NCBI GenBank assembly: GCA_947259165.1 | Contig: CAMYKY010000010.1 | Location: forward strand, 34,433 to 98,432 | Source of the DNA: an uncultured Acidobacteriota bacterium | Lineage (GTDB): Bacteria; Acidobacteriota; Vicinamibacteria; Marinacidobacterales; SMYC01 | Length of the DNA: 64,000 bases | Reading direction: 5' to 3' | In this document: positions 1-64,000 of the stretch, piece by piece | Position numbering within the stretch: the first letter of the stretch is position 1 | How the letters are laid out: each line of letters opens with the position of its first letter | Program-made: the position numbers and the translations under genes | Notes under the pieces: model-generated | Seen by the model: only the letters and a program-made list of their open reading frames with translations | What the model was told of the DNA's origin: nothing | Database searches by the model: none

Positions 1-28
1 AACTGCCCGTTCCCGATATTTCGCGGCC

Positions 29-700
29 CTACTCGACCGCGCCGACTTCCCGAGGGGGCCAGATTCGCACAAAGGCTTTGCCGTAGATGTAGCGCTCAGG
101 AACCAGCCCCCAGCTCCGAGAGTCGTTGCTCCCGCGGCGGTTGTCTCCGAGAACGAAATAGTGTCCGGGTCGTATCTCCTGAGCGGCGAAGCCACGGTGG
201 TCGGCATTCTCCGGGAAAACATACGTCTCGGCGATCAAGACTCCATCGACGTAAACGTCCCCGTTGCGAACCTCGACGGTTTCCCCAGGCAGTCCGATGA
301 CGCGCTTGATGAACGAAAGCTCCGGATCTTCCGGGTACCAAAACACGACGACGTCGCTGCGCTCAATATCGGCAAAACGATAGATGAACTTGTTTACCAG
401 AATCCGCTCACCGTCGTGTAGCTCGGGGGACATGCTCGTCCCTTGAACTTTGAATGCCTGGACAACATAGGTAATCAGAAGCACACAAACCACCACCGCG
501 ATCGCGAGATCGTGGAGTAGATCGATGAGTGATTGAAACGGTCGTCCTTTTTCCGGAACGCGCCCATCCGCCCGATCCGCCTCCAGACGCCTCTCCGACT
601 GGAGCGATGCGTCTGGAGAGCTCGTCGCACCCGAATCCGCCGGGGCTCGGTCGCACTCCGCATCCGGTGCAGCGGAATCGGCGGTCGTTGGCGAATCCAC
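29..700 (-). CDS. lepB: signal peptidase I (LepB)
   Basis: ORF 29..991 carries the SPase I boxes GTSMSPEL (Ser box), VVFWYPEDP, IKRVIGLPGE and GDNRRGSNDSRSWG, plus one N-terminal TM helix. The 5' 250 nt overlap the upstream FHA gene and contain no internal ATG, so the true start is probably the in-frame GTG near 700. Confidence 0.85.
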   Translation of the reverse strand: MDSPTTADSAAPDAECDRAPADSGATSSPDASLQSERRLEADRADGRVPEKGRPFQSLIDLLHDLAIAVVVCVLLITYVVQAFKVQGTSMSPELHDGERILVNKFIYRFADIERSDVVVFWYPEDPELSFIKRVIGLPGETVEVRNGDVYVDGVLIAETYVFPENADHRGFAAQEIRPGHYFVLGDNRRGSNDSRSWGLVPERYIYGKAFVRIWPPREVGAVE

Positions 701-741
701 GCCGATTTCGGGTTCGTCGGACTCGGTGCCAATCGGAGTTG

Positions 742-1920
742 TCAAAGTTGCCTCATCACCCGCGTGCCCGCGACGCGGTCGTGGAGTCCACGCTTGTCGT
801 CGGTAAACGCAATCAGAATGAAACCCAATCCGAGTATCAAAGAGCTCGCAAAATACCCTAACACTCTGAGAAAGGCACGCTGAAACCCTATGGGAGAGTC
901 GCCGTCCTCCGTTTGCACCGAAAGCCCCAGAAGACTCTTTCCCGGCGTCGCACCCCGCGCAGCCCAAAAGAAGACGTAATACCCAAGACAAAGCAGAGGG
1001 AACACGATCGACACCGCTGCCAGGCTTCCTTCCGGAACGGGCCTGGGCCCGGTATCCCCGCCGTCAAGAGCGAACGTCCCCCACAAGAGTGTTGCCACGA
1101 GAAGCGGGATCCCGAGGATCATGCTGTCCACCAGGGCTGCAACGAGGCGAATGCCGAATCCGGCGGCCTCCTCCGCGCGTCGAGCGGCGGGGGTCGGTTT
1201 TCCCGGCCGGGGTCTGCCAGCCGCTATCGAAGCCGCGGGTTTGGCGCCACTTTCGGGTGCCTCGCCGAGAAGCTCGGAGCGATTGACTGCCTGAGTCACC
1301 AAACCGCGATCTTTTTTCGGCAGCTCATGGCCGCAATGGCCGCAAAACTCCGCGGGCAGCGGGACGGCTTTGCCGCACGCGGTACAGTTGACACTCGTCT
1401 TTTTATGGAGCTCGCCCCCGCACGCACGGCAGAAGCGGTCGGTGGCCAACGCCTGTTTTCCGCAGGAACGGCAGCTGAGAGTAGCTCCGGCACCGGGTCC
1501 CGCAGCCGGCGAGGAAGACGCGCCCGGCACGACGTCGCCTCCGCCGGGACCTTCCGGGTTGGCCGGATTGGCGCTATCCGCGGCACCAGCCCCCGCCACG
1601 GCGTCCGGTGCCGCTAGTGCGGTCGGTGCATCTTCGAGCTGGAACAGAAGACGCGAGGATCCGATTGCCACCAAATCCCCATCTCGCAGCGTTTTCTCCG
1701 CGTCAACTTTGTCCCCATTGACCAGGGTGCCGTTCGCGCTGTTGTTGTCCCGGAGCACATAGATATCCTCGCGCTGCTCCAAGATCGCGTGCCGGCGCGA
1801 CACCATCGAATCGGAGAGGACGATATCGTTCGAGGGGTCGCGACCGATCGAGATGACCCTCGAGGCAATCGGGATTTCCTTCTTGCTGGCCGAAGTCGGG
1901 TTGATGAAGAGCTTCGCCAC
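742..1920 (-). CDS. FHA domain protein with double zinc-ribbon and C-terminal RDD membrane domain
   Basis: The N-terminus is an FHA fold (ISIGRDPSNDIVLSDSMVSRRHAILE...NGTLVNG). After a Pro/Ala-rich linker come two zinc ribbons (CRSCG..CRACG and CTACG..CGHCGH). The C-terminus is an RDD-type polytopic membrane domain (LVDSMILGIPLL...KRGLHDRVAGTRV). It sits immediately downstream of the Ser/Thr kinase on the same strand. Confidence 0.8.
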   Translation of the reverse strand: MAKLFINPTSASKKEIPIASRVISIGRDPSNDIVLSDSMVSRRHAILEQREDIYVLRDNNSANGTLVNGDKVDAEKTLRDGDLVAIGSSRLLFQLEDAPTALAAPDAVAGAGAADSANPANPEGPGGGDVVPGASSSPAAGPGAGATLSCRSCGKQALATDRFCRACGGELHKKTSVNCTACGKAVPLPAEFCGHCGHELPKKDRGLVTQAVNRSELLGEAPESGAKPAASIAAGRPRPGKPTPAARRAEEAAGFGIRLVAALVDSMILGIPLLVATLLWGTFALDGGDTGPRPVPEGSLAAVSIVFPLLCLGYYVFFWAARGATPGKSLLGLSVQTEDGDSPIGFQRAFLRVLGYFASSLILGLGFILIAFTDDKRGLHDRVAGTRVMRQL

Positions 1921-1926
1921 AGAGCT

Positions 1927-4164
1927 TCACCTTCCCTGCCGGAAACGGAACCGCTGGACCCAGCGAATCTTGACAGGAACGTCGTACTTGGTTGCCGGGT
2001 CCCAACGCCACCGGCCTACCACATCGGTAACCGCCTCGTCGAAAATCTCGCCAGCCGACTCCTGAACTCGGATATCGGTCACGGCCCCGGTCTCGTCGAC
2101 GATGAAACTCAATTCAACGACACCCTCCAGCCCGTCACGCCGCGCACGCTCGGGATAACGCACGGCAGGACACTGGATGCATTCAGGGTCTACGACCCCC
2201 GCGGTGCCCCGCTCAACGAGCTCGCCCACCTCGACTCGCGGAGCCTGGGGTTCGGTGGGCGCCTCCGGAGTCGACGCGACCTCGCCAACCCGTTCGGTCA
2301 AAACCGCCTCCACCTCCACCGTACGTCCCGGGCGGGCGCGCACAGTGTCTTCCCAGGGAAGAAATCCGTCGCGGACGATGCGCAATTTGCGCTCGCCAGC
2401 CTGAACCTGCAGCCGATCCGTCGGTGTGACGCCGACCGCGCGGCCATCGATCTCCACCTGCGCACCGGCAGGGTTGCTGACGACGCGGACGCGCGCAGGC
2501 GGCGGCGGCTTGGGTGGCTCGGGCTGCAGCGTCACTTCGAGTGTGGCAACGGGAGCGTCAATGCTCAGCTCCGCCGTGAGCTCCTCGGACTGAAAGCCTT
2601 CGTGGCGCACCAGAAGATCGTAAGCCGCAAACGGCAGCTCGCCGAGCTCGAGCGGTGTCGTGCCGCGCTCCTCGCCGTCGACGACGACAGTGGCTCCTTC
2701 GGGCCCGCTGGTGATGAACAAGCTTCCGCTCTCGACGACGTCGACGGGCGCAGGCTCGGGGGGGATCACCGGATCCGATTGCTTCTCACCGCTGCCACCG
2801 GCGAGAAAGACAGCCAGGAGCACTACGAGAGCCACAAGCACGGCGCCACCCGCGAGTGCGAGTTTCTTTTGATCGAAGGGAGGCCGACGAGGACTCATTC
2901 CCCCGGAAATTTCCTTGTCGAGGGAGGCCGGCTCCGCTACGTCAACGGCGATGAGAGTCTCGTCAAGTTGGGCACCCGCGTAGAGCGTTTCCTCCGCCTC
3001 CTCGGCGACATAGACCGTTTCCTCTCCCGTGATCGCTGGGAGAGGGACGCTGGCGATAGTCTTCGTGCCATCAACTTCGGGCACGCTCGCTCCTGCGAAC
3101 GTCGCGGTCGCACCTTCGAGAGCCTCATCCCGGTTCGCTGCGGCCGACGGGAGATTGACCGTTTCGTCGCTGGCCGAGCTCTGGGCATCCGCAGCGGGGA
3201 CGAGCGTACCCGTCACCGGAGACGTAGGTTTTTTCGTGTCGGTCGCACTCGGCGCTTTTTCGAGAAAATTCGCCGGGTCTTTGACGATGATCGTCTCGCC
3301 TTCCAGGGCACCAAACCAAGACCCCAAACAGTGCTCGAGCTGCTCGACGAACATCGCCGCAGTCGGGAATCGCTCGAGGGGATCCTTGCTGAGCACCCTC
3401 GAGAAAACCTGATGCCATTTGTCCGGAAGAAGGCCCAAAATCTCGAGACCATCCGGGTGCACGGGATCTGAGTGCACGAGCTTGTACAGAATCGAGGTCA
3501 CGTTGTTGCCCGGAAACGGCTGCTGACCGCTGAGCATTTCGAAGGCCACGACTCCAAGCGAAAAGATATCGGTTCGCCCGTCCAGGTCTTCGCCCATCGC
3601 TTGTTCGGGAGACATATAGCTGGGCGTTCCCATCATCAGTCCGGAGTTCGTCATCTCCGCGTCCATGAGCTTCGCGATCCCGAAATCCGTGACTTTGACC
3701 TTCTCCCCCCCGAAGACGATCACGTTCGAGGGTTTGATGTCGCGATGGATCACGCCTTCGGTGTGCGCGTAGTCCACGGCGGCCGCAATCTGGGAAACGA
3801 GACCGACGACGACTTCTGGGCGGAGCCGCTCCCCCTCGAGTAGCTCGGCGACGGTCTGCCCCTCGACAAACTCCATCGCAAGCCAAGGAACCTGATCTTC
3901 CGTATGCCCGACATCGTACAAAGTGATGATGTTGGGATGGGACAACCGGCCCGCGGTACGCGCCTCCGTTGCGAAGCGCTCGAGAAACGCCTTGTAGTCA
4001 GGGCTCTGGGGAGGCACGTCGAGGCGTAGCGTTTTGACCGCGACGGGCCGTTTGATGAGCGGGTCGAACGCTTTGTAGACCGCGCCCATGGCACCGAAGC
4101 CAACGGCTTCGATGATCTCATAGCGATCGATCTTCTTGGGGATCTCGCCTCTCGATTCGCTCAA
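1927..4164 (-). CDS. transmembrane Ser/Thr protein kinase with two PEGA domains and a TonB C-terminal domain
   Basis: Hanks kinase motifs are present (GFGAMGAVYKA, VAVK, HRDIKPSNVIV, DFG, SPE). One TM helix follows (LALAGGAVLVALVVLLAVFLAGG). Two PEGA-like repeats (ITSGPEGATVVVDGEERGTTP and VVSNPAGAQVEIDGRAVGVTP) and a C-terminal TonB_C-like fold (GLEGVVELSFIVDETGAVTDIRV...KIRWVQRFRF) complete the protein. Confidence 0.85.
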   Translation of the reverse strand: MSESRGEIPKKIDRYEIIEAVGFGAMGAVYKAFDPLIKRPVAVKTLRLDVPPQSPDYKAFLERFATEARTAGRLSHPNIITLYDVGHTEDQVPWLAMEFVEGQTVAELLEGERLRPEVVVGLVSQIAAAVDYAHTEGVIHRDIKPSNVIVFGGEKVKVTDFGIAKLMDAEMTNSGLMMGTPSYMSPEQAMGEDLDGRTDIFSLGVVAFEMLSGQQPFPGNNVTSILYKLVHSDPVHPDGLEILGLLPDKWHQVFSRVLSKDPLERFPTAAMFVEQLEHCLGSWFGALEGETIIVKDPANFLEKAPSATDTKKPTSPVTGTLVPAADAQSSASDETVNLPSAAANRDEALEGATATFAGASVPEVDGTKTIASVPLPAITGEETVYVAEEAEETLYAGAQLDETLIAVDVAEPASLDKEISGGMSPRRPPFDQKKLALAGGAVLVALVVLLAVFLAGGSGEKQSDPVIPPEPAPVDVVESGSLFITSGPEGATVVVDGEERGTTPLELGELPFAAYDLLVRHEGFQSEELTAELSIDAPVATLEVTLQPEPPKPPPPARVRVVSNPAGAQVEIDGRAVGVTPTDRLQVQAGERKLRIVRDGFLPWEDTVRARPGRTVEVEAVLTERVGEVASTPEAPTEPQAPRVEVGELVERGTAGVVDPECIQCPAVRYPERARRDGLEGVVELSFIVDETGAVTDIRVQESAGEIFDEAVTDVVGRWRWDPATKYDVPVKIRWVQRFRFRQGR

Positions 4165-4385
4165 CGGGGTTCTCCGGCCATCCGGAATTGCAACCGGGGC
4201 CGACGGTCAAATTCGGTCAATGGTGCGAGGTAGCTGTCTCGCCACGAGTCAGGATCTATCTCTCCAAGATACAGTTAAGTCACTCTAACATAACCCTTTA
4301 AGGGGTGTCAACGCGACCCATGTAGCGAGCCGCACCGCGGGACGGTATGATAGCCAGGTCCGCGGACCCCCGGAGTTGCCGAGTT

Positions 4386-5987
4386 CCTATGTCACAAGCT
4401 CAATCGCTCGACTATCGCAGCCTTCCTTCCTACAAACCGTTGTTTCTAGACTATCTGCACCGATTCGACGCTTTGTCATCTTTCTTCGCGGGCGATCCGT
4501 TCGAGCCAGAGTCCTGGACGAAAGTGGCTTCCGAGCTCGACGTTGGCAACGCGCGCACCGGCACCGCCGCTCCACTCAAAGCGCTCAACCAGGCACTGGG
4601 TGCGGACGAGCACGCTTTGCGTTCAATCGACGGGCTTGGCGACGGCGCCCTCGCTGTTGTCAGTGGCCAACAGGTTGGGCTTTTCGGCGGCCCGCTCTAT
4701 ACGCTGTACAAAGCGATGAGCTCGGTGCGGTTAGCGCGCGCAGCGGAAGAGCGACTGCAAAAACGAGTCGTCCCAATATTTTGGATGGACGCCGACGACC
4801 ACGATTTCGCCGAGGTGCAAAGCGCCTGGGTGCTCGACCCGTCGTACGATCTCGTTAACCTGCGCTACGAAGGGGGCGACTCCACCGAGAGACTCGCCGT
4901 CGGCGGGCGCAAGCTGTCTCCCGCTATTGAGGCGGTCGTGGATCACGCGGCCCAATCGCTTCCGCAGACCGAGTTCAAGGAAGACGTGCTCTCAGCGCTC
5001 CGCCAAAGCTACTCACCGGGGAAGACGTTGGCAGAAGCGTTTGGCACGTGGCTTTTGCGCATGACGCGCGGTACTGGCCTCGTCGTCGTCGATCCTGCGC
5101 TTCCGGAGCTCAAAGCGATCGGAGCCAGCGTTTTCGAGCGAGAGCTAGCCGGCGGCTCCACGAGCACCCAGTTGGTGCAACAGACAACCGACGAGCTGCT
5201 CGCCCTGGGCTACCACGCGCAAGCGAACGCCTCGGAAACCAACCTGAACTTGTTCTACGCCGACCCGATGCGCAATCCGATCAGCGCCTCAGCGAACGCA
5301 ACGGAAAAAAGTGACCTGGTGCGCCAGCTCCGAGATGAGCCGACCCGGTTCAGCCCGAACGTGTTGCTCCGCCCCGTCTATCAAGACACGCTATTCCCGA
5401 CTCTCGCTTACGTCGCCGGCCCCAACGAGCTCGCCTACTTTGCGCAGCTGAAACGGGTTTACGAGCATTTCGACGTGACCATGCCCCTCATCGCGTCCCG
5501 CACGAGCCTCACGGTCATTGAGCGGCCGCAGGCACGTTTCCTCGATCGCTACGGCGTGGACCTCGTCAAACTCGACTCGGATGACGAGTCCGTGCTCAAC
5601 GACATCGTCCGTGCACAAACTCCACCTCAGCTCGACGAAGATTTGTCCCGCGCCCGGAACTGCATCCAGGACATCACCACCGCTCTCGAGCGAGACCTCA
5701 AGGGTGTCGACGAGTCGCTCGTTCCCGCTGTCAAGTCGACACGGGGAAAGCTATTTCATCATTTGCAAGAACTCGAGACGAAAGCACTTCGTGCGGTCAA
5801 GCGGAAAAACGACACCGTTCGCCAGCAGTTTCTTGCCACGCGCACGGCGCTGTTCCCCGGCTTCGAGATGCAGGAACGGAAATTGTCGCCACTCGGCTAT
5901 TTCAACAAGTATGGCTGGCACTTCGCGTCGATGGTCGAGGACAAGGCGGACCCCGCGCTCAAAGCGCACGCGCTGCTCTATCCTTAA
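4386..5987 (+). CDS. bshC: bacillithiol biosynthesis cysteine-adding enzyme BshC-like (YllA family)
   Basis: About 535 aa, matching BshC in length. It has the conserved N-terminal stretch VVSGQQVGLFGGPLYTLYKA and VAGPNELAYFAQLK, and a C-terminal coiled-coil. The start is taken as ATG 4386 (MSQAQS), which follows a GGAG; the ORF extends upstream to 4347. Confidence 0.55.
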   Translation, partial: PMSQAQSLDYRSLPSYKPLFLDYLHRFDALSSFFAGDPFEPESWTKVASELDVGNARTGTAAPLKALNQALGADEHALRSIDGLGDGALAVVSGQQVGLFGGPLYTLYKAMSSVRLARAAEERLQKRVVPIFWMDADDHDFAEVQSAWVLDPSYDLVNLRYEGGDSTERLAVGGRKLSPAIEAVVDHAAQSLPQTEFKEDVLSALRQSYSPGKTLAEAFGTWLLRMTRGTGLVVVDPALPELKAIGASVFERELAGGSTSTQLVQQTTDELLALGYHAQANASETNLNLFYADPMRNPISASANATEKSDLVRQLRDEPTRFSPNVLLRPVYQDTLFPTLAYVAGPNELAYFAQLKRVYEHFDVTMPLIASRTSLTVIERPQARFLDRYGVDLVKLDSDDESVLNDIVRAQTPPQLDEDLSRARNCIQDITTALERDLKGVDESLVPAVKSTRGKLFHHLQELETKALRAVKRKNDTVRQQFLATRTALFPGFEMQERKLSPLGYFNKYGWHFASMVEDKADPALKAHALLYP

Positions 5988-6057
5988 GCTGTCCCTCGAG
6001 GCCTCTTGTCGGACTAAAGCCGGCCAGACCGGCTGCCGATACAGCTTTGAGCGGAAT

Positions 6058-6258
6058 ATGAGACGAACCCCATCGACAAGAGCCCATGGAGCCACGCCCA
6101 GGGCCTCGCTGGAGCGTGAGCTTCGTTTGACCCGTTTGCGAGACAGCGTGCGGGCGGGTCGCTACCATGTCCCCGCAGATTCTGTCGCCAAGAGTATTCT
6201 CCGGCACCTCGGCACTACGGAACGTGAGGACGAGTCGCTGGCCGCTCAGCAGCGATAG
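6058..6258 (+). CDS. possible FlgM-like anti-sigma-28 factor (short)
   Basis: A 66-aa ORF inside the larger track ORF 5518..6258. Its C-terminus (RLTRLRDSVRAGRYHVPADSVAKSILRHLG) resembles the FlgM consensus (R.A.LK.AI..G.Y.VD..KIA..ML). A FliA-type sigma gene lies 350 nt away. Confidence 0.3.
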   Translation: MRRTPSTRAHGATPRASLERELRLTRLRDSVRAGRYHVPADSVAKSILRHLGTTEREDESLAAQQR

Positions 6259-6542
6259 TCGTAAACCAGTTTGTCGTCTTGAATCGGCCCGAGGATCTCG
6301 TGAACGAACCGCTGGTGCTCGGAGTGGACCTGGTACGCCTCGAGTGCCGCGTCGTCGTCAAACTCCATGACGAGCGCAAGTGGGTGCGATCGCTCGGCTT
6401 TGACCCCGAGCCCCTCACCGACACGCAGATCCCGCACCCCTGGAATAGGGCCGAGAGTTTCTTTGGCCTGCGCGATGAACGCACCGGTATCGGCAGACGA
6501 GATTTCCGGCTTGAGTCGAATAAGAACTACATGGCAAATCAT
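6246..6542 (-). CDS. Dabb-family stress-responsive alpha/beta-barrel protein
   Basis: About 98 aa from MICHVVLIRLKPE. The ferredoxin-like Dabb pattern is visible (HVVLIRLK...LGPIPGVRDLRVGE...ALVMEFDD..ALEAYQVHSEHQRF). Confidence 0.6.
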   Translation of the reverse strand: MICHVVLIRLKPEISSADTGAFIAQAKETLGPIPGVRDLRVGEGLGVKAERSHPLALVMEFDDDAALEAYQVHSEHQRFVHEILGPIQDDKLVYDYRC

Positions 6543-6608
6543 GCGCGCACCTCGGAAGAAAGAATACCCCATTGGAGGCAGAGGGTCCGATGAGCGCGAC
6601 TCCCGCGG

Positions 6609-7334
6609 CTACGCCGTGCGAGCGAGTACGGCGATGGGTCTCGGGTGCAGGTGCGCCGTGAGTCGCGAACGGAGTGTCCGAACTGCCTTGGTGTGGATCT
6701 GAGAAACGCGCGACTCGTTGACACCGAGAACGTCTCCGATTTCCTTCATCGTCAGCTCTTCGTGATAGTACAGAGTCATTACCAGCCGCTCCCGCTCGCC
6801 CAGCCTCTCGACGGCGCTCGCGAGCAGGGCAATGAGCTCCCGCCGCTCGAGCAAATCATGAGGGTCGCTACCCTTGGGATCGCGCACGAAGACGTCGATG
6901 TCATCGACCCCTTCGACACGTTCGGCCCTCACCTCCGCACGGCGGACTTCCTCGACGATTTTGCGAAGCCGGGTCGTGGACAGCTCGAGCTCGGTGGCAA
7001 GCTCCTCGTCGCTCGGTGCTCGTCCCAGGAGACACTCGAGTCTCGCCGACGCTGCGTCGAGCTCACGACGTCGACGACGCACCGAGCGCGGTAACCAGTC
7101 GAGAGCACGGAGACTATCGAGAATCGAGCCACGGATCCGAAGCTCGGCGTACGTCCAAAAACGCACGCCTTTGCTGACATCGTACTTGGCGGCAGCGTCG
7201 AGCAGGCCGAGAAAACCGGCCTGGGTCAAGTCGCAAAGCTCCACCTGCGACGGCAGCCGGCTCGCGACATGAAGTGCCACCCGCCGAACCAGCGGCAAGT
7301 ACTCCTGAACCATGGCCTGTTTGCTTGCGTTCAT
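6609..7334 (-). CDS. fliA: RNA polymerase sigma factor, FliA/WhiG (sigma-28) family
   Basis: Region 2 (LPLVRRVALHVASRL...DLTQAGFLGLLDAAAKYD...FWTYAELRIRGSILDSLRALDWLPRSVRRR), region 3 and region 4 HTH (LTMKEIGDVLGVNESRVSQIHTKAVRTLR) are all recognisable. The start is taken at MNASKQ, inside the longer track ORF. Confidence 0.8.
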   Translation of the reverse strand: MNASKQAMVQEYLPLVRRVALHVASRLPSQVELCDLTQAGFLGLLDAAAKYDVSKGVRFWTYAELRIRGSILDSLRALDWLPRSVRRRRRELDAASARLECLLGRAPSDEELATELELSTTRLRKIVEEVRRAEVRAERVEGVDDIDVFVRDPKGSDPHDLLERRELIALLASAVERLGERERLVMTLYYHEELTMKEIGDVLGVNESRVSQIHTKAVRTLRSRLTAHLHPRPIAVLARTA

Positions 7335-7522
7335 CGTGACGTATTTTCCGGGGTGTTTGCGGCGCGCAGTGGTGTGTTGCAAGAAAACTGCCAGCAACCA
7401 AAGCTCATGAAATGAGCTACTTGGACCTGGGGATGGGGGCAAGTTCCCCTAGGGGCGTGTTAAAACTTTAAACCCGCTGAGAATCCAGCACACCGATCCC
7501 CACTGCTGAAACGGTGACCTTT

Positions 7523-7611
7523 CGTGCCCGTGTCCGCGTGCGTGCCCGTGCCCGATAAATCTTGGTCACGGGTTTTCCTGTGAGTGCTTTTCTTGGTCGG
7601 GCACGGGCACG
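7523..7611. repeat. hexamer-TIR element, copy A: (GTGCCC/GTGTCC)n left arm and (GGGCAC)2 right arm
   Basis: Left arm cgtgcccgtgtccgcgtgcgtgcccgtgcccg, a 44-nt AT-richer core, then right arm cgggcacgggcacg. It sits between the symporter stop and the fliA start. Confidence 0.7.
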
Positions 7612-7620
7612 AAAAGCCAG

Positions 7621-8841
7621 CTACGGCGGCGTCAATTCATGCTCAGCAGCCCCGACCCAGGTCGCGTTCACCAGCTGGCCTACTAGATTCGTCGACGAGC
7701 GCAGCATGTCCAGGGGACGTTCGACACCGAGCACGAGCGCCGCGCCTTCGATCGGAAGTCCTAGGGCGGCGAGAAGGATCGTCAAATTGACGAAGCTCGC
7801 CGCCGGAACGGGCGCTACCGCGAGCGAAGACAGCATCGCGGTCACGATCAAGCTCGTCAAGCCCTGGGCTCCCAATGAGGCGCCGTAGACTTGCGCAATG
7901 AACAACACCGAGATGGCTTGATAGATAGCACTGCCGTCCCGGCCAATCGCCGCACCCAAAGGCAGCACGAAGCTCGCGACTCGTGACGAGAGCCCCATAC
8001 TCTTTTCCATAGCCGCCATCGAGACGGGAAGGGCTGCGGCGGTCGAACAGGTCGCAAAGGTGATCAGAAGCGGCGGCTTCGCCGCGTCGAGGAAACGACC
8101 CACACTCTGCCGCGCCACCACCCGCAGCATCACTCCGTACACGACAACGATATGAACAACGAGCGCGAGCACGACGACACCGGCGTAAGCAGAAAGACTC
8201 CAGAGAATCGAGAGGCCCGATCGACCGACGACCGCAGCCATCAAACCGAAGACACCGAACGGTGCGAGCTGCAAGATCCAACCGGTGATCTTGACGAACA
8301 TCTCCGCAACGCTTCGCGAGAGATCAACGACAGGCTTGCGCTTATCAGCAGGGAGCGCACTCGCGGCAAGACCGACGAGAATCGAGACGAGCAAAACTTG
8401 AACGACGTTGCCCTCGACCGCCGCTCGGATTGGATTATCGGGAACGATACCAACGAGCGTGTCGACGAGAGACTCTCGCGGCGCATCCGGATCCACGTCT
8501 GGAACTTCCTGGCCTTCGAGAAGGCTCGCACGCGCAGCAGCCGACATCGTCGTTCCTGGGCTCAACAACGACCCGATCGAAATCCCGATGATCAGAGCGA
8601 GGAACAGACTGACGAGAATGAATCCGAACGCCCGCAGCCCCATCCGCCCCAACGCTGCCCGTCCTGGTAATCCGGCTATCGCCACGACGAGAGACGCCGC
8701 AACCAAAGGAACGATCACCATCCGAATGAGCTTGATGAACAGCGTCCCCAAGGGCTCGAGGATGGAGGCGGCTTCGCCGAAATACGCACCGACGAGGACA
8801 CCGGCAACGAGCCCAATCGCGACGCGGTTGTGAATCTTCAA
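7621..8841 (-). CDS. dicarboxylate/amino acid:cation (Na+/H+) symporter, DAACS family (GltP-like)
   Basis: Eight or more TM segments with characteristic DAACS motifs (PLVAASLVVAIAGL, VVDLSRSVAEMF, AIGRDGSAIYQAISVLFIAQVYG, MLRSSTNLVGQ). The start is placed at TTG 8841 (LKIHNRVAIG); the track ORF runs to ATG 8991. Confidence 0.8.
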   Translation of the reverse strand: MKIHNRVAIGLVAGVLVGAYFGEAASILEPLGTLFIKLIRMVIVPLVAASLVVAIAGLPGRAALGRMGLRAFGFILVSLFLALIIGISIGSLLSPGTTMSAAARASLLEGQEVPDVDPDAPRESLVDTLVGIVPDNPIRAAVEGNVVQVLLVSILVGLAASALPADKRKPVVDLSRSVAEMFVKITGWILQLAPFGVFGLMAAVVGRSGLSILWSLSAYAGVVVLALVVHIVVVYGVMLRVVARQSVGRFLDAAKPPLLITFATCSTAAALPVSMAAMEKSMGLSSRVASFVLPLGAAIGRDGSAIYQAISVLFIAQVYGASLGAQGLTSLIVTAMLSSLAVAPVPAASFVNLTILLAALGLPIEGAALVLGVERPLDMLRSSTNLVGQLVNATWVGAAEHELTPP

Positions 8842-9133
8842 ACTGGCCGGAGCGTAGCATGATCGGCATTTCGCCGTGAGGGCAGCTTCGACGGAGCCCG
8901 GACGATATCTCACTCCTTCGAAGAGGTCCGATGCGGACGATTCAGCATTCGGTTTCACCACGGAGTCACGGAGAGCACGACGCGAGGACAACCCTTTTCT
9001 CTATGATCCGCCGAGACTCCGCGGTGAAATCGGCGGGCCATTGGGGAGGCGAAATGCGCACTCCACGGGGTCAAGCAAACCGTTCTTTGCTTGGATCTTG
9101 CGCGAGTGCGGAGAAGTTGTTATCACCACTAAT

Positions 9134-12100
9134 ATGAAAGATTCGCCACTCGTCGCCCAGCTGAGCCGCATCGCGTCCGAGCGCATTCTCATCATCGACG
9201 GGGCGATGGGCACGATGATCCAAAGCTACAAGCTGGACGAAGACAGCTTCCGCGGTGACGCCTTTCGCGAGCACTCGATGCCGCTCAAAGGGGCCAACGA
9301 CCTACTCTGCTTGACGCAGCCCAGGATCATCGAGGAAATCCACCAGCGTTTTCTCGACGCGGGCGCCGACGTCATCGAGACGAACACATTCAATGGAACA
9401 TCGATCGCGATGGCGGACTACGGGCTGGAGTCTCAGGTCTATGAAATCAATCGTCAGGCCGCCGTGATCGCGCGTCGCGCCGCTGACGCAGCGACGCAGA
9501 AAACACCCGACCGACCTCGATTCGTCGCCGGCTCGATGGGGCCGACGAACAAGACGGGTTCTATCTCCCCCGATGTCACCAACCCCGCATTCCGCGGCAC
9601 GACCTTCGATGCGTTACGCGATGCGTACTACGAGCAGGTGCGGGGCCTCATCGACGGTGGCGTGGACATCCTTTTGCCGGAGACTGCTTTCGACAGCCTC
9701 AACATGAAAGCAGCGTTGTTCGCGATTCAAGATCTCTTCGAACAACGCGGCGTCATTTTGCCGGTTATCTCTTCTATGACGGTCGTCGACGAGAGCGGGC
9801 GCAACCTGTCAGGGCAAACCCCGGAAGCCTACTGGATCTCGGTCTCGCATGCGCCGTTACTCGCTGTCGGGATCAATTGCGCCCTCGGCCCCTCGACGAT
9901 GCGTCCCTATGTCGAAGAGCTCGCTTCGACGTCAAACGTGCTCGTAAGCTGCGCGCCAAACGCCGGCCTCCCCAACGCTTTTGGCGGCTACGACGAAACC
10001 CCGGAACAAATGGCGCAAACTCTCGGAGAGTTCGCCGCTGAAGGCTGGCTCAACTTCGCCGGAGGTTGCTGCGGCACTACCCCCGAACATATCGAAGCAA
10101 TCGCGGAAAGCGTGCGCCGATACACTCCACACACGCCTTCCCCGTCATCGAGCTTCACACAGCTTTCCGGGCTCGAGCCCCTGACGATCCGGCCCGATTC
10201 CAACTTCATCGTGATTGGCGAGCGAACCAACGTCACGGGCTCTCGCAAGTTTGCGCGTCTCGTCACATCCGGCGCGCTCGAAGATGCACTCGATGTCGCG
10301 AGGGATCAGGTCGAAGGCGGCGCCAATATCCTCGATGTGAACATGGACGAAGGTCTTCTCGACTCCGAGAAAGCAATGACGACCTTTCTCAATCTCGTCA
10401 CCACCGAGCCGGACATCGCCCGGCTTCCCATCATGGTGGACAGCTCCAAGTTCTCCGTAATCGAGGCCGGTCTGAAGTGCCTTCAGGGAAAGAGCATCGT
10501 GAACTCGATCAGCCTCAAAGAAGGCGAAAACGTCTTCACCGCGCAGGCTCGCAAGGTAAGGCAATACGGCGCCGCCGTCGTCGTCATGGCGTTCGATGAG
10601 GAAGGACAAGCGGCCACCACCGATCGCAAAGTGGAAATTTGCAAGCGCGCGTACAAGATTCTCACCGAACAGGTCGGCTTCGCACCACAGGACATCGTGT
10701 TCGATCCCAACGTCCTGACCGTCGCAACGGGCATGGATGAACACAATGATTACGCGTTGGCGTTCATCGACGCGACCAAGCGAATCAAGACAGAGTGCCC
10801 CGGCGCGAAAGTCTCCGGCGGCATTAGCAACTTGTCGTTCTCTTTTCGCGGCAATGACTACGTGCGCGAAGCGATGAACTCGTCGTTTCTTTACTACGCG
10901 ATCCGCGCCGGACTCGACATGGGCATCGTCAACGCCGGACAGCTCGCAGTCTATGACGACGTCGAGCCCGTCTTGCGCGAGCGAATCGAAGACGTCTTGT
11001 TCAACCGCAACTCCGACGCGACCGAAGCTCTGATCGGGTTCGCGGAGGAACAAAAGGGCCCTGGAATCAAGCGAGAGAAGGACGACGCGTGGCGCGAAGC
11101 AACGGTCGAACAGCGACTGTCGCATGCGCTCGTCCGGGGCATCGTTGACCATATCGTGGACGATTCCGAAGAGGCACGGACGAAATACGGCCGCCCATTG
11201 GCCGTTATCGAAGGCCCGCTCATGGATGGGATGAACATCGTGGGGGATCTCTTTGGGGCCGGCAAGATGTTCCTCCCTCAGGTGGTGAAGAGCGCACGGG
11301 TCATGAAAAAGGCCGTGTCCTATCTCGAGCCGTTCATGGAAGAAGAAAAACGCGCTTCGGGAAACACCAGCAGCAAGGCAAAGCTAGTCCTCGCGACCGT
11401 CAAAGGAGACGTTCACGATATCGGCAAAAATATCGTCGGGGTCGTTCTCGCATGCAATGGCTACGAGATTCACGATCTCGGCGTCATGGTCCCCGCCGAA
11501 AAAATCCTGGAAGCCGCGCGTAGCGAGAAAGCGGACTTCATCGGCCTCTCCGGTCTCATTACTCCGTCGCTCGATGAGATGGTACACGTCGCCTCCGAGA
11601 TGCAACGCCAGGGTCTCGAAGTACCTCTGCTAATCGGCGGCGCCACGACATCACGCAAACACACGGCGGTGAAGATTGCGCCGTGCTATCGACACGAAAC
11701 GATTCACGTGCTCGACGCTTCGCGCGCCGTCACCACGGTGAGCGAGCTGTTGAGCGGGGACGCTCGCGCGGATTTTGTCGCCAAAAACCGCGAGGACCAA
11801 GACGTGATGCGACGCGAATACGAGGAGCGCGAGCGAAAACTCCTTCCCTACGAAGCCGCGAAAAGCCAGTCGCTCGCGCTCGAGTGGTGCTCGCAGGACA
11901 TCGCAAAGCCCGATTTTCTCGGAGTCCGCGTTCTCGACTCGGTACCCCTTGCCGAGATCACGGACTACGTCGATTGGACGCCGTTTTTTCATGCCTGGGA
12001 GTTTCGTGGGCTCTACCCGGAGTTGCTCGACAAGCCTGACGCAGGTCCGGCCGCTCGCGAGCTCTTCGACAACGCCCAGAGTCTGGTTCAAGAGCTCATC

Positions 12101-12805
12101 GCGAACGAACAGCTCACGGCGCGAGCCGTCTACGGGTTCTTCCCGGCCAACCGCGACGGGGACGACATCATTATTTATACAGACGACAACCGCGACGTCG
12201 AACGGACACGCCTCCACACGCTTCGCCAGCAGCAGGAAAAACGCAATCAGAACCCCCATCTGGCTCTGGCCGATTTCGTGGCGCCGACGGGTCACGCGGA
12301 CTACATCGGCGCGTTTGTCGTCACTGCCGGAATCGGCACCGACGAGCTCGTCAAACACTACGAGAGCGACCACGATGATTACCACGCCATCATGGTCAAA
12401 GCTCTCGCGGATCGTTTCGCCGAAGCGCTCGCAGAGAAAATCCATGAGCAGGCGCGCCGCGACTCGGGGTTCGGCAAGGAGGAGAAACTCGAGAAGCAGG
12501 ATTTGATCCGCGAGCGCTATCGAGGTATTCGACCCGCACCCGGCTATCCTGCTTTGCCCGATCACAGCGAGAAGGCAACGTTGTTTGCGCTACTCGACGC
12601 GGAAAAAAACGTCGGTGTCACTCTGACCGAGAACTTTGCGATGCTTCCAGCCGCTTCAGTCAGCGGTTTGTACTTCAATCATCCTCGAGCGAAGTACTTC
12701 AGCGTTGGTAAGATCGGACGCGACCAGGCCGAGGACTACGCCGCACGGAAAAACGTGCCGCGCACCGAGATCGAACGCTGGATCCGATCGAACGTCGGCT
12801 ACTGA
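9134..12805 (+). CDS. metH: cobalamin-dependent methionine synthase MetH
   Basis: About 1224 aa with all four modules. Hcy-binding (GAMGTMIQ...GINCALGP...[11 protein letters not shown]). Pterin-binding ([10 protein letters not shown]). B12-binding ([25 protein letters not shown]...GLSGLIT). AdoMet-binding activation domain at the C-terminus. The ATG at 9134 ([10 protein letters not shown]) fits the conserved N-terminus. Confidence 0.95.
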
Positions 12806-12825
12806 GCTAATAACGGCTTTGACAC

Positions 12826-13016
12826 GGAGTCTCATTCGGCTATCGGCTATCGGCATCCGGTTGATGCTCGGTTGACGAGAGTCTTTTTTCCACACACCTG
12901 AGCTCGATAAACAATCTTGGCCTTCCCGAAGGCTTGCGCGCCGCGTCGAGGCGCAGTCGCTGGGGCCGGCAAATAAATCCGGACCGAGCAGTAACCGAAT
13001 GCCGATAGCCGAATGA
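12826..13016. mobile_element. MITE-like element with ~25-bp heptamer-repeat terminal inverted repeats (family 2, copy 1)
   Basis: Left TIR cattcggctatcggctatcggcatccggtt. Right TIR aaccgaatgccgatagccgaatgag, near-perfect reverse complement. The ~130-nt core (ctcgataaacaatc...gcgcgccgcgtcgaggcgcagtcg) is homologous to the copy at 29707..29873. It lies between the metH stop and a convergent lipoprotein gene. Confidence 0.75.
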
Positions 13017-13035
13017 GACTGAGCTGAAAAGGTTG

Positions 13036-13770
13036 TCACCAGAGTACAACGCAGCGGTGGAGCATCACGTCGCTCGCTGATTTCCCTCGGACCTGACCGA
13101 GAAAGTGGATCGGCTGCCAGTCGCGTAGACTCTGAAACTCGGGACGGGCGAGCCGACACTCCACGAAAGAAAGCTCGTAGTCAGTCGCGAGCAGAAGAGG
13201 GTCGTGGACGTAGGGGTTTTGTTCAACGAGCTTGAACCCGTCGGCAAAATCCCTCATGTTATGGGGTGCCACCGTTCCCGAGAATACCGCGAGCCGGCCT
13301 TTGTACTCTGCGTCGGCCTCGGCTTCGGAGTTCGGGAAAAGGTAGTCCGCGTAAAGCTCCGCCACGTTGACGTGCAGAGTCCTCCCTCGCCTCACGAGCT
13401 CGACCGCCCCCTCCCGCAACGCGCGGAGTGACATAGCGCTCGGTGCCTCTTCGAACGCCTTCACGAGTGACGCGAGCCGCGCGTGAGCCTCGGCGGCGTC
13501 CGACTCATCGAGCTCAGCGCGCAAGACGGCTGCGGCCTCGAGCTCGACGTCGGTTAGAAACGGCGGGATCGGAGGCGGCAGTCCTCGCGTGTCCGGCGCC
13601 GGTCGTTGGGTAAAGCCTTGCCGAAGCGGGTTACTCTCGATCGGAGAGCCGACAGGAGGCTCTTTCGCGTTCTCCGGTGCAGCCACGACCGGCGATGCCT
13701 CCGGCGCCGGTTCCTCGGGCCCACCACACGCGATCATCGCCCCACACAGCAACAGGATCGCCTGTCTCAT
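13036..13770 (-). CDS. putative lipoprotein / secreted protein of unknown function
   Basis: N-terminal signal peptide with a Cys-containing lipobox-like MRQAILLLCGAMIACGG, a Pro/Ala-rich linker, and a conserved-looking C-terminal domain. No recognisable family. Confidence 0.45.
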   Translation of the reverse strand: MRQAILLLCGAMIACGGPEEPAPEASPVVAAPENAKEPPVGSPIESNPLRQGFTQRPAPDTRGLPPPIPPFLTDVELEAAAVLRAELDESDAAEAHARLASLVKAFEEAPSAMSLRALREGAVELVRRGRTLHVNVAELYADYLFPNSEAEADAEYKGRLAVFSGTVAPHNMRDFADGFKLVEQNPYVHDPLLLATDYELSFVECRLARPEFQSLRDWQPIHFLGQVRGKSASDVMLHRCVVLW

Positions 13771-13949
13771 CATCGATTCTTTGCTCGCCACTCCGCGACG
13801 GCGCGGTAGCCGCCGCCGAGACTAGCACACTCGCGCGAGCATCCCCGACGACAGCAACGACTTTGACGGGATGGCCTTTGCGCCAAGACTGGCGCCAAAG
13901 GTTTTCGTTTTCAAATCGGTACCGTACAATTATCTTGGGGGAATTCTTC

Positions 13950-14375
13950 TTGAAGAAACTCTTGTGGCTTCTTGCCTTCGTCGTGATGGCGACGGCCGTG
14001 AAAGACATCGTTGGCTACTTCGGCCCAATGGCGGCGGCGTTTCGAGCCTATCGAGACGAGGCCGAGACGCTCGAGCTCGCGCGCGCGAAAGCGAAGTCGT
14101 TCGGAGACATCGAAGGTTATATCGTTGACGCAAGCTACCACTTGGACACGGCGGAGCCCGCCGGCGACAACGAAGTCCGCCTCACGGTCGTCGAAGCAAT
14201 CCAGTTCCAGCGCATGAGCGAAATGAAGCCCTTCGGCAATCGGAGAGTGGCCCAGACTCGCCAGTACGTGCTGATGCGTCACGTCGACGGCCGGTGGGTA
14301 CTGTCCCACATCGAAGAAGACGCCACCGAAGTCGTCGAACTCTCTCAAGTTGTCGAACAGCTCGACGACAAGTAG
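13950..14375 (+). CDS. hypothetical membrane-anchored protein
   Basis: An in-frame TTG start preceded by GGGGGA. N-terminal hydrophobic anchor LKKLLWLLAFVVMATA followed by a ~120-aa soluble domain. The 5' part of track ORF 13677..14375 overlaps the convergent lipoprotein gene and is rejected. Confidence 0.4.
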   Translation: MKKLLWLLAFVVMATAVKDIVGYFGPMAAAFRAYRDEAETLELARAKAKSFGDIEGYIVDASYHLDTAEPAGDNEVRLTVVEAIQFQRMSEMKPFGNRRVAQTRQYVLMRHVDGRWVLSHIEEDATEVVELSQVVEQLDDK

Positions 14376-14421
14376 CGACGGAATCTCTTGTGGTAGTCTT
14401 CGGGCGGAGCGGAACGGAAAC

Positions 14422-14832
14422 ATGAAGAGAATGACACTATGTCTAGGTTTGGTGGGGCTTCTGGCCATGGCGTGGTCGATATCGGCACAGGAGGAGGCCA
14501 CCACGGTTCAATCCGGCGTGTTTTCCGAAGAACAAGCGGGACGCGGTGAGCAGCTCTTCGGCGAAGCCTGCCTGGTCTGCCACCAGCCCGAAGAGTTCGC
14601 CACCGGTGGCTACATGGACGGATGGAGCGGCATGAGCGTGAACGATTTTGTGGAGTTCGTGCGCTCGACCATGCCGGAGGACAACCCCGGTCGTCTCAAA
14701 CGCGAAGAATACATCGACATCATCGCGTTCGTCTTTCAGCAAAACGGGCTTCCGGCGGGAGAGACCGAAATGGAGCGAGCGGGGCTCAAGGACATTCAGA
14801 TCGAAGGCCCCTTCGGCGAGTCCGCCCAGTAG
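14422..14832 (+). CDS. c-type cytochrome (class I, mono-heme)
   Basis: Signal peptide MKRMTLCLGLVGLLAMAWSISAQ and one CxxCH heme site (CLVCHQ). Confidence 0.8.
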   Translation: MKRMTLCLGLVGLLAMAWSISAQEEATTVQSGVFSEEQAGRGEQLFGEACLVCHQPEEFATGGYMDGWSGMSVNDFVEFVRSTMPEDNPGRLKREEYIDIIAFVFQQNGLPAGETEMERAGLKDIQIEGPFGESAQ

Positions 14833-15089
14833 ATTCGTCCGACACGTGGGCTCGAGCCGCACCCAGGCTCGAGCCAATGTGCAACTACCGATTGAGAAAC
14901 GCTCCAGCACAGCTCTTCGGGGCCTCCGACCGAGACCTTGACAACCTCGTTGCCTTCGCCCTAATCTCGCCCCGAAACGAGTGCGGTCGGGGTCCGGCGG
15001 GATGTTTCAAACTCAACGCCGTATTTACCTGCAAGCTTACGGACTGATCCGTGGCGCACGGCGCGAGCCTGGCGTCATTGGAGGGAGGT

Positions 15090-15533
15090 AACATGGGATT
15101 GTTGGACTTTGTTTCAAGTGTTGGCGAGAACTTGTTCGGAGGAGGGGTCGAATCCGATCAAGAACGCTCGGCCAAATTGGAGAACCACGTTCGAAAACTC
15201 GGTCTCGAAGTGCAGCAGCTCAAGATCGATGTGAACAAGGACGTCGCCACGGTGTCAGGTCGGGTCGAGGCCCAGGCCGAGCGGGAGAAGATCCTCCTCG
15301 CTGTCGGGAACACCGAAGGGATCGCCCGAGTCGACGACCAGGTCGAGGTCGTGACGCCCGAGCCGGAGGCGAAGTACTACACCGTGGTCAAAGGAGATTC
15401 TCTCTCCAAGATCGCGAAAGAGGTCTACGGTGACGCGATGCAGTACCCCGTCATCTTCGAGGCGAACAAACCGATGTTAACCAACCCCGACCTGATCTAT
15501 CCCGGTCAAGTTCTGCGCATCCCTAATAAATAG
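15090..15533 (+). CDS. BON + LysM domain protein (Kbp/YgaU-like)
   Basis: GGAGGGAGG lies upstream of the ATG. BON domain (VQQLKIDVNKDVATVSGRVEAQAEREKILLAVGNTEGIARVDDQVEV) followed by a C-terminal LysM (YYTVVKGDSLSKIAKEVYGDAMQYPVIFEANKPMLTNPDLIYPGQVLRIP). Confidence 0.8.
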   Translation, partial: NMGLLDFVSSVGENLFGGGVESDQERSAKLENHVRKLGLEVQQLKIDVNKDVATVSGRVEAQAEREKILLAVGNTEGIARVDDQVEVVTPEPEAKYYTVVKGDSLSKIAKEVYGDAMQYPVIFEANKPMLTNPDLIYPGQVLRIPNK

Positions 15534-15562
15534 TCACGCCGACAGAGTCGGCGTATCAAGCA

Positions 15563-15592
15563 CCCCTCTCCCCCCGAATGGGGGGAGAGGCC
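15563..15592. terminator. perfect palindrome CCTCTCCCCCC-GAAT-GGGGGGAGAGG downstream of the BON/LysM gene
   Basis: 11-bp stem with a 4-nt loop, 30 nt after the stop. No T-tract follows on the plus strand. It belongs to the recurring CCTCTCCCCC/GGGGGAGAGG palindrome family (see also 15826..15891 and 60184..60229). Confidence 0.5.
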
Positions 15593-15825
15593 TGGGTGAG
15601 GGGGATGTACACGCGTTGCACCGTGCACCTGCACCCGTTGTACCCGTGCCCCCGATCTCGGACCCCATTGGGCAGAGCCCCAGACTGAGCAGCTGTGGTT
15701 CGCGATTCGAGTTCTTCGAATGCAGGCGTTGTGCCAGCGCGGATAGAGTCGATTTCTTTGGTTTTCAGCGTCATCACTCGCCTTCGAGCAACGCCCCCTA
15801 ACCCGATGGCGCTGCGCGCCATCGA

Positions 15826-15891
15826 CCTCTCCCCCCTTTTGGGGGAGAGATTAATCAAAATCAACAACCTCTCCCCCAAAAGGCGGAGAGG
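15826..15891 (-). terminator. tandem CCTCTCCCCC-N4-GGGGGAGAGG hairpins; glpK rho-independent terminator candidate
   Basis: Two hairpins (cctctcccccc-tttt-gggggagag and cctctccccc-aaaa-ggcggagagg) separated by attaatcaaaatcaacaa. On the minus strand the distal hairpin is followed by TTGTTGATTTTGATTAAT, a U-rich tract, 50-115 nt after the glpK stop. Confidence 0.55.
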
Positions 15892-15940
15892 GCCTCTTGG
15901 TTAGCCTCTTCCGTCACAGTGCTCACCGACACGCCACACC

Positions 15941-17461
15941 CTAGACCCAATCGAGGGTGCGCTGCACCGCCTTGCGCCAGCCTGCGTAGAGTCGTTCCCG
16001 CTCGTCCGACTCCATCCGCGGAGTCCACTCCTGATCCGCGGCCCAGTTTTCCCGGAGCTCGGCCTCGTTCGACCAAAACCCAACGGCGCGTCCGGCTGCG
16101 TAGGCAGCTCCGAGTGACGTCGTTTCATTTACCCGCGGTCGCACGACCGGCACATCGAGCATATCGGCTTGGAACTGCATGAGAAGATTGTTGACGACCA
16201 TACCGCCATCGACCTTCAGGGACGTCAACTCGACGCCCGAGTCCTTGTGCATTGCGTCCAGCACTTCCTTCGTCTGATACGCCGTGGCCTCGAGACTCGC
16301 TCGCGCGATGTGCTCCTTGCGAATGAAGCGCGTCAGCCCAACCATGACCCCGCGAGCATCGCTGCGCCAGTGGGGCGCAAACAGACCCGAAAAAGCGGGA
16401 ACGAGGTACATCCCGCCATTGTCATCGACGTGATTCGCTAGCTTCTCGACTTCGGGAGCGGACGCGATCAAACCCAGATTGTCGCGTAGCCACTGAACCA
16501 AAGCCCCAGCGATGGCGACCGAACCCTCGAGCGCGTAGACCGTGGGCTCAGACCCGATCCGATAGGCGACGGTGGTGAGAAGTCCGGAATTCGATGGAAC
16601 CACCTCGGTGCCGGTATTCAGCAGGAGGAAGCACCCGGTACCGTAAGTGTTCTTGGCCTCGCCAGCGTTGAAGCACGTCTGACCGTACAGAGCGGCCTGC
16701 TGGTCCCCGAGGTCACCGCAAACGGGAATAGCCCTGCCGAACGCGCCTCGTTTCGACGTGGTCCCGTACAACGCCGGATCGGAAGAGGGGCGAATCTCGG
16801 GCAGCATGGCCGCCGGAATTCCCATGACGTCGAGAATCTCGGAGTCCCAATCGAGGGAGCTCAGACTCATGAGCTGAGTGCGGCTCGCGTTCGTCACGTC
16901 GGTGACGTGCGCCCCCCCGGACACGCCTCCCGTCAGATTCCAAATGAGCCATGTGTCCATGTTGCCGAAGAGGGCGTCTCCCCGTGCAGCGGCCTCCCGC
17001 ACCTCCGGCACTTCGTCAAGAAGCCATCGGATTTTGGGCCCGGAAAAGTACGTGGAGAGCGGCAGACCGGTGGTGGCACGAAACCGGTCCTGACCTCCAT
17101 CGCGCGTCAGCTCCCGACAAATCCCGTCAGTGCGCGTGTCCTGCCACACAATCGCCGGATGAAGCGGCTTTCCGGACTTTTTGTCCCAGACAACCGTGGT
17201 CTCCCGCTGGTTCGTTATCCCGACGGCCGCGATCCCTTCACCTTGAATGCCCGCCTGCTCGAGCGTGCGCCGGATGACAATCTGCGTCCGGTCCCAGATC
17301 TCGTCGGGGTCGTGCTCCACCCAGCCCGGCTTCGGATAGATCTGCTCGTGTTCGAGCTGGTGCGAGGCGACCACTTCACCACTATGGTTGACCAAAAGGC
17401 AGCGAGTGCTGGTCGTCCCCTGGTCCAATGCTGCTACGACGTCAGCCACATCAACCTCCAT
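15941..17461 (-). CDS. glpK: glycerol kinase GlpK
   Basis: FGGY-family signatures throughout ([64 protein letters not shown]) at about 505 aa. Confidence 0.95.
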
Positions 17462-17679
17462 AAGTATCTATTTATCAGCAACTTAGATATTATCACTTGT
17501 TCACAGCCTCATGCAAACCAGAGTTAAAGTAAAATCTCAGGAAACAGCATTAAACCTCTTGCAATATAGAGATCTCCGTTGTAGAGTTTTTCATGGAATG
17601 GGGGTCGCACTTCTCGAGAGACTTCATGCGCGGCTTTCCTTTCCGAAGGGCAATTCACTCCAAGGACGAGGTTAATTGA

Positions 17680-18786
17680 ATGGGCCAGGGATTACAGCTT
17701 AGGCTTCTCACGACGGGACTCCTGGCCCTCCCTTTTCTCATCGGCGGGTGCAAGCTCGAAGAAGCTCTACTTCCCACGGACCCAACCGGCGCCGACGCGG
17801 TCTCGGGCGACGGCGTCGGGGTCTTCGCCACGACTTCAGGAAGCGACATTACAGCGCCCATTATCTCGAATCCGCTCTCAGGGAGCACCGTTTCGGAACC
17901 GCAGCCCAATTTGAGCGTTCTCAATTCGGCGCAAAACAGCACCAGCGCCCGAAGCTACCTTTTCCAAGTCTCGAACGAGTCGAGTTTTGCCAGCCTGGAA
18001 GCCCAGTCGGCACAGGTTCCCGAGGGGCAAAATGGCAGCACCTCGTGGACCGTCGACTCGCCCCTCTCGGATGGACGTTATTTTTGGCGCGTTAGAAGCC
18101 GCTCCGGCACCGTCGACAGCCCATTCTCCTCGACGGCCGACTTCACGATCGGCAACGGAGGCGGCCCACCGCCCCCGAACAACCCGCCCCCGAACAACCC
18201 GGCTCCGTCACCCGCAGCCGGCACCGTCGTTTTCGACCCGCTGATCGGCGGCAGCATCGGACAGGTCGCAGGCGGCCAGTTCACCGCCTCGGGATGGCAG
18301 GTCACGAGTCCTGGTAACTTCATCCGCTACGAAGTCCCAGCGATGGCCAAAGGGTGGGTCGAGTTCGACACCAGCGGCCTCAAGGAGATCAATTCGTCTC
18401 CGGACCAGTTCATGCTCTTCGGGATGTGGGACCCATCTGCGGGCCCGTATCGCGCCAACCCGTTTCGGGTACACCTGCAAAAGCTCCACCCGAACCCCCA
18501 TAACCCGCCGTATCTCAGGCTGCGCTGGATCGCCAACGGCGAGCAGCACGACGAAGGTAACAACTTCCTCGACTGGAACCCGTCACGAACTTATCACTGG
18601 CGTCTCGAGTGGGGCCCCGGTGGCGGCGGGAACACCGCCCGGGTCTATCTCGACGGCCAACTCATGATCACCGTGAACTACAACCGAGCGTACCGGCCGA
18701 ACGTGCTCTACATCGAGCTCGGCATCGGCGAGCGCGGCGAATCTATCGTAGGAGCCAAGTACTCGAACCTACAGATTGGAAATTAG
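17680..18786 (+). CDS. secreted lipoprotein with FN3-like N-terminal domain and C-terminal concanavalin/LamG-like jelly-roll domain
   Basis: Signal peptide with lipobox-like LIGGCK. A (PPPNNP)2 linker. The C-terminal ~190 aa have a jelly-roll-like pattern (WQVTSPGNFIRYEV...HWRLEWGPGGGG.TARVYLDGQLM). The family assignment is tentative. Confidence 0.45.
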   Translation: MGQGLQLRLLTTGLLALPFLIGGCKLEEALLPTDPTGADAVSGDGVGVFATTSGSDITAPIISNPLSGSTVSEPQPNLSVLNSAQNSTSARSYLFQVSNESSFASLEAQSAQVPEGQNGSTSWTVDSPLSDGRYFWRVRSRSGTVDSPFSSTADFTIGNGGGPPPPNNPPPNNPAPSPAAGTVVFDPLIGGSIGQVAGGQFTASGWQVTSPGNFIRYEVPAMAKGWVEFDTSGLKEINSSPDQFMLFGMWDPSAGPYRANPFRVHLQKLHPNPHNPPYLRLRWIANGEQHDEGNNFLDWNPSRTYHWRLEWGPGGGGNTARVYLDGQLMITVNYNRAYRPNVLYIELGIGERGESIVGAKYSNLQIGN

Positions 18787-18974
18787 AGTTTTGAACAGCC
18801 TCGGGTCCGAGACGACCCCCTCGGCCCGACTAGCCTCCCCTGAGGTCTCGTCCTTCTCACCGAGACTTCCGGGGAGGCCCTCCCTCCTGTAGCGGGCGTC
18901 GTCTCCTCGAGGCGCCCGCGCTTGTTTCGGACAACTCCTTCGGCTTCATGTTCCATCGTGCACGGCGATGCAGT

Positions 18975-19090
18975 CAAAGGCAAAGAGAGACGGGGATAGG
19001 AGGGGATGTGGGGATAAGACAAGCTCTGTGCAACGCCCCATCTCCAAACTTCGGATCATGTCCATCCCCTAATCCCCTTTGCCTTTGACG
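18975..19090. repeat. long imperfect inverted repeat upstream of the sigma-54 activator gene
   Basis: gtcaaaggcaaagagagacggggataggaggggatg ... catccatcccctaatcccctttgcctttgac. The arms are ~33 nt with a ~45-nt spacer, about 90 nt upstream of the ATG at 19179. Confidence 0.5.
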
Positions 19091-19178
19091 ACCTCCCAGT
19101 CAGCCGTGACGGCGGGCCGTTGGCGACGGAAATGAGAGTCTCGTATACTAAGTCTTTGAAAACGAGTCACATCGTGTC

Positions 19179-20666
19179 ATGAGTAGCGCTAGCCTAGTCA
19201 GCGATCAGGAACAGACACAGGGCGACCGGAAGACCCTGGTCGTTCTCGTCGATGACGACCGTAATCTGTGCGATCTCGTCGAGCGGTTCCTCGAGCGGGC
19301 TGGGCACCGCGTCATCATCTTTCATGAAGGTGAGAGCTTCCTGGCGGCACTCGGTGCCATGATGCCGGACGCCATTTGCCTCGATCTGAGCATGCCCGGC
19401 ATCGGAGGCTTGGAGACACTCGAGCTCATCAAAGAACGACAGTCGCAATTGCCGGTCATCATCCTGACCGCTGATCACACGGTCGACAGTGTGGTTGGGG
19501 CAATGCAACGCGGAGCCTACGACTACATCGTCAAGCCGATCGACAGGACCAAGCTCATCACCACGGTCGGCAACGCCGTGGAGCACTACCGCATGTCGAT
19601 GCGGTTGCGGCAGCTCGAGCGCGAGGTCGAAGGCGACGGGTACAAAAACATCGTCGGCGAGTCACCTCCGATGAAGGAGCTGTTTCGCCAAATGGACCGT
19701 GTCGCGGCGAGCGATATCACGATCCTCGTTCACGGCGAGAGCGGCAGTGGCAAAGAGCTCGTCGCGCAGGCGATCTACGAGTCGAGCGGACGCAAGTCCG
19801 GCCCATTTGTTGCGCTGAACTGCGCCGCAATCCCCGAGACACTGCAGGAGTCGGAAATCTTTGGGCACGAAAAGGGCGCGTTTACGGGCGCCGTCACCCG
19901 CCATATCGGCAAGTTCGAGCAAGCCGACGGCGGTTGCTTGTTTATGGACGAAGTCGCAGAGCTGAGCTTGACGCTCCAAGCAAAGCTCCTGCGTGCCATC
20001 CAGGAGAAACGATTCCACCGCGTCGGCGGATCCACACAGGTGCGCTCCGATTTTCGCCTTATCGCGGCCACTCACCGAAACCTTCTCGAAGAAGTGAAAC
20101 GGGGCCGCTTCCGCGAGGATCTCTACTTCCGAATCGCGGTGTTCGAGCTGGAGGTCCCGCCGTTGCGCGCGCGCGGTGACGACGTACTTCGCCTCGCCGA
20201 ACGATTCCTCGAGCAGTACAAAGCCAAGGGTCAACCTCGGCCCCGCCTCGCCCATGAGGTCATCAACCTTCTGAAGGGCTACGGCTGGCCCGGCAATGTG
20301 CGAGAGCTCGAGAACATCATGCAACGTTGTCTGTTGATCGCCAAAGGAAACATCATCGAGCCCGACGACCTTCCGCCGCGGCTTTCGAATGCGTCGGTGT
20401 CGGGGGACACACCCTCCCCGGAGCTCGACGCACGATCGACGAGCTCGACGGCATCAGCGGCGGTTGGCACTCACCAGTCCTCCGCACCCTCCGCACCCTC
20501 CGCCTCGTCGCACCTCGACACGCTCGACCTCAAGCAGCTCGAACGCCGTGCGATCGAGCAAGCCCTCGTAGAAGCGAACGGAAATCTTTCTCAGGTCGTG
20601 CGCATCCTGGGCATCGGCCGAACGACCCTTTACCGAAAACTCAAAGCCCACAAGCTCCGAGAATAG
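19179..20666 (+). CDS. sigma-54-dependent response regulator (NtrC family)
   Basis: REC domain (KTLVVLVDDD...D phospho-acceptor context). AAA+ sigma-54 interaction domain (GESGSGKELVA, GAFTGA, ESELFGHEKGAFTGA). C-terminal Fis-type HTH (RTTLYRKLKAH). Confidence 0.9.
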   Translation: MSSASLVSDQEQTQGDRKTLVVLVDDDRNLCDLVERFLERAGHRVIIFHEGESFLAALGAMMPDAICLDLSMPGIGGLETLELIKERQSQLPVIILTADHTVDSVVGAMQRGAYDYIVKPIDRTKLITTVGNAVEHYRMSMRLRQLEREVEGDGYKNIVGESPPMKELFRQMDRVAASDITILVHGESGSGKELVAQAIYESSGRKSGPFVALNCAAIPETLQESEIFGHEKGAFTGAVTRHIGKFEQADGGCLFMDEVAELSLTLQAKLLRAIQEKRFHRVGGSTQVRSDFRLIAATHRNLLEEVKRGRFREDLYFRIAVFELEVPPLRARGDDVLRLAERFLEQYKAKGQPRPRLAHEVINLLKGYGWPGNVRELENIMQRCLLIAKGNIIEPDDLPPRLSNASVSGDTPSPELDARSTSSTASAAVGTHQSSAPSAPSASSHLDTLDLKQLERRAIEQALVEANGNLSQVVRILGIGRTTLYRKLKAHKLRE

Positions 20667-20689
20667 CCCCCCGCCGCGGGGACCTCGAC

Positions 20690-23600
20690 GTGATCAAATC
20701 AACTTCGGTACGGCGTGAACGTGAGGTCGCGGCGCGTATTCGCGAGCTCGGACGGATGCTCGCCGACCCGAATGCGACGCTGCAAACCCATGAGCTAGGC
20801 TCCGACGTGCTACTCGCCCTTCTCGACGGCGAGCGCCGGTATCGACAGCTAATGGAGCACAGTGGCGCGTTCATCTGCAGCCACGATCTCGGCGGGGTTC
20901 TACTCTCGGTCAATCAGTCGGGGGCGAAGAGCCTCGACTACCAACAAGACGAGATGGTCGGGCGAAATCTCAACGAGTTCATCGATATACAGCAGCAAGA
21001 TCAATTCGACGAATACTTGCGATTGGTCGCAATCGAGCCCTCGGTCAGCGGCGTGATGAGCGTCCGACGACGCGACGGTGAGAGTCGCACCTGGGCTTAT
21101 CACAACTCCCGATTCCAGGAGCCCGGTCAAGAGCCTTGCGTTCTCGGACACGCACAGGACATCACCGAGATGAAGCAGCTCGAGGAGACGCTGAAGCTCA
21201 CCCAGTTTTCAGTCGACAGAGCCGCCGACTCCGTCTTTTGGATCGCCGCCGACGGCCAGCTCCGCTACGTGAACGACGCCGCCTGCGACTATCTCGGATA
21301 CACGCGGGACGAGCTTCTCTCGATCTCGATTTACGATGTTGATATAACCCTCGAGCGCGCCGAATGGCCGGCACATTGGGAGCAAGTCAAGCAGCTCGAG
21401 CGTTTCACCACCGAGACGATCTACCGCACAAAGGACGGCCGCACCTTCCCGGTCGAGGTCACTGTCAACTTCCTGAGCTTCCGTGGACTGGAGTATCACT
21501 GCGTCTTCGCGCGCGAAATCTCGGAGAGAAAAGAAGCCGAGGACGCCATCATCGCAACGACCGCGCGGCTCGAAGGACTGCTCGAGAATCTGCAAGCTGG
21601 CATCTTGTTCGAAGACGACAATCGGCGCGTCGTTCTCGCAAACCAGACTCTGTGCCAAATCCTCGACATTCCCGTCCCTCCGAGCGCGCTCGCAGGCGCG
21701 GACTCGCGAACGTTGCTCGACCAGTGCAAGGACTTGTTCCCGGCCCCTGCGGCGTTTTTGGAGCGAGTCGAGAGCATCTTGCTGTCGCATACTTTGGTCA
21801 GGAACGAAGAGCTCACGCTCGACGACGGGCGCGTCCTCGCAAGGGACTTCATTCCGATCGTCACCCAGAACTACCGCGCTCACCTTTGGCAATATCGCGA
21901 TGTGACCGAGCGCAAGCGCGCCGAATCCGAGATTCTCAACGCCAAACTTGAGGCGGAGAAAGCGAACGCTGCCAAGAGCAGTTTTCTAGCGATGATGAGT
22001 CACGAGCTCAGAACGCCTCTCAACGCCATTTTGGGCATGACAGAGCTCTCTCTGGACACGAAACTGAACAAAGAGCAACACGAGTTCTTACAAACCATTC
22101 AAACCAACTCGGAGAACCTCCTGCGGCTCATCGACGACGTTCTCGACCTTTCCAAGATCGAGGCGAATCGCATGGATCTGGAACAGATCCCGTTTGATCC
22201 GCGCGAGCTCGCAGAGGAAGTTGCCGAGTCGTTGAATGTTCGCGCAGCTTCCAGAGATGTCGAGCTCGTCCTCGATATCGATCCTCACCTGCCGATGGAA
22301 ATCGTTGGCGATCCGAAACGGGTACGTCAGGTGCTCGTCAACTTGGTCGGCAACGCAGTGAAGTTCACCGAACAAGGCTCGGTAGAGCTATGCGTGGAAG
22401 TCGAGGACTGGAAACCGGGAGACCGTGTCGATCTGGTTTTCGTCGTAACCGACACCGGTATCGGGATTCCTCGGGACAAACAGGACAAGCTGTTCTCACG
22501 GTTCTATCAAGCCGAGAGCTCGACGACCCGCAAGTTCGGTGGCACCGGACTCGGCCTCAACATTTCACGCTCGCTCGTGGACCTCATGGGCGGGCGGATC
22601 GACTTCACGAGTAAAGCAGGCGAGGGCAGCACGTTCCGCGTCAACATTTCAACAGAGTCGCCCACCGATACGGAACCGAACTCGGCGCGCCATCGCGCTC
22701 AACTCGCGGAGGCAAAAGCGAAGGTTTTGCTGTGGGTGCCACAGGAGAAACGTCGCCGCACCCTCGCCAGGCTATTCATCGCATGGGGACTCGAGGTCGA
22801 GCTCGTGAGCTCGCTCGATGAGCTCGACGCCAAGCTCGCCGCGGCGGGCACGAGGCAAACTCTCACGGTATTAGAGCATCGCCCCAACCAACTGGATCTG
22901 GGCGCGCTGCGCAAGCTGCGCCAGCCTCCATTGCGCGAGCTTCTGCTATTGACCTCGATCGGCGCGAGCACATCGGCGGTCCTCACCGAAACGTGCCCTC
23001 ACCTCGTCGTCAAGCCGACGCGTCAGCAACGGCTCGCGGAGACCATCGCCCGCGCCCTCGGGCTGCGCGCCCAGGCGACGGCCGCTTCCGTCAGTGACCC
23101 CGCTCCGAGCCCAGCGGTGGCAGAGGGGAGCGCGCCGTTTCGCATCCTGCTCGTGGAAGACAACCCGGACAATCAGAAACTCGCGGCCCGCATCCTTCAA
23201 GGCGCTGGCGCAAGAGTCGATACCGCCGAGAATGGGCGGGAAGCGGTCACGATGGCCGAGCACACACTCTACGACTTGATCGTCATGGATCTCATGATGC
23301 CCGTGATGGATGGCTTCCAGGCGACCGGGCAAATCCGAGCCGGCGAAGCCGAGCCGAACCGGGTCCCGATCGTGGCTCTCACCGCGCACGCCACCGAGGG
23401 TTTCCGGGATCGGTGCTTGAAGGCCGGCATGGACGACTACCTGTCCAAGCCGTTCAAGAAGGAGCGTTTCCTCGCCGTCGTCGACCAATGGGTCGATCGT
23501 CGTCCTGTCATTCTCGTGACCGATGACGCCCCGGAGAACCGACTCATCGTGAAACGCTTCTTAATGCTCGGCGGCGACTACCGGCTCTTGTTCGCCGCCA

Positions 23601-24217
23601 ACGGCCAAGAAGCGGTCGAAATCTTCAAACGCCAGGCGCTTTCGCTGGTCCTGCTGGACATGGAGATGCCAGTCCTCAATGGATTCGAAGCCGCCCGCAC
23701 CATTCGAGGGCTTTCCGACGGGGATACGATCCCCATCATCGCCATGACCGCCCACAACGACACGCGCGAGCTCGCCCGCTGCACGGAAGCGGGCTGCACG
23801 ACGGTGATTCAAAAGCCGCTGGAGCGCAAGACGTTGAACGCGCTCGTCGCCAAACATGTCAAGGCCCGCGCCGATGACGAGCTCGAAATTCCCGTCGAAT
23901 CCGACTCTCGACCAGCACCCGCGGGGGTCGTCGCAGTGGATCCGGACATCCAGGACCTCGTACCTCGTTTTCTCGAGAACCAGCAAAACAACGCCGGGCT
24001 GGTACTCGAGCTCCTCGAAAACGAAGACTTCGCCTCGATCCGCCGGATTGGGCACAACATGAAAGGCACCGGCAAAGGCTACGGGTTCGAGATCATCAGC
24101 TCTCACGGCGCCTCACTGGAGCAAGCCGCGTCGCGCTCCCGCGCTGAAGATGTGCGACAAATCGCAACCGAGCTAGCCACCTACCTCGCCAACGTCCGTT
24201 GGCGGCCTAGCGGTTAG
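20690..24217 (+). CDS. hybrid sensor histidine kinase (PAS/PAC - HisKA - HATPase - 3x REC - HPt)
   Basis: GTG start 23 nt after the ntrC-like stop, with GGGGA upstream. PAS repeats, then HisKA (MMSHELRTPLNAILGMTEL) and HATPase (GTGLGLNISRSLVDLMGG). Three receiver domains (ILLVEDNPDNQKLA..DLIVMDLMMP; ILVTDDAPENRLIV..SLVLLDMEMP; plus one more). C-terminal HPt (HNMKGTGKGYGF). The upstream 363 nt of track ORF 20327.. overlap the ntrC-like gene. Confidence 0.85.
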   Translation: MIKSTSVRREREVAARIRELGRMLADPNATLQTHELGSDVLLALLDGERRYRQLMEHSGAFICSHDLGGVLLSVNQSGAKSLDYQQDEMVGRNLNEFIDIQQQDQFDEYLRLVAIEPSVSGVMSVRRRDGESRTWAYHNSRFQEPGQEPCVLGHAQDITEMKQLEETLKLTQFSVDRAADSVFWIAADGQLRYVNDAACDYLGYTRDELLSISIYDVDITLERAEWPAHWEQVKQLERFTTETIYRTKDGRTFPVEVTVNFLSFRGLEYHCVFAREISERKEAEDAIIATTARLEGLLENLQAGILFEDDNRRVVLANQTLCQILDIPVPPSALAGADSRTLLDQCKDLFPAPAAFLERVESILLSHTLVRNEELTLDDGRVLARDFIPIVTQNYRAHLWQYRDVTERKRAESEILNAKLEAEKANAAKSSFLAMMSHELRTPLNAILGMTELSLDTKLNKEQHEFLQTIQTNSENLLRLIDDVLDLSKIEANRMDLEQIPFDPRELAEEVAESLNVRAASRDVELVLDIDPHLPMEIVGDPKRVRQVLVNLVGNAVKFTEQGSVELCVEVEDWKPGDRVDLVFVVTDTGIGIPRDKQDKLFSRFYQAESSTTRKFGGTGLGLNISRSLVDLMGGRIDFTSKAGEGSTFRVNISTESPTDTEPNSARHRAQLAEAKAKVLLWVPQEKRRRTLARLFIAWGLEVELVSSLDELDAKLAAAGTRQTLTVLEHRPNQLDLGALRKLRQPPLRELLLLTSIGASTSAVLTETCPHLVVKPTRQQRLAETIARALGLRAQATAASVSDPAPSPAVAEGSAPFRILLVEDNPDNQKLAARILQGAGARVDTAENGREAVTMAEHTLYDLIVMDLMMPVMDGFQATGQIRAGEAEPNRVPIVALTAHATEGFRDRCLKAGMDDYLSKPFKKERFLAVVDQWVDRRPVILVTDDAPENRLIVKRFLMLGGDYRLLFAANGQEAVEIFKRQALSLVLLDMEMPVLNGFEAARTIRGLSDGDTIPIIAMTAHNDTRELARCTEAGCTTVIQKPLERKTLNALVAKHVKARADDELEIPVESDSRPAPAGVVAVDPDIQDLVPRFLENQQNNAGLVLELLENEDFASIRRIGHNMKGTGKGYGFEIISSHGASLEQAASRSRAEDVRQIATELATYLANVRWRPSG

Positions 24218-24317
24218 GCATTTCTCCAAAGAAAGATGGCGTTTCGAGGCGGGTTGAAGCCCAAAATTCCGTCCTATCAGAGAGGGATTAGACGAGCACG
24301 ACTCCTAGCGTCTGCTG

Positions 24318-26246
24318 GTGCTCTCACGAAAAAGATCGTGCCCGTGCCCGCGTGCGTGCCCGTGCCCGAAAAGCGAGCCTTCCGGATTTAGTCGGGGACG
24401 GGGACGGGGACGGGAACGGGAACGGGAACGGGAACGGGAACGGGGCACCCGAACCACGGACATTCTTCGCGGAGTGTTTGGGTATCGCACTTTTCGCGGC
24501 CAACAGGAGTCGGTCATCAACCGCATCGTCTCCGGTGGGAACGCTCTGGTGTTGATGCCCACCGGGGGCGGCAAAAGTCTGTGCTATCAGATCCCAGCGA
24601 TTGCCCGCGACGGGGTCGGAATCATCATTTCGCCGCTCATCGCGCTGATGCAGGATCAGGTGGCGGCTCTCACGGAGGCTGGAGTCCGGGCGGCGTTCGT
24701 GAATTCCAGCCTCGAGCGCCATGTGGCAAGTCGCGTCGAGGACGACATGGTCGCGGGTCGATACGATCTGGTGTACGTCGCGCCGGAGCGCCTCGCCACC
24801 GACTCGTTCGTCAAACGATTGGACGATACCCGCTTGGCGTTGTTCGCCATCGATGAAGCGCACTGCGTGAGCCAGTGGGGCCACGACTTTCGGCCCGAGT
24901 ACCGCAAGCTCGACTTGTTGCACCAACGCTATCCCAACGTCCCGAGAATCGCACTCACCGCAACCGCTGACGCCCCAACTCGGGGTGAGATTCTGACGCA
25001 CCTCGCGTTGTCCGACTCCGACGTGTTCGTCGCCGGCTTCGATCGTCCCAACTTGCGCTACGAGGTCGTACCCAAAGCGAACGGCCGCCAACAACTGTTT
25101 CGATTCATCCGGAGCCGCCATGAGGGGGAGAGTGGCATCGTCTACTGCATGAGTCGCAAGAAGGTCGAGCAAACCACGGAAGTGCTGATAGGCGAGGGGG
25201 TGCCGGCGCTCCCCTACCACGCCGGCTTGGACAAGTCAGTGCGCCAGTCCCATCAAAGGCGGTTCAAGGACGAGCCCGGGATCGTCATCGTCGCCACCAT
25301 CGCCTTCGGTATGGGAATCGACAAGCCGGATGTACGATTCGTCGCCCATCTCGACCTGCCCAAGAGCCTCGAGGCTTACTATCAGGAGACCGGTCGGGCC
25401 GGACGCGACGGGCTGCCCTCGGACGCATGGATGACCTACGGCTATGGAGACGCCGTGTTTATCCGACAAATGGTCGAGCGTTCCGACGCGCCTGCGGAGC
25501 GCAAGCGTCTCGAACAGCTCAAGTTGAACTCATTGCTCGGCTACTGCGAGAGCGCGGAATGTCGACGCGCAATCTTGCTTCGTTACTTCGGTGAAGAGCA
25601 CGCGGGAACGTGCGGCAACTGCGATACCTGCACAAATCCCGTCGAATCGTTCGATGGCACCACGCAAGCCCGCAAAGCGCTATCGAACGTCTACCGCACC
25701 GGCCAACGCTTTGGTGCTGCGTATCTTGCCGACATCCTCGTGGGCGCGTCCGACCCGCGGATCGAGCGCAATGGACACGCGCGCATCTCGACGTTCGGCA
25801 TTGGCGACGAGTTCGACCGGAACGGGTGGATGAGCGTGTACCGCCAGCTCGTAGCAGCCGCACTCCTCTTAGTAGAGCCGGAGCACGGAGGCCTGTCGCT
25901 CTCCGATCGAGCGGCGCCTCTGCTGAAAGGCGACGATACGTTCCGCTTGCGTCGCGACCCGACGCCGGTCAAGGGCAAGTCGCAACCACGCACCGGTTCA
26001 ACCGTCGATACAGTGCTGAGCTCATCCGCAGACCAGAAGCTGTTCGAAGCGCTTCGACAAAAACGCCTCGAGCTCGCGAAATCACAGCGCGTTCCGCCCT
26101 ACGTGATTTTCCACGATCGCACGCTCCTCGAGATGGCCCGCGTCCGTCCCCGCTCGCTGTCCGCCCTAGCCGACATCACCGGCGTGGGTGCCACGAAGCT
26201 GGACAAGTACGGGGATACGTTTCTTGAGTTGCTGAAGGATGAGTGA
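24318..26246 (+). CDS. recQ: ATP-dependent DNA helicase RecQ
   Basis: DEAH helicase motifs ([30 protein letters not shown]). Helicase-C and the Zn-binding RQC ([20 protein letters not shown]). C-terminal HRDC domain. The only in-frame start upstream of the conserved FGYRTFRG block is GTG 24318, so the repeat element is part of the ORF or the start is non-canonical. Confidence 0.9.
24337..24447. repeat. hexamer-TIR element, copy B, lying inside the 5' end of the recQ reading frame
   Basis: Left arm cgtgcccgtgcccgcgtgcgtgcccgtgcccg. 24-nt spacer. Right arm (cggggac)3(cgggaac)4cggggcac. The recQ frame reads it as [11 protein letters not shown]...[16 protein letters not shown]. Confidence 0.75.
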
Positions 26247-26275
26247 ATCCGACACCGAACTCCCAAGCTGAGATC

Positions 26276-26416
26276 GTTCCCGTTCCCGTTCCCGATTGAT
26301 CTTGCTCCTGGCCACTTTTCGGTTCGAAACCGAGCTATTTCGAGCCGCAGGCGGCGACCGAACGAGTTCGATTCAGCATACGTCGGGAACGGGAACGGGG
26401 ACGGGAACGGGGCACC
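26276..26416. repeat. hexamer-TIR element, copy C: (GTTCCC)3 ... (GGGAAC)n
   Basis: Left gttcccgttcccgttcccg. A 90-nt core containing ggttcgaaaccgag. Right cgggaacgggaacggggacgggaacggggcac. It lies 30 nt after the recQ stop and 26 nt before the selenoprotein-candidate ATG. Confidence 0.8.
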
Positions 26417-26441
26417 TTCATTCATGCTATAGATCTCAGCC

Positions 26442-27215
26442 ATGCCAGAGTACAACTACAAAACCTTCCCCCTCGACGCCGATATGCACGACTTCGTGCA
26501 ATTTCCCAATATCGCGCGGGTTGGGACCAAGGCACCGGACGGAGTGCTTATCGATGCCAAGGACGGCAGCGAAGTGCGGCTCGGGGCGCTCTACCGTAAT
26601 GGAGTGAGCGTCATCGAGTTCGGCTCGTTCACGTGACCCTACTGCGCGCAGGCGGGACCCGCGCTCGAGTCCATGGCCACCGAGTTTCGAGAATACGACT
26701 GCCAGTTCGTTTTCGTGTATACCCGCGAGGCGCACCCCAGCGATCGTTATCCGGGCCATGACAACATCGAGCGCAAGCTCGCGCACGCGCGGGCGATGGT
26801 GGAGCAGCTGGGCTTCGCGCGTCCGATGCTCGTCGACGATCTCGACGGGACCGTCCATCATGAGTTCGGACGGCTCCCCAACATGACCTATATCGTCAAC
26901 GCGGGCGGAACGATCGTCTATCGGGCTGCCTGGACCGACCCGCGTACGATTCGTGGCGCCTTCGAGCAAATTCTGTTCGAGCGAGGCGAGAGACGCGAAA
27001 AGAGACGGATCACCCCCTACTATATGGAGTGGCTCCCCCAACGCACCAACGACGACGTCCGGTTCGTCCAGGAGCTGTTCGAGCTCGGGGGCGGCCGGCC
27101 GGTCGACGAGTTCATCACGGCGATGGACAACGTGGAAGGGAATACGGCGACGAAGCAAATCAAACAGTGGTGGGAGAGGCGACAATCGCAACCCGAGACA
27201 ACCACCGAAAGTTGA
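26442..27215 (+). CDS. candidate selenoprotein: thioredoxin-fold, iodothyronine-deiodinase-like protein with in-frame UGA (Sec) at 26634-26636
   Basis: Track ORFs 26442..26636 and 26673..27215 are in the same frame and are split only by that TGA. The read-through peptide is ...VIEFGSFT-U-PYCAQAGPALESMATEFREYD..., close to the deiodinase/Dio-like motif FGSxT-U-PxF and in a redoxin-like context. A GC hairpin (GCGCG-caggcgggacc-CGCGC) begins 8 nt after the UGA, as expected for a bacterial SECIS. Confidence 0.55.
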
Positions 27216-27281
27216 ATTGCCTCGCCGGCCTAGCGGCGCGGTCTCGTTCTTATCCCTAGACCGAACTGCCGAGACGGCGCG

Positions 27282-29684
27282 CTAGACGTCGAGCGGTCGC
27301 CACGCGAGCGCGAACCGACCGACCGTCGTATCCGACTTGCGGAAACGCAACGGCACCTCGTCGACGTCGAGAAGAGAGTTGTCGACCGCGCTTCGAAGCT
27401 CGCTGGTCTTCGCCGCCAGCTCGCTCTCGAGCTCGCGGAGTTTTCGCTTCTCCACTTTGAACGCCTTTTCTGCACGCGCGACGTCTTCGCGCTCCCGCGA
27501 CGCTCTCGTCGCCGAGCGGGCCGTTCGTGAGGCGCGGCCGACGTTCGTAAGACTGCCGAGTTTACGGCCGAAAAGAGCACCCACCAGTGTCTCCCCAATA
27601 GAGATCGCGGTGTGGGTCTTTTGTGCACTGTATTGGTCCGACTCACGCGCGACCCGCAGGCCGGCTTTTTCGACGCGCTCCTCGAGCTTTTGCAGCCTGG
27701 CGCCGTAGCGATTTCGGAGCTTCGACAGCTCTTCGTCTCGTTTCTGATGAAGTGCATGGGTCAACCTGACGCGAAACTCCCCTTCGCTCTCGCCGGCCCG
27801 CGAGCTCATCTTGAGCTTCTTGCAACGAAAGAGGGTCAGCGCATGCTCACGGTAAAGACGCGCGAGACACGACTTTTGCCAACGAACGTAATTCTTCTCG
27901 AGACCCGCCGTTTTCGGCAGCACGGCGAACGATGCGCCGGGGCTCGGCTCCTCCCCCACCACGACCGTGGGCAATTCCTCGCCGCTGGGCCAGTCGGGAC
28001 CTCCGCTAGCGAGCGGCGTCAGCCAATTCAACTTCGTCCAGTGATCCACCTCCAAGGAGGAACGAACGTAGTGCACTTCAACGGACGCCAGCAGATGAGG
28101 TGAATAGGTCACGTCCCCCCCACGACTCACCGGCAGGAAACACTCTTCGATGCCTTCAGGAGCTCGCGGACGCTGCGATACGACGTCCGTAGCCGTGAGA
28201 GTGACTCGACGCGGCTTGGGTACCGCCGGCAGATCGCGCGTTCCGGTCAAGTCCTTGATTTGCAGCAGCGTGAGCGGTCCTCGCAGATAAGAAAGAGCCC
28301 ATCGCGTCCGGAACAGAACCGGCGAGTCTTCATGAACGTTTTGCACGAGAAACATGCGTTTTTCCAGCGACGCCAGGAGCTGTTCGGTGCGCTTGCGATC
28401 GAACGCCTCGCCGTTCGAAGACGTTGCGAGTCCGTCCATCAACCGGTCGCGATCCCGCGTCGTTTGTAATCTTCCCAGAAACCAAGTGCCCATGTTCGCG
28501 AGGCCCTTGTAATCCAAATCGACTGGGTTTTGGGTCGCAAGCAATACACCCACGCCATAGGCACGTGCCTGTTTCAACAACGTCAGCATCGGAGCCTTGG
28601 AAGGCGGGGTCTTCACGGGCGGAAAGTAGCCAAAAATCTCGTCCATGTAGACAATCGCCCGGAGGCTTCCGGTACCCTCGAGGCTTCGCATCCAGGAGAT
28701 CACCTCGTTCAGGAACAACGTTACGAAGAACATGCGCTCTTCGTCCGACAAATGAGCGATCGACAAAATCGCGAGGCGGGGCTTACCGGCATCGGTGTAG
28801 AGAAGCTTGGGAATGTCGAGCGGCTCCCCCTCACGCCACGCGGCAAACGCGGGCGATGCGAGCAGGTTGTTGAGCCGCGCCGTCAGCACAAAGCGCTCCT
28901 TCGCGGGGAAGAAAGATTCCAAATCCAAAACGCCCAGCTTCTCGAAAGGCGGTTCCTGGATTTCGCGCAGGAGGGTTTCCAAGTCACGATCTTCGCCATC
29001 GCGCCAGGCGCGATGGAGGATGGTCGACAGGAGAATGTGCTCACGACTCGTCACCGGGTCCGCTTCGACGCCGACGAGGCCTAGCAGACCGGACACAGCA
29101 TTGAGCACGCGCTCTCGCAGCGCGTCCTCGTCCTCCCGCACTGCCTCGGAGGGAGCGTCGAACGCTCGCAGTAGCGCGATAGGCCGGCCGGCCGAGCTTC
29201 CTGGCGTGTAGATGCGGACCTCGGCCGACTTCCTGGAGGCCGCGATGCGAGACTTCGACTGCCCCCATTCACTAATCCCGCGATCCCATGTCGTGGCGAT
29301 CTCAGCCGCATGCTCGTCGAGCGTCTGTCCGTGGCGGGTAGCCTCGGCGGTGTCGACCCAGGGCCGGAAGTCATCGGGCTCGAGCTTGGGGAACTGGAGC
29401 ATTAGGTTCCCCATATCGCCTTTGGGGTCGATGATGAGGGCCGGGATACCGTCGAGCGCCGCCTCTTCGAGCACAACCACCGAGAGCCCCGTCTTACCGC
29501 TGCCGGTCATACCGACAACGAGACCGTGGGTCGTGAGATCCTTTGAGTCGTAGAGAAAGGGAGTCCTCGCGTCACCGCCCAAACCACCGAGATAGAACGC
29601 GCCGAGTTTCTCGAAGTTCTTCATGCGGACACGCGTCGAGGTCGGAGTTCGTTTTTCAATAGCATCGCCGACAGAATTTATCAC
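27282..29684 (-). CDS. HerA/FtsK-superfamily P-loop ATPase, YjgR (DUF853)-like, with ~300-aa C-terminal coiled-coil extension
   Basis: Walker A (LVVGMTGSGKTGL) in a YjgR-like N-terminal context (LGAFYLGG..DLTTHGLVVGMTGSGKTG..ALIIDPKGDM). Walker B/sensor region (AIVYMDEIFGYFPP...LLATQNPVDLDYKGL). The C-terminal third is Arg/Glu-rich predicted coiled-coil. GTG start; an ATG is 60 nt downstream. Confidence 0.6.
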   Translation of the reverse strand: MINSVGDAIEKRTPTSTRVRMKNFEKLGAFYLGGLGGDARTPFLYDSKDLTTHGLVVGMTGSGKTGLSVVVLEEAALDGIPALIIDPKGDMGNLMLQFPKLEPDDFRPWVDTAEATRHGQTLDEHAAEIATTWDRGISEWGQSKSRIAASRKSAEVRIYTPGSSAGRPIALLRAFDAPSEAVREDEDALRERVLNAVSGLLGLVGVEADPVTSREHILLSTILHRAWRDGEDRDLETLLREIQEPPFEKLGVLDLESFFPAKERFVLTARLNNLLASPAFAAWREGEPLDIPKLLYTDAGKPRLAILSIAHLSDEERMFFVTLFLNEVISWMRSLEGTGSLRAIVYMDEIFGYFPPVKTPPSKAPMLTLLKQARAYGVGVLLATQNPVDLDYKGLANMGTWFLGRLQTTRDRDRLMDGLATSSNGEAFDRKRTEQLLASLEKRMFLVQNVHEDSPVLFRTRWALSYLRGPLTLLQIKDLTGTRDLPAVPKPRRVTLTATDVVSQRPRAPEGIEECFLPVSRGGDVTYSPHLLASVEVHYVRSSLEVDHWTKLNWLTPLASGGPDWPSGEELPTVVVGEEPSPGASFAVLPKTAGLEKNYVRWQKSCLARLYREHALTLFRCKKLKMSSRAGESEGEFRVRLTHALHQKRDEELSKLRNRYGARLQKLEERVEKAGLRVARESDQYSAQKTHTAISIGETLVGALFGRKLGSLTNVGRASRTARSATRASREREDVARAEKAFKVEKRKLRELESELAAKTSELRSAVDNSLLDVDEVPLRFRKSDTTVGRFALAWRPLDV

Positions 29685-29706
29685 ACAGGTCCGTGGCCCA
29701 TGGTGG

Positions 29707-29873
29707 TGTATACGGCATTCGGGCGAAAGCTCGTTTGAAGAGCGCTTGCCCGCACACCGGAGCCTCGATAAACGATCGTAGAAGGTGTGCGCGCAGCATC
29801 GAGACGCAGTCGTGTTGACTCGATGAGGAATCCGAAACCAGACTCGAACCGTATGCCGTATGCCGTTTTTACC
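29707..29873. mobile_element. MITE-like element, family 2 copy 2, between the vWA gene stop and the ATPase start
   Basis: Right end cgaaccgtatgccgtatgccg (heptamer CCGTATG x2) abuts the vWA stop. Left end tatacggcattcggg is a partial inverse. The core ctcgataaacgatc...gcgcgcagcatcgagacgcagtcg is homologous to 12826..13016. Confidence 0.7.
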
Positions 29874-31389
29874 GCACGACGCGTTCGTGGCTGCGGCGCA
29901 TGCGCAGCGCCCGTTGGATCTTTCCCGGGATGAAGCGTTTGAGGAACAAGCGGGAGGGGACGTTTTCGTAGGCGAGGCCGAGCTTCACATCCTTGCGGCC
30001 GCCCATCCCGAGCTCGTCGACCCGAAACTCATAGCGTCCGAGTCGAACCTTACTGCCGTAACGCAGCTCGAACTCCTGGGATTTCACTCCGTAGGTCTTG
30101 CAATCAATCGTGGGACCGGTGAGTTTCTTATTGAGCTTGTCATTGTGCAGCAGATGGACTTTCGCCCGCAGAAAATCGAGTGGACCAAACTTGGCCCGCT
30201 CGGCGGGTGCACTGGTGACGAGTCTTTCGACGAGCGCCTCTTCCATGTCGCCTGCGACATACTCTAGATTGAGCGCGTAGATCTGCTCGTCTTTCGTCCC
30301 CTCCTTGGAGAGGAGCTCGACACGTTCGCGCAGTTGTTCGAGCGGTAGCTCGATGAGCCCTCGAGCGATCTCGTCGATGCCATCGATGTGAAAGCCCGTC
30401 GGTGGAAGCTCTGTGGAGCGCTCCTTGGCGGTCAACATCGCCACAGCATGCTTCGACGATTCGACCAGCGAGAGTCCTTTCCAACTCCAACGAGGGCCAT
30501 CGGGTGAAACCCGGCGCAGCCGGTCAACTGCCATTTGCAGTGGACTGCCGGTCTTCAATTCGACGATCTCGCGATCTCCGGAGCCCGGAAAAGATCGGAC
30601 GCCAATACCTATGAAGATCGCGAGCATGGCCGTCAGAACGCCTGCAATCCCGAACTCGACTCTTGACGCCGGAGGCGTGGCGATCCGAGTGACGATAGGC
30701 TCGATCTCTTCGAGTCCCTCATCCTTCTCGATGCGGAAAATGAAGCGGCGCAGCAGCATGCCGTCATCGTCGAAAAACTCGGCAATTCCCTGAGCGTAGT
30801 CGCTCGAGGCGATCGACCCGTTGGCCGCGACGACCATTCGCTGAATCAATTCGTAGTCGACTTCTTCGCCGATGAGGATTGCGTAGAGAGGCAGTCCGAG
30901 ACTCTCGAGCAAGCGAACCGTTCGGGAGCCGGCTTCCTGTCTCAAGTCCGCGCCTTTCGCGACCGATTGGTCCTGCCAGTCACGCGGCGACGGGTCGATC
31001 ATCCCGTCGGTGATCAGCACGATTTTGAATTCGGTGCCCTCGGGATACTCCGCAGCCACGTCGCGCGCGGCTTCGAACGCAAAATAGAAGTCAGTCCACT
31101 TCCCCGCATTGCGGTAGTGCTGGGGAGCGTCGACGTAAACCTCGTTACGGCCGCCGAAGAGGATGAGTCGGTAGGGCTGGCCTTTCAGGAAGGAATAGAT
31201 CTTCTCGATGGCTTCACGTCGCTGGGTGTCTGGATCGAGCGGAGGAAGGCTCGCCGAGTTGTCCAACAGGAACAGGATGACCGATTCGCCGGCCTGCGGC
31301 TGGAGGAGCGGAGTTTTCGTTTCCTCCGCGCTCGAGAGCACCGAGGACAAAACGGCCGCGCCCACAAAGAGCGTTCTGACGGTCTTCAT
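29869..31389 (-). CDS. membrane-anchored von Willebrand factor A (vWA) domain protein
   Basis: Sec signal peptide (MKTVRTLFVGAAVLSSVLSSA). vWA with MIDAS (LLDNSASL ... LITDG). One TM helix (FGIAGVLTAMLAIFIGIGV). About 250-aa cytoplasmic C-terminal domain of unknown function. Start taken at ATG 31389; the track ORF extends to 31467. Confidence 0.75.
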   Translation of the reverse strand: MKTVRTLFVGAAVLSSVLSSAEETKTPLLQPQAGESVILFLLDNSASLPPLDPDTQRREAIEKIYSFLKGQPYRLILFGGRNEVYVDAPQHYRNAGKWTDFYFAFEAARDVAAEYPEGTEFKIVLITDGMIDPSPRDWQDQSVAKGADLRQEAGSRTVRLLESLGLPLYAILIGEEVDYELIQRMVVAANGSIASSDYAQGIAEFFDDDGMLLRRFIFRIEKDEGLEEIEPIVTRIATPPASRVEFGIAGVLTAMLAIFIGIGVRSFPGSGDREIVELKTGSPLQMAVDRLRRVSPDGPRWSWKGLSLVESSKHAVAMLTAKERSTELPPTGFHIDGIDEIARGLIELPLEQLRERVELLSKEGTKDEQIYALNLEYVAGDMEEALVERLVTSAPAERAKFGPLDFLRAKVHLLHNDKLNKKLTGPTIDCKTYGVKSQEFELRYGSKVRLGRYEFRVDELGMGGRKDVKLGLAYENVPSRLFLKRFIPGKIQRALRMRRSHERVVR

Positions 31390-31514
31390 ATTGGGGTTCG
31401 GTGGACTACTTTGATTATAGAGGGTGAAACGCTTTCTAGCCACGCCTATCGGAAGCTCCGAACCCAACGAGTCCTACGATCGACGAGCCCCAACTCCACC
31501 GAACGCGTTAGTGG

Positions 31515-31901
31515 CTAGCGCATTGCCCAGCGTTCGCCTTCCAACTCCCAAACATAGTCGTAGCTTCGTTCGAACCGCTCGGTCGCGGTGCCATCAAGCT
31601 CAGGCGTTTTACTCTCGATGACAAAGGCAATCGTTCCGGCCCACGGTTCGGCTTCGTTACCTGGCTGTTCACGGACGTCGACCGACTGGACCGTCCAACT
31701 CACGCTCACGCCGAGCGACGGGTTGACGTCCGATTCACCTTCGCGTTTCATCGTCTCGGCCTCCTCTTGCAGCAGCGGAACGACATGCTCGCGTTGCGGC
31801 GCTTCTTTCTTTGCGTCACCGCACGAGGCTGCGAGGACGAACAGGGCAGCACACAGCGCCCAGAACGAGATTTTGGATCCCACGTTGCCGATATTGCCCA
31901 T
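31515..31901 (-). CDS. small lipoprotein, unknown function
   Basis: Lipobox LAASCG after a hydrophobic signal peptide; acidic mature part. It lies directly upstream of the vWA gene on the same strand. Confidence 0.5.
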   Translation of the reverse strand: MGNIGNVGSKISFWALCAALFVLAASCGDAKKEAPQREHVVPLLQEEAETMKREGESDVNPSLGVSVSWTVQSVDVREQPGNEAEPWAGTIAFVIESKTPELDGTATERFERSYDYVWELEGERWAMR

Positions 31902-32111
31902 AAGGAGAGGCTAGCAGAGAGGACGGTGAAATCAAACTGCTGTCGCTCGCTCGTCGGAGGTTTGACGTAGGCCGACCAGTTAGGCACACTGGATGGATAG
32001 GATCCTGGCCCTCCTCACTTGGGCGAGTTTTATCCAGCTCGAGCCTCAGCCAGCTCGACGCAAGGAGAACGCGTGCCCACAGTTGAACCCGTCGCGGCGA
32101 AGGAAGAGCCG

Positions 32112-32462
32112 ATGACAACACCAGCGCCTCGTTTCTTGCCGCTCGAGACAATATCGGTTCGGCTGGTCGGACCCAACACGACCAACAAGCGCCGAGTCTT
32201 TGGCGTCATCTCGAACATGTCGGAAACGGGCGCATGCGTGATCACGAACTTGAGCGTCCCGCAGGAAACGGACGTCCGCCTCACGATTGTCGGCGCTCGC
32301 ACCGAAGCCACGACCGTCACCGCCCACGTCATTTGGTGCGCTGAGCGATTGGAGCCCGTCAAAGAAATCGTGGGCTATTTGACCGGTGTCACTTTCGATC
32401 ACGAAACCGAAGAAACGATCCGCAAGCTTCTAGCCACCGGCATCTTCCAGCTCGTCCCGTAG
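32112..32462 (+). CDS. PilZ domain protein (c-di-GMP binding candidate)
   Basis: PilZ signatures RxxxR (PAPRFLPLETISVRL) and D/NxSxxG (ISNMSETGACVIT) in ~115 aa from MTTPAPRF. The alternative track start is 32019. Confidence 0.55.
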   Translation: MTTPAPRFLPLETISVRLVGPNTTNKRRVFGVISNMSETGACVITNLSVPQETDVRLTIVGARTEATTVTAHVIWCAERLEPVKEIVGYLTGVTFDHETEETIRKLLATGIFQLVP

Positions 32463-32561
32463 AGGCTTTTCACCACGCAGGCACGCAGCTCACGGAGGGT
32501 GCACGGAGAAATTCGTGTTTCCCTCCGCGGTCTCCGTGCCTCCGTGGTGAAAAAACGGAGT

Positions 32562-33272
32562 TTAGTGGCCGGGCTCGTAGCGGTGAACCGCCCCGGTCAC
32601 GACGGTAAACGGGTCGTGGCTCGACTTGGTCGCGGTTCGGCCCGCGCACAGCGCGAACAAGACGTTGGCTCCCTGCTGCCGAAGTCTCGCCGCACACGCC
32701 CGAAGCGTGGCGCTCCCGGTAAAGAGATAGTCGACGAGAACGACGCGACTCTCCGGCGGCAATGGCTGCAACACGGCAAGGTTCTCATAGAGCTCCGCGG
32801 CGGTCTGCTCTCGTTGGCTAGGCGGCGCCAGCGGCTCTCTCCATCGAAGCAGGTCCGTAATCGACACGTCGTCGAGACCGCTCGACGCAATCGAAATGGC
32901 CAAAAGCGACGTCCACGGACCGGCGCTCGACTCTAGAGTGGTCTTCGACGTCGGAACCGGCACGAGAGTGAAGGGCGGCTGGATGTGGCAGCCATCCAGG
33001 TACTCCGACACCATCTCGCCGAACCAATCGATGGAATCCTTCGCGTTGCGATTCGTCAACACCCGGTCTTCTGAGCCGACGGGAATCGTCGATTCGCCCC
33101 GAATGCTTTCGCCCCTCAAAGCCAGTAGAAAATTTCGAACATCATAATGCCGATTCGTCTGCTGGGACTGTTCTGCGACATAAGTAGTAAGACAAACGAC
33201 ATGAAGAGGATGAACGGCGGATTTACTTGCCTCGGCACCTTGGGCTGCTTGCTTGGACTCGAATGTCTGCAT
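32562..33272 (-). CDS. phosphoribosyltransferase-domain protein (ComF/GntX-like, no N-terminal zinc finger)
   Basis: Type I PRTase PRPP-binding motif VVLVDYLFTGSATLRACAARLRQQGANV at the C-terminus. Confidence 0.55.
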   Translation of the reverse strand: MQTFESKQAAQGAEASKSAVHPLHVVCLTTYVAEQSQQTNRHYDVRNFLLALRGESIRGESTIPVGSEDRVLTNRNAKDSIDWFGEMVSEYLDGCHIQPPFTLVPVPTSKTTLESSAGPWTSLLAISIASSGLDDVSITDLLRWREPLAPPSQREQTAAELYENLAVLQPLPPESRVVLVDYLFTGSATLRACAARLRQQGANVLFALCAGRTATKSSHDPFTVVTGAVHRYEPGH

Positions 33273-33673
33273 CTCGCTCCTCCGAAACAAGAGACTTTGG
33301 GAAAAGTCTGACTAGACGATCTCGATCAGGCAATCTCGATCGTAGGAGGTTGGGGTAGCGGTACGTTACGTTTTTTCCCCATATCTGTCAAGGCTGTTTC
33401 GCAGGATCTTGTTCAGAGTTAATAGTTTACGGTATTCGAACAAGTGGTGCGCGGGTGATAATACCTACGCCCTTTCGCTAAATCTTCGTCGGTGTCTTTC
33501 TACTTTACCAAAACGGTAGAGTTCAACGCGGCGCTTCCAACGATTCCGCGGACGCTCACCGGTCCTCGACACCTATGTTTCATTACGGTGTACCGCGTCT
33601 TCTTGAAATCGTTGCTCCCAACCCCCAAGTTCGTGAATTCTCGTTGGTTGAAATGCCCCGCAGCCTTTGTTTT

Positions 33674-34834
33674 TCATTCGCACGAGCGCGACGGAAGAAT
33701 TTTCCCGTCGTCAACCAGTCGTCGCCAAAGTTTCCGCATTCTTCGACGGTTGACCCCGAAATCCGAGTAGCCTACCCGCGACGCCGAACGGAAATCGATG
33801 GTCTTCGACGCAGCATCGACGGCGACCTCAACGTCATCGACGAATCCAAAAACTCGCGACGAGAACTCCGAGCGCAAATAGTCGGCTTCCGACACGACCA
33901 CGACGCCCCCGAGGGCAGCAAGTGCGCGCTCAATCGCGACTCGTACTGCCGCAGCAGAGCCACCGAACCGCCGAGGCGCCATCCGCTGTCTCGATTCCCG
34001 CGCTCGGGATGAAATGCAGCTACGGTTGTTGGGACACGGCTCGAAGATCCGGCGCTTCATGAGCTCACCGTAGCCGTGACGGTAGGTCGGGTACCTGAAC
34101 ACGTACCCGGACGCTCTGAGCATCTCACTCGAACACCGTTTGCCGAGGCCATGGGTGTTCGTATCCTCGGACGGCGACGGCCCCCTCTCGTGTTCGGCAA
34201 GCCATCGGTACAAAAGCTCGCTCTCCACCGGTTCTTCGTCGATTCCCAGGTAGACCGATCTAGGCTCTGGAAGTGACATCAAGTGCACGAGCGCCCCGCA
34301 CACGTCGTCACGATGGATGAGATTGAGAAAACGGCCCGGCTGGTAGCGCGCTTCCCCCGCGCGCACGCGCGCGAGAGCCCGCGCCCGACCGGGCCCATAG
34401 ATCCCTCCAAGCCGGAGCGTGACCTGCGCCGCCGCCTCAGCCTCCAACAGCACACGACCACGGAAGTTTTGCGGAACCGTGGGAGAGTTTTCATCAACCT
34501 CGCTGCCGTCATCCTGTCCATAGACTGCGGTACTCGATGTGAAAATGAGGCGTGTCGTGGCATCGAGCTTCGACGCTACATTCCGTAGTCCCTCGACATA
34601 GATCGCCCGGTAGGCGCCCTCGCCACTCGAATCGGGCGCGGCGGTAAAAAACACCACCTCCACATCTGGAAGCTTCAGCGTCGACGGCTCGGTGATATCG
34701 GCCGCGAAGGTCTCGATGCCTTCGAGCTTGGTTGAACGCCGCTGCAGCGCATAGACCTCGTGCCCGATGTCTAGAAGCGCGAGCGCCAAATTGGATCCGA
34801 CGTAGCCGGCTCCGACGACAAGAACTCGTGCCAT
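33674..34834 (-). CDS. NAD-dependent epimerase/dehydratase (SDR) fused to a DUF1499-like C-terminal domain
   Basis: The N-terminal Rossmann fold (MARVLVVGAGYVGSNLALAL) and SDR body cover ~280 aa. The C-terminal ~100 aa (FRSASRVGYSDFGVNRRRMRKLWRRL) resemble DUF1499. The frame is continuous with no stop between the two parts. Confidence 0.6.
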   Translation of the reverse strand: MARVLVVGAGYVGSNLALALLDIGHEVYALQRRSTKLEGIETFAADITEPSTLKLPDVEVVFFTAAPDSSGEGAYRAIYVEGLRNVASKLDATTRLIFTSSTAVYGQDDGSEVDENSPTVPQNFRGRVLLEAEAAAQVTLRLGGIYGPGRARALARVRAGEARYQPGRFLNLIHRDDVCGALVHLMSLPEPRSVYLGIDEEPVESELLYRWLAEHERGPSPSEDTNTHGLGKRCSSEMLRASGYVFRYPTYRHGYGELMKRRIFEPCPNNRSCISSRARESRQRMAPRRFGGSAAAVRVAIERALAALGGVVVVSEADYLRSEFSSRVFGFVDDVEVAVDAASKTIDFRSASRVGYSDFGVNRRRMRKLWRRLVDDGKILPSRSCE

Positions 34835-34917
34835 GCTTGATAGGTTCTCCCGGAACTTCGCGACAGGAGCTCTCAGAAGTAGGCCGACTCCCCGTGGCGC
34901 TGGATCATCAGGTGCCG

Positions 34918-37041
34918 CTACTGGCCATCCAGCTCCGCCAGACGAGCGCGCACCCCATCTTGGCTGGGATTGACAGACAACGATAGCTCGAACATCTCTC
35001 GAGCCTTACCCGGGCGGCCCAACTTTTGGTAGCAGTCGCCCGCAGCGTTCAGCAACGAAGCCTCCGGAGGACGAAGCGACATAGCGTGCTCGAGACGCGG
35101 CAGCGCCATCCGATACTCCTTCTCTAGATAGTACGCAAAACCGAGTCCTTCGACGACTTCCGGCTGGTCGGGAAACGTGTTTTCGATTGGCGCCAGAAGC
35201 TCGAGCGCTTCAGCGCCCCGTCCCGTGTAGAGCAGCACGCTTGCGAGCTTCCATCGAACCACGTCGGCACGGGGAGTCGCGTTGCCGAAGACCCTTCGCA
35301 GCTCGTGCTCCGCCTCACCCAAATCGCCTCGCGCAATGAATTGCTCCGAGAGCGTCAGCGCTGTGATATCAGACTCAGGTTGAGCCATGACATTGCGGTA
35401 CACGAGCGCTGGGCGTGGAAAGCTCTCGACATCAGCCACGTCGAATGCCGAGCTCTTCGTCTCCACCACGTTACCGTCCGGGTCCAGCAAATCGAACAGC
35501 ATGGAGTACGAGCCAGGGTCAACGTCGGCCATGGGTATCGGCTCGGCCGCCACCCTGCCCTGCGGGCGGATCTCGCGCTGCTGAACAACGCCATCGGCAC
35601 CGCTCACGCTGACGCGAATCGCCCCGCCGCTCGCATCGCCGGGATGGACGAGTTGAGCGAACACGTGGACTGCGCTGTCGCGCGAGAAGCGCGCGTCCCC
35701 CGCAGGAAGCACTCGAAATCCCGCTGACGCGAAGCTTCCCTGCTCTTGTGGCGAGGCGATGTCGTAGCCTACCGCCACGCCACCGAGCACCGGGCGAGTC
35801 TCGGAGAGTTGCGCAACTGACAGATTCCTTTCGACAATCGTGAAGTGCTCCCCCGCGAGATTGCGAAGCGTCACCGCGACTTGATACGCCCCCGGAATCA
35901 ACGGGAAACTGTCCTGATAGGACAGGGGCCACGCGCTCACGGCCTCGGTCTGCTCAGCGCTCAGTCGAATGTAGGCGTCACGACTCGGGATCGCGACCGA
36001 ACCGCCGGAACGAGGACGTACTTCGATATCCACGCTGAGTCGCGTCTCGAACGCGGTACCATCCTCGTTTCTCCGGAAGGTCACATCTTGCGGATCGAGC
36101 TCGATGCTGAAATGGACAAACGGCGTCCCGTCCGACTCGTACAGAACCGTCCAATAGTCCCGGCTCGAGATGTACTTGAACGAGTAGTCGGAGTCGACAC
36201 GGCTGCCGTAGCGCCGGTAGCCCTCGACGTAATCGGTGTCGATGTCGCGCGTGGCAGACTCGAGGAGAGTCGCAAGGACCGCGTTCGAGCCTTGCGATGG
36301 TCTCACGTTCAACGGAATGGCCGCGTTTTCGAATCTGCCATCCGGCGTGAGTCCGCTGTTCCTTCCGAGAAAAGCACCGACAGCCTCCGTCAGATCCACG
36401 GTGAGAGATGCGCGCGCGAGGTCCATGGATACGATTTCGAGAATGTCCACGGCGTCGTTCCGATCGTTTCGTAACCAAACGCTAGCGTTGAGAAGCGCAG
36501 CCGGACCGTCGTCGAGAGGGCTATAGAGCTCGTAGTCCCCGGTGTTATTCTCTTTGAAGAACACCAAGTTGAACCGGGGTGGAAGCCCCTCAGACGGAGA
36601 GCCGTTGTAGAACCAGATCTCAGTCGAGACAACTTCATTGCTGCCAATGAATCTGTCGACACGCTGAGGCTCTCCCAGAAGAATGTAGAAGCGGCCCCGC
36701 TCGGTCCGCGAGCCCGCCCACGTCACACCGCCGCCAAAGAGTCGATCCGAGGCTTCGAGACGCTGATAATGTTGGTCACGAAATTCGTTCGCGGGTGTCA
36801 GACGATCGGGATCCCGATGATCCCAGAACGCGTCAATGGCCTGATCCCGCTCTTCACGCGTGCCGAGACTCAGGAACAGCTCCCGCTCCGCGTCGGTGAT
36901 GATGAACGAAACTTCGTCATCCAACCACCGCCGGTGCTCGTCCGAAAGCTCAGGCCCCGCTGCCTGAGAACCCATCGAGAGAAAGAACAAAAGAGCCGTC
37001 AGCACGTAGCCGCCTTCATGGCCGAGATTCTGCCACAGCAC
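34918..37041 (-). CDS. GWxTD-domain protein with C-terminal TPR repeats
   Basis: Signal peptide; GWxTD-like motif (VTWAGSRTERGRFYILLGEP); a long beta-rich middle; three or four C-terminal TPR-like repeats. Confidence 0.6.
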   Translation of the reverse strand: MLWQNLGHEGGYVLTALLFFLSMGSQAAGPELSDEHRRWLDDEVSFIITDAERELFLSLGTREERDQAIDAFWDHRDPDRLTPANEFRDQHYQRLEASDRLFGGGVTWAGSRTERGRFYILLGEPQRVDRFIGSNEVVSTEIWFYNGSPSEGLPPRFNLVFFKENNTGDYELYSPLDDGPAALLNASVWLRNDRNDAVDILEIVSMDLARASLTVDLTEAVGAFLGRNSGLTPDGRFENAAIPLNVRPSQGSNAVLATLLESATRDIDTDYVEGYRRYGSRVDSDYSFKYISSRDYWTVLYESDGTPFVHFSIELDPQDVTFRRNEDGTAFETRLSVDIEVRPRSGGSVAIPSRDAYIRLSAEQTEAVSAWPLSYQDSFPLIPGAYQVAVTLRNLAGEHFTIVERNLSVAQLSETRPVLGGVAVGYDIASPQEQGSFASAGFRVLPAGDARFSRDSAVHVFAQLVHPGDASGGAIRVSVSGADGVVQQREIRPQGRVAAEPIPMADVDPGSYSMLFDLLDPDGNVVETKSSAFDVADVESFPRPALVYRNVMAQPESDITALTLSEQFIARGDLGEAEHELRRVFGNATPRADVVRWKLASVLLYTGRGAEALELLAPIENTFPDQPEVVEGLGFAYYLEKEYRMALPRLEHAMSLRPPEASLLNAAGDCYQKLGRPGKAREMFELSLSVNPSQDGVRARLAELDGQ

Positions 37042-37051
37042 TCATCCCGCA

Positions 37052-37145
37052 TCCAATGTTCCACCACGGGGAGAATCACCGAGGTGAGTCCGTCCGTTCT
37101 CCGGATCCCCTCCGTGCGTCCGTCGCAACCCGTATGCCGTATGCC
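37052..37145. repeat. hairpin cluster plus solo heptamer motif (CCGTATG)2CCG downstream of the gdh stop
   Basis: ccacggggagaatcaccgaggtgagtccgtccgttctccggatcccctccgtg forms nested inverted repeats. cccgtatgccgtatgccgtgag matches the family-2 TIR. It is a likely terminator region for the minus-strand gdh gene. Confidence 0.5.
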
Positions 37146-37154
37146 GTGAGCCGC

Positions 37155-40100
37155 CTAAAGCCCGATGCTTTTTCTCAGGTCAGCAACGGCACCCGCGGGG
37201 TCGTTGTATTCGCCATTCAAGGCGTCGTGGGTGGCTGACTCGAGGACCCGCTCGAGCTCGAGTAGCGCGCGCTGCGTTTCGTCGGCTGAGCGGCCCCGCC
37301 CGGCTATCTCGCGCCGAAGCTCGGCCACCCCCGCTTTTCGCGAGCACGTGAGATAAGCCCTAATCACGGTGCCGATATCGGTACCCGTCGTGCTCGTCAT
37401 CCTTTTGAAGAAATCGACGCCGGCATGATTCACGACGTGATTCACCGCTACCGTGGCGATGATCTCGCGCCGCAGTGGGTGCTCGACGAAGTAGTCGGAG
37501 AACTCATGAAGGCGGCCCGGGAAATAGTCGTGAAGCAGGGGCGCGCCTTCCTCGCTGTCAGGAAAATCGGTCTCGAGAACGCCAGAGAAGGCCCAAATCT
37601 TGACGTAGCCGAGAAGCAACGCCAATAAAGGCCGCATCAAGCCGCGCGCTTGTCCCGTCGAGTCTGACCCACCCTCGGCAGATTGCAAAGCCGCGGGCTC
37701 GCGCAACTCGCTCCACGGCGGGACATTGTCGTCAGCGCGGTTCATGACGCCTTCGTGAAGGAGCTCTCCGAGAAGATCCAGGAAGTCCTCGTAGCGCTCG
37801 GCGCTCCGCCGCCCGTCGAGGGTCAATGCGAGCGCCTGCGCCGCGTTGTCCTCGAGAACGAGGGAGGCGACGTCCTCCGTCATATCCAGAAAGATGCGAT
37901 CACGTTCCTTCCTGTTCGAAAGCGCGCCCTGTTTCACGAGCACGTCCATCAGTATCTTGATGTTCACCTCATGGTCGGACATGTCGACGCCACCCGAATT
38001 GTCCACGGCATCGGTGTTGACGATGCCGCCTTTAGCCCAGTATTCGAGGCGAGCCTTCTGCGTCAACCCTAGATTGCCCCCTTCGCCGATCACTTTTGCT
38101 CGAACCTCAACGGCATTGACGCGGACTCGATCGTTCGCGCGATCGCCGGCGTGAAGATGTTCCTCGCTGGTCGCCTTGAGGTATGTTCCAATCCCGCCGT
38201 TGTAGAGCAGGTCGACAGGTGCCTTGAGAACGCACCGGATCATCTCCTCACCACTGACCCGATCGGCCTCGATCTGCAACACGGCCTTGATTTCGGGTGT
38301 GACCGCGATCGCCTTCGCCGAGCGATCGAAGATGCCCCCGCCTTCGCTGATCACCGATGAGTCGTAGTCCCGCCAGCTCGAGCGCGAGAGCCGAAAGAGC
38401 CGCTCGCGTTCTTCGAAGCTCTTCTCGGGGTCAGGATTCGGATCGACGAAGATGTGGACATGATTGAAGGCCGCCACGAGCTTGATCGCCCGAGAGCTGA
38501 GCATGCCGTTGCCGAAAACGTCCCCGTTCATGTCGCCAATACCGACGACGGTGAAGAGATCCTTGGCCACGTCCGTGCCGAGGTTGTGGAAGTGGTGTTT
38601 GATGCACTCCCACGCGCCACGAGCAGTGATGCCTACTTTCTTGTGGTCATAACCCACACTGCCGCCGGACGCGAACGCGTCACCAAGCCAGAAACCGTAA
38701 TGCTTGGCAACGGAGTTGGCCGTATCGGAAAGGTGTGCCGTACCCTTGTCGGCAGCCACGACGAGGTAGGGGTCATCGCCATCGTGGCGAACGACCTCGG
38801 GTGGATGGCCTACTTTGCCATCCACCATGTTGTCGGTAACGTCGAGAAGCCCAGAGATGAATTCCCGATAGCGGTCGACGAGGTAGCCGTCGAGCGCGGG
38901 GTGAGGCGGCAGTTCCCCTTTTAGGACGAAGCCACCCTTCGAGCCCACGGGCACGATGATCGAGTTCTTGACCATCTGCGTCTTCTGAAGATCGAGCACT
39001 TCGGTACGGAAGTCATCGTGCCGATCGCTCCACCGAATACCACCTCGCGCAACACGACCGCCCCGAAGATGAATTCCCTCGAGCTTGCGGGAGCGAACAT
39101 AGATCTCGAACATCGGGCTCGGCGACGGCATCCCTTCGACCTTGGCGCTTTCTACTTTCATGACGAACACAGGTCGTTCGGGTCGCTGGTAGAAGTTCGT
39201 GCGCGTGGTCGACGCGATAAGGTTCGAAAACGCTCGCAACACTTCGTCGTCCACGAGGCTTCCCACATCATCCAACGCTCGCTGCAAATCAATCTCCGCC
39301 TGACTCTCGATTTCCTCACGCTCGCCGTCGAAAGCGGGGTCGAAGCGCGCCTCGAAGGCTCTAAAGAGTGCTCGCGCCGCTGACGCGTTGGAGAGCAAAA
39401 CGCCGTTAACGGTCTCGAAATTGTAGTGTGGTCGAATTTGCTGCAGGTGCGCGCGAAGCGTACGCAATACCTCCACCTGTCTCCATTCGAGCTCGGCCGT
39501 CAATATCAACGCATTGAGAGAGCCGTCGGTCGCTCGTTTTTCATCAAGGGCGCGAAGCGCGTGCGCGAGCCGGCCGGTACCAGCTAACAGCACGGCGATG
39601 CGCTCTGCGGTGTCTTCGATTTCGTAGCGGTGCATGTGCGCGGTGCGTCGCGACGGAAGCCGGATGGGAATGTGAAGCTCGTCAGTAACGCCGAGTCCCA
39701 GGTTTCGAAGCGTCGTCAGGGTCTCGATGAAGTTCAGGGGTTTGGCGGAGTAGGTCTTGATCGTCGCGTGCTCGGGCGATCGCGGGACGACAGCGATCTG
39801 AAGACGAGCATCGAGTTGTTCCAAGTGCCCGACGTCAAAGGGAACTTCTTCGGCCGGCGTCGCTTCCCGATAGATCCCGCTTCTCGTGTCGTAGGTGATC
39901 CAACGGCCAAACAACAGCCGCCCCTCTCGTTCTCCGAACGCTTCCGTCAACGCTCGAGAAACGACGTCCTTCCACGTCGTGATGGTCTCTTCGGTGACCC
40001 TGAGTGCCACGTCCTCGTCGATCGGATGCTCCAACCGATCGAGATCGAAATAGAAAACCAGAACCTCTACGGCGCCCGCGTTCTCCGAAGCGGTGAAGCC

Positions 40101-41471
40101 GACGGGGCCGAAGCGCTCGGTGAACGCGCGCTCCAGCGAATTCGCACATTCGTGAGAGTAGCGCAGCTTCGAGAACGCGAGATAAAGTACTGCGTAACCG
40201 GGGCCGAGCCGGTGGTGCACGGCGATCTCGTCATCTCCGGTGATGTGGACGATGCGATCGAAAAACGGTTTCAACTCCGTCGCCGGAGCATAGAAGAGCT
40301 CGCGGCGCGGAAAGCGGTTGAACAACGCACGCACCTGTCGAAACGCGTGCGACATCGACGCGGCACCGCTCCTGTCGATGAGCCAACGCCGTTTTTCCCG
40401 CAACAGTGGGACGTCCGCCGCGCGTTGCGCGAACGAGCCTTGCGAGAATCGTCCGAGCAGAAACGTCGCCTGCTCGAGTTTGCCGTTCCCTCCCCAGTGG
40501 CGGATGACAATGTCGTCGATCGGTTCGAGATGGTAGATCGCCGACGCGTTAGAGCAGTAGTCGATCTCGATAATGCGCTCGTCGTCCGGTGCCGGAACCA
40601 ACTGGCTTTCGACCTCTTCGACGAGCCCGGGAAAAACGACCGGCAACAGGGCTGGATCGCGAAACGCGCCCAGCGCGCTCTCGGCGATTCGGTCTCCTGT
40701 GCCGTCCGGCGCAATACGGTAGCTCATGAGCCCCATGAGGATGAAATTTTCGTCCGTGAGCCATTTCAAGAACGCCCGCGCCGGCTCGAGATCCTCGGCC
40801 TTGTCGCTGCGGGATCTCATATCTCCCGTGATTTCCGAGACTGTATTCGTCATCTCTTCGAAATCCTCGAGCGCGAGGAACAGGCATTTCAGCACCGAGA
40901 AAATCTCGTGCTGGACGCGCCGCAGCCGCTCTTTCGATTCGATATGCTCGATCCGGAAGCGGCACAAAAGCTCCTTGTCGCCCTCGGCGTGGGCATCGCC
41001 AATCCACTCGACCCGCTCCCACTGCCGCCGGACGGTAAGAATCGGATGGAAGGCCGAGAACACACGCAAGCCAGCCTTGCGAAAATAGTTCATCAGGCTG
41101 TCGAAGATGAAGGGAGCGTCGTGCGTATGGGTCTCGACAATGGTCGTATCCATTGGGATCGTTTTACCGCCCACCGAAGGAAGCCACTCCTCCTCGACCG
41201 AGTGGCGCGCAACGACATGAAGGCCCGGCAGGCCCCGATAAAGCTGCGGCGGCGGCGGGAGTTCTTTGACAAAGAACCGAAAATTGTCCGCGAGCCGGTT
41301 AGCCAGATTCGGCGCGGAGACACCTTCGATCATCCACTCGGGGAGCCCGCCATAGACAACTTTGGCGAAGGACTCCACGAGCTCCCAATTCTCGTCCGCT
41401 TTGATTTTTTTGAGATGCTCGAGGACTTCGTCGAGCTTGCGCTGTTTGTCTTCCGAGCTAACGCTTGGCAT
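37155..41471 (-). CDS. gdhB: NAD-specific glutamate dehydrogenase, large (~160 kDa) bacterial type (GdhB)
   Basis: A 1438-aa ORF whose catalytic core follows the large-GDH pattern (GGIRWSDRHDDFRTEVLDLQKTQMVKNSIIVPVGSKGGFV...MSDHEVNIKILMD) with long N- and C-terminal regulatory regions. Confidence 0.85.
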   Translation of the reverse strand: MPSVSSEDKQRKLDEVLEHLKKIKADENWELVESFAKVVYGGLPEWMIEGVSAPNLANRLADNFRFFVKELPPPPQLYRGLPGLHVVARHSVEEEWLPSVGGKTIPMDTTIVETHTHDAPFIFDSLMNYFRKAGLRVFSAFHPILTVRRQWERVEWIGDAHAEGDKELLCRFRIEHIESKERLRRVQHEIFSVLKCLFLALEDFEEMTNTVSEITGDMRSRSDKAEDLEPARAFLKWLTDENFILMGLMSYRIAPDGTGDRIAESALGAFRDPALLPVVFPGLVEEVESQLVPAPDDERIIEIDYCSNASAIYHLEPIDDIVIRHWGGNGKLEQATFLLGRFSQGSFAQRAADVPLLREKRRWLIDRSGAASMSHAFRQVRALFNRFPRRELFYAPATELKPFFDRIVHITGDDEIAVHHRLGPGYAVLYLAFSKLRYSHECANSLERAFTERFGPVGFTASENAGAVEVLVFYFDLDRLEHPIDEDVALRVTEETITTWKDVVSRALTEAFGEREGRLLFGRWITYDTRSGIYREATPAEEVPFDVGHLEQLDARLQIAVVPRSPEHATIKTYSAKPLNFIETLTTLRNLGLGVTDELHIPIRLPSRRTAHMHRYEIEDTAERIAVLLAGTGRLAHALRALDEKRATDGSLNALILTAELEWRQVEVLRTLRAHLQQIRPHYNFETVNGVLLSNASAARALFRAFEARFDPAFDGEREEIESQAEIDLQRALDDVGSLVDDEVLRAFSNLIASTTRTNFYQRPERPVFVMKVESAKVEGMPSPSPMFEIYVRSRKLEGIHLRGGRVARGGIRWSDRHDDFRTEVLDLQKTQMVKNSIIVPVGSKGGFVLKGELPPHPALDGYLVDRYREFISGLLDVTDNMVDGKVGHPPEVVRHDGDDPYLVVAADKGTAHLSDTANSVAKHYGFWLGDAFASGGSVGYDHKKVGITARGAWECIKHHFHNLGTDVAKDLFTVVGIGDMNGDVFGNGMLSSRAIKLVAAFNHVHIFVDPNPDPEKSFEERERLFRLSRSSWRDYDSSVISEGGGIFDRSAKAIAVTPEIKAVLQIEADRVSGEEMIRCVLKAPVDLLYNGGIGTYLKATSEEHLHAGDRANDRVRVNAVEVRAKVIGEGGNLGLTQKARLEYWAKGGIVNTDAVDNSGGVDMSDHEVNIKILMDVLVKQGALSNRKERDRIFLDMTEDVASLVLEDNAAQALALTLDGRRSAERYEDFLDLLGELLHEGVMNRADDNVPPWSELREPAALQSAEGGSDSTGQARGLMRPLLALLLGYVKIWAFSGVLETDFPDSEEGAPLLHDYFPGRLHEFSDYFVEHPLRREIIATVAVNHVVNHAGVDFFKRMTSTTGTDIGTVIRAYLTCSRKAGVAELRREIAGRGRSADETQRALLELERVLESATHDALNGEYNDPAGAVADLRKSIGL

Positions 41472-41660
41472 GGTGTGACTGGTATCTCCGGATCGAAACT
41501 CGGGTGCAATCCCTTAGTGTAGACCGGTCGCGGGCACGATGCCACGACTAGCGAGACTTTCGACAATGCCCAGGTCAGCTCCACGACCTTCTAACGTTAA
41601 TTTTGAACCGAAGGTTGGACCTGTCCGGCTCGGTTGTGCTCCCGCCGAAGAGAGTTCTTC

Positions 41661-41791
41661 GTTCCCGTTCCCGTTCCCGTTCTCGACTAAGAATGTCCAG
41701 ACCCGTCGGCGAGCGGAGCTCGCCGCGATCAGTCCGTGGTCACGTGAACATCTTTAATCGGGAACGGGAACGGGAACGGGAACGGGAAACG
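41661..41791. repeat. hexamer-TIR element, copy D: (GTTCCC)3-4 ... (GGGAAC)5
   Basis: gttcccgttcccgttcccgttctcg, then a 73-nt core with internal hairpin cggcgagcggagctcgccg, then cgggaacgggaacgggaacgggaacgggaaacg. It is intergenic, upstream of the divergent gdh start. Confidence 0.8.
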
Positions 41792-41961
41792 AAAAGACTT
41801 CATAATGTTGCTAGGTGCGAGGAATACGGACGTCGGAGGCGCAACGGTCAACCAGAGATTTCAGGAGCTCCGGTGATTGGAAATCGGACCGGGCACGGAT
41901 GGGGTACGAACAGGGGAGAAGTGACAGGGCCGGAGAGAGACACCTCCCCCCGGCCCAACGC

Positions 41962-42759
41962 TCAGTTGTTGGCGTGTTGTATGTGGACCGCTCGGTACGG
42001 CGAAACGAGGTCGACCACGACACCCTCGATCCGCGCCTCGGCGCCGACGGCCGGAGCGCTCAAACCCGGCGATAACGCGAAGCACAAAGGGACGCTTCCG
42101 CGAACGAGAAGACTCATTTCGCACCCGGTTGCCGGTGTCACAACCATCCCCGTCGCATGAATCTCATCGTCGATACGTAACTCAGAGGCAACGAGTCCGC
42201 CACCACCGTCCACACCCCGAGCTCGTAGCGGCAGCCCCAGATGGTCTCCCAGCAACGAGGACAACTCTGACGGCGGCAAGCGTTCGACGAGTGCAGGCTC
42301 GTTGTCGACTCGAGTTTCGTTGGTGACGATCACGAGCGTGTCTTTGACTCTTACCGCCACGACACAATCGAGCTCGGGCGGGCAGCTTTCGATTCCAAAA
42401 AAGAGCCCGCGCACCCGAGCATCGTCCCCATCGGAGCCGCTCGATCCCCTGTTGCTGTCATCGTCGTTGCTGTCATCGTCGTCGCTGTCATCGTCGTTGC
42501 TGTCATCGTCGTCGCTGTCATCGTCGTCGCTGTCATCGTCGTCGCCGTCATCATCCGGCGAATCGCCGCTAGCATCGTCGCCATCGCTATGCGCTCGCGA
42601 GCTCGCCAGTGCTACACCGGCGGCATCACCACTCACGATCGAGGGCGCAGTCGCGCTGACGCCGTCGTCACCGCACCCCACGAAAACGAGCGCAGCGAAC
42701 ACCGCGGCAACTACCATCGCAATCCATTTCATTTGCCGTGTCATTTCCATTTCGGACAT
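41962..42759 (-). CDS. lipoprotein with poly-acidic (DDDDSDDDDSN)n repeat region
   Basis: Lipobox LVFVGCG. About 45 residues of Asp/Ser repeats are encoded by 15-bp tandem DNA repeats (gttgctgtcatcgtc, ~7 copies, 42447..42555). A C-terminal globular domain follows. Confidence 0.6.
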   Translation of the reverse strand: MSEMEMTRQMKWIAMVVAAVFAALVFVGCGDDGVSATAPSIVSGDAAGVALASSRAHSDGDDASGDSPDDDGDDDDSDDDDSDDDDSNDDDSDDDDSNDDDSNRGSSGSDGDDARVRGLFFGIESCPPELDCVVAVRVKDTLVIVTNETRVDNEPALVERLPPSELSSLLGDHLGLPLRARGVDGGGGLVASELRIDDEIHATGMVVTPATGCEMSLLVRGSVPLCFALSPGLSAPAVGAEARIEGVVVDLVSPYRAVHIQHANN

Positions 42760-43020
42760 GTCTCCTCGGGTCCGGTACGGAGCCCAAACCGACACCCGTA
42801 TGAACCCAGGCTACGGACGCCGGCGACGCACTAGGTCAATCCCTCTATGCGGCAGAGTCATTGTGCGTCGACCACGCCGAACGCGCGATGATCCGCGGCA
42901 CGCTTTTGGGGTGAGGTTGCTAACGCCCGGCCGGTGAGGAGCGTCACGGACACGAACGAAAAGGCCGAGGCAGTCTTGTTAAACTAGCGGCGTGACGCAC
43001 CGCGATCTCTAGACAATCTT

Positions 43021-46000
43021 ATGGATGCCTTCCAAGCTTCGGTACGGGGGTGGTTCGAAGCGAGCTTCGAAGCACCCACTCGCGTCCAGCGTGAGGGGTG
43101 GCCGGCGCTGGCGCGGGGTGAGCACGCGCTCTTGCTCGCACCGACAGGGAGCGGGAAGACGCTTGCAGCGTTTTTGTGGGCGATCGACCAAATCACTCAA
43201 CTCGATCCCGACTCGAAGCCTGGCGTGCGAATTCTGTATGTCTCTCCGCTCAAGGCACTCGTCTACGACATCGAACGCAACCTGAGGGCACCTCTCGCAG
43301 GGATCCGCCGCTGGTCGGAGCGGGACGGGGGCGCGTTTCGAAACATTCGCGTCGACGTCCGTACCGGCGACACCACACCCAAGCAGCGCCGTCAGCAGCT
43401 TCGCGACCCGGCAGACATTCTGGTGACAACGCCGGAGTCCCTGTTTCTCATTCTCGGCTCACAGGCTGCGGCCAACCTGGTTCCGGTGCATACCGTCATC
43501 GTCGACGAGATCCATTCGCTCGCGCCGACCAAGCGCGGTGTCCACCTGGCATTGTCGCTCGAGCGCCTCGCCGAAGTGACGTCGAGCGAACCCCAACGGA
43601 TCGGGCTCTCAGCGACGGTGCGTCCTCCAAAAGAGGTCGCGCGATTTCTCGGAGGGGACCGCGAGGTTCACATTGTCGATGCCAGCGAGCGGGCGCACAT
43701 CGAGCTCTCGATTCACGTGCCTGTCCCGGATATGGAGCATGTGCCGCCGAGCGCTCGCGAAATCGAAACGTTGCCCGCTCCAGCGACCCAGGGGGAGCCC
43801 ACTGCCCCGGAAAAACCTCCGGCGAGGGAGCCAGGCTCAATTTGGTCAGAAATCTATCCGAAGCTTCTCGATCTCGTTCAGAAACACCGCGCGACGATCG
43901 TCTTCGTCAACAGCCGCGGGCTCGCCGAACGGCTTGCCCAACGCCTCAACGAGCTCGCTGACGCGCCACTCGTCCGCGCCCATCACGGCAGCGTGTCCCA
44001 CGCAAAGCGCAACGAGATCGAAGAGGCGCTCAAAACTGGCGCTCTCAAGGGACTCGTCGCAACCTCGTCGCTCGAGCTCGGCATCGACATGGGTGCGGTC
44101 GATCTCGTCGTTCTCGTTGAATCACCCGGCTCAGTCGCGCGCGGTCTTCAACGTGTCGGACGCTCCGGACACGGTGTCGGCGAAAAGAGTCTCGGAATGA
44201 TTTTCCCCAAGTTCCGCGGCGATCTCCTCGAATCGACGGTGGTCGCCCAGCGCATGCTCGCCGGCGAGATCGAGTCGCTTCAGATCCCGGAGAACCCCCT
44301 CGACGTCCTCGCGCAACAAGTCGTAGCGATGTGCGCCGACAAGCCACGGCAAGTCGACGAGATCACGGCACTCATCCGTCGCGCAGCTCCCTACCGCGAT
44401 CTGTCGCGCGATGTGCTCATATCGGTCATCGAGATGCTTTCCGGGCAATACCCGTCCCAGGATTTCGCCGATCTCAGAGCCCGCCTGGCGTGGGACCGTG
44501 CTCAGGACATCTTGTCGCCGCGCAAAGGCGCCAAGATGATCTCGCTTCTCAACGCCGGCACAATTCCGGATCGCGGGCTCTACAGTGTTCACATCGGCGA
44601 GGGCGGTCCCCGGGTCGGAGAGCTCGACGAGGAGATGGTCTACGAGTCTCGTAAGGGTGAGGTCTTCTTTCTAGGGGCGTCGTCATGGCGAGTCGAGGCC
44701 ATCACCCGTGATCGGGTGATCGTCTCGCCCGCACCGGGTCAGCCGGGGAAGATGCCGTTTTGGCATGGCGACGGCCCGGGGCGCCCCATCGAGCTTGGAC
44801 GTGCCATTGGCGCCTTCGTCCGGAAAACCGGCGAGATGCCGGCCGACGAGGCTGAGCGGTGGCTCGAGGCCCACACGCGGCTCGACGAGTTCGCCGCGTC
44901 GAATCTCGTTCGCTACATCCAAGAACAAAAAGAGCACACCGGCTCGCTTCCAACCGACCAGCACATCACCGTGGAGCGTTTTCGAGACGAGCTTGGAGAT
45001 TGGCGAGTTTGCATCCTGACTCCGTTCGGCTCACGGGTGCACACGCCGTGGGCTCTGGCAATCCAAAACGCCCTGAGCACTCGCGCCGGGTACGAAGTCG
45101 AGACGATGTACACCGATGACGGTATCGTGCTGCGATTCGCAGACGTCGAAGAGCTCCCCGATCTCGAGTCGCTGCTACCCGACCCAGAAGAAGTCGAAGA
45201 TCGCGTCGTCGAGGAGCTCGGCCATTCGGCGATGTTCGCGAGCACCTTCCGCGAGAATGCCGCCCGTGCTCTGCTTCTGCCGCGGCGCCGGCCCGGCCTG
45301 CGTACTCCTCTTTGGCAGCAGCGCCTGCGTGCAAAGAATCTCCTCGCCAACGTCACGCAATACCCATCGTTTCCCATCGTGCTCGAAACCTACCGGCAGT
45401 GCCTGCAAGACGTCTTCGATGTGCCGGCGCTGCAAACCCTGTTGCGCTCGATCGCGAGCCGTGAGGTCCAGGTGTCGGAGGTCGAGACGGCAACCGCGTC
45501 ACCGTTTGCCCGCTCGCTCACGTTTGCCTACGTGGCGAACTATCTCTACGAGCAGGATGCACCGCTCGCGGAGCGGAAGGCACAGGCGCTAACGCTCGAT
45601 CGCAACATGCTACGCGAGCTGCTCGGCCAGGCGGAGCTGCGTGAGCTCATCGACGCCGAGGTGCTGGATGACGTCGAAGCAGAGCTAGCCGGCATCGCTG
45701 ATAGCTGGAAAGCGCGTAGCGCCGACGAGCTCGAAGACCTTCTTCGGCGCGTTGGAGATATGAGCGAAGCAGAAGTTCAACTGAGGACGACCGAGGATCC
45801 GGCGCCGTGGCTCGACAAGCTCGAAGCGGAGCGCCGCGCGGCGCGGGTTCACATCGCGCAAGAGGATCGCTTCATCGCCGTGAGCGACGCGGCGCGCTAC
45901 CGTGACGCTCTCGGCACCGTGCCCCCGACAGGTCTTCCGCTCAGTGTCCTCGAGCACGCGGCCTCCCCGCTCGAAGATCTCGTCCGTCGCTACGGCCGCA

Positions 46001-47481
46001 CCCACGGGCCGTTTTTGACCGAAGCGGTCGCCGAGCGGTGGGACTTGCTGCCGTCGCAAGTCGAGCCCGTCTTGCAGCGACTCGAATCCGAGGGTCATCT
46101 CGTCCGAGGTGAGATTCGCCCCCACGGCGTTCGTCCCGAATGGTGCGACGCGGAAGTCCTTCGCCGCTTGAAACGCCGCACGCTCGCGAAGCTGAGAAAG
46201 GAGGTCGCCCCGGTCGAGGCGAGCGTCCTCGGACGTTTTCTTCCCGAGTGGCACGGGCTCCGCCAAGGCTCGAGCGGAGCCAGCGGGCTCCCCCGCCTCG
46301 AAGAGGTGCTCGCGCAACTCGAAGGTCTTCCCCTGCCGTGGTCGACTCTACTCGACGGGATCCTACCGCAGCGCGTCCAGAACTTTCGCCCGGAGATGCT
46401 CGACATGCTGTCCGCATCGGGCACGGCGGTCTGGGTCGGCGTCGGCGCCCTCGGCACTTCGGACGGACGGGTCGCACTCTATCGGCGCGACCGCGCCCCA
46501 CTCTTGCTCCCACCCCGAGAGCCTTACGAGCCACGCTCGGCACTCGAGACAACCATCCTGCAACACCTCGCCGAGCGCGGCGCGTCCTTCACCCTCGAGT
46601 TCGCGCCGAAGAGCTCGGAGCTCTCCGTCACCGAGCTCGAGCAGGCGCTCATGAACTTGCTCTGGGCTGGCCAGATCACGAATGACACGTTCTCGCCACT
46701 ACACGGTGCCGGCAGAAAAACCCGCCCCAGCCGACGAAAAGAACATGTGAAATATGCGGGCGGGCGTTGGTCTCTGGTCGAGGGCTTGATGGACCCCACC
46801 GTGAGCGACACCGAACGGGCGCACGCTCGAGTTACCATGTTGCTCGAGCGTTACGGCCTCGTCAGCCGCACCGCTGCATTGTTCGAAGAGCTCCCTGGCG
46901 GGTACCAGGCGATCTACCCGGTGCTGCGGGAGATGGAAGAGCGCGGCCGACTGCGGCGCGGCCATTTCGTCGAGGGACTCTCCGGCTCTCAGTTCGCTCT
47001 GCCCGGCGCGGTCGAGCGGCTCCGCTCAGTGCGCGACCGACTCGACGGAGCGGACCGAGGCGCCACCCAGGAAAGCGAAATCCGGGCCTACCTCGCTCTC
47101 GACCCTGCCAATCCGTATGGTTCCGTTCTCCCGTGGCCCCGTCCGGAGGGCGAACGCCGGGCCCGAGCCCGTCGGGTCCCCGGCGCCTGGGTTCTCTTAT
47201 ATAGAGGTAGGCTCGTGCTTTACATGGAGCGCGGCGGCCGGTCGCTACTGAGCTTCGGTGAGCTCAACGACCCCGACGTCGCGAGAGCCGCGTTTCGAGC
47301 CCTGACGAGCCTACCGAGGCGACGACCCCACCGACTCCGTATCGAGTCCATCGATGACGAAGTCCCAACGAAGGGCCCCTATGCGGCACTTCTGCGCGAG
47401 CTCGGGTTCTTCCCCGACATCCATTCGATGGTGTTCGCGGAGACACCAACTGACACTCGGTCTTCCGATCGAGTACATTAG
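43021..47481 (+). CDS. lhr: Lhr-family large ATP-dependent helicase (DEAD/DEAH box)
   Basis: Motif I (LLAPTGSGKTLAAF) and DEIH (VIVDEIHSL). Helicase C (VATSSLELGIDMG, LQRVGRSGH). A long Lhr-type C-terminal extension at 1486 aa. Confidence 0.9.
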   Translation: MDAFQASVRGWFEASFEAPTRVQREGWPALARGEHALLLAPTGSGKTLAAFLWAIDQITQLDPDSKPGVRILYVSPLKALVYDIERNLRAPLAGIRRWSERDGGAFRNIRVDVRTGDTTPKQRRQQLRDPADILVTTPESLFLILGSQAAANLVPVHTVIVDEIHSLAPTKRGVHLALSLERLAEVTSSEPQRIGLSATVRPPKEVARFLGGDREVHIVDASERAHIELSIHVPVPDMEHVPPSAREIETLPAPATQGEPTAPEKPPAREPGSIWSEIYPKLLDLVQKHRATIVFVNSRGLAERLAQRLNELADAPLVRAHHGSVSHAKRNEIEEALKTGALKGLVATSSLELGIDMGAVDLVVLVESPGSVARGLQRVGRSGHGVGEKSLGMIFPKFRGDLLESTVVAQRMLAGEIESLQIPENPLDVLAQQVVAMCADKPRQVDEITALIRRAAPYRDLSRDVLISVIEMLSGQYPSQDFADLRARLAWDRAQDILSPRKGAKMISLLNAGTIPDRGLYSVHIGEGGPRVGELDEEMVYESRKGEVFFLGASSWRVEAITRDRVIVSPAPGQPGKMPFWHGDGPGRPIELGRAIGAFVRKTGEMPADEAERWLEAHTRLDEFAASNLVRYIQEQKEHTGSLPTDQHITVERFRDELGDWRVCILTPFGSRVHTPWALAIQNALSTRAGYEVETMYTDDGIVLRFADVEELPDLESLLPDPEEVEDRVVEELGHSAMFASTFRENAARALLLPRRRPGLRTPLWQQRLRAKNLLANVTQYPSFPIVLETYRQCLQDVFDVPALQTLLRSIASREVQVSEVETATASPFARSLTFAYVANYLYEQDAPLAERKAQALTLDRNMLRELLGQAELRELIDAEVLDDVEAELAGIADSWKARSADELEDLLRRVGDMSEAEVQLRTTEDPAPWLDKLEAERRAARVHIAQEDRFIAVSDAARYRDALGTVPPTGLPLSVLEHAASPLEDLVRRYGRTHGPFLTEAVAERWDLLPSQVEPVLQRLESEGHLVRGEIRPHGVRPEWCDAEVLRRLKRRTLAKLRKEVAPVEASVLGRFLPEWHGLRQGSSGASGLPRLEEVLAQLEGLPLPWSTLLDGILPQRVQNFRPEMLDMLSASGTAVWVGVGALGTSDGRVALYRRDRAPLLLPPREPYEPRSALETTILQHLAERGASFTLEFAPKSSELSVTELEQALMNLLWAGQITNDTFSPLHGAGRKTRPSRRKEHVKYAGGRWSLVEGLMDPTVSDTERAHARVTMLLERYGLVSRTAALFEELPGGYQAIYPVLREMEERGRLRRGHFVEGLSGSQFALPGAVERLRSVRDRLDGADRGATQESEIRAYLALDPANPYGSVLPWPRPEGERRARARRVPGAWVLLYRGRLVLYMERGGRSLLSFGELNDPDVARAAFRALTSLPRRRPHRLRIESIDDEVPTKGPYAALLRELGFFPDIHSMVFAETPTDTRSSDRVH

Positions 47482-47503
47482 TAGAATTTCAAGGAGATAG
47501 CTG

Positions 47504-47827
47504 ATGGAACATACATACGACGAGCTCAAGAAGAAAACCGTCGCCGAGCTCCGCGAGGTCGCGGACGGAATGGACCACGAGAAGGTCCCTGGCTTCAAGA
47601 CGCTCCACAAAGAGGACCTCGTCAAACTCCTTTGTAACGCTTTGGGGATCGAGGCCCATGAGCACCACACCGTCGTAGGAGTCGACAAGGCAAAAATCAA
47701 AGCGAAGATCCAGGTTCTCAAGGTAGCGCGGGCGGCCGCGATCGAAGCACATGACGCCAAACAGCTCAAGTGGACGCGCCTCAACATCAAACGTCTCAAG
47801 CACAAGATCCGTCAGGCAACCGTCTAG
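47504..47827 (+). CDS. small basic protein with Rho-N/SAP-like N-terminal helix motif
   Basis: 107 aa. The N-terminus (ELKKKTVAELREVADGMD..FKTLHKEDLVKLL) resembles the Rho_N/SAP DNA/RNA-binding motif. A GGAG precedes the ATG. Confidence 0.4.
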   Translation: MEHTYDELKKKTVAELREVADGMDHEKVPGFKTLHKEDLVKLLCNALGIEAHEHHTVVGVDKAKIKAKIQVLKVARAAAIEAHDAKQLKWTRLNIKRLKHKIRQATV

Positions 47828-47869
47828 CCAAGCACGCAAGCTCGCGCGTTCAGCGTTCGGTATTCCGTA

Positions 47870-49069
47870 TTGAACATGGACACCACGGATCTAGAAGGGA
47901 TTTGGGAGGCACATGCTCGCTACGATCCCCTGTGGGCAATCCTTTCGGACCCTGCGAAGAAAAATCGCGGATGGGAGATCGACCGCTTCTTCGCCTCGGG
48001 GCAGCGAGAAGTTCGATTCCTGCTTCGTGATCTGGAGGTGGCAGGAATTGACGTCCTGCGACGAGACGTACTCGACTTCGGCTGCGGTATCGGCCGGCTG
48101 ACGCAAGCGTTATCACTTCACTTCGAACACGTGGTCGGCGTCGACATATCGCCCACGATGATCGAGCTCGCGGAGGAGCTCAACTCGAGCGGGCCGAATC
48201 CTCATCGTGTTCGTTTCATACGAAACCCAAGCGACGATCTTGCGGTGCTGAGCACGGAGGCGTACGATTTCGTCTACACGAACATCGTTTTGCAGCACAT
48301 TCCGCCGGCGCTCATGAAAAGCTACCTTCGTGAATTCCTTCGAGTCTTGCGGACGGGTGGCGTGCTCGTCTTCCAGCTGCCGTCCCACCCCCGCCCCAAC
48401 GCCGAGCTCACGGTTCGAGCCATGCCCGACGAGGCCTACCGGGCAGAGCTTCGCGTGGACGAATGGCCGCGTGTCGTCGAACCGTCGACTCGAGTCGGAC
48501 TCGCGGTTCAGGTCGTCAATGCCAGCTCTCACGCGTGGCATCCAAACGCGCTCGGTCAGGTCAACCTGGGAAACCATTGGATCGCGCCAGATGGCACCAT
48601 GGAGAGGCAGGACGACGCACGCGCCGGACTTCCCAGAACCGTCAATCCCGGGGAGCACGCGGAAATTCTCATCGGAGTGACAGCGCCCGACCAAGAGGGA
48701 TCGTATCTCTGTGAGCTCGACCTCGTGCACGAGACGATTAGCTGGTTCAAAGATCGCGGCTCGAAAAGTTGTCAGATTCCTATCGAAGTCGCGGTGAACG
48801 CGACTCAGCCGTCGGGACCCATCGAGCCCTCGGCGGCGGCGGTCGAGGCGACGAACCGCTGGACCGATGCATGGAGTGCCGCACAAAGACACCTACCCAC
48901 CCTATCGCCCGCGCTCGAGCCAAAGCCCTTCCCGATGTTCGGGATCCCTCGAGACGAGGTTCTCGATTATCTCGCACGCAACGACGCCACGGTTTTGTCC
49001 GTAACCGAGGACGGCCACGCGGGATGGGATTGGGTCGGCTACCGCTATACCCTCCGCAAAACGGTCTGA
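47870..49069 (+). CDS. class I SAM-dependent methyltransferase with ~200-aa C-terminal beta-rich domain
   Basis: Motif I VLDFGCGIGRLT, post-I DISPTMI and a motif II region. The C-terminal half has no assignable family. Confidence 0.65.
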   Translation: MNMDTTDLEGIWEAHARYDPLWAILSDPAKKNRGWEIDRFFASGQREVRFLLRDLEVAGIDVLRRDVLDFGCGIGRLTQALSLHFEHVVGVDISPTMIELAEELNSSGPNPHRVRFIRNPSDDLAVLSTEAYDFVYTNIVLQHIPPALMKSYLREFLRVLRTGGVLVFQLPSHPRPNAELTVRAMPDEAYRAELRVDEWPRVVEPSTRVGLAVQVVNASSHAWHPNALGQVNLGNHWIAPDGTMERQDDARAGLPRTVNPGEHAEILIGVTAPDQEGSYLCELDLVHETISWFKDRGSKSCQIPIEVAVNATQPSGPIEPSAAAVEATNRWTDAWSAAQRHLPTLSPALEPKPFPMFGIPRDEVLDYLARNDATVLSVTEDGHAGWDWVGYRYTLRKTV

Positions 49070-49128
49070 CGAGCACACCACGAAGACACGGAGCCGCAGC
49101 GCGGAAAGTCCGCAACCCACTGCTTTTT

Positions 49129-49281
49129 CAACGCAAAGGCGCAAAGTCGCGGAGACGCAAAGGTCGTCGAGTATGAGCTTCTGCAGACGATGATTTGACA
49201 CTTGTGAAAGAGACATGCGCCGGAACACGTCCGCCGCAAGGCGCTCACTTTGCGCCTTTGCGCCGTTGCGCCTTTGCGTTG
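49129..49281. mobile_element. MITE-like element with 16-bp perfect TIR built from GCGCAAAG repeats (family 3)
   Basis: Left arm caacgcaaaggcgcaaagtcgcggagacgcaaaggtcg. Right arm cactttgcgcctttgcgccgttgcgcctttgcgttg. The terminal 16 nt are exact reverse complements and the octamer GCGCAAAG is repeated 3x per arm. It overlaps the 5' end of a truncated gene. Confidence 0.7.
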
Positions 49282-49524
49282 AGTTCTTCTTTTTGTAGCG
49301 AGTTCTTCGATGTCGGTAGTGCGGAGGGAGCACGGAGACAAGTCTTTGAATCGATCGCCCTGAACCTCACGATGTACCTTCAGCACGCGATGGTGCACGC
49401 GGTACCTCTTTTGTGGCGTCCTCATCGCGTCCATCACGCCGATCTCGACGTCGATGTCACCACCGGAGCGCGGTTTCACGTTATCGAAGTCGTCCTCTAC
49501 GCAATAACCCGCCGCGCGGCCTAG
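49195..49524 (+). pseudogene. C-terminal fragment of a fatty-acid hydroxylase/sterol desaturase-family protein
   Basis: Only the last ~70 aa of the family, including the His box HRVHHADLDVD, are present. The reading frame begins inside the 49129..49281 element. Confidence 0.45.
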
Positions 49525-49635
49525 AAGTGCGCCAAAAAACCCAATATTTGGGTTCCTAGGCGCTTGCGACTGCCGACCCTCGACCGGAACTCCGTCAAAG
49601 ACTGAAGTGCAGGGACTTTGCCCCGTCCCCAAGAG

Positions 49636-49651
49636 TGGAACACCGCTTGCA
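49636..49651 (+). promoter_or_regulatory. candidate sigma-54 (-24/-12) promoter for the nos operon
   Basis: TGGAAC-accgc-TTGCA matches TGGCAC-N5-TTGCW with correct spacing, ~105 nt upstream of the cytochrome c start. It overlaps a palindrome CTTGCacGCAAG. Confidence 0.4.
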
Positions 49652-49756
49652 CGCAAGCAGCTGTGGCTCAGCTCAGAACCCAACGGTGATACTGTAGCCA
49701 GGGTTCAGAGCTTTGTATTTTTCAAAACTCTTCAAGAGAAAGGCAGGGTCGGACGG

Positions 49757-50533
49757 ATGAAACGGAAATCGACCATTCTTTTTATTCTGGTCCTAGGAGT
49801 CGCCATGTGGTCGGGGGACACGCTGGCACAGGACGTCGAGCGGGGTAAGGCCGTTTACGATTCGCGCTGTGTCATATGCCACGGTGATCAAGGCGACGGC
49901 AAAGGCCTCATCGGGATTGTGCATCGAGCTCAGCAAAACGGCATGGTGGTCACGATCTACCCTCGAGACTTCACCGCGGGTGTCTACAAGTTCCGAAGCA
50001 CACCTAGCGGCGACCTCCCCACCGACGACGATCTCATGCGCATCGTGACCGAAGGGATTTCGCGTTCGGGGATGCCGTCCCACACGGATATTTCCGAGGC
50101 CGACCGTCAAGCCGTCATCGCGTACATCAAGACATTCTCCAAACGGTGGGCGGAAGAGGAGCCTGGCACACCGCTCGTCATCGAGGCCGCCCCGGCGGCA
50201 GTCGGCTCGGGCGAATCCAGCGGGCGCGGTAAGGACGTCTACGCGACCATGCAGTGCTCCAAGTGTCACGGTGATACCGGCAAGGGCGACGGACCGTCAT
50301 CCGCCGATCTCGAAGACAGCTGGGGCGACAAGATTCTGCCTTTCGATTTCACATCCGGTCCTCTCAAGGGTGGTTCGACGCCGGAAATGGTTTATCGCAC
50401 GTTCATGACCGGCCTCGACGGCACGCCGATGCCTTCCTATCAAGACGCGCTACCCGAGGAGCAGGCGCGGTGGGATCTCGTTTCGTACTGTTTAGAACTG
50501 ATGGCCGGGGCACCCGGCGACACCGACCAATGA
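49757..50533 (+). CDS. di-heme c-type cytochrome (probable electron donor to NosZ)
   Basis: Signal peptide MKRKSTILFILVLGVAMWSG and two CxxCH sites (CVICHG, CSKCHG). It overlaps the nosZ start. Confidence 0.85.
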   Translation: MKRKSTILFILVLGVAMWSGDTLAQDVERGKAVYDSRCVICHGDQGDGKGLIGIVHRAQQNGMVVTIYPRDFTAGVYKFRSTPSGDLPTDDDLMRIVTEGISRSGMPSHTDISEADRQAVIAYIKTFSKRWAEEEPGTPLVIEAAPAAVGSGESSGRGKDVYATMQCSKCHGDTGKGDGPSSADLEDSWGDKILPFDFTSGPLKGGSTPEMVYRTFMTGLDGTPMPSYQDALPEEQARWDLVSYCLELMAGAPGDTDQ

Positions 50534-50571
50534 AGGCTAGAGGAATGCGAATGTCAAACAGGAGGGATTTA

Positions 50572-52383
50572 ATGGTTTCTACGCGGTTTCTTATCGTCCT
50601 ATCGGTCGCACTCGCCGTCGGTCTCACTTTTGGCTGCGCCGGCGGCGGTTCGCAGGAGGGCGGCGGCTCTGGAGCGGCGGTATCACACGCAGACCACGAA
50701 GTAGCTCCGGGCGAGCTCGACGATTACTACGGTTTCTTCAGCGGAGGCCACTCGGGCGAGGTTCGCGTCCTAGGCATTCCGTCTATGCGCGTTTTGAAAC
50801 GCATCCCGGTTTGGAACATCGACCCGGGTAGCGGTTGGGGGATTACCAACGAGAGCCGGGCACTACTGGGCGGCATGCAAACCGGCGACACCCACCACGT
50901 CCACGGCTCCTACGAAGACGGGACCTACGACGGCAAATGGCTCTTCGTGAACGACAAGCTCAACAATCGCATGGCGCGCATTCGTGTCGACCTCATGGAA
51001 GTTGATGCCGTCGTCAACGTCCCGCACGCACAAGGAGCCCACGGACTCTTCCCGCAGCGCTACCCCTCGACCGAGTGGGTCGTTCTCAACAGCGAGTTCC
51101 GCACGCCGCTTTCAAACGACGGTCGCGGCGACATGCTCGATGCATCCACCTACGGCGGCGTCCATACAATCATCAACGCCGCCGACATGGAAATCGTGGC
51201 TCAAGTCACAACGCCGGTGAACCTCGATCTCGCGGCCACCGACTACCAGGGCAAGTACTCGTTCGCAACGTCCTACAACAGCGAAGGCGGTGCGACGATC
51301 TCCGAAATGCTCGCGAGCGATCGTGACTATCTCGTGGTCTTCAACTGGGAGGCGATCAAAGAAGCGCTCGCCAACAACAACTACCGAATCGTCGACGACA
51401 TCAAGATCCTAGATGGCACCGAGGGCACAGGGCTCACTGCCTACATCCCGATCCCGAAGAACCCGCACGGCGTGAACATCAGCCCTGACGGGAACTACGC
51501 TGTCGCTTGCGGCAAAGTGTCTCCGACGGTGAGTATCATCGACATCAACAAGCTCGACGACCTCTTCGCCGGTAACATCGAGCCTAGGGACGCTGTCGTG
51601 GGCGAGCCCGAAGTAGGTCTCGGCCCCCTGCACACCACTTTCGACGGTCGGGGCAACGCGTACACATCGCTGTTCATCGACAGCCAGGAAGTGAAGTGGA
51701 ACATCCAAAAGGCCATCGACCTGTACTCCAACCCCGTCGAGGGTGAGACCGCCGTCGTCGATCGTCTCGATATCCACTACCAGGTCGGGCATACCATGGC
51801 TTCGATGGCCGAGACGAAGGAAGCGGACGGAAAGTACCTCATCTCGCTCAACAAGATCTCCAAGGATCGCTTCTTGAACGTGGGCCCGCTCAAACCGGAG
51901 AACGATCAGCTCATCGACATCTCGAACGATGAAATGATTCTCTTGAAAGACGAGCCCGCGTACATCGAGCCGCACGATTGCATCATCGTCAGACGAGACC
52001 TCATCGAGCCCCATGTCGTACACCGAGCGGTCCTCGAAGAGCATCCCTTGGCGGTCACGCAGAGCTCGGTAGAACGCGTTGGCAACAAGGTGACGGCGCG
52101 CATCACGGCGTCGGCACCGGTTTATGGCCTCCAGGAAGTGGTCGTCAATCAAGGGGACGAGGTAACGTTCATCGTCACCAACACCGATGAGATACCCGAT
52201 TTGGCGCACGGCTTCGCGATCTCGAACTACAACGTCAGCTTCGTCGTCGGCCCATTCCAGACGAAGTCAGTAACGATCACTGCGGACAAGCCGGGTATGT
52301 ATTGGATCTACTGCACGAACTTTTGCCACGCGCTTCACCTAGAAATGCGGATGCGGTTCGTCGTCAATCCACGCTCGACTTAG
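50572..52383 (+). CDS. nosZ: nitrous-oxide reductase NosZ
   Basis: Conserved N-terminal beta-propeller (DDYYGFFSGGHSGEVRVLGIPSMRVLKRIPVWN, GDTHHVHGSYEDGTYDGKWLFVNDKLNNRMARIRVD). C-terminal cupredoxin CuA site (YCTNFCHALHLEM). The signal peptide type is ambiguous: an RRDLM motif is present, but a strong AGGAGGG precedes the ATG at ~50575, which would give a Sec-type or lipoprotein signal. Confidence 0.95.
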   Translation: MVSTRFLIVLSVALAVGLTFGCAGGGSQEGGGSGAAVSHADHEVAPGELDDYYGFFSGGHSGEVRVLGIPSMRVLKRIPVWNIDPGSGWGITNESRALLGGMQTGDTHHVHGSYEDGTYDGKWLFVNDKLNNRMARIRVDLMEVDAVVNVPHAQGAHGLFPQRYPSTEWVVLNSEFRTPLSNDGRGDMLDASTYGGVHTIINAADMEIVAQVTTPVNLDLAATDYQGKYSFATSYNSEGGATISEMLASDRDYLVVFNWEAIKEALANNNYRIVDDIKILDGTEGTGLTAYIPIPKNPHGVNISPDGNYAVACGKVSPTVSIIDINKLDDLFAGNIEPRDAVVGEPEVGLGPLHTTFDGRGNAYTSLFIDSQEVKWNIQKAIDLYSNPVEGETAVVDRLDIHYQVGHTMASMAETKEADGKYLISLNKISKDRFLNVGPLKPENDQLIDISNDEMILLKDEPAYIEPHDCIIVRRDLIEPHVVHRAVLEEHPLAVTQSSVERVGNKVTARITASAPVYGLQEVVVNQGDEVTFIVTNTDEIPDLAHGFAISNYNVSFVVGPFQTKSVTITADKPGMYWIYCTNFCHALHLEMRMRFVVNPRST

Positions 52384-52396
52384 GCAGACTGCGCTC

Positions 52397-55300
52397 ATGA
52401 GTCACGGAGGACTAAGAGCGCTGATTCTCGTAGGGCTCGGGGCGATCTTCGCCTCGAGCCCCGTCGGGGCTCAGCTTCCGTTCGGCGAACAACAGTACGA
52501 GTACGAGCTTTCGGACGTCCTACCGGGCGCCTCGAGCTTCGAGCAAGTCGAGGATCCGGAGCACTACTGGCGAGGCTACGCCGACGAGGGCCAACAACAG
52601 CTCGTCGGTTTCGTTTTTCTGACCGACGATCTCGTCGACATCCCCGGGTATTCCGGCGAGACCATGAACACTCTCGTCGGGATGGATACCGAGGGGACGA
52701 TCACCGGGATCAAGATCGTCCATCACTCGGAGCCCATCGTTCTCATCGGTCTCGACGAGTCCGTTATTCACGAGTTTACGGGTCAATACACTGGCAAGAG
52801 CATCACCGATCGCATCCTCATCAGTAACGAGCCGAAGGAAGGCTACACCGTCGTCGACGCCATCAGCGGAGCTACCGTGACCGCCGTGGCAGAGAACGCG
52901 ACCGTGCTCGAGGCGGGTCGTTTGGTCGCTCGCGCCGAAGGGATCGTCAGCGCAGCAGACATTCGCTCGCGAAGACCCAGCATGGTTTTCGAGGAGCTCT
53001 CGTGGACGGAGCTCGTTTCCCGAGGCGCCATCGGTTCGATTTCGGCAGAGCCCGGGGAGCAGGGTTTACCGTCCGGAGCGGGGAGCGTCGATGTCCGGTT
53101 CACCGTCTTGGATCCGCCGAGCGTCGGTCAAAACCTCCTGGGCGAGCGTTTCTACACCGTCGTGAAAGAGCGTCTTGCCAACGATGGAGGCAGCGCCCTG
53201 TACATCGGAAGCATCGCGGGAGTTTCTTTCAAGGGGGCCGGCTTCGCACGCGGCGGCATCTTCGACCGGTTTGTCATCGAGCAGTCAGGAGATCTCTTCG
53301 TCTTCAAGGATCTCGACTACATGGGTTTTCCGGCGCTCGAGCTCGACGATGCTCCCCGCTTCCAGGAAGGCGGGATCTTTTTCGTCGACGAGGGGTTCGA
53401 CCCCGCGGAGGAGTTCTCGTTTCGACTCACGTTTCCGTATCGCGTGGCCGACCAGCGAACCTACGCGACGCTCATCGCCGACTTCGGATTGCCCAGTAGG
53501 TTCATCGAGTCAGACCAGCCGTTCTGGGTGAGCCGATGGCAAGCGGCATGGGGCGCAGTGCTGTTCACCGGGCTGCTCTTGGGGGTCATCACCACGGCGT
53601 TCGTGTTCAAGGAGCGCATGACGCCGCATCGTAAGCTTCTACACAACACGACGGCGCTGCTCGCCGCGGTTGTCCTCGGACTCATTTTCAAAGCCCAACC
53701 GAGCACGACGCAGATACTCACTCTTTTTGGCTCGCTCGCGAGACTCGAGTTCCCCAAGGAAATCTTCCTGTCCGAGCCGCTCATCTTCATGCTGTGGATC
53801 TCGATCGCAGTCACCCTCGTCATCTGGGGTCGCGGATTCTTCTGTGGCTGGGTGTGCCCGTACGGCGCACTACTCGAGTCCTTCATCTCCGTGTGGCACA
53901 AGCTCGCACCCAAGAAACTGCAGAAAAGAATCGACGCCTGGCGTCCGCCACCGTTTCTCCGCTACGGAAAGATGTTCACGTTCGTGGTCATCCTCCTCGT
54001 CTCCTTCGCTAGCCTGCCGCTCGCCGAGGCACTCGACGAGATCGAGCCGTTCAAGACGTTCGTTCTGCACCTCGCTCGGCCTTCGGCCTTCGTCATTTAC
54101 TTCGTGCTCATCACCCTGGTCTCGGTCGTCAGCTATCGATTCTTCTGCCGGTTCATGTGTCCTCTCGGCGGCGCACTCGCCATCCCGTCGGCGAGGAAAC
54201 CGCTTCTTCCTTTGTACCGCTACGAGACGTGCACAAACTGCAAGATCTGCGCGAAAGGTTGCGAGCCCCAGGCGATCTCGTTCGACACGGGCGTCATCGA
54301 CTATCAAGAATGCCTCCAGTGTTGGGACTGCCAGGCGACCGGGAAGAACGAGGGCGTCTGTCCCGAGCTCATCGTCTCCAAGAAAGAGAACCGTGCGCCC
54401 AGATATCTCGTTGTCAGCATTCTCTTGATGATCTTGGGAACACCCGCCACACCGGAAGCGGAGGAAATTCAGGTGCAACCCGGCGGCCTCGAGCATGCCC
54501 TGGCTGCTGCGAGCGACGGTGATACTCTCGTGCTCGCGTCGGGAGTCCATCCGGGCGCCCTCATCCTCACGAAGTCCGTCTCGCTGCGCGGACAACCGGG
54601 CGCAATTCTCGACGGTGGCGGAACCGGCCACGCTCTCATGATCGATGCACCCGCAGTGACGGTCGAGAACCTGACCGTGCGCAACTGCCGCGTCGACGAC
54701 GAGTACGCCGACACCGGTATTTGGGTCGAGAAGGCTTCCAAGGGCACGCGACTCATCGGCAACACTGTCGAGTCTTGCCGCTTCGGCATCTGGATCCACG
54801 GCTCACAAGAGACCGAGGTTATCGACAACCAGGTAATCGGCATCGAAGAGCTGACTCAGAACCAGCGCGGAGACTGCATCCATCTGTGGGACGCCGACGG
54901 GACCAAGGTGTCGGGGAACAAGATCAGACACTGCCGCGACGGAATTTACATGGAGCTCACCAGCGAGGGGGAGATCGAGAACAACCAGATCTTCGACTCG
55001 CGCTACGCGGTTCACACCATGTGGTGCGATCGCAGCCGCTACATCGACAACTACGCGTCCGGGAACCTCGTCGGTTTGGCGCTCATGTTCTCCTCGCACA
55101 TCGAATCGAGAGGGAACATCCTTCACAATAACCGGACGCACGGCATGCTGTGGATTCAGGTCACTCGTGGAAAAGCCCTTGACAACGTCATCATCGGCAA
55201 TACCAAAGGCATCTTCGTCTATAACTCGCTCTACAACGAGATCCGAGGTAATCTGATCGCACGGAACAATCTGGGCGCGCACTACTGGGGCGGCTCCGAA

Positions 55301-55708
55301 GACAACGTCATGGAGCAAAACGCCTTCATCGATAACGAGATCCAAGCCAAATACGTTGCCGCGAAAGACCAGCAGTGGAACGGGAACTTCTGGAGCGATT
55401 ACGGTGGGTGGGACATGGACGAAGACGGCACCGGCGAGACGCCGTATCGCTCGAACACACTGGTCGACGCGCTTCTTTGGCAGTACCCGCACTCCAAGTT
55501 CCTGCTCGCGAGCCCGGCGTTTCAACTTCTGGCCCTGGCCGAAAGAGAGTTCCCCGTGATCACCTATCCGAAAGCGGTCGACTCATCGCCGCTGATGTCG
55601 CCGTCCATGGCCGAGTGGGAGTCGCTCCTGGAACGCTATCCCGGCAATCCTCAGCAGTACTATTTGGAGATGCAGAAGCTTCCTCATCTGCCCGGAGAGG
55701 TCGACTGA
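52397..55708 (+). CDS. nosR-nosD: NosR-like (FMN-binding + NapH-type FeS membrane + ferredoxin) protein fused to NosD (periplasmic copper-binding beta-helix protein)
   Basis: Residues 1-~680 contain an FMN_bind motif (ISGATVTAV), a polytopic membrane region with CxxxCP motifs (FFCGWVCPYG, FFCRFMCPLG) and a 2x[4Fe-4S] C-terminus (CTNCKICAKGC..CLQCWDCQ). After one further TM segment (YLVVSILLMILG), residues ~700-1103 show NosD-like parallel beta-helix repeats (NTVESCRFGIWIHGS, NKIRHCRDGIYME, NQIFDSRYAVHTMW, GNLIARNNLGAHYWG). A single continuous ORF. Confidence 0.8.
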   Translation: MSHGGLRALILVGLGAIFASSPVGAQLPFGEQQYEYELSDVLPGASSFEQVEDPEHYWRGYADEGQQQLVGFVFLTDDLVDIPGYSGETMNTLVGMDTEGTITGIKIVHHSEPIVLIGLDESVIHEFTGQYTGKSITDRILISNEPKEGYTVVDAISGATVTAVAENATVLEAGRLVARAEGIVSAADIRSRRPSMVFEELSWTELVSRGAIGSISAEPGEQGLPSGAGSVDVRFTVLDPPSVGQNLLGERFYTVVKERLANDGGSALYIGSIAGVSFKGAGFARGGIFDRFVIEQSGDLFVFKDLDYMGFPALELDDAPRFQEGGIFFVDEGFDPAEEFSFRLTFPYRVADQRTYATLIADFGLPSRFIESDQPFWVSRWQAAWGAVLFTGLLLGVITTAFVFKERMTPHRKLLHNTTALLAAVVLGLIFKAQPSTTQILTLFGSLARLEFPKEIFLSEPLIFMLWISIAVTLVIWGRGFFCGWVCPYGALLESFISVWHKLAPKKLQKRIDAWRPPPFLRYGKMFTFVVILLVSFASLPLAEALDEIEPFKTFVLHLARPSAFVIYFVLITLVSVVSYRFFCRFMCPLGGALAIPSARKPLLPLYRYETCTNCKICAKGCEPQAISFDTGVIDYQECLQCWDCQATGKNEGVCPELIVSKKENRAPRYLVVSILLMILGTPATPEAEEIQVQPGGLEHALAAASDGDTLVLASGVHPGALILTKSVSLRGQPGAILDGGGTGHALMIDAPAVTVENLTVRNCRVDDEYADTGIWVEKASKGTRLIGNTVESCRFGIWIHGSQETEVIDNQVIGIEELTQNQRGDCIHLWDADGTKVSGNKIRHCRDGIYMELTSEGEIENNQIFDSRYAVHTMWCDRSRYIDNYASGNLVGLALMFSSHIESRGNILHNNRTHGMLWIQVTRGKALDNVIIGNTKGIFVYNSLYNEIRGNLIARNNLGAHYWGGSEDNVMEQNAFIDNEIQAKYVAAKDQQWNGNFWSDYGGWDMDEDGTGETPYRSNTLVDALLWQYPHSKFLLASPAFQLLALAEREFPVITYPKAVDSSPLMSPSMAEWESLLERYPGNPQQYYLEMQKLPHLPGEVD

Positions 55709-55712
55709 CTCG

Positions 55713-56603
55713 ATGATTCGCTTTGACCGTGCCACCAAGACCTTCGGCTCCTTGGAAGCGCTTGCGCCGCTCGATCTCGAGATCAAGGACAGCGAATGGC
55801 TCGGGGTCTTCGGTCGCAACGGCTCGGGCAAAACGACGCTGTTGCGAATGCTGGTGGGGCTGTCGCAGCCGTCCGGCGGACAACTCCTGATCGACGGCAA
55901 GCCGCCCGGCCCGGAGGACTGGCGAGAGTTTCGGCGCTCGCTCGGTTTCATGCCGGAGCGGGTTGCGCTATTCGACAACCTTACCGGTGAGAAAACGCTA
56001 CGGTATTTCGCGCGACTCAAACAGGTCGACCTAGGCGAAGTCATGCCAATCCTCGAGCGCGTCGGACTGGCGGACGCGGCCCATCGGAAGACCTCGGATT
56101 ACTCCAAGGGAATGCGTCAACGCTTGAACCTCGCGCAAGCGCTGCTGGGGGATCCGAAGTTCCTCGTCCTCGACGAGCCGATCGAAGGTCTCGACGCTCA
56201 CGGTGTGCGCGATTTCTTCGAGCTGCTGAAAAGTGTGAAGGGACGCACGGTCGTGTTCTCGTCGCACCGGCTTCCGCTCATCTCTCGGATCGTCGATCGA
56301 ATCTGCATTCTGAGTCAAGGCAAGATCAAAGCGCTCGGAACGGAGGATGAGCTCTACGAACAGGTCAACCTTCCAGTCCGAGTCGTGATCCATCCCGCGG
56401 ACAGCGCGTCCACGCGCCTGGCTGCCGCCGTCGACAAGCTCGACTCGGCGTCTCTGGTGAGCCAAAACGGTCGTCTCGTCGTGAGCGTGGCGCAAAAGGA
56501 CAAGCTGCGGTTTCTCAGCGACCTGCAAGCTCTGAGCTCCGAGATGCACGACATCCGCATCGAGGAACCCTCTCTCGAGGAGGTGCTTCTTGAAACGGGT
56601 TGA
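55713..56603 (+). CDS. nosF: ABC transporter ATP-binding protein NosF
   Basis: Walker A GRNGSGKTTL, signature YSKGMRQRL, Walker B LVLDEP, in the nos context directly after nosD. Confidence 0.9.
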   Translation: MIRFDRATKTFGSLEALAPLDLEIKDSEWLGVFGRNGSGKTTLLRMLVGLSQPSGGQLLIDGKPPGPEDWREFRRSLGFMPERVALFDNLTGEKTLRYFARLKQVDLGEVMPILERVGLADAAHRKTSDYSKGMRQRLNLAQALLGDPKFLVLDEPIEGLDAHGVRDFFELLKSVKGRTVVFSSHRLPLISRIVDRICILSQGKIKALGTEDELYEQVNLPVRVVIHPADSASTRLAAAVDKLDSASLVSQNGRLVVSVAQKDKLRFLSDLQALSSEMHDIRIEEPSLEEVLLETG

Positions 56604-57423
56604 CGCGGTCTGGAGCATCGCTCGAAAAGAGTTATCTGACCGGCTGCGGAACCAGTGGATCTGGACGGTGAGCCTTCTCGTTCTCGCGGCAACCCTCGCG
56701 ATCGCCTTTCTCGGCGCAGCACCCGTGGGTGTCGTCGGCGCTCACGGAGGCGGCGCGATCCTCGCGAGCATCATGAACCTCGCCGTCTACCTCGTCCCCC
56801 TTTTGGCGTTGGTCATGGGCGCGGGGGCGATCATCGACGAGAAGCGCCGCGGGCTGCTGGATTTGATCCTCGCCTACCCGATCTCGTCGAGCGAGTACTT
56901 TCTCGGGACGTTTTTGGGCTATGCTCTCGCGCTCGCAATCGCTCTCGTCGCGAGTTTCGTCCCCACCGGCGTGGTCCTCAGCATGACCACAGGGATCAAC
57001 GTCTTTCAGTACAGCCTTCTCCTCGTGCTCATTCTCGGCCTCGGCACGAGCTTTCTCGCGCTCTCGTTCCTGATCTCGATTCTTTCACGAGACCCCGCGC
57101 GCGGCATCGCCTCGTCAGTGCTCGTATGGATATTCGCGGTGCTGGTATTCGACCTCGGGCTCGTGGGACTCCTCGTTGGGTTCGGGGGGCAAATTCCAGC
57201 GCCGGCGTTTGGCGCCATGATGCTGTTGAACCCAACGGACGTATTTCGATTGATCGCGTTTACCTGGGTCGGAAGCGCGTCGTCACCCCTGGGGCTCGCC
57301 ACGGTGAGCCCTCCTTTTCCAGCGGTGGTGCTCGTGAGCGCCATGACAGCTTGGGCGATCGTGCCGCTTTGGCTCAGCCACCGCTTGTTTCAAAAACGCC
57401 TAGCTCTGGACAGGTTGATATGA
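56590..57423 (+). CDS. nosY: ABC-2 type permease NosY
   Basis: Six TM helices. It overlaps the nosF stop and shows the typical nosFY translational coupling. Confidence 0.85.
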   Translation: MKRVDAVWSIARKELSDRLRNQWIWTVSLLVLAATLAIAFLGAAPVGVVGAHGGGAILASIMNLAVYLVPLLALVMGAGAIIDEKRRGLLDLILAYPISSSEYFLGTFLGYALALAIALVASFVPTGVVLSMTTGINVFQYSLLLVLILGLGTSFLALSFLISILSRDPARGIASSVLVWIFAVLVFDLGLVGLLVGFGGQIPAPAFGAMMLLNPTDVFRLIAFTWVGSASSPLGLATVSPPFPAVVLVSAMTAWAIVPLWLSHRLFQKRLALDRLI

Positions 57424-58100
57424 CAAAGAAAGACTACGACTCATTTGTTTTCAGCGTTCTTCTCGTTGCTTTCACTCTAATTCTCGCCACCGGTTGCGAC
57501 ACCCTAGCCGGCGAGCCGGTCCTCAAAGGACGCGTCGACATCGGTGCAGGCGAAGCTCCCGCCGTCGTCTACTTGAAAAACGTGCCGGGGGGGCTCGTAC
57601 CCGAAACCGACACCGTGATCACCCACCTGCCGGACGGAACCTTCGACCCTCCCGTCAGCATCGGCTTCGTCGGCAACGAATTCGTCTTTCGCAACGAAGA
57701 CGACGAGCTCCACACCACGCACCTCTATATGCATCTGGCCTACCAGGAGAAGATATCCGGACGTCCGATCGAAAACGGTGCCACCCTCTACAACATCGCT
57801 CTTCCGAAGAAGGATATGGAAGTGCGGCGACCCATCAAGACATATCACCATTTCGGCGACGAGACAGGAGTCATCGACGTGCGGTGCAACCCTCATCCCG
57901 CCGAGGGCGCTGCCGCGCTCGTCTTCGACCACCCTTACGTCGTCGTGACCGAAGCCGATGGAACGTTCGAGATGCCCAACGCCCCCCCTGGAACGCATGA
58001 GCTCTGGGTCTGGCACAACGGCGAAACGCGACTGTGGCAGAGCGTGGAAGTCAAAGAGAGTGGCCCGACGGAGGTTACCGTAGGTATGGGAGGCTCCTAG
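57420..58100 (+). CDS. cupredoxin-like copper lipoprotein with C-terminal CarboxypepD_reg-like domain
   Basis: ATGA overlap with the nosY stop. Lipobox LILATGCD. Type-1 Cu ligand pattern (HLYMH ... CNPHP). C-terminal DGTFEMPNAPPGTHELWVWH beta-sandwich. Frame-overlap with nosY explains the long track ORF 56655..58100. Confidence 0.55.
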   Translation: MTKKDYDSFVFSVLLVAFTLILATGCDTLAGEPVLKGRVDIGAGEAPAVVYLKNVPGGLVPETDTVITHLPDGTFDPPVSIGFVGNEFVFRNEDDELHTTHLYMHLAYQEKISGRPIENGATLYNIALPKKDMEVRRPIKTYHHFGDETGVIDVRCNPHPAEGAAALVFDHPYVVVTEADGTFEMPNAPPGTHELWVWHNGETRLWQSVEVKESGPTEVTVGMGGS

Positions 58101-58104
58101 ACCA

Positions 58105-58650
58105 ATGCTTCTTTCCACTTTCGCACTGGCGCTTCTTCTCAGCGGCGCGGGAGACGGTGAGCCCTTCCCCTCGTTCGCGCTCGAAAACTTCGACGGACGG
58201 TCGTTCTCGAATAAATCGTTTACAGGGAAGACCACCATTGTCGTACCGACCTACGCCAAGTGCATTTTTGCATGCCCGATGATCACGTTCTTTCTCACGG
58301 AGTTGGACAAAGAGCTCGGAGCTCCGGCCAACCTCCAATACGTTCACGTGTCCGTGCAACCGAGCGAGGATACCGCCGAGGAGATCCTTGAGCATTTCGA
58401 GGAACACTCGATCGACGCGACTGCCGACCCGCGGTGGATGTTCATTAACGGGCCCGATTCGGAGGTTGCGGAGTTCCTCTCCGACGCGGATGTGCAAGTG
58501 ACCAGGACCCAAGTCGATGAAGGCGTTCTGATCGAGCACACCACGCGCATTTTCGTTGTCGGTCCGCAAGGTGAGACTCTGGCAACGTTCGACAGCTATT
58601 TTTGGGATAAGAAGGAGATGCACCATGCGCTTCGATACGCAATCGAGTAG
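58105..58650 (+). CDS. SCO1/SenC family copper chaperone (thioredoxin fold)
   Basis: CxxxCP motif (YAKCIFACPMI) and a conserved His (HTTRIFVVGP) in a ~180-aa thioredoxin-like protein inside the nos cluster. Confidence 0.75.
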   Translation: MLLSTFALALLLSGAGDGEPFPSFALENFDGRSFSNKSFTGKTTIVVPTYAKCIFACPMITFFLTELDKELGAPANLQYVHVSVQPSEDTAEEILEHFEEHSIDATADPRWMFINGPDSEVAEFLSDADVQVTRTQVDEGVLIEHTTRIFVVGPQGETLATFDSYFWDKKEMHHALRYAIE

Positions 58651-59686
58651 AGAACTGAATCGAAGGGATTTCATCCGAGTCGCCGGGCTCGGAACTGCAG
58701 CCGCTCTCACCGGAGGGCTTCACCCTCTCGACGCTGCCGACTTCGACCCCGCAGGCGTTCGCCTCATGGAGTTCGACGTCAGCTACCGCACGCAAGTCAT
58801 GAAGCTTCCGAAAGACGCGGAGAACGTACAAATCTGGATGCCGCTGCCGCCAAACAACGCCGGTCAAATGATCTCGAACTTCGAGGTCGACTCCCCGTTT
58901 CCTCACAAGTTCACGCGGGACGCCACCTTCGGGACGAGGATGCTGCACGTCGAGACCGGCAAGCAGAAAACCCCGTTCGGTGTCGAAGCTCGCTACCGCG
59001 TAACCCGCAAACAGGTGGGCATCGAGAAGGCCACGCTCAGCGACGAGGAGCTCGCGAAATACTTGAAGCTCACCAGCAAGGTGCGTTATACGCCCGACGT
59101 CGAGCTGTTCGCACGAGAAATCCTCGGCGACGAGAAAGATCCCTACAAAATGGGACGACTCGTTTTCGACGGCATCCGCGATGCACTGTTCTACGACAAG
59201 ACGATCCCCGGATGCGGCACTGGCGACACGCAGTGGATCATGAAATACCGCCGCGGCAAGTGTGACGACTATCATGCTCTGGCGATGGCGATCTTGATCT
59301 CGAACGGCGTTCCCGTGCGTTGGGAACAGGGTTTTCCGCTTCCGTTCCCCGAAGGCGGCAAGGTCGCAAGCGGCGAGCTCGAAGGCGACTGCACCGGCTC
59401 GCATTGCTGGATAAGTTTCTACGCACCGTCCCACGGATGGGTCCCCATAGACGTTTCCGAAGGCGACAAGGGCGCCCCCAACAGCGATTTCTTCTTCGGC
59501 AACCTGTCACCAAACCGCTTTCAAGTCTCGGTGGGCCGGTCGGCGACGCTGAACCCCGCGCAGGGCGGCGACCCTCTGCCGACGTTCGCATTCGCGTACG
59601 CCGAAGCCGACGGCATCCCTCTCGTCTACTTGATGAACTACGAAAACATCATCAAGTACGACGTGACCCGGGTGGAGATGGCCTAA
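58625..59686 (+). CDS. Tat-secreted transglutaminase-like cysteine protease domain protein
   Basis: Twin-arginine signal (SRELNRRDFIRVAGLGTAAALTG). Transglutaminase core (GKCDDYHALAMAILISNGVPVRW ... H ... D). AAGGAGA upstream of the ATG. Confidence 0.65.
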   Translation: MRFDTQSSRELNRRDFIRVAGLGTAAALTGGLHPLDAADFDPAGVRLMEFDVSYRTQVMKLPKDAENVQIWMPLPPNNAGQMISNFEVDSPFPHKFTRDATFGTRMLHVETGKQKTPFGVEARYRVTRKQVGIEKATLSDEELAKYLKLTSKVRYTPDVELFAREILGDEKDPYKMGRLVFDGIRDALFYDKTIPGCGTGDTQWIMKYRRGKCDDYHALAMAILISNGVPVRWEQGFPLPFPEGGKVASGELEGDCTGSHCWISFYAPSHGWVPIDVSEGDKGAPNSDFFFGNLSPNRFQVSVGRSATLNPAQGGDPLPTFAFAYAEADGIPLVYLMNYENIIKYDVTRVEMA

Positions 59687-59702
59687 GGTGAAATTAGCAG
59701 CA

Positions 59703-60179
59703 ATGGTATTGGCGGTCGCGATGTGCGCGGCCGCCTTGCGGGCGGACGAAGTCGCCGAAGAAGGCCAAGCCCCACCGCACTTCGCCCTCCCCGACGAGAA
59801 TGGTGAAGTCCACGACCTCGCTGACTTCATCGGCCGCCCGACGATTCTGTACTTCACCCACAACATGTGCCACTACTGCACACAAATCATCGCGTTCCTC
59901 AAACGCGCCCACGCAAAATACGAAGGCACCGACCTCGCCATCTTGACGTTGAACGTCTGGGCCGCTGACGACAAGTTCATCATCCGCTACAAAGAGGCCA
60001 TGGGCCTGCCTTTCACGATGCTCGCCGGAAAAAACTCACAGCTACTACGCGACTACGAAGTCAACTACGTCCCCATCATCGTTTTCATCGGACGAGACGG
60101 CAAGATCCGCCACATCTACCACCACTACGTGTTGCAGGGCGATTTCGAAAAAACCACCGCCGAGATCGTAGAAGAATAG
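59703..60179 (+). CDS. TlpA/ResA-like thiol:disulfide oxidoreductase (thioredoxin fold, CxxC)
   Basis: Signal peptide and CHYC active site in a redoxin-type context (PTILYFTHNMCHYCTQ). Confidence 0.7.
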   Translation: MVLAVAMCAAALRADEVAEEGQAPPHFALPDENGEVHDLADFIGRPTILYFTHNMCHYCTQIIAFLKRAHAKYEGTDLAILTLNVWAADDKFIIRYKEAMGLPFTMLAGKNSQLLRDYEVNYVPIIVFIGRDGKIRHIYHHYVLQGDFEKTTAEIVEE

Positions 60180-60183
60180 GTAA

Positions 60184-60229
60184 CCTCTCCCCCGAGGGGG
60201 AGTGGTCGGCCTCGCAAAGCGAGGCCGGG
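60184..60229. terminator. CCTCTCCCCC-GAG-GGGGAGTGG palindrome followed by GGCCTCGC-AAA-GCGAGGCC hairpin
   Basis: A third occurrence of the CCTCTCCCCC/GGGGGAG palindrome, 5 nt after the tlpA-like stop, marking the end of the nos operon. Confidence 0.5.
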
Positions 60230-60257
60230 TGAGGGGGGAGCGGCGACCGCGTCTCGT

Positions 60258-60527
60258 TCAAGGAGCGAGCCGCTCGAGCTCGTCGAACCAGTTCAAGATT
60301 ATCCGAATCTCCGTCAGAGACTCGCCGTAAATTTCTTCGCTCATGATGAACGACTGACCGTCCGGCATCACGTCGTAGCCGGCGTGCCCGGTCTGGTCGA
60401 GCCGGAAGCTACCAGAGAATAGCTCCTCCGGCCTGCCAAATGGATTGACCGAATCTTCAGTCACGGGCACGCTCATGAGGGCGTCGCCGACACGATAGAA
60501 AAGCGCGGACCCATCGCGTGACCACAT
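60258..60527 (-). pseudogene. C-terminal remnant of a PD40/WD40-like beta-propeller protein
   Basis: An 89-aa ORF matching only the last blades of TolB-like propeller repeats (YDVMPDGQSFIM). No upstream coding continuation. Confidence 0.35.
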
Positions 60528-60637
60528 CGGTTCGGCGCCGCCGTCAATCGAGACCTTCCACTTGTACCTGTCCCCTTTTTCGCCGCATTGCTAGGGCGGT
60601 TGCGTCGTGAAAATTTGCGTCCTATCCTCGAGCAACC

Positions 60638-60946
60638 ATGCCGAGAGAAACGCTACACATCGTCGCGCGCGCCATCGCTCGCGCGGGTACAGAATCACGG
60701 GTGCGCGAGCAGTTCGAGGCGCTCGTCGAGCCGACGCGCGCGGAGCCTGGGTGCCTGAGCTACGAGCTGTTCGTTCACGAGGAGAATCCGGCGGAGTTCC
60801 TGTTCGTCCAGGAGTATCAGGACGAAGCCGCGTTCGACGCCCACCTCGCCTCGGCGCACATCACCGCGATGCTGGAGGTCGTGTTGCCGCTGCTGGCCGA
60901 GCCGCCGGACATACGACGCTACCGGCGCCTGAGCTACTCCGCTTGA
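60638..60946 (+). CDS. antibiotic biosynthesis monooxygenase (ABM) domain protein
   Basis: About 100 aa ferredoxin-like ABM pattern (LHIVARAIARAG...CLSYELFVHEENPAEFLFVQEYQDEAAFDAHLASAH). Confidence 0.6.
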   Translation: MPRETLHIVARAIARAGTESRVREQFEALVEPTRAEPGCLSYELFVHEENPAEFLFVQEYQDEAAFDAHLASAHITAMLEVVLPLLAEPPDIRRYRRLSYSA

Positions 60947-61227
60947 AGAGTTCTTACGTAGTGGACGACCTGCCAGCGCTCCTCCTCGGACAGCTTTGAC
61001 TCCATCGCCGGCATTGGGGTCTTCCCGACGGTCATCTTGTAGAAGATTTCACCGTCCGTCAGGCGTTGTCGCGCCTCACGGGTGGAGAGGTCGGGCGGTT
61101 TCTTGGGGAACATCGCAACGGCAGAGCCGTCACCTTGGAACGATTCCCCGTGGCACAGCACACATTGTTTTTTGTACGAGGCCTCGCCCGCCGCTAGCAA
61201 CTCGGGCGAGACCTCGAGCGGGTTCAC
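60934..61227 (-). CDS. mono-heme c-type cytochrome (c6/c553-like) lacking a recognisable signal peptide
   Basis: CxxCH (CVLCHG) and a distal Met (MPAM). GTG start with GGGAGG upstream. There is an in-frame stop 12 codons upstream, so no signal peptide is encoded. Confidence 0.55.
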   Translation of the reverse strand: MNPLEVSPELLAAGEASYKKQCVLCHGESFQGDGSAVAMFPKKPPDLSTREARQRLTDGEIFYKMTVGKTPMPAMESKLSEEERWQVVHYVRTLQAE

Positions 61228-61304
61228 CGTCGCTCGCTCCTGCTCGGGAACCTCCCACGCCTACGTCAGTGAGAGGACGCCACTCAAGAGCACGACGGCG
61301 TACA

Positions 61305-62072
61305 CTATTCGCTGAAGGAGAAGCTGGCGTCGGCGCCATCGGCTCCGACGGTAACGCTCATCTGCTGGGTGCCGTACTTCTCGTGCCACGCCTCCACGAC
61401 GTAGTCACCAGCCGGCAAACCTGGAATCGAGTAGCTACCGTTGATGTCGGTCGTCGCGAAGAACGGGTGGTCGACGACGCCGACGTACGAGGCCATCCAT
61501 TTGTGCACGTCGCACTTGAAAGGAACCATGACCTCGGGATTGGCGAAGATTCTGTCGGTCGTCAATCCCTGGACCGGCTGGCCGATATTGAATTCCTTGT
61601 TGTCGGCCGGCATCGCGTGGATGTTGTGAAGCGTCTCGTCACTGTTTCTGATCGTGAGCGTCTGCCCCGCACGGACACCGAAGACGTGCGGTGTGTACAT
61701 ACAGCCCTGCTGGTCGAGCATCACAGCCTCGGTCGGGATATCGAACATCTGACCTTCGAGACCTTCTTTCACGTATACGAAGACGTTTTTCAACCCACCG
61801 CCGTCGCCAACAATAACGAACTCGGTCATCACAGCATCGGGGTGCATCCGGGCGCAACTCGGATCGGCGGCCATTTGAATTGCCGAAGCCTCAGGCGCCT
61901 CACCGTCGAACTTCACCGTCCCATTGAGCGCTCCCGCAGCGCCGCCACTCGGTGCACTAGCAGCCGGGGCCGGCTTCGCAGCCGGAGATGGCGCAGCCGC
62001 CTCGTCGCTGCCACCGCCACAACCGAGCGCGAGCGCCGAAATCACCAAAGACGACATCAAGATTCTGATCAT
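61305..62072 (-). CDS. cupredoxin (plastocyanin/azurin-like) lipoprotein with C-terminal CarboxypepD_reg-like domain
   Basis: Lipobox LALGCGG. Type-1 Cu site (H...FKCDVHKWM). C-terminal DINGSYSIPGLPAGDYVVEAWH. A paralogue of 57420..58100. Confidence 0.6.
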   Translation of the reverse strand: MIRILMSSLVISALALGCGGGSDEAAAPSPAAKPAPAASAPSGGAAGALNGTVKFDGEAPEASAIQMAADPSCARMHPDAVMTEFVIVGDGGGLKNVFVYVKEGLEGQMFDIPTEAVMLDQQGCMYTPHVFGVRAGQTLTIRNSDETLHNIHAMPADNKEFNIGQPVQGLTTDRIFANPEVMVPFKCDVHKWMASYVGVVDHPFFATTDINGSYSIPGLPAGDYVVEAWHEKYGTQQMSVTVGADGADASFSFSE

Positions 62073-62338
62073 AAGAGACCCTCCCTATCTTTCGAAGGAC
62101 AGACTAGTGCAACGGGCGTTCCGGATCCAGGGAAATCAAGACGTCTAGTCTAGTTTGCCGTCAATTACTTACACCGAAGAGCTTCGATTATCGCCGCGTA
62201 GTCGACCGCCAAAGTGCGTCATTTGGCCCGGACAAAGCTGAGGATTCTGACGCACATCGACCCGCGAGCCGACGTGAAGTAACGCTGGCACTCGTACGCG
62301 GGTGCGCTTAGACTTTCGGACCAGAGGATGCCTTCACA

Positions 62339-63952
62339 ATGACGCGACCCTACTTCCTGGTTCAGACTGTCGCCGCCACGGTTTTGGCGCTCGCCACGCT
62401 CGTGCGCGCCGAGACGCTCGAGCTCACAACGGCCACCATCACCGAGATCCAGGCCGCGTTCGACGCGGGCGCGCTGAGCTCAGAAAGACTCGTGGAGCTT
62501 TGCCTGGCCCGGATCGAAGCGTATGACAAGACCGGACCGATGCTCAACGCGGTCATTACCGTGAACCCCAACGCACTCCAAAGAGCACGGGAGCTCGACG
62601 TAGAACGTCGACGGAGTGGGCGACGCTCACCCATGCACGGAATCCCGGTCGTATTGAAAGACAACTACGACACGGCGGATCTCCCGACGACGGCCGGCTC
62701 GTTCATGCTGGCGGGGTCGATCCCTCCCGACGATGCTTTCGTCGTGGCCAAGCTCCGCGAGGCCGGGGCGATCATCCTGGCGAAGCTCAACATGAGCGAA
62801 TTCGCTTCCGGGGCTCCAATGAGCTCGATCGCGGGTCCGACGCGCAATCCCCACGACCCGGCTCGCTCGCCTTCTGGCTCGTCAGGCGGTAGCGGCGCCG
62901 CGGTGGCTGCCGCCTATGCCCCCATCGGCTTCGGAACCGACACCGGCGGATCGGTACGCGGACCGTCCGCGGCCAACGGGATCGTCGGACTCAAGACAAC
63001 CCATGGCCTTTTGAGTCGCGACGGCATCGTACCGCTCGGCCTCTCGTTCGACACGGCCGGTCCCATGGCGCGCAACGTTGAGGGCATCGCCATCGTCCTC
63101 GGGGTGATCACCGGAATCGATCCCGCGGACGATTCGACACAGAAAAGTGATGGCAAGTTCGACACCGACTACACGCGGTTTCTCGACCCCGACGCGTTGC
63201 GCGGCACCCGTATCGGTGTGGCCCGCGATTTTCTCGAAAACGATCCTGACGTAGATTGGGTCATCGAAGCCTCGCTCGAGGCAATGCGCGCCGCGGGTGC
63301 CACCGTCGTCAACGTAAGCTTCCCCGAATGGCTCCTTGATTCCGAACGAAAATTCTACGACGCGATTCGCCATCGTGAATTTCCCGTGCAGATCCAAGAG
63401 TACCTGGCGACACTCGACGATGGATATCCGAAAACGCTCGACGAGATCGTGGAGCGCTCGATGAAGCTCCCCTCGCGGAACGAACAGGGTTTCGTTCCGA
63501 ATCCGTCACGTTGGAACTTGATGAAACGTGAGCTCGAGGCCGGCTCTCTCGAGGACTACGAGTACGTGTCCGTACACGAGCACGCGCTGCCGTTGGTACG
63601 CGGAATCATCGAAGGCATCCTGAACGCCGAGCAACTCGACGCCATCGTGTACCCGACGTCGCCGCGCCGTCCGCCCCAACGCGACGCCGATCCTGGAACA
63701 TCCAACGGTGGACGATCCCCGGTCCGTCTCGCCAACATGAGCGGGTTTCCGGACTTGATCGTGCCGGCCGGGTTCACCGGCACCGGCCTTCCGGTGTGCT
63801 TGTCGTTCCTCGGTCCCGCGTTCAGCGAGCCGCGACTGCTCGGTCTTGGTTACGCGTTCGAGCAAGCGACGAAAGCCCACCGGATTCCCGTGCACACGCC
63901 CTCGCTTCGGGGTGAGCGGTTCGAGTACCAGCCGCTCTCAACGCAGCCGTGA
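62339..63952 (+). CDS. amidase (amidase-signature family), secreted
   Basis: Signal peptide. AS-family GGSSGGSGAAVAA motif and a catalytic Lys/Ser-cisSer/Ser context (KDNYDTADLPTTAGS). Confidence 0.85.
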   Translation: MTRPYFLVQTVAATVLALATLVRAETLELTTATITEIQAAFDAGALSSERLVELCLARIEAYDKTGPMLNAVITVNPNALQRARELDVERRRSGRRSPMHGIPVVLKDNYDTADLPTTAGSFMLAGSIPPDDAFVVAKLREAGAIILAKLNMSEFASGAPMSSIAGPTRNPHDPARSPSGSSGGSGAAVAAAYAPIGFGTDTGGSVRGPSAANGIVGLKTTHGLLSRDGIVPLGLSFDTAGPMARNVEGIAIVLGVITGIDPADDSTQKSDGKFDTDYTRFLDPDALRGTRIGVARDFLENDPDVDWVIEASLEAMRAAGATVVNVSFPEWLLDSERKFYDAIRHREFPVQIQEYLATLDDGYPKTLDEIVERSMKLPSRNEQGFVPNPSRWNLMKRELEAGSLEDYEYVSVHEHALPLVRGIIEGILNAEQLDAIVYPTSPRRPPQRDADPGTSNGGRSPVRLANMSGFPDLIVPAGFTGTGLPVCLSFLGPAFSEPRLLGLGYAFEQATKAHRIPVHTPSLRGERFEYQPLSTQP

Positions 63953-64000
63953 GCAAGGCTGGTAGCGAAAACAGCTCACGACGTGGTCATTCACCATGCC

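Follow-up and report, generated by a model that had tools for sequence, protein, structure and literature searches.

The recQ gene of this uncultured Acidobacteriota bacterium lies directly behind an array of hexamer repeats, which raises the question of whether the repeat is translated as the N-terminus of RecQ or whether the helicase begins further downstream. We analyzed the locus within a contiguous stretch of 64,000 nt (the window); the features are collected in Table 1. The encoded protein carries the RecQ Pfam set of DEAD, Helicase_C, RecQ zinc-binding, RQC and HRDC domains, all five above their cut-offs, and its best PDB matches were the RecQ proteins of D. radiodurans and E. coli. Protein database matches comprised one 100% identical copy (P0001) and one relative at 86% identity (P0002), with 81% identity to P0003 and P0004. 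That the helicase is essential, as the initial annotation put it, is not established, and recQ is dispensable in E. coli.

The recQ reading frame and its lost initiation region

Upstream of the RecQ body, the frame stays open through the whole repeat element (E2) to the TAG at 24306, and between this stop and the element there is only one ATG, GTG or TTG, namely GTG 24318. The repeat is thus in frame with recQ from the sole upstream canonical start, as initially described. It had also been claimed that no start lies between the element and the conserved RecQ block. This holds for 24447–24461, where no canonical start codon occurs in the recQ frame, but the V of RGVFGY, which belongs to the block, is encoded by an in-frame GTG (24474) that had been overlooked. 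The public gene call starts there, and so does the database protein P0001 (590 aa). A third candidate, the rare-start codon ATT, had been placed at about 24455 and is located at 24462. No Shine-Dalgarno (SD) sequence precedes any of the three; at GTG 24474, a GGAG overlaps the codon itself and is not usable as an SD. When the mRNA structure around the start was predicted, as the initial annotation had proposed, all three candidates fell in fairly structured RNA (opening energies in Table 1). No terminator-like or promoter sites were found around the element (terminator scan, 23900–24700). The short out-of-frame ORF that begins at ATG 24236 could act as an upstream ORF of recQ. As an ancestral recQ start, ATG 24236 was rejected, being out of frame and stopping in the E2 loop, and its region matches the relatives' 5' leader better.

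In relatives, recQ starts with TTG or ATG after a GGAGG-type ribosome-binding site: TTG preceded by GGAGG at loci L002 and L004, and ATG 2379 and TTG 2391 after GGGAGGG at locus L001. GGAGG-type SDs are also used by several genes in the window. The order kinase–recQ–selenoprotein is kept in L001 and L002. When the window was compared with L001 across the element using blastn, which replaced a misleading MAFFT global alignment, homology stopped at the kinase stop codon (24215) and returned at 24447, such that conserved RecQ residues directly follow the element, as had been proposed. Alignments with RecQ structures in the PDB start at ORF residues 45–47, and no RecQ homology was found upstream of E2. 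The 27 nt at 24447–24473 are 78% identical to L001, versus 50% at fourfold-degenerate sites. Over the gene, dN/dS was 0.09, with no relaxed constraint, and 26 window-specific versus 29 L001-specific amino-acid changes indicated no acceleration. A recent rearrangement would likewise leave 24447–24473 conserved and the recQ rate unaccelerated.

E2 does not represent, in the usual sense, an insertion within coding sequence as initially proposed; it takes the place that the ribosome-binding site, start codon and first 4–7 codons have in the relatives. Aligned with the relatives' recQ, the element proved absent from L001, but L002 has its own degenerate family copy upstream of recQ. A base-level reconstruction of the insertion point was rejected, with 24291–24335 aligning too weakly to the relatives' SD/TTG region; no direct (target-site) duplication was seen flanking E2 or the copy behind recQ (E3), the relatives' empty sites being too diverged for base-level comparison. 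The E2–recQ junction is known from a single assembly of the lineage: a degenerate-codon DNA pattern for the same junction gave 0 matches in metagenomes, and a protein-guided search returned nothing above 66% identity.

Table 1. Coordinates of the recQ start region and of the repeat elements in the window
Feature	Position	Strand	Remarks
ORF of 51 codons from ATG, out of recQ frame	24236..24391	+	ends in E2 loop; no Pfam match
TAG, last in-frame stop before recQ frame	24306..24308	+	
recQ long ORF	24318..26246	+	642 aa from GTG, through the hexamer element into intact RecQ
GTG 24318	24318..24320	+	642-aa product (MLSRKRS...) with repeat-encoded tail; predicted opening energy 11.4 kcal/mol
E2 hexamer-repeat element	24336-24446		between histidine-kinase gene and recQ
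E2 left arm	24336..24368		T, (CGTGCC)2, CGCGTG, (CGTGCC)2, CG
E2 loop	24369..24392		24 nt; TAG 24389-24391 closes the out-of-frame ORF from ATG 24236
E2 right arm	24393..24446		(CGGGGA)3 (CGGGAA)5 CGGGGC
Codons TRTTDILRG	24447..24473	+	homology to L001 (TRATEILRR) and solved RecQ structures restarts here
ATT, rare-start candidate	24462..24464	+	product MLRGVFGY..., compare homologue P0032 (MLETVFGY); predicted opening energy 13.3 kcal/mol
CTT, Leu of motif 0 (L-x3-F-G-Y)	24465..24467	+	invariant in 117/117 homologues
recQ per public gene call	24474..26246	+	start GTG 24474, 590 aa, five RecQ Pfam domains intact; predicted opening energy 15.0-15.7 kcal/mol
E1	7522..7612		CGTGCC type; 31 nt past stop of 7643-8281(-) gene; folding z -4.5/-5.3
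E3	26274..26414		CGTTCC type; begins 28 nt past recQ stop; folding z -4.9
E4	41659..41790		CGTTCC type; flanked by two minus-strand genes; folding z -9.7/-10.7

A dispersed family of hexamer-armed hairpins

E2 belongs to a dispersed family of intergenic hairpins, of which it is an ordinary, degenerate copy, and is not specific to recQ. The arms of this family are (CGTKCC)n and (GGMACG)n. A structured pattern found four copies in the window, compared with 0 expected, and the hexamer motif itself matched 26 times versus 2.9 expected, a count reached in 0 of 100 shuffles. More than 112 loci of the family were found, spread over at least 47 genomes from many phyla, with locus GC from 37 to 78%; carriers include Planctomycetota, Chlamydiota, Acidobacteriota, Myxococcota, Legionellales/Coxiellaceae, Verrucomicrobiota and others, and copy-rich genomes include OY969795.1, CAWBNS01, JAWLGW01 and DASPOZ01. 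Chlamydiae (∼37–40% GC) and Planctomycetota (>70% GC) share one 30-nt hexamer arm, and the left arm of E2 is nearly identical to its counterpart in E1 and to arms from genomes of Coxiellaceae and Chlamydiae. Arm sequences are kept across very distant phyla, and loops are lineage-specific. Among 122 elements, the arms covaried in 118 (G:C in 101 and T:A in 17, with 4 mismatched). The median gap from the upstream stop codon to the element was 35 nt, and the flanking gene pairs comprised 36 tandem, 21 convergent and 9 divergent arrangements. Family elements normally occupy the 3' untranslated spacer directly behind genes, and we infer that they work as DNA or RNA hairpins.

The description of E2 as a palindromic repeat applies to its family, but this copy is a poor palindrome, with folding z-scores of -0.9/-2.1 compared to -4.5 to -10.7 in the other copies. 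Its tandem hexamers comprise 5.3 copies of the CGTGCC type (24337–24368) and 8.7 copies of CGGGGA/CGGGAA (24393–24444), and position 4 of every hexamer is unpaired, giving one mismatch per hexamer between the arms. The right end, GGGAACGGGGCACC, is common to E3 and E2; E3 is not present at the corresponding site in L001 or L002. Hexamer arms are stop-free in all frames, and typically four of six frames are open across an element (102 family members), as are four of six across E2. Since chance alone would leave the frame open, this is not evidence of translation, and of the initial statement that the element is translated, only the open frame stands. ORFs spanning family elements were rejected as support for translation, the 12 longest looking like non-coding R/A/G/P-rich frames.

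On either strand, family elements have T-rich sequence to their 5' side and A-rich sequence to their 3' side, opposite to the pattern of a terminator, and E2 does not show the hairpin and following U-tract of an intrinsic terminator. Rfam gave 0 matches at gathering score over the whole window. Literature searches by repeat sequence or hexamer words returned only unrelated primers and motifs, and keyword searches returned REP/REPIN papers, none with hexamer arms. Viral contigs scanned for the element gave 0 matches and hence no evidence of a phage vector. No linked transposase emerged when ORFs within 2.5 kb of ∼120 copies were clustered; only generic paralogous families were recovered, with kinases, ABC ATPases and GTPases recurring. 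No transposase was found in the 64-kb window itself and no RAYT or TIRYT gene adjacent to the ∼120 copies, and loci with two elements have nothing recurrent in between. The family appears more interesting than the recQ case, consisting of covarying hairpins just behind genes for which no Rfam family, literature match or linked transposase was found.

Candidate starts of RecQ

Motif 0 of RecQ (L-x3-F/Y-G-x3-F-R/K-x2-Q) is encoded at 24462–24506, and its Leu is part of the protein only if translation starts upstream of 24465. This Leu, at position -4 from FGY, was present in all 117 homologues, and position -5 was I, V or L in 115 of the 117; the median number of residues before FGY was 13. Gene calls at the V are limited to this recQ and P0002; the latter is probably mis-called, and at its locus (L001) in-frame starts further upstream are unused. 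Since the motif-0 Leu is invariant and purifying selection on recQ is normal, we infer from sequence that the functional start lies upstream of 24465. The initial alternative, either a repeat translated from GTG 24318 or a non-canonical start, survives, and it is strengthened because the option it had missed, GTG 24474, would drop the invariant Leu.

Our preferred candidate for the codon that ribosomes use is GTG 24318, with the repeat translated, to which we would give somewhat less than an even chance. It is preferred because it is the only canonical start upstream of 24465 and because its predicted opening energy is the lowest of the three. E2 has taken over the native initiation region of recQ, with loss of the ribosome-binding site and start codon; its stop-free arms leave the frame open by default as far as TAG 24306, making GTG 24318 the next start, and the repeat would be read as a ∼45-residue low-complexity tail (CPCP...RGRGRERE) ahead of a normal RecQ. 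Expression of recQ would probably be weak. Several points speak against GTG 24318. No SD precedes it, although GGAGG-type SDs serve the relatives' recQ and several window genes; the frame is open at chance level, and we estimate that a start codon would occur by chance about one time in three among the nine codons from TAG 24306 to the element; the right arm would be translated from A-ending codons (GGA, GAA) despite the GC-rich genome; and both the public gene call at GTG 24474 and the non-coding look of the family's spanning ORFs point elsewhere.

A start at GTG 24474, with E2 as untranslated spacer or 5' leader and a 590-aa RecQ lacking its first helix and the motif-0 Leu, is unlikely in our view. 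The codon is canonical, P0001 begins with it, and GTG also stands here in L001, the closest relative, so that it could serve as a fallback; family elements are otherwise non-coding, and the motif-0 residues that contact ATP in the E. coli RecQ structure (Y of FGY, R and Q) all lie downstream of it. However, this start would remove a residue invariant in 117/117 homologues together with the conserved I/V, from a gene without relaxed constraint, and no homologue starts fewer than five residues from FGY except this gene and the probably mis-called P0002. It also lacks a usable SD and has the highest predicted opening energy. Initiation at ATT 24462 would preserve every conserved residue, giving a protein of normal length that resembles P0032, keeps motif 0 and leaves E2 as a 5' leader. 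The codon is in frame, directly ahead of the invariant Leu, and its use would explain why ATT CTT is conserved, with the same six bases in L001. We nevertheless consider it very unlikely: in bacteria, ATT starts are very rare and inefficient, the known E. coli cases being infC and pcnB, and here the codon lacks an upstream SD, has an intermediate opening energy and leaves the conservation of the five codons at 24447–24461 unexplained.

It is also quite unlikely that recQ initiation was recently knocked out, with no productive expression, or that the junction is an assembly artefact and the real start is normal. With its mismatched arms, E2 looks as though a left arm of the CGTGCC type had been joined to a right arm of the GGGAAC type, possibly as the result of a deletion or assembly collapse between two elements, and its right end is that of E3 at the other end of recQ. 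The relatives' SD is absent at all three candidates, and the single assembly offers no close relative for comparison. In contrast, the 590 codons of the body are intact and encode every domain, and dN/dS is low on a branch that is not accelerated. The synteny shared with L001 and L002 indicates that the contig join is right, and length errors in hexamer arrays leave the frame unchanged.

For annotation, these results mean that the automatic call at GTG 24474 probably drops an invariant residue of the catalytic core, leaving only a rare start codon or a tail encoded by the repeat as alternatives, and that dispersed stop-free repeats can make or destroy gene starts. If the long form from GTG 24318 is made, a selfish or structural repeat would provide a conserved DNA-repair helicase with its N-terminus and its site of initiation, and length variation that preserves the frame would be built into RecQ. 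A wider reading, in which the family is an undescribed cross-phylum element class and E2 has been exapted at recQ through start and tail supply and a G-quadruplex, we regard as highly unlikely. Under it, the GC-rich arms would be kept identical through some sequence-specific function or machinery, with the loops drifting with the host genome. E2 may supply a start codon and an N-terminal tail whose length variation is frame-safe because hexamer slippage never shifts the frame. The nine G-tracts on the sense strand of its right arm may also form a G-quadruplex at the 5' end of a gene for a G-quadruplex-unwinding helicase, a possible autoregulatory loop. As a general rule, an element or G-quadruplex at recQ was rejected: among 80 other recQ loci, one had a two-unit arm and three had any upstream G-quadruplex motif.

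Comparison with known repeats and over-extended frames

REP and REPIN sequences are among the closest known systems (Bertels & Rainey 2011, PMC3116915; Di Nocera et al. 2013, PMC3733652). Like them, the present family consists of short, multi-copy, imperfectly palindromic, extragenic hairpins, although E2 itself folds poorly; inverted arms around a ∼25–90 nt spacer make a REPIN-like hairpin of ∼100 nt, mostly just past stop codons and rarely between divergent genes. REP units also lie at times within annotated ORFs, and intragenic units have been listed (Di Nocera et al. 2013, PMC3733652). Unlike REPs, whose families include GTAG- and CGTC-tagged ones (PMC3733652), the present elements begin with TCGTGCC or TCGTTCC and have neither these tags, as defined there, nor a CCA tail. 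REPIN preprints describe REPIN–RAYT systems as mostly inherited vertically, whereas the hexamer arms are shared across distant phyla. The present arms are moreover tandem hexamers rather than one self-complementary 5–13 bp stem-loop, and no neighboring RAYT or TIRYT was found for the ∼120 copies.

Rickettsia palindromic elements (RPEs) reportedly lie in frame inside protein-coding genes (Ogata et al. 2000). Two REP families, CGTC-1 and CGTC-4, have been equated with RPE-6 and RPE-4, respectively (PMC3733652). As with RPEs, a palindromic repeat lies in the ORF of a conserved gene without breaking the frame and, if translated, would yield a peptide without ancestral function. However, RPEs interrupt a coding sequence that was already there, and conserved protein flanks them on either side, whereas no ancestral coding sequence lies upstream of E2, and at recQ homology to the host protein is found only from 24447.

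MITEs such as the Correia elements of Neisseria remodel the expression of neighboring genes. Like the present family, they have many intergenic copies with inverted repeats at the ends of a core that varies, and they insert near gene starts, altering the 5' leader. Unlike MITEs, the family has no known parent insertion sequence, and its inverted repeats are arrays of varying copy number; nor could a target-site duplication be seen at E2 or E3.

Over-extended ORFs of GC-rich genomes similarly run through stop-poor upstream sequence to an accidental start. Such genes, however, have a normal downstream start that keeps the conserved N-terminus; recQ here has none, and the extended ORF is therefore not simply dismissible. 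Among RecQ homologues, 10 of 119 have at least 40 residues ahead of FGY, in part clearly repeat peptides (e.g., P0053). At another family locus (L062), the start of one gene (product MHYFDY...) lies two codons past an element, and the ORF of this gene is open far upstream.

Lost native initiation region of recQ

The 642-aa open reading frame at 24318..26246(+) runs into RecQ through E2, the recQ-start copy of a hexamer-armed hairpin family with four copies in the window (E1-E4). Within E2, Tandem Repeats Finder placed (CGTGCC)5.3 at 24337-24368 and (CGGGAA)8.7 at 24393-24444. Codon-by-codon reading of the recQ frame revealed no ATG, GTG or TTG from the repeat end to 24461. The initial annotation had correctly recognized a single canonical start ahead of the repeat but overlooked an in-frame GTG farther on, at which P0001, the database copy of this RecQ (100% identical, 590 aa), begins. 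That the nine codons separating the last stop from E2 include one start codon is unremarkable as well.

Hexamer-armed elements and recQ-frame codons in the window
Feature	Position	Strand	Basis
E1	7522-7612	reads alike on both strands	structured pattern
E2 (recQ-start copy)	24336-24446	reads alike on both strands	structured pattern
E3	26274-26414	reads alike on both strands	structured pattern
E4	41659-41790	reads alike on both strands	structured pattern
Last in-frame stop upstream, TAG	24306	+	codon-by-codon reading
Sole canonical start ahead of repeat, GTG	24318	+	codon-by-codon reading
Rare-start candidate, ATT	24462	+	codon-by-codon reading
In-frame GTG, V of RGVFGY	24474	+	codon-by-codon reading; missed initially

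At locus L001, which encodes the closest relative (P0002, 86%), the upstream kinase gene is shared, but the kinase-recQ spacer is short and lacks the hexamer element; its candidate starts, ATG (2379) and TTG (2391), have GGGAGGG ahead and give M..SETRATEILRRVFGY. In the 81% relatives L002 and L004, recQ has a TTG start with GGAGG ahead (product M[GN]ETVSR.PTEIL..VFGY). By blastn, window-L001 homology stops at 24215 (the kinase stop) and resumes exactly at 24447, with 231 nt in the window corresponding to 63 nt in L001. Alignments of the non-coding stretch with relatives are weak and serve a qualitative purpose only. Downstream of E2 there is no counterpart of the ribosome-binding site, the start codon or the first 4-7 codons. 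Solved RecQ structures align only from ORF residues 45-47 on, so the first ~44 residues are foreign. E3, directly 3' of the recQ stop, is missing in both L001 and L002. We also observed that L002 carries its own degenerate hexamer element (~3790-3880) right after a response-regulator gene, ~120 nt ahead of the intact GGAGG-TTG recQ start; elements may land repeatedly in this spacer.

Downstream of E2 the recQ body is intact and under purifying selection (dN/dS 0.09, dS 0.9), with no acceleration on the window branch (26 window-specific vs 29 L001-specific amino-acid changes). The nine codons at 24447-24473 show 78% identity to L001 vs 50% at four-fold sites, which would fit either continued coding or a recent event.

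Candidate starts of RecQ

The open frame is no sign that the repeat is translated, since the hexamer arms of the family contain no stops in any frame. Four of six frames are open across E2; over 102 elements the commonest count was six, and about half had at least four. In the 12 longest element-spanning ORFs, all from GC-rich loci, the flanking translations were R/A/G/P-rich junk, and in one case, locus L062, a gene with product MHYFDY... begins two codons after the element.

The Leu at -4 relative to the F of FGY (CTT 24465 in the window) was found in 117/117 homologues with sufficient N-terminus, preceded by I/V/L in 115; the median homologue N-terminus was 13 residues. Shine-Dalgarno motifs, present at several window genes and at the relatives' recQ, were absent from all three candidate starts. 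Prediction of the mRNA structure around the start, as initially suggested, gave the lowest opening energy of the three to GTG 24318 (11.4 kcal/mol, compared with 13.3 for ATT 24462 and 15.0-15.7 for GTG 24474; reference values, from ten starts in the window, 5 to 16). As an initiation codon, GTG is also far superior to ATT. On account of the homologue Leu, the opening energies and this initiator preference, we rank GTG 24318 first, as the start that RecQ may well use, albeit tentatively.

Initiation at GTG 24474, ranked second and rather unlikely, agrees with the database call but has the highest predicted opening energy and would drop the Leu found in every homologue, so an invariant core residue would be lost in a gene without sign of decay. 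Only the window recQ and P0002 are called at V, and the P0002 locus has unused upstream starts: its public call lies at an internal GTG (L001:2379-2429, VFGYRSF...) despite in-frame ATG 2379/TTG 2391 and the upstream GGGAGGG, and is likely mis-called. That recQ is not productively expressed, or that the arrangement is an artefact, seems improbable and ranks third; the lineage is represented by one assembly in the collections searched, and metagenome assemblies are prone to errors in repeat arrays, although hexamer miscounts leave the reading frame unchanged. Slightly more doubtful still is ATT 24462, the non-canonical start proposed initially, which keeps the Leu but is much the poorer initiator.

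A widespread family of hexamer-armed hairpins

For the hexamer pair CGTKCCCGTKCC, 26 matches were counted in the window vs 2.9 expected, and the structured pattern, a left and a right arm around a gap, yielded four elements vs none in shuffles. All four have the architecture 5'-(CGTKCC)n-loop-(GGMACG)n-3' on either strand, and all four lie between co-directional genes. Long hairpins were predicted for E1, E3 and E4 (folding z-scores -4.5 to -10.7) but not for E2 (-0.9 sense, -2.1 antisense), in which a left arm of CGTGCC type faces a right arm of GGGGAC/GGGAAC type, so that each hexamer has one mismatch. E2 is a broken hairpin: it may have decayed or have arisen as a hybrid of two elements, or its breakage may have relieved a block in front of recQ. 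E2 (24433-24449) and E3 (26401-26414), on either side of recQ, share terminal GGGAACGGGGCACC in direct orientation, which might be a trace of recombination or duplication involving recQ. The G-rich arm (GGGGAC)3(GGGAAC)5 on the recQ sense strand is, judged by its sequence, a textbook G-quadruplex motif. Since 80 other recQ loci showed no comparable association, a tie to RecQ as a G4-unwinding helicase would be a low-probability curiosity.

Across bacteria, the structured pattern was found at more than 112 loci in at least 47 genomes. Carriers among the matches listed included Planctomycetota, Gemmataceae, many Chlamydiae/Parachlamydiales, Candidatus Sulfotelmatobacter and other Acidobacteriota, Myxococcota, Coxiellaceae/Legionellales, Verrucomicrobiae, Longimicrobiales, Thermodesulfobacteriota and Bdellovibrionales, with locus GC of 37 to 78%. 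The 32-nt left arm of E1/E2, TCGTGCCCGTGCCCG[C/T]GTGCGTGCCCGTGCCCG, has near letter-for-letter copies in Coxiellaceae and Chlamydiae; loops are lineage-specific and track host composition. The arms covary at the variable position (122 elements: G:C 101, T:A 17, mismatched 4, including E2), complementarity not being required by the search pattern. The median distance from the upstream stop codon was 35 nt. Of the flanking gene pairs, 36 were tandem, 21 convergent and 9 divergent; gene maps are heuristic in GC-rich loci, and the low-GC subset agrees (17, 8 and 3). Flanks are T-rich 5' and A-rich 3' on both strands, an intrinsic terminator reversed, and no terminator-like site was found at E2.

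REP/REPIN elements are the closest described counterparts. GTAG/CGTC-tagged REPs are defined as short tagged stem-loops (PMC3733652), whereas the arms here are hexamer arrays. Because the arms covary, lie just 3' of stop codons and avoid divergent promoter regions, the element would form a hairpin in the transcript of the gene upstream of it, near the 3' end, and could there provide REP-like mRNA protection or punctuation, or else form a DNA cruciform. Alternatively, it could be selfish, of REPIN/MITE type, with arms recognized by an enzyme. No recurrent transposase was found within 2.5 kb of about 120 family elements, and no transposase genes in the 64-kb window. Searches likewise returned no Rfam family, no viral copies and no paper containing the element sequence.

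In two loci of the uncultured Chlamydiae MFD01275.bin.2.9 (L051:136-1111, L063:1728-2030), the right arm, or loop plus right arm, forms long tandem arrays, e.g. (GGGCACGGGCACGCACAC)n; massive arm expansion is therefore possible. Other intergenic hairpins in the window have arms of heptamer/octamer arrays (12828-13020, 49128-49282) or tandem short repeats (18962-19100, 32467-32553), with units including TCGGCTA heptamers, CAAAGG and CGCAAAGG octamers, mostly directly 3' of stop codons. Post-gene hairpins of this genome seem to be built from repeat arrays in general.

Neighboring genes

Beyond recQ, 26442-27215 (+) forms one reading frame with an in-frame TGA (26634-26636) within VIEFGSFT-U-PYCAQAGP, followed by a palindrome (26624-26669). 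The TGA and both flanks are kept in L002 and L004, whose gene calls split the frame in two (64 + 176 aa). Weak Pfam matches were to T4_deiodinase and AhpC/TSA; the product is probably a thioredoxin-fold (deiodinase-like) selenoprotein with a SECIS hairpin. The window lacks a tRNA-Sec gene. The candidate ATG has no Shine-Dalgarno motif before it; a conserved TATAGATC lies ~8-10 nt ahead (26425-26441; L002:5850-5866) and may be a -10 box for a leaderless or very short-leader mRNA. Similar CGTCTCTTATAG precedes recQ in L002 and L004, possibly also at 24271-24282 in the window. Finally, ORF 41962-42795(-), which has no Pfam family, contains 6.6 copies of the 15-nt unit GCTGTCATCGTCGTC (42454-42552, minus strand), whose coding strand would encode an acidic DDDDS-type repeat.

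Follow-up and report, generated by a model that had tools for sequence, protein, structure and literature searches.

We analysed a stretch of DNA of 64,000 nucleotides, referred to here as the window, and observed on its + strand a single reading frame at 26442-27215 that opens at ATG 26442 and holds 257 codons, including a proposed Sec65. The TGA at 26634-26636 is the sole internal stop in this frame, and a TGA at 27213-27215 ends it. The list of open reading frames shows the frame as two halves, a 64-aa ORF (26442-26636) and a 180-aa ORF from ATG 26673. Translation of the frame confirmed what the first-pass annotation had described, namely two same-frame ORFs that are parted by TGA 26634-26636 alone. 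The junction reads VIEFGSFT-[TGA]-PYCAQAGPALES and, carried further, VIEFGSFT-[TGA]-PYCAQAGPALESMATEF; the tryptic peptide across codon 65 would be NGVSVIEFGSFT-U-PYCAQAGPALESMATEFR. Third-position G+C is 0.76 and 0.81 for the two halves, high as in real genes, and the window as a whole has 60.5% G+C. The locus comprises the following features.

26442..27215, + strand: complete coding sequence of the proposed selenoprotein, 257 codons including Sec65, plus the stop; Pfam Redoxin, AhpC-TSA and T4_deiodinase at residues 25-169
Start ATG, + strand: three codons ahead of the family-conserved YNY motif, from homologue comparison
26634..26636, + strand: in-frame UGA read as selenocysteine, U65, from TGA conservation and the Cys/Sec alignment
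26619..26645, + strand: active-site motif F60-G-S-F-T-U65-P-Y-C68 with a UxxC redox pair; Cys68 codon at 26643-26645
26646..26664, + strand: SECIS-like hairpin; 5' arm 26646-26652, 3' arm 26658-26664
26653-26657, + strand: apical loop CGGGA of the SECIS-like hairpin, which holds the family-invariant G 26654
26673..26675, + strand: Met78 ATG, the false start of the 180-aa product in gene calls; homologue pieces start there or nearby
26514..26948, + strand: thioredoxin-fold (deiodinase/Prx/TlpA-like) catalytic domain, residues 25-169, from Pfam, PDB sequence match and Foldseek
Within the catalytic domain, + strand: YTREAHPSD motif, with EAHP at 26727-26738; E96, A97, H98 and P99 nearly invariant
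26949..27212, + strand: family-specific C-terminal extension, residues ~170-257, with the conserved stretch P..E....R......F...L....G..A

TGA is the terminator of this gene and of many neighbouring genes. UGA is therefore an ordinary stop in the host, and read-through must be local and signal-dependent. An alternative genetic code, with UGA as Trp or Gly, is ruled out by the same terminators. Among the in-frame TGAs that passed a coding-composition screen of the 64 kb, the one at 26634-26636 was the only case with a redox motif. The TGA at 1929 (−) was rejected because it lies where two genuine genes meet, one for a kinase and one for an FHA/RDD protein, and those at 6591 (+), 43461 (−), 43611 (−) and 45033 (−) were rejected as shadow frames without a redox motif.

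A thioredoxin-fold domain spans the in-frame TGA

Pfam was run on the joined protein with a placeholder Cys at codon 65. Redoxin (38.5 bits), AhpC-TSA (35.8 bits) and T4_deiodinase (35.4 bits) all matched above their curated thresholds with E-values of ~1e-9. The T4_deiodinase match (PF00837) extends over residues 25-161 at E = 9.3e-9, against a gathering score of 27. Jointly, these three thioredoxin-clan matches cover residues 25-169 and cross the TGA at residue 65, which bears out the redoxin-like fold that had been proposed for this protein. Since Redoxin and AhpC-TSA score like PF00837, the protein is assigned to this branch of the thioredoxin clan and no more narrowly. A TGA within a domain in this arrangement, with three Pfam matches straddling residue 65 and no second redox-motif case in 64 kb, is far beyond chance.

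The more specific NCBIfam models did not reach their cut-offs. The closest, NF038285 ('deiodinase family protein'), scored 65.2 bits against a cut-off of 250, in a match limited to model positions 177-325 of 347. ResA (NF002854) scored 18.8 bits against 170, and scores for the specific ResA, Tpx and TlpA models as a group were far under their cut-offs.

We observed the best PDB sequence match with the catalytic core of mouse type 3 iodothyronine deiodinase (4tr3, E = 1.6e-7), followed by 9h48 (type 2 deiodinase). In the HMMER alignment, the placeholder at U65 falls on the Sec170Cys residue of the crystallised 4tr3 mutant, and a Y-x-x-EAHPSD motif is also aligned between the two proteins. Inspection by eye of residues 1-40 (MPEYNYKTFPLDADMHDFVQFPNIARVGTKAPDGVLIDAK) revealed no hydrophobic segment, hence no N-terminal membrane anchor or signal peptide.

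An AF2 model was built for a Cys homologue (P0081) that is 37% identical to the window protein, not for the window protein itself, and reached a pLDDT of 85 and a pTM of 0.82. In this model, Cys69-x-x-Cys72 lies between strand 59-65 and helix 70-89, at the N-terminus of the first long helix (alpha-1). Foldseek comparison of the P0081 model with the PDB returned DsbE/ResA/TlpA-type oxidoreductases, Dio3 and 1-Cys peroxiredoxins. The top matches were 3gl3, 4nmu, 1su9 and 7kuu, with target TM-scores of 0.8-0.88 for 3gl3, 4nmu and 1su9; Dio3 ranked second and exceeded the other matches in alignment length and in query TM-score (0.57). The region of P0081 equivalent to the C-terminal extension is predicted to be mostly helical, and the extension itself (residues ~170-257) has no domain match in Pfam or NCBIfam.

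The TGA and both halves of the gene are conserved across phyla

A search of a collection of 5.8 billion proteins yielded 94 homologues. Approximately 90 of the 94 are ~174-aa pieces whose first residue is the Met downstream of the TGA or one close to it, the pattern expected of gene callers truncating a selenoprotein. Full-length relatives are few. Two carry a Cys aligned to U65 (P0081, FGSFT-C-PLC; P0093, GSFT-C-PHY), and P0087 has Ala at the aligned position with its cysteines displaced. U65 is matched by position 170 of Dio3 and by the Cys of P0081 and P0093 alike, in agreement with the Dio-like active site noted earlier.

A scan of one genome per GTDB species revealed 470 related stretches, of which we retrieved the best 80; three loci from look-ups brought the set to 83. 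The hosts belong to Acidobacteriota, Chloroflexota (Dehalococcoidia/SAR202, Thermomicrobiales and Ktedonobacteraceae), Planctomycetota, Myxococcota, Verrucomicrobiota, Rokubacteria and others. The closest relatives among the best 80 of 470, at 65-71% identity, are from Acidobacteriota MAGs, including Candidatus Marinacidobacterales (class Vicinamibacteria). No operon partner conserved across phyla was found among the retrieved loci. Adjacency to RecQ is confined to the acidobacterial clade.

The stop at the aligned codon is TGA in 83/83 loci (the best 80 of 470 plus 3), as determined by regex for 80 loci and by eye for 3; TAA or TAG is present in none, and TGT or TGC stands at the U65 codon in 0 of these 83. 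Such uniformity bears on whether the TGA could be a sequencing or assembly error for TGC or TGT (Cys) in this contig. The assembly is from an uncultured organism and one wrong base would suffice, but TGA and a matching SECIS hairpin recur in 83/83 loci, in other assemblies from different projects and platforms, and the probability of an error at this codon is vanishingly small.

Next to the codon itself, we assessed the sequence on either side, with the TGA as the divide. Mean identity to the window across 79 homologues is 45% for the N-terminal part and 46% for the C-terminal part. For the N-terminal part, pN is 0.24-0.43 and pS is 0.47-0.82, with synonymous changes largely saturated. The N-terminal YNY, APD and EFGS-x-T motifs are conserved in at least 80% of the reconstructed sequences, and EFGS.TUPYC in at least 80% of 80 reconstructed homologues. 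The 12 codons from the TGA to Met78 (PYCAQAGPALES) are conserved at the protein level, including an invariant Cys at +3. These data indicate that both halves of the gene are under purifying selection. Homology does not start at the downstream Met: a conserved N-terminal part and the TGA were found together across the 83 loci.

Without recoding, the TGA would be a true stop, and the locus would be a pseudogene or a pair of small genes of 64 aa and 180 aa. This is how public gene calls present it, as two separate pieces, and an ATG is indeed available 12 codons past the TGA. In three loci (L002, L003 and L007) the N-terminal part is broken by a frameshift or deletion, which points to decay in some lineages or assemblies. 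However, the stop sits exactly at the catalytic Cys/Sec position in the middle of a thioredoxin-fold domain, and the codons between it and the ATG are conserved as protein, the partner Cys among them. Across phyla the stop is always TGA, purifying selection acts on both halves and a covarying hairpin follows the TGA. We consider a true stop extremely unlikely, and the comparative data effectively exclude the pseudogene, split-gene and sequencing-error readings.

A covarying SECIS-like hairpin follows the TGA

The first-pass annotation had also placed a GC-rich stem-loop 8 nt after the TGA, at the site of a bacterial SECIS element. We aligned the 48 nt from the TGA on for 78 distinct sequences, without gaps. 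In this alignment, columns 13-20 pair with columns 24-31 around a loop of 3-5 nt. Standard pairs fill 90.1% of the cells, compared to 31-47% in registers with the 3' arm displaced by 1-3 nt. Both sides change in 6 of the 8 pairs (57 cells), and pair 15/29 alone shows six pair types. The observed covariation score was reached by 0/500 column shuffles; the shuffle ignores phylogeny, which the slid-register control accounts for. RNAalifold recovered the core of the helix unaided. Within the loop, column 21 (26654) is the four-fold degenerate wobble position of an Ala codon and is G in 78/78 sequences.

Whether codon +4 is Gly or Ala (GGN or GCN) goes together with the third base of the Ala codon at +9 (GCC or GCG), and the third base of codon +4 changes in step with the residue at +9, which is Ala, Val or Asp (G-C, A-U, U-A). 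The hairpin covariation couples synonymous changes to amino-acid replacements five codons off, a pattern that, judged from the alignment, constraints on the protein cannot explain. In the AT-rich SAR202-type members (L034-L039), the GC-rich hairpin is kept in an AT-rich context. The family illustrates cleanly how the codons of a conserved peptide, U-P-Y-C-G-L-A-A-P-A-L, can carry an RNA signal as well: wobble positions, and even the Ala/Val/Asp replacements at +9, vary together with synonymous sites at a distance of five codons.

The register conserved in the family pairs 26646-26653 with 26657-26664 and lies 2 nt 3' of the one drawn at first. The earlier register (GCGCG 26644-26648 with CGCGC 26660-26664) is feasible at -5.7 kcal/mol and does form a stem-loop as described, with an 11-nt loop and its first stem base at the 8th nt after the TGA, but it is not conserved in the family and was set aside. 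In the conserved register, 4+2 base pairs form in the window copy, along with one A.C mismatch (26650/26660), and the loop reads CGGGA. The A.C mismatch, at pair 17/27, is found in the window hairpin alone among the 78. Its stability is moderate, with a dG of -7.4 kcal/mol alone and -8.8 kcal/mol with flanks. The single-sequence MFE of 26634-26700 was no better than that of shuffles (z = +1.2), and the reality of the hairpin therefore rests on the comparative evidence. Rfam gave no family match, either for the whole window at the gathering threshold or for 26560-26760 at E up to 10, a result that carries no information, since each bacterial SECIS element is particular to its gene.

The stem begins 9 nt after the UGA and the invariant loop G lies 18 nt after it. 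This spacing is the usual geometry of bacterial SECIS elements, as in the E. coli fdhF element and the bSECISearch consensus. Covariation across the 78 sequences supports the view that a hairpin occupies the SECIS position, and indicates that the hairpin at 26646-26664 is a bacterial SECIS element. At the level of sequence, the comparison establishes a continuous frame under selection, the alignment of Sec with Cys and a conserved, covarying hairpin.

The window protein belongs to the bacterial deiodinase-like selenoproteins

Bacterial deiodinase-like selenoproteins were described in 2005 from the Sargasso Sea metagenome, together with Cys homologues and bacterial SECIS elements; they were listed under Pfam00837, as 4 Sec and 6 Cys sequences, and a redox function unrelated to thyroid hormone was proposed (PMC1088965). 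A deiodinase-like protein has since been tabulated as PF00837 / UxxC / 1 Sec (PMC13188914), and selenoproteins are known in Acidobacteria and Chloroflexi (PMC1794560). With this family the window gene shares a PF00837 score that exceeds the gathering threshold, one Sec within UxxC, Cys homologues, a SECIS hairpin that directly follows the UGA and has a G in its small apical loop, and a presumed redox role. Nothing that defines the family differs in the window copy, whose own traits are its Acidobacteriota-like MAG and the one A.C mismatch. Its clade has a conserved C-terminal extension of ~90 aa, which may not have featured in the original family description. By sequence comparison, the gene fits every testable feature of the bacterial deiodinase-like family (PF00837, UxxC), and we regard it as a true member of this known selenoprotein family that had not been annotated as such.

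The animal enzymes DIO1-3 (4tr3, 9h48) share the thioredoxin/peroxiredoxin-like catalytic domain, the Sec after FGS-x-T, and the (Y/I)-x-x-EAHPSD motif with a His ~8-17 residues on. The likeness to the Dio motif FGSxT-U-PxF that had been pointed out earlier stands in part: EFGSFT-U-PYC reads as stated and its Sec position matches that of Dio3, but PYC makes a UxxC pair and not PxF. In the window protein FGSFT-U is followed by P-Y-C, in the deiodinases by P-P-F, and the signature FGS(A/C)T-U-PPF is absent. The window protein lacks an N-terminal membrane anchor and has an extra C-terminal extension. Its SECIS is a bacterial in-frame hairpin, whereas deiodinases use a eukaryotic 3'-UTR element, and thyroid hormones are not an expected substrate. 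On account of P-Y-C, the missing membrane anchor and the in-frame bacterial SECIS, the window protein is not an animal-type deiodinase.

The CxxC oxidoreductases TlpA, ResA and DsbE and the 1-Cys and atypical peroxiredoxins share the fold and the Redoxin/AhpC-TSA matches. In TlpA/ResA/DsbE the redox pair likewise stands at the N-terminus of helix alpha-1, where the P0081 model would place it. These proteins use Cys and are mostly secreted or membrane-anchored, whereas the window protein has a Sec position and no signal peptide. Its EAHP(S/G)D and LVDDL...LPNM motifs are deiodinase-type and also set it apart from TlpA/ResA/DsbE.

We also observed a sister subfamily, EFGSIT-U-PPFVGEVP, which adjoins the UxxC gene in two loci (L043 and L052). 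It has the same architecture (N-terminal YNY, EAHPGE, LVDD, LPNM and WTD), with an in-frame TGA at the equivalent position and its own hairpin directly after the TGA. It differs in its deiodinase-type U-P-P-F without a Cys at +3 and in a higher NF038285 score (100 bits). Its SECIS differs as well, reading CCUCCC-UUUGUG-GGGAGG and beginning right after the UGA.

Probable decoding of the UGA as selenocysteine

Domains that run across the TGA, its presence in 83/83 loci, the Sec/Cys correspondence and the covarying hairpin together support the selenoprotein call. We conclude, with a probability of about 0.92, that 26442-27215 is a single gene for a 257-residue cytoplasmic, thioredoxin-fold, deiodinase-like selenoprotein in which UGA codon 65 is Sec. 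The codon TGA 26634-26636 almost certainly encodes selenocysteine, and in this respect the gene is an ordinary case, though publicly split.

The steps of recoding are inferred from what is established for Sec insertion in bacteria. When the ribosome nears the UGA, the hairpin at 26646-26664, with its G-containing apical loop, would bind SelB-GTP-Sec-tRNA(Sec). Sec would then enter the A site, where release factor 2 competes with it, and the hairpin would be melted by ongoing translation through PYCAQAGPALES to the true stop at 27213. By analogy, SelB would bind this element, selenium would be inserted at the UGA, and selA/B/C/D would be encoded elsewhere in the genome. Within the 64-kb window there is no tRNA, including tRNA-Sec, and no Rfam match. 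A regex motif screen of the 64 kb found no SelA, SelB or SelD signature, and Pfam on 20 window ORFs, including all in the size range of SelA/SelB/SelD, found no Sec-machinery family.

That the machinery is not seen within the window would also fit a UGA that is recoded or suppressed with a residue other than Sec, either Cys by a tRNA(Sec)-like tRNA-Cys ('selC*') or Trp or another residue by a suppressor or 'allo-tRNA' such as those reported from Acidobacteria. tRNA(Sec)-like tRNA-Cys have been described as possible opal suppressors in deltaproteobacteria, and candidate suppressor tRNAs of an unusual kind have been reported for Acidobacteria (PMC5389517). One paralogue in locus L058 has TGG (Trp) at the equivalent codon. 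However, SelB-dependent Sec insertion is marked by just such a conserved hairpin, set at a constant spacing from the UGA and with a G in its apical loop, and the family is catalogued as a selenoprotein family. Inserted Cys predicts frequent TGT or TGC in close relatives, in contrast to the 0/83 observed, and with a general suppressor the TGA that ends this gene would be read through as well. We therefore judge a residue other than Sec to be highly unlikely. Selenocysteine at codon 65 implies that the Acidobacteriota-like host decodes UGA as Sec and needs selenium.

Consequences for annotation

NCBI holds the 64-aa and 180-aa pieces as separate proteins on one contig of 103,593 bp, where P0106 is the window's own 180-aa piece; the expectation that standard annotation would mis-split the gene proved right. 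Truncated products of ~174-180 aa are carried by ~90/94 database homologues, some of which also have an orphan 64-aa ORF. Both split pieces are without the active site, and joining them restores the 257-aa selenoprotein. Because no NCBIfam model captures the UxxC clade, automated pipelines will keep mis-splitting the gene. The interest of the locus is modest and lies chiefly in this correction and in the example of an RNA signal over coding sequence.

Predicted function of the protein

The protein is most likely a cytoplasmic selenol/thiol oxidoreductase that would cycle through a Sec65-Cys68 selenenylsulfide. In the proposed cycle, the N-terminus of helix alpha-1 would carry Sec65, and Cys68 would follow after one turn (UxxC). 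The selenolate would attack an oxidised substrate (a disulfide, peroxide or other electrophile) and then form an Se-S bond with Cys68, which a thioredoxin- or glutaredoxin-type reductant would re-reduce.

A more far-reaching and unlikely idea is that the clade with UxxC and the C-terminal extension is essentially an obligate selenoenzyme, with a chemistry beyond the reach of Cys, e.g. deiodinase-type reductive dehalogenation. Its basis is the Sec codon in 83/83 loci (the best 80 of 470 plus 3), with Cys only in the most distant homologues. If true, the family would be a bacterial counterpart of the thyroid-hormone deiodinases and not a generic disulfide reductase, and might act on natural organohalogens by such reductive dehalogenation, with marine and soil Acidobacteriota, SAR202/Dehalococcoidia and Myxococcota as the hosts.

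Variants of the active site

We observed several departures from the canonical UxxC gene (active site of the EFGSFT-U-PYC type, U being selenocysteine) among the related loci. Four AT-rich family members of Dehalococcoidia/SAR202 type (L034, L035, L037, L039; TGA at 1693) carry U-S-E-C in place of U-P-Y-C and retain the GC-rich hairpin CCCUGGCGGCGCCAGG despite their AT-rich surroundings. In three long-read assemblies of Marinacidobacterales type (L002, L003, about 2720-2964; L007, about 1430-1673), the N-terminal part is broken by a frameshift and a short deletion, while the TGA, the hairpin and the C-terminal part are unbroken. This pattern reflects either a lineage-specific pseudogene or long-read indel error. 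Finally, in the full-length relative P0087, a database protein, Ala takes the place of Sec and the cysteines stand at -3 and +3 (FGCYTAPPC), an arrangement that points to a reorganised active site.

A second deiodinase-like subfamily

In the L043, L052 and L058 genomes, the UxxC gene is adjoined by a member of a second deiodinase-like subfamily, EFGSIT-U-PPFVGEVP, with an in-frame TGA of its own. In contrast to the UxxC gene, this subfamily lacks the Cys at +3 and has a different hairpin directly 3' of the TGA (CCUCCC-UUUGUG-GGGAGG).

Second-subfamily genes
L043 284-1033, TGA at 488
L052 518-1282, TGA at 746
L058 2424-3176, TGG at the equivalent codon

The TGG (Trp) at the codon matching Sec in L058 means either that Sec was truly lost there or that the assembly is in error.

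Hexamer arrays of the window

The hexamer GGGAAC/GTTCCC forms arrays in the window (18 matches versus 0.34 expected).

Hexamer arrays and inverted pairs
24394-24444, array
26268-26418, array between RecQ and the selenoprotein start
26275-26295/26383-26411, inverted pair enclosing about 75-90 nt
41658-41786, array
41658-41684/41760-41786, inverted pair enclosing about 75-90 nt

The copy that separates RecQ from the selenoprotein start folds into a long hairpin (-74.4 kcal/mol, z = -5.5). The hexamer pattern was not found in any of the 83 related loci, and the arrays look like a genome-specific REP/MITE-like palindromic element. The RecQ ORF as listed (24318-24444 region) begins within one of the arrays, so that array sequence is translated. 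RecQ itself probably begins somewhere downstream of about 24445.

Other features of the window

A homologue of BshC, an enzyme of bacillithiol biosynthesis, lies at 4326-5987 (E = 1e-90). Its presence suggests that bacillithiol may be a low-molecular-weight thiol of the host; if used, it could bear on reduction of the selenoprotein.

Another in-frame TGA, at 1927-1929, is the sole divider between two genes in one frame.

Kinase and FHA/RDD pair
742-4206 (-), Ser/Thr kinase with a TonB-C-like end, then FHA/RDD-domain gene

We rejected a selenoprotein reading of this TGA and regard the layout of the two genes as a chance arrangement.

We also observed a nitrous-oxide reductase cluster at 49508-57423.

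Nitrous-oxide reductase cluster
49508-50533, di-haem cytochrome c
50275-52383, NosZ, propeller and cupredoxin domains
52343-55708, 1121-aa ORF
55596-56603, ABC ATPase
56536-57423, ABC-2 permease

Follow-up and report, generated by a model that had tools for sequence, protein, structure and literature searches.

A nosR–nosD gene fusion with an internal NosD signal peptide in a clade I nitrous-oxide reductase cluster of an uncultured Acidobacteriota bacterium

Nitrous-oxide reductase, NosZ, destroys the greenhouse gas nitrous oxide, with NosR and NosD as helper proteins. Structures of the NosDFY complex place the C-terminal end of NosD on NosY. In the clade I systems of Pseudomonas stutzeri and Paracoccus denitrificans, NosR and NosD are separate polypeptides. 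NosR is the least understood of the nos accessory proteins, the proposed roles being those of an electron donor, a keeper of the active CuZ state and a regulator (PMC7660919). The P. stutzeri protein combines an FMN domain, two CX3CP motifs and the cysteines of two [4Fe-4S] clusters, and in the published topology the FMN domain faces the periplasm and the Fe-S domain the cytoplasm (PMC7660919). Fusions have been described for other accessory genes, namely NosB-NosC2 in clade II (PMC11409646) and nosP-nosQ in Dyella (bioRxiv 10.64898/2025.12.16.694761), and among the proteins collected here NosD lies behind other membrane domains or ahead of NosF in P0219, P0259 and P0272, the first of which again carries a signal-peptide-like segment ahead of NosD (...LISLFSAASTLNA/ATLTV). 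Accessory nos genes thus repeatedly fuse with operon neighbours, though the partners differ and none of these cases joins NosR to NosD; no published description of a NosR-NosD fusion was found. A comparable arrangement exists outside the nos genes, as Thony-Meyer and colleagues reportedly demonstrated by experiment in 1991 that the fbcH product of Bradyrhizobium japonicum, a cytochrome b-c1 precursor, is cleaved at an internal signal peptide.

The window, meaning the whole 64,000-nucleotide stretch of DNA analysed, encodes the domains of clade I NosR and NosD in the same within-protein order, but in one polypeptide instead of two (Table 1). The first-pass annotation had proposed a NosR-NosD fusion, and this reading holds: the frame is open, with zero internal stops in its translation, and is continuous in more than 50 protein clusters as well. 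The fusion is a genuine, evolutionarily maintained joining of the adjacent nosR and nosD genes of a clade I cluster. Its N-terminal 660 residues correspond to NosR and its C-terminal 410 residues to NosD, the NCBIfam NosR equivalog model being matched from position 18 to 679 of 680 (aa 35-663, E 8.6e-127) and the NosD model TIGR04247 from position 1 to 376 of 377 (aa 698-1067). Because both models are matched end to end, both halves represent complete proteins and not fragments. Pfam likewise finds FMN_bind, Fer4_5 twice and NosD (aa 810-1004), both halves have a high-confidence predicted fold (AF2), and the catalytic and ligand residues of both are all invariant in an alignment of 37 fusions.

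Table 1. Annotated features of the nos cluster in the window (positions of the whole stretch).
Feature	Position	Strand	Basis and remarks
Dihaem c-type cytochrome gene	49607..50533	+	Pfam Cytochrome_CBB3 and Cytochrom_C, two stretches; upstream of nosZ
nosZ, TAT-dependent clade I nitrous-oxide reductase	50470..52383	+	TIGR04244 805 bits, cut-off 625
nosR-nosD fusion ORF	52397..55708	+	1103 aa; ATG start; full-length homologues; AF2 mean pLDDT 84.3
N-terminal Sec signal peptide of NosR part	52397..52471	+	aa 1-25, ...SSPVGA/QL; read from the sequence, cleavage position predicted
Periplasmic FMN-binding domain	52646..52897	+	aa 84-167, Pfam FMN_bind; motif D-x-I-S-G-A-T160
Membrane module	53552..54163	+	five TM helices, two CX3CP motifs; hydropathy, Pfam Fer4_5 twice
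Cytoplasmic ferredoxin-type domain, two [4Fe-4S] clusters	54230..54364	+	eight Cys; NCBIfam 4Fe-4S dicluster matches
Junction, internal Sec-type signal peptide of NosD	54377..54460	+	aa 661-688; junction alignments
NosD part	54461..55705	+	aa 689-1103; periplasmic right-handed beta-helix, then C-terminal helices; TIGR04247 389.8 bits, above the cut-off of 300
nosF-like ABC ATPase gene	55713..56603	+	Pfam ABC_tran; directly after nosD in all loci
nosY-like ABC-2 permease gene	56590..57423	+	Pfam ABC2_membrane_2; conserved synteny
Putative lipoprotein gene in the expected nosL place	57423..58100	+	translation ...LILATGC/DTLAG
Sco1/SenC-type copper chaperone gene	58105..58650	+	Pfam SCO1-SenC E 1.4e-16; conserved in fused loci

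The NosR half contains all the elements of the P. stutzeri protein. Behind its N-terminal signal peptide (KD19 hydrophobic peak at 9-27, AF2 helix at 5-18) lies the FMN-binding domain, which matches RnfG in the PDB and in which I156, A159, T160, V161 and T162 are invariant in the 37 fusions, T160 belonging to a putative flavinylation motif. The TM helices (aa 386-404, 413-431, 458-476, 528-546 and 565-583) reach hydropathy peaks of 1.66-2.16, and both CX3CP motifs (C483-x3-C487-P488 and C584-x3-C588-P589) and the eight ferredoxin-type cysteines (C612, C615, C618, C622, C639, C642, C645 and C655) are invariant in the same alignment. The odd number of five TM helices, together with the published NosR topology (PMC7660919), places the Fe-S domain in the cytoplasm. 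The C-terminal part had been identified as a periplasmic NosD, which both the family model and structure comparison bear out: the P. stutzeri NosD structure 7o0y_A matches this half at E 3e-70 and superposes on its model in Foldseek (E 4e-22, TM 0.82, 33% identity), AF2 pLDDT is 90-97 over the half, and the periplasmic location agrees with the topology predicted from hydropathy. The signal peptide of this NosD, however, is internal to the chain and not at the N-terminus of a free precursor.

The order of cytochrome c, nosZ, nosRD, nosF and nosY is that of a clade I cluster, with the clade I partners nosZ, of the TAT type, nosF and nosY likewise present. The nosZ frame ends 14 nt upstream of the fusion ORF, and its true start is probably the ATG at 50551 (MSNRRDLM...), which gives a twin-arginine N-terminus. 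The dihaem cytochrome is likely a periplasmic electron carrier of the cluster, its gene being conserved in position in fused loci (L001, L003, L007 and L008) and in the unfused sister L081. The layout had also been called non-canonical, and nosZ-R-D-F-Y indeed differs from the nosR-Z-D-F-Y of P. stutzeri and P. denitrificans, but fused loci do not have this order to themselves: of all orders seen in the 81 loci fetched it is the most frequent, most of those loci being unfused. A further difference from clade I is that no NosL gene was detected in the window; a different lipoprotein gene and the Sco1/SenC gene follow nosY, the lipoprotein giving no NosL match, just weak CarboxypepD_reg-like ones. 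Close counterparts are the unfused sister loci L081, L006 and L012, which have identical synteny from cytochrome c to nosY and 54-59% identity to the window proteins and in which the signal peptides of NosD align with the junction in the window, but which differ in having a stop codon between nosR and nosD.

The segment joining the two halves, initially described as an extra TM segment, turns out to be the Sec signal peptide that belongs to NosD, in which a signal-peptidase I motif is conserved. It consists of a basic n-region (SKKENRAPR), a hydrophobic core of about 12 residues (YLVVSILLMILG), a Pro/Gly break and a c-region (TPATPEA) ending in the (-3,-1) motif, the h- and c-regions together measuring 19 residues in most family members. 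Signal peptides and topology were assigned by hand rules and KD19 hydropathy, by which the core at aa 670-681 is short and, with a value of 1.45, weaker than the five true TM helices. The family-consensus cleavage site follows A688. Alanine occupies position -1 in 36 of the 37 fusions (0.18 bits), while -2 (3.21 bits) and +1 (2.73 bits) are variable; at position -3, 32 of 37 copies have A, S, G, T or V, and about half (18/37) have proline at -6. On the strength of this alignment, the cleavage signature of the junction is under selection. The window copy and P0002 carry proline at -3 of the consensus site (TPEA/EE and APEA/KE), against the (-3,-1) rule; the window protein has an alternative site four residues upstream, after A684 (T-P-A/T), whereas P0002 has no rule-conforming site. 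The junction can be aligned with the signal peptides at the N-termini of 12 free NosD proteins and with the NosD N-terminus of L081, free NosD representatives aligning with the window protein from its residues 668-675 onward, at their own residues 3-13. In the AF2 model it has a pLDDT below 50, forms a helix of merely five residues and does not pack against the NosR helices, and the first strand of NosD begins two residues past A688. No usable in-frame start codon was found in the window 5' of the hydrophobic core, and NosD can therefore be made only via the fused chain there.

The reading preferred here, at a probability of about 0.55, is that signal peptidase I cleaves the fused chain, a precursor, to yield NosR and free NosD. 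The NosR part would insert normally, with its N-terminal signal peptide cleaved, the FMN domain in the periplasm, five TM helices and the two [4Fe-4S] clusters in the cytoplasm, and the former NosD signal peptide would then exit the cytoplasm N-in/C-out, driving Sec export of the beta-helix to the periplasm. The steps up to NosD export are either seen directly or strongly inferred. Signal peptidase I would most likely cut after the conserved alanine, because the junction keeps every hallmark of a cleavable signal peptide. Mature NosD, which after cleavage may not differ from free NosD, would be released to join NosF and NosY so that copper is passed to NosZ, and NosR would retain one extra C-terminal membrane hairpin. 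Such a membrane 'polyprotein' would ensure that NosR and NosD are made 1:1 and inserted next to each other while leaving the mature proteins unchanged. The upstream module is predicted to end in the cytoplasm and is followed by an n-h-c sequence, found family-wide, with a (-3,-1) site, and the arrangement resembles FbcH, in which a polytopic membrane redox protein with a cytoplasmic C-terminus likewise precedes a Sec signal peptide and a periplasmic partner in one ORF. The resemblance is one of mechanism and not of family, since other proteins and another pathway are involved, and cleavage is a prediction for NosR-NosD. Against this reading stand the proline at -3 of the consensus site in the window copy and P0002 and the predominance of the fused state in the clade across deep divergence, which suggests that the fusion has an advantage of its own, perhaps tethering; the alanine at -1 might also conceivably be retained for some other purpose.

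The competing explanation, plausible if the less probable of the two, is that the junction is an uncleaved sixth TM helix by which NosD remains covalently attached to NosR in an obligate NosR-NosD(FY) supercomplex, placing the flavin/Fe-S electron module beside the copper-delivery machinery. This coupling of electron delivery to copper-centre maturation was the inference originally drawn from the locus, but permanent tethering is not established, because the joining segment is a NosD signal peptide with a conserved signal-peptidase I motif. That the fusion has been kept by more than 50 clusters, the most distant at about 52% identity, and by lineages at 39-42% suggests that it is more than neutral, and Nitrospirota in which NosR is split still keep the TM/Fe-S part joined to NosD in 3 of 4 loci. 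The 19 uncharged residues of the h- and c-regions could just span the bilayer; yet the core is followed by a Pro/Gly break and falls below the true helices in hydropathy, and no packing of the junction with the NosR bundle is predicted. It is not obvious what a permanent anchor would need a near-invariant alanine at -1, a small residue at -3 and a variable -2 for, and an uncleaved chain, lacking a linker before the NosD fold, would hold the beta-helix to the membrane by its N-terminal end. Close relatives, moreover, function with separate genes. The proline at -3 means that cleavage may be poor in the subclade of the window protein and P0002, but that the junction stays uncleaved at least there, with NosD anchored to NosR in an obligate NosR-NosDFY supercomplex, is considered somewhat unlikely.

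If cleaved, the fusion would join a very small group of bacterial membrane polyproteins that signal peptidase processes at an internal signal peptide. If not, it would define a NosR-NosDFY supercomplex, in which NosR would act with the copper/sulfide delivery machine in CuZ assembly or repair, beyond electron donation to mature NosZ, and the protein would represent a Rosetta-stone fusion through which the function of NosR, long unclear, could be approached directly. A NosR-NosD fusion occurring in several phyla is comparative evidence that synthesis and insertion of NosR and of the NosDFY copper machine, and probably also their use, take place side by side; the ATGA-type coupling of the two genes that is common in unfused genomes agrees with this. 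The fusions of about 1100 aa at present bear the labels 'hypothetical', 'NosR/NirI regulator' or 'NosD, partial', and surveys of environmental N2O reducers in which nosR and nosD are tallied one by one can therefore get their numbers wrong.

That the N-terminal part might instead be another FMN-bind/NapH-like redox membrane protein, fused to NosD by chance, is very improbable. Its score of 424 bits lies below the curated cut-off of 1000 for the NCBIfam NosR equivalog (NF046105), which distinguishes it from clade I NosR, and NapH/MauN and RnfG models match portions of the protein too. These matches, however, are confined to sub-domains (NapH 59 bits, RnfG 34 bits), whereas the NosR match runs from one end of the model to the other, the part shows the complete NosR architecture, every motif of which is invariant, and the gene lies directly downstream of a TAT-type nosZ. 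PF27538, labelled NosR, is among the sources' precomputed Pfam matches, and relatives without the fusion, at 36-59% identity, carry the annotation NosR/NirI and stand where nosR is expected in Proteobacteria nos clusters. Neither a phylogenetic placement outside NosR/NirI nor a loss of the NosR-specific periplasmic domain was seen for this part. As first annotated, then, the half is assigned by its sequence to NosR at the level of the family, the naming rule of the equivalog not being satisfied.

Overall, the fusion is uncommon, being present in 2-3 of about 600 representatives (50% identity level), but occurs in Acidobacteriota, Gemmatimonadota, Nitrospirota and Binatia-like and 'Deltaproteobacteria' MAGs. 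The single frame of about 1100 aa is continuous in more than 50 independent clusters at 52-80% identity from NCBI, JGI, ENA and Logan assemblies and across the junction in five GTDB species representatives, so that the search for fusions in other genomes suggested at the outset was successful; a further fused lineage, P0135, has 39% identity, and fused lineages span 39-42% beyond the main set. In the Nitrospirota variant, NosR-C::NosD, NosR is split after the FMN domain. Less probable still than a chance partner is an artefact or pseudogene, in which a missed stop or frameshift falsely joins two genes: one single-base indel at an ATGA overlap would be enough to join the frames, sporadic fusions beside unfused contigs exist (P0063 and P0134), and frameshift-like C-termini occur (P0057, P0061 and P0062), but conservation of the frame across these clusters, four data sources and five representatives excludes a masked stop or frameshift in this assembly, the sequence is conserved on either side of and through the junction, and the invariant residues and predicted folds of both halves argue against decay. 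The worry about a sequencing error, raised with the original description, is thereby removed for practical purposes.

Relatives that share the synteny but lack the fusion fall within the fused clade, and the two states interconvert: fused proteins alone were monophyletic in 0 of 200 bootstraps, fused and unfused together in all 200. The separation takes several forms, namely a 20-nt gap between nosR and nosD in the metagenomic locus L081, an ATGA stop/start overlap in a Thermoanaerobaculia MAG (L006), and an in-frame stop plus new start in L012, a Nitrospirota MAG among otherwise fused Nitrospirota loci. Such toggling is expected if both states yield the same mature products. The fusion probably arose when nosR lost its stop codon in a locus where it overlapped nosD or lay close to it. 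Both states also occur within one 90%-identity cluster, in which P0063 and P0134 are fused and at least four contigs encode separate NosR (691 aa) and NosD (409 aa). The C-termini of P0057, P0061 and P0062 are garbled in a way typical of frameshifts.

The NosD half of the fused protein in the window is preceded by a segment (the junction, residues 661-688) that, judged by several alignments and by structure prediction, is the old signal peptide of NosD retained inside a longer chain. Following the last ferredoxin Cys-Pro, it reads …CPELIV-SKKENRAPR-YLVVSILLMILG-TPATPEA/EEIQVQPGG…, the slash marking the consensus cleavage site after A688. Throughout the family the junction passes from a basic n-region through a ~12-residue hydrophobic core and a Pro/Gly break to a small-x-small motif, with 19 residues from the last Arg to the Ala in most fusion members. 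Signal-peptide and topology rules were applied by hand, and conservation was read from column statistics over 37 fusions, a cleaner measure than the rule-based cleavage-site finder, which mis-parsed the homologues P0024, P0046, P0049, P0010, P0030 and P0045. Position -1 is Ala in 36 of the 37 (entropy 0.18 bits), -3 is A, S, G, T or V in 32 (2.24 bits) and -6 is Pro in 18 (1.92 bits), with -2 (3.21 bits) and +1 (2.73 bits) highly variable; at the level of sequence, these columns follow the classical (-3,-1) rule for substrates of signal peptidase I. Its derivation from a free NosD is supported by three comparisons: the junction, its -1 Ala column included, lines up with the signal peptides at the N-termini of 12 free NosD proteins; it likewise aligns with NosD from L081, an unfused sister locus (…GPAVAVA/GTRIVTPGPG versus …ARA/ETRRVAPG); and it was covered in the exhaustive search, in which free NosD representatives matched query residues 668-675 with their own residues 3-13. 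In the AlphaFold model the junction has a pLDDT below 50 and forms a helix of just five residues, unpacked against the NosR bundle, which also points to a retained signal peptide; the first NosD strand starts two residues past A688. The only in-frame start-type codons of the window's junction, at residues 677, 678, 680 and 693, lie in or past the hydrophobic core, so its NosD cannot be translated alone.

Hydropathy gives the fused protein an N-terminal signal peptide and, between the FMN and ferredoxin domains, five transmembrane helices (386-404, 413-431, 458-476, 528-546 and 565-583; KD19 1.66-2.16). This odd number makes the Fe-S domain cytoplasmic, as published for P. stutzeri NosR (PMC7660919), so that the junction crosses the membrane N-in/C-out and brings NosD into the periplasm. 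NosD must act there, since copper passes from NosL to the NosD of NosDFY and on to NosZ (bioRxiv 10.64898/2025.12.16.694761). The first-pass annotation had likewise put NosD in the periplasm, which hydropathy bears out, and had it joined to NosR by an additional transmembrane segment; a hydrophobic stretch is indeed present, with a core of signal-peptide length and a KD19 of 1.45, below that of the five helices. The fusion gene is real and both its halves are intact, and we infer with confidence that NosD is exported by the internal signal sequence.

The reading we prefer, with a probability of about 0.55, is that signal peptidase I would cut after the conserved Ala, leaving NosR with an additional membrane hairpin at its C-terminus and releasing normal NosD as a free protein. 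It is favoured because purifying selection clearly acts on the cleavage signature while the rest of the linker is free to vary, because the hydrophobic core is of signal-peptide rather than transmembrane length, because no spacer separates the site from the NosD fold, and because fused and split forms would be expected to interconvert readily, as they do, if the mature products were identical. A fused precursor would provide strict 1:1 co-synthesis and side-by-side insertion of NosR and NosD. The closest known mechanistic precedent is the FbcH cytochrome b-c1 precursor of B. japonicum. The main rival, a permanent tether of NosD to NosR as the first-pass annotation had envisaged, is a tentative alternative that we hold below even odds. 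It is favoured by how long the fusion has persisted and by the Pro at -3 of the consensus site in the window (TPEA/EE) and in the homologue P0002; the window, however, has an alternative T-P-A/T site four residues upstream, and the distance from the NosD N-terminus to the membrane presumably speaks against a tether on geometric grounds. On the comparative side the fusion speaks for an association of NosR with NosDFY; whether it is a bacterial membrane polyprotein or marks a NosR-NosDFY supercomplex is a question that lends itself cleanly to testing.

Both halves belong to known families, and each is a complete protein, since both NCBIfam models are matched end to end within one open frame, in agreement with the first-pass claim of a single-ORF fusion. 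Residues 35-663 correspond to positions 18-679 of 680 in the NosR equivalog model (E 8.6e-127; 424 bits, below the curated cut-off of 1000 bits yet an end-to-end match), and residues 698-1067 to positions 1-376 of 377 in the NosD model TIGR04247 (389.8 bits, cut-off 300). Pfam places FMN_bind at residues 84-167, two Fer4_5 domains, and NosD/Beta_helix at 810-1004. That the N-terminal part is something other than NosR is very improbable, indeed essentially excluded: the NosR model is covered over its full length, and NapH (59 bits) and RnfG (34 bits) give only sub-domain matches (NCBIfam), so that the original assignment to NosR stands. Every functional residue of the two halves is invariant in the alignment of 37 fusions, including the SGAT flavinylation motif (T160), C483-x3-C487-P488, C584-x3-C588-P589, the eight ferredoxin cysteines and many NosD residues. 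The AlphaFold2 model, built from 81 sequences, has a pLDDT of ~80-93 in the NosR part and 90-97 in the NosD part; the modelled NosD half superposes on the solved P. stutzeri NosD (7o0y_A; TM 0.82, 33% identity), and the PDB holds no solved NosR structure.

Among 5.8 billion protein clusters, a homologue search found over 50 independent ones of ~1100 aa (97-100% query cover, 52-80% identity) from NCBI, JGI, ENA and Logan assemblies, all with FMN_bind, Fer4_5 and NosD. The single continuous frame was confirmed in five loci of GTDB species representatives: a Vicinamibacterales MAG (L001, 70% identity), Acidobacteria UBA2161 (L007, 68%), a 'Deltaproteobacteria' MAG (L002, 58%), an uncultured Gemmatimonas (L003, 56%) and an uncultured bacterium (L008, 55%). 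With the same frame in all of these, the fusions in other genomes for which the first-pass annotation had suggested a search exist, and an assembly artefact is essentially excluded, its chance being negligible. An exact look-up of the fused protein against public contigs gave no record; the best matches of the window's nos genes are to Vicinamibacterales and Acidobacteria MAGs (68-83%), which suggests a Vicinamibacterales-like member of the Acidobacteriota. Four further loci that passed a mechanical ORF test (L014, L047, L057 and L058) were rejected as single-ORF fusions, the long frame in this high-GC DNA differing from the NosR frame. HMMER was run exhaustively against 1.84 billion 50%-identity representatives; ~600 of these matched NosR or NosD at E ≤ 1e-30, and just three of the ~600 are fused: P0016 from the window's clade, P0135 (39% identity, 1097 aa) and P0137, of Nitrospirota type (762 aa). 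The NosR-NosD architecture is thus rare overall, yet the rule within one clade.

The chain is a simple fusion of operon neighbours. The order nosZ-nosR-nosD-nosF-nosY was the commonest among 81 loci, mostly from Beta- and Gammaproteobacteria in which the genes are unfused, and the textbook nosR-nosZ-nosD order occurred only in L061 and L062. Two close unfused relatives share the window's synteny: L081 with a gap of 20 nt between nosR and nosD, and L006 (Thermoanaerobaculia) with an ATGA stop/start overlap, at which insertion or deletion of a single base would join or separate the two genes. Distance-based neighbour-joining trees were built for the NosR part from 634 columns with 200 bootstraps; in them the fused proteins alone were never monophyletic (0/200); with the unfused L006 and P0058-60 they were in 200/200, likewise with P0065 added (200/200), and in 189/200 with the Nitrospirota variant as well. 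In Nitrospirota, NosR is split directly past the periplasmic FMN domain, which forms a separate protein of 358-385 aa, and the TM/Fe-S part shares one chain of 751-770 aa with NosD in L004 (6935-10300), L005 and L013, as also in P0137; in the Nitrospirota MAG L012 a stop separates the two, and the signal-peptide signature is kept in both fused and split states. Such split and fused relatives, the Nitrospirota mix and sporadic proteobacterial fusions indicate that fusion and fission recur. Neither P0063 nor P0064 was accepted as an independent ancient fusion: P0063 and P0134 are fused, but their 90% cluster (P0121-P0133 among its members) holds mostly separate 691-aa and 409-aa proteins, suggesting a sporadic event or error, and P0064 is a single-member cluster that stands alone as a fusion within a proteobacterial clade of unfused proteins. 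Among P0057, P0061, P0062, P0018 and P0029 there are tails shifted in frame, junk inserted internally (P0018) and a repeat-rich mis-called N-terminus (P0029); these sequences and the P0063/P0134 cluster are examples of assembly or gene-calling noise around the locus.

Features of the nos cluster and its surroundings in the window
Feature	Position	Strand	Remarks
Lhr-type large helicase	43021-47481	+	1486 aa; DEAD, Helicase_C, DEAD_assoc, WH_Lhr; upstream of nos cluster
SAM-methyltransferase-like ORF	47870-49069		follows Lhr-type helicase
Dihaem cytochrome c	49607-50533		upstream neighbour
nosZ	50470-52383		TAT-type clade I; 805 bits, cut-off 625
nosR-nosD fusion ORF	52397-55708	+	ATG start, 1103 codons, no internal stop
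nosF-like ABC ATPase	55713-56603		
nosY-like ABC-2 permease	56590-57423		
Putative lipoprotein	57423-58100	+	…LILATGC/DTLAG…; weak CarboxypepD_reg-like matches only
Sco1/SenC copper chaperone	58105-58650	+	
TAT-signal transglutaminase-like protein	58556-59686	+	
Thioredoxin-like protein	59688-60179	+	

No match to a NosL gene (PF05573) was found 3' of nosY in the window. The four genes in its place, for the lipoprotein, Sco1, transglutaminase-like and thioredoxin-like proteins, form a set also kept in L001, L003, L007 and L008, which are fused loci, and in Nitrospirota; this set may be an alternative copper-delivery branch. An ORF at 57494-58000 (+) was discarded as nosL, being an Arg-rich wrong-frame artefact that overlaps the lipoprotein gene; the true gene lies in the 56655-58100 frame and has no NosL match. 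The N-terminus of NosZ (50551-50650, +), MSNRRDLMVSTRFLIVLSVALAVGLTFGC/AGG, carries a twin-arginine motif and, after it, a Cys that may belong to a lipobox, so the window's NosZ may be a TAT-exported lipoprotein.

Full-text searches of the literature found no description of a NosR-NosD fusion, other nos fusions being NosB-NosC2 (PMC11409646) and nosP-nosQ, and automatic annotation labels these proteins 'hypothetical', 'NosR/NirI regulator' or 'NosD, partial'; the fused architecture and the retained internal signal peptide are new here. NosD is also fused behind polytopic membrane domains other than NosR in P0219, P0259, P0272 and P0242, P0219 (1149 aa) combining in one chain two copies of the polytopic domain, NosD, a TM segment and a NosF-like ABC ATPase. 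Betaproteobacterial NosR is often ~870-900 aa long (L020, L027, L029, L039 and others; P0110, P0081, P0085, P0094), the C-terminus being extended past the ferredoxin domain, ahead of nosD, by ~170-200 aa that in P0110 have no Pfam match. In P0181 (1162 aa), ~500 further residues stand N-terminal to a full NosR (residues 507-1146).
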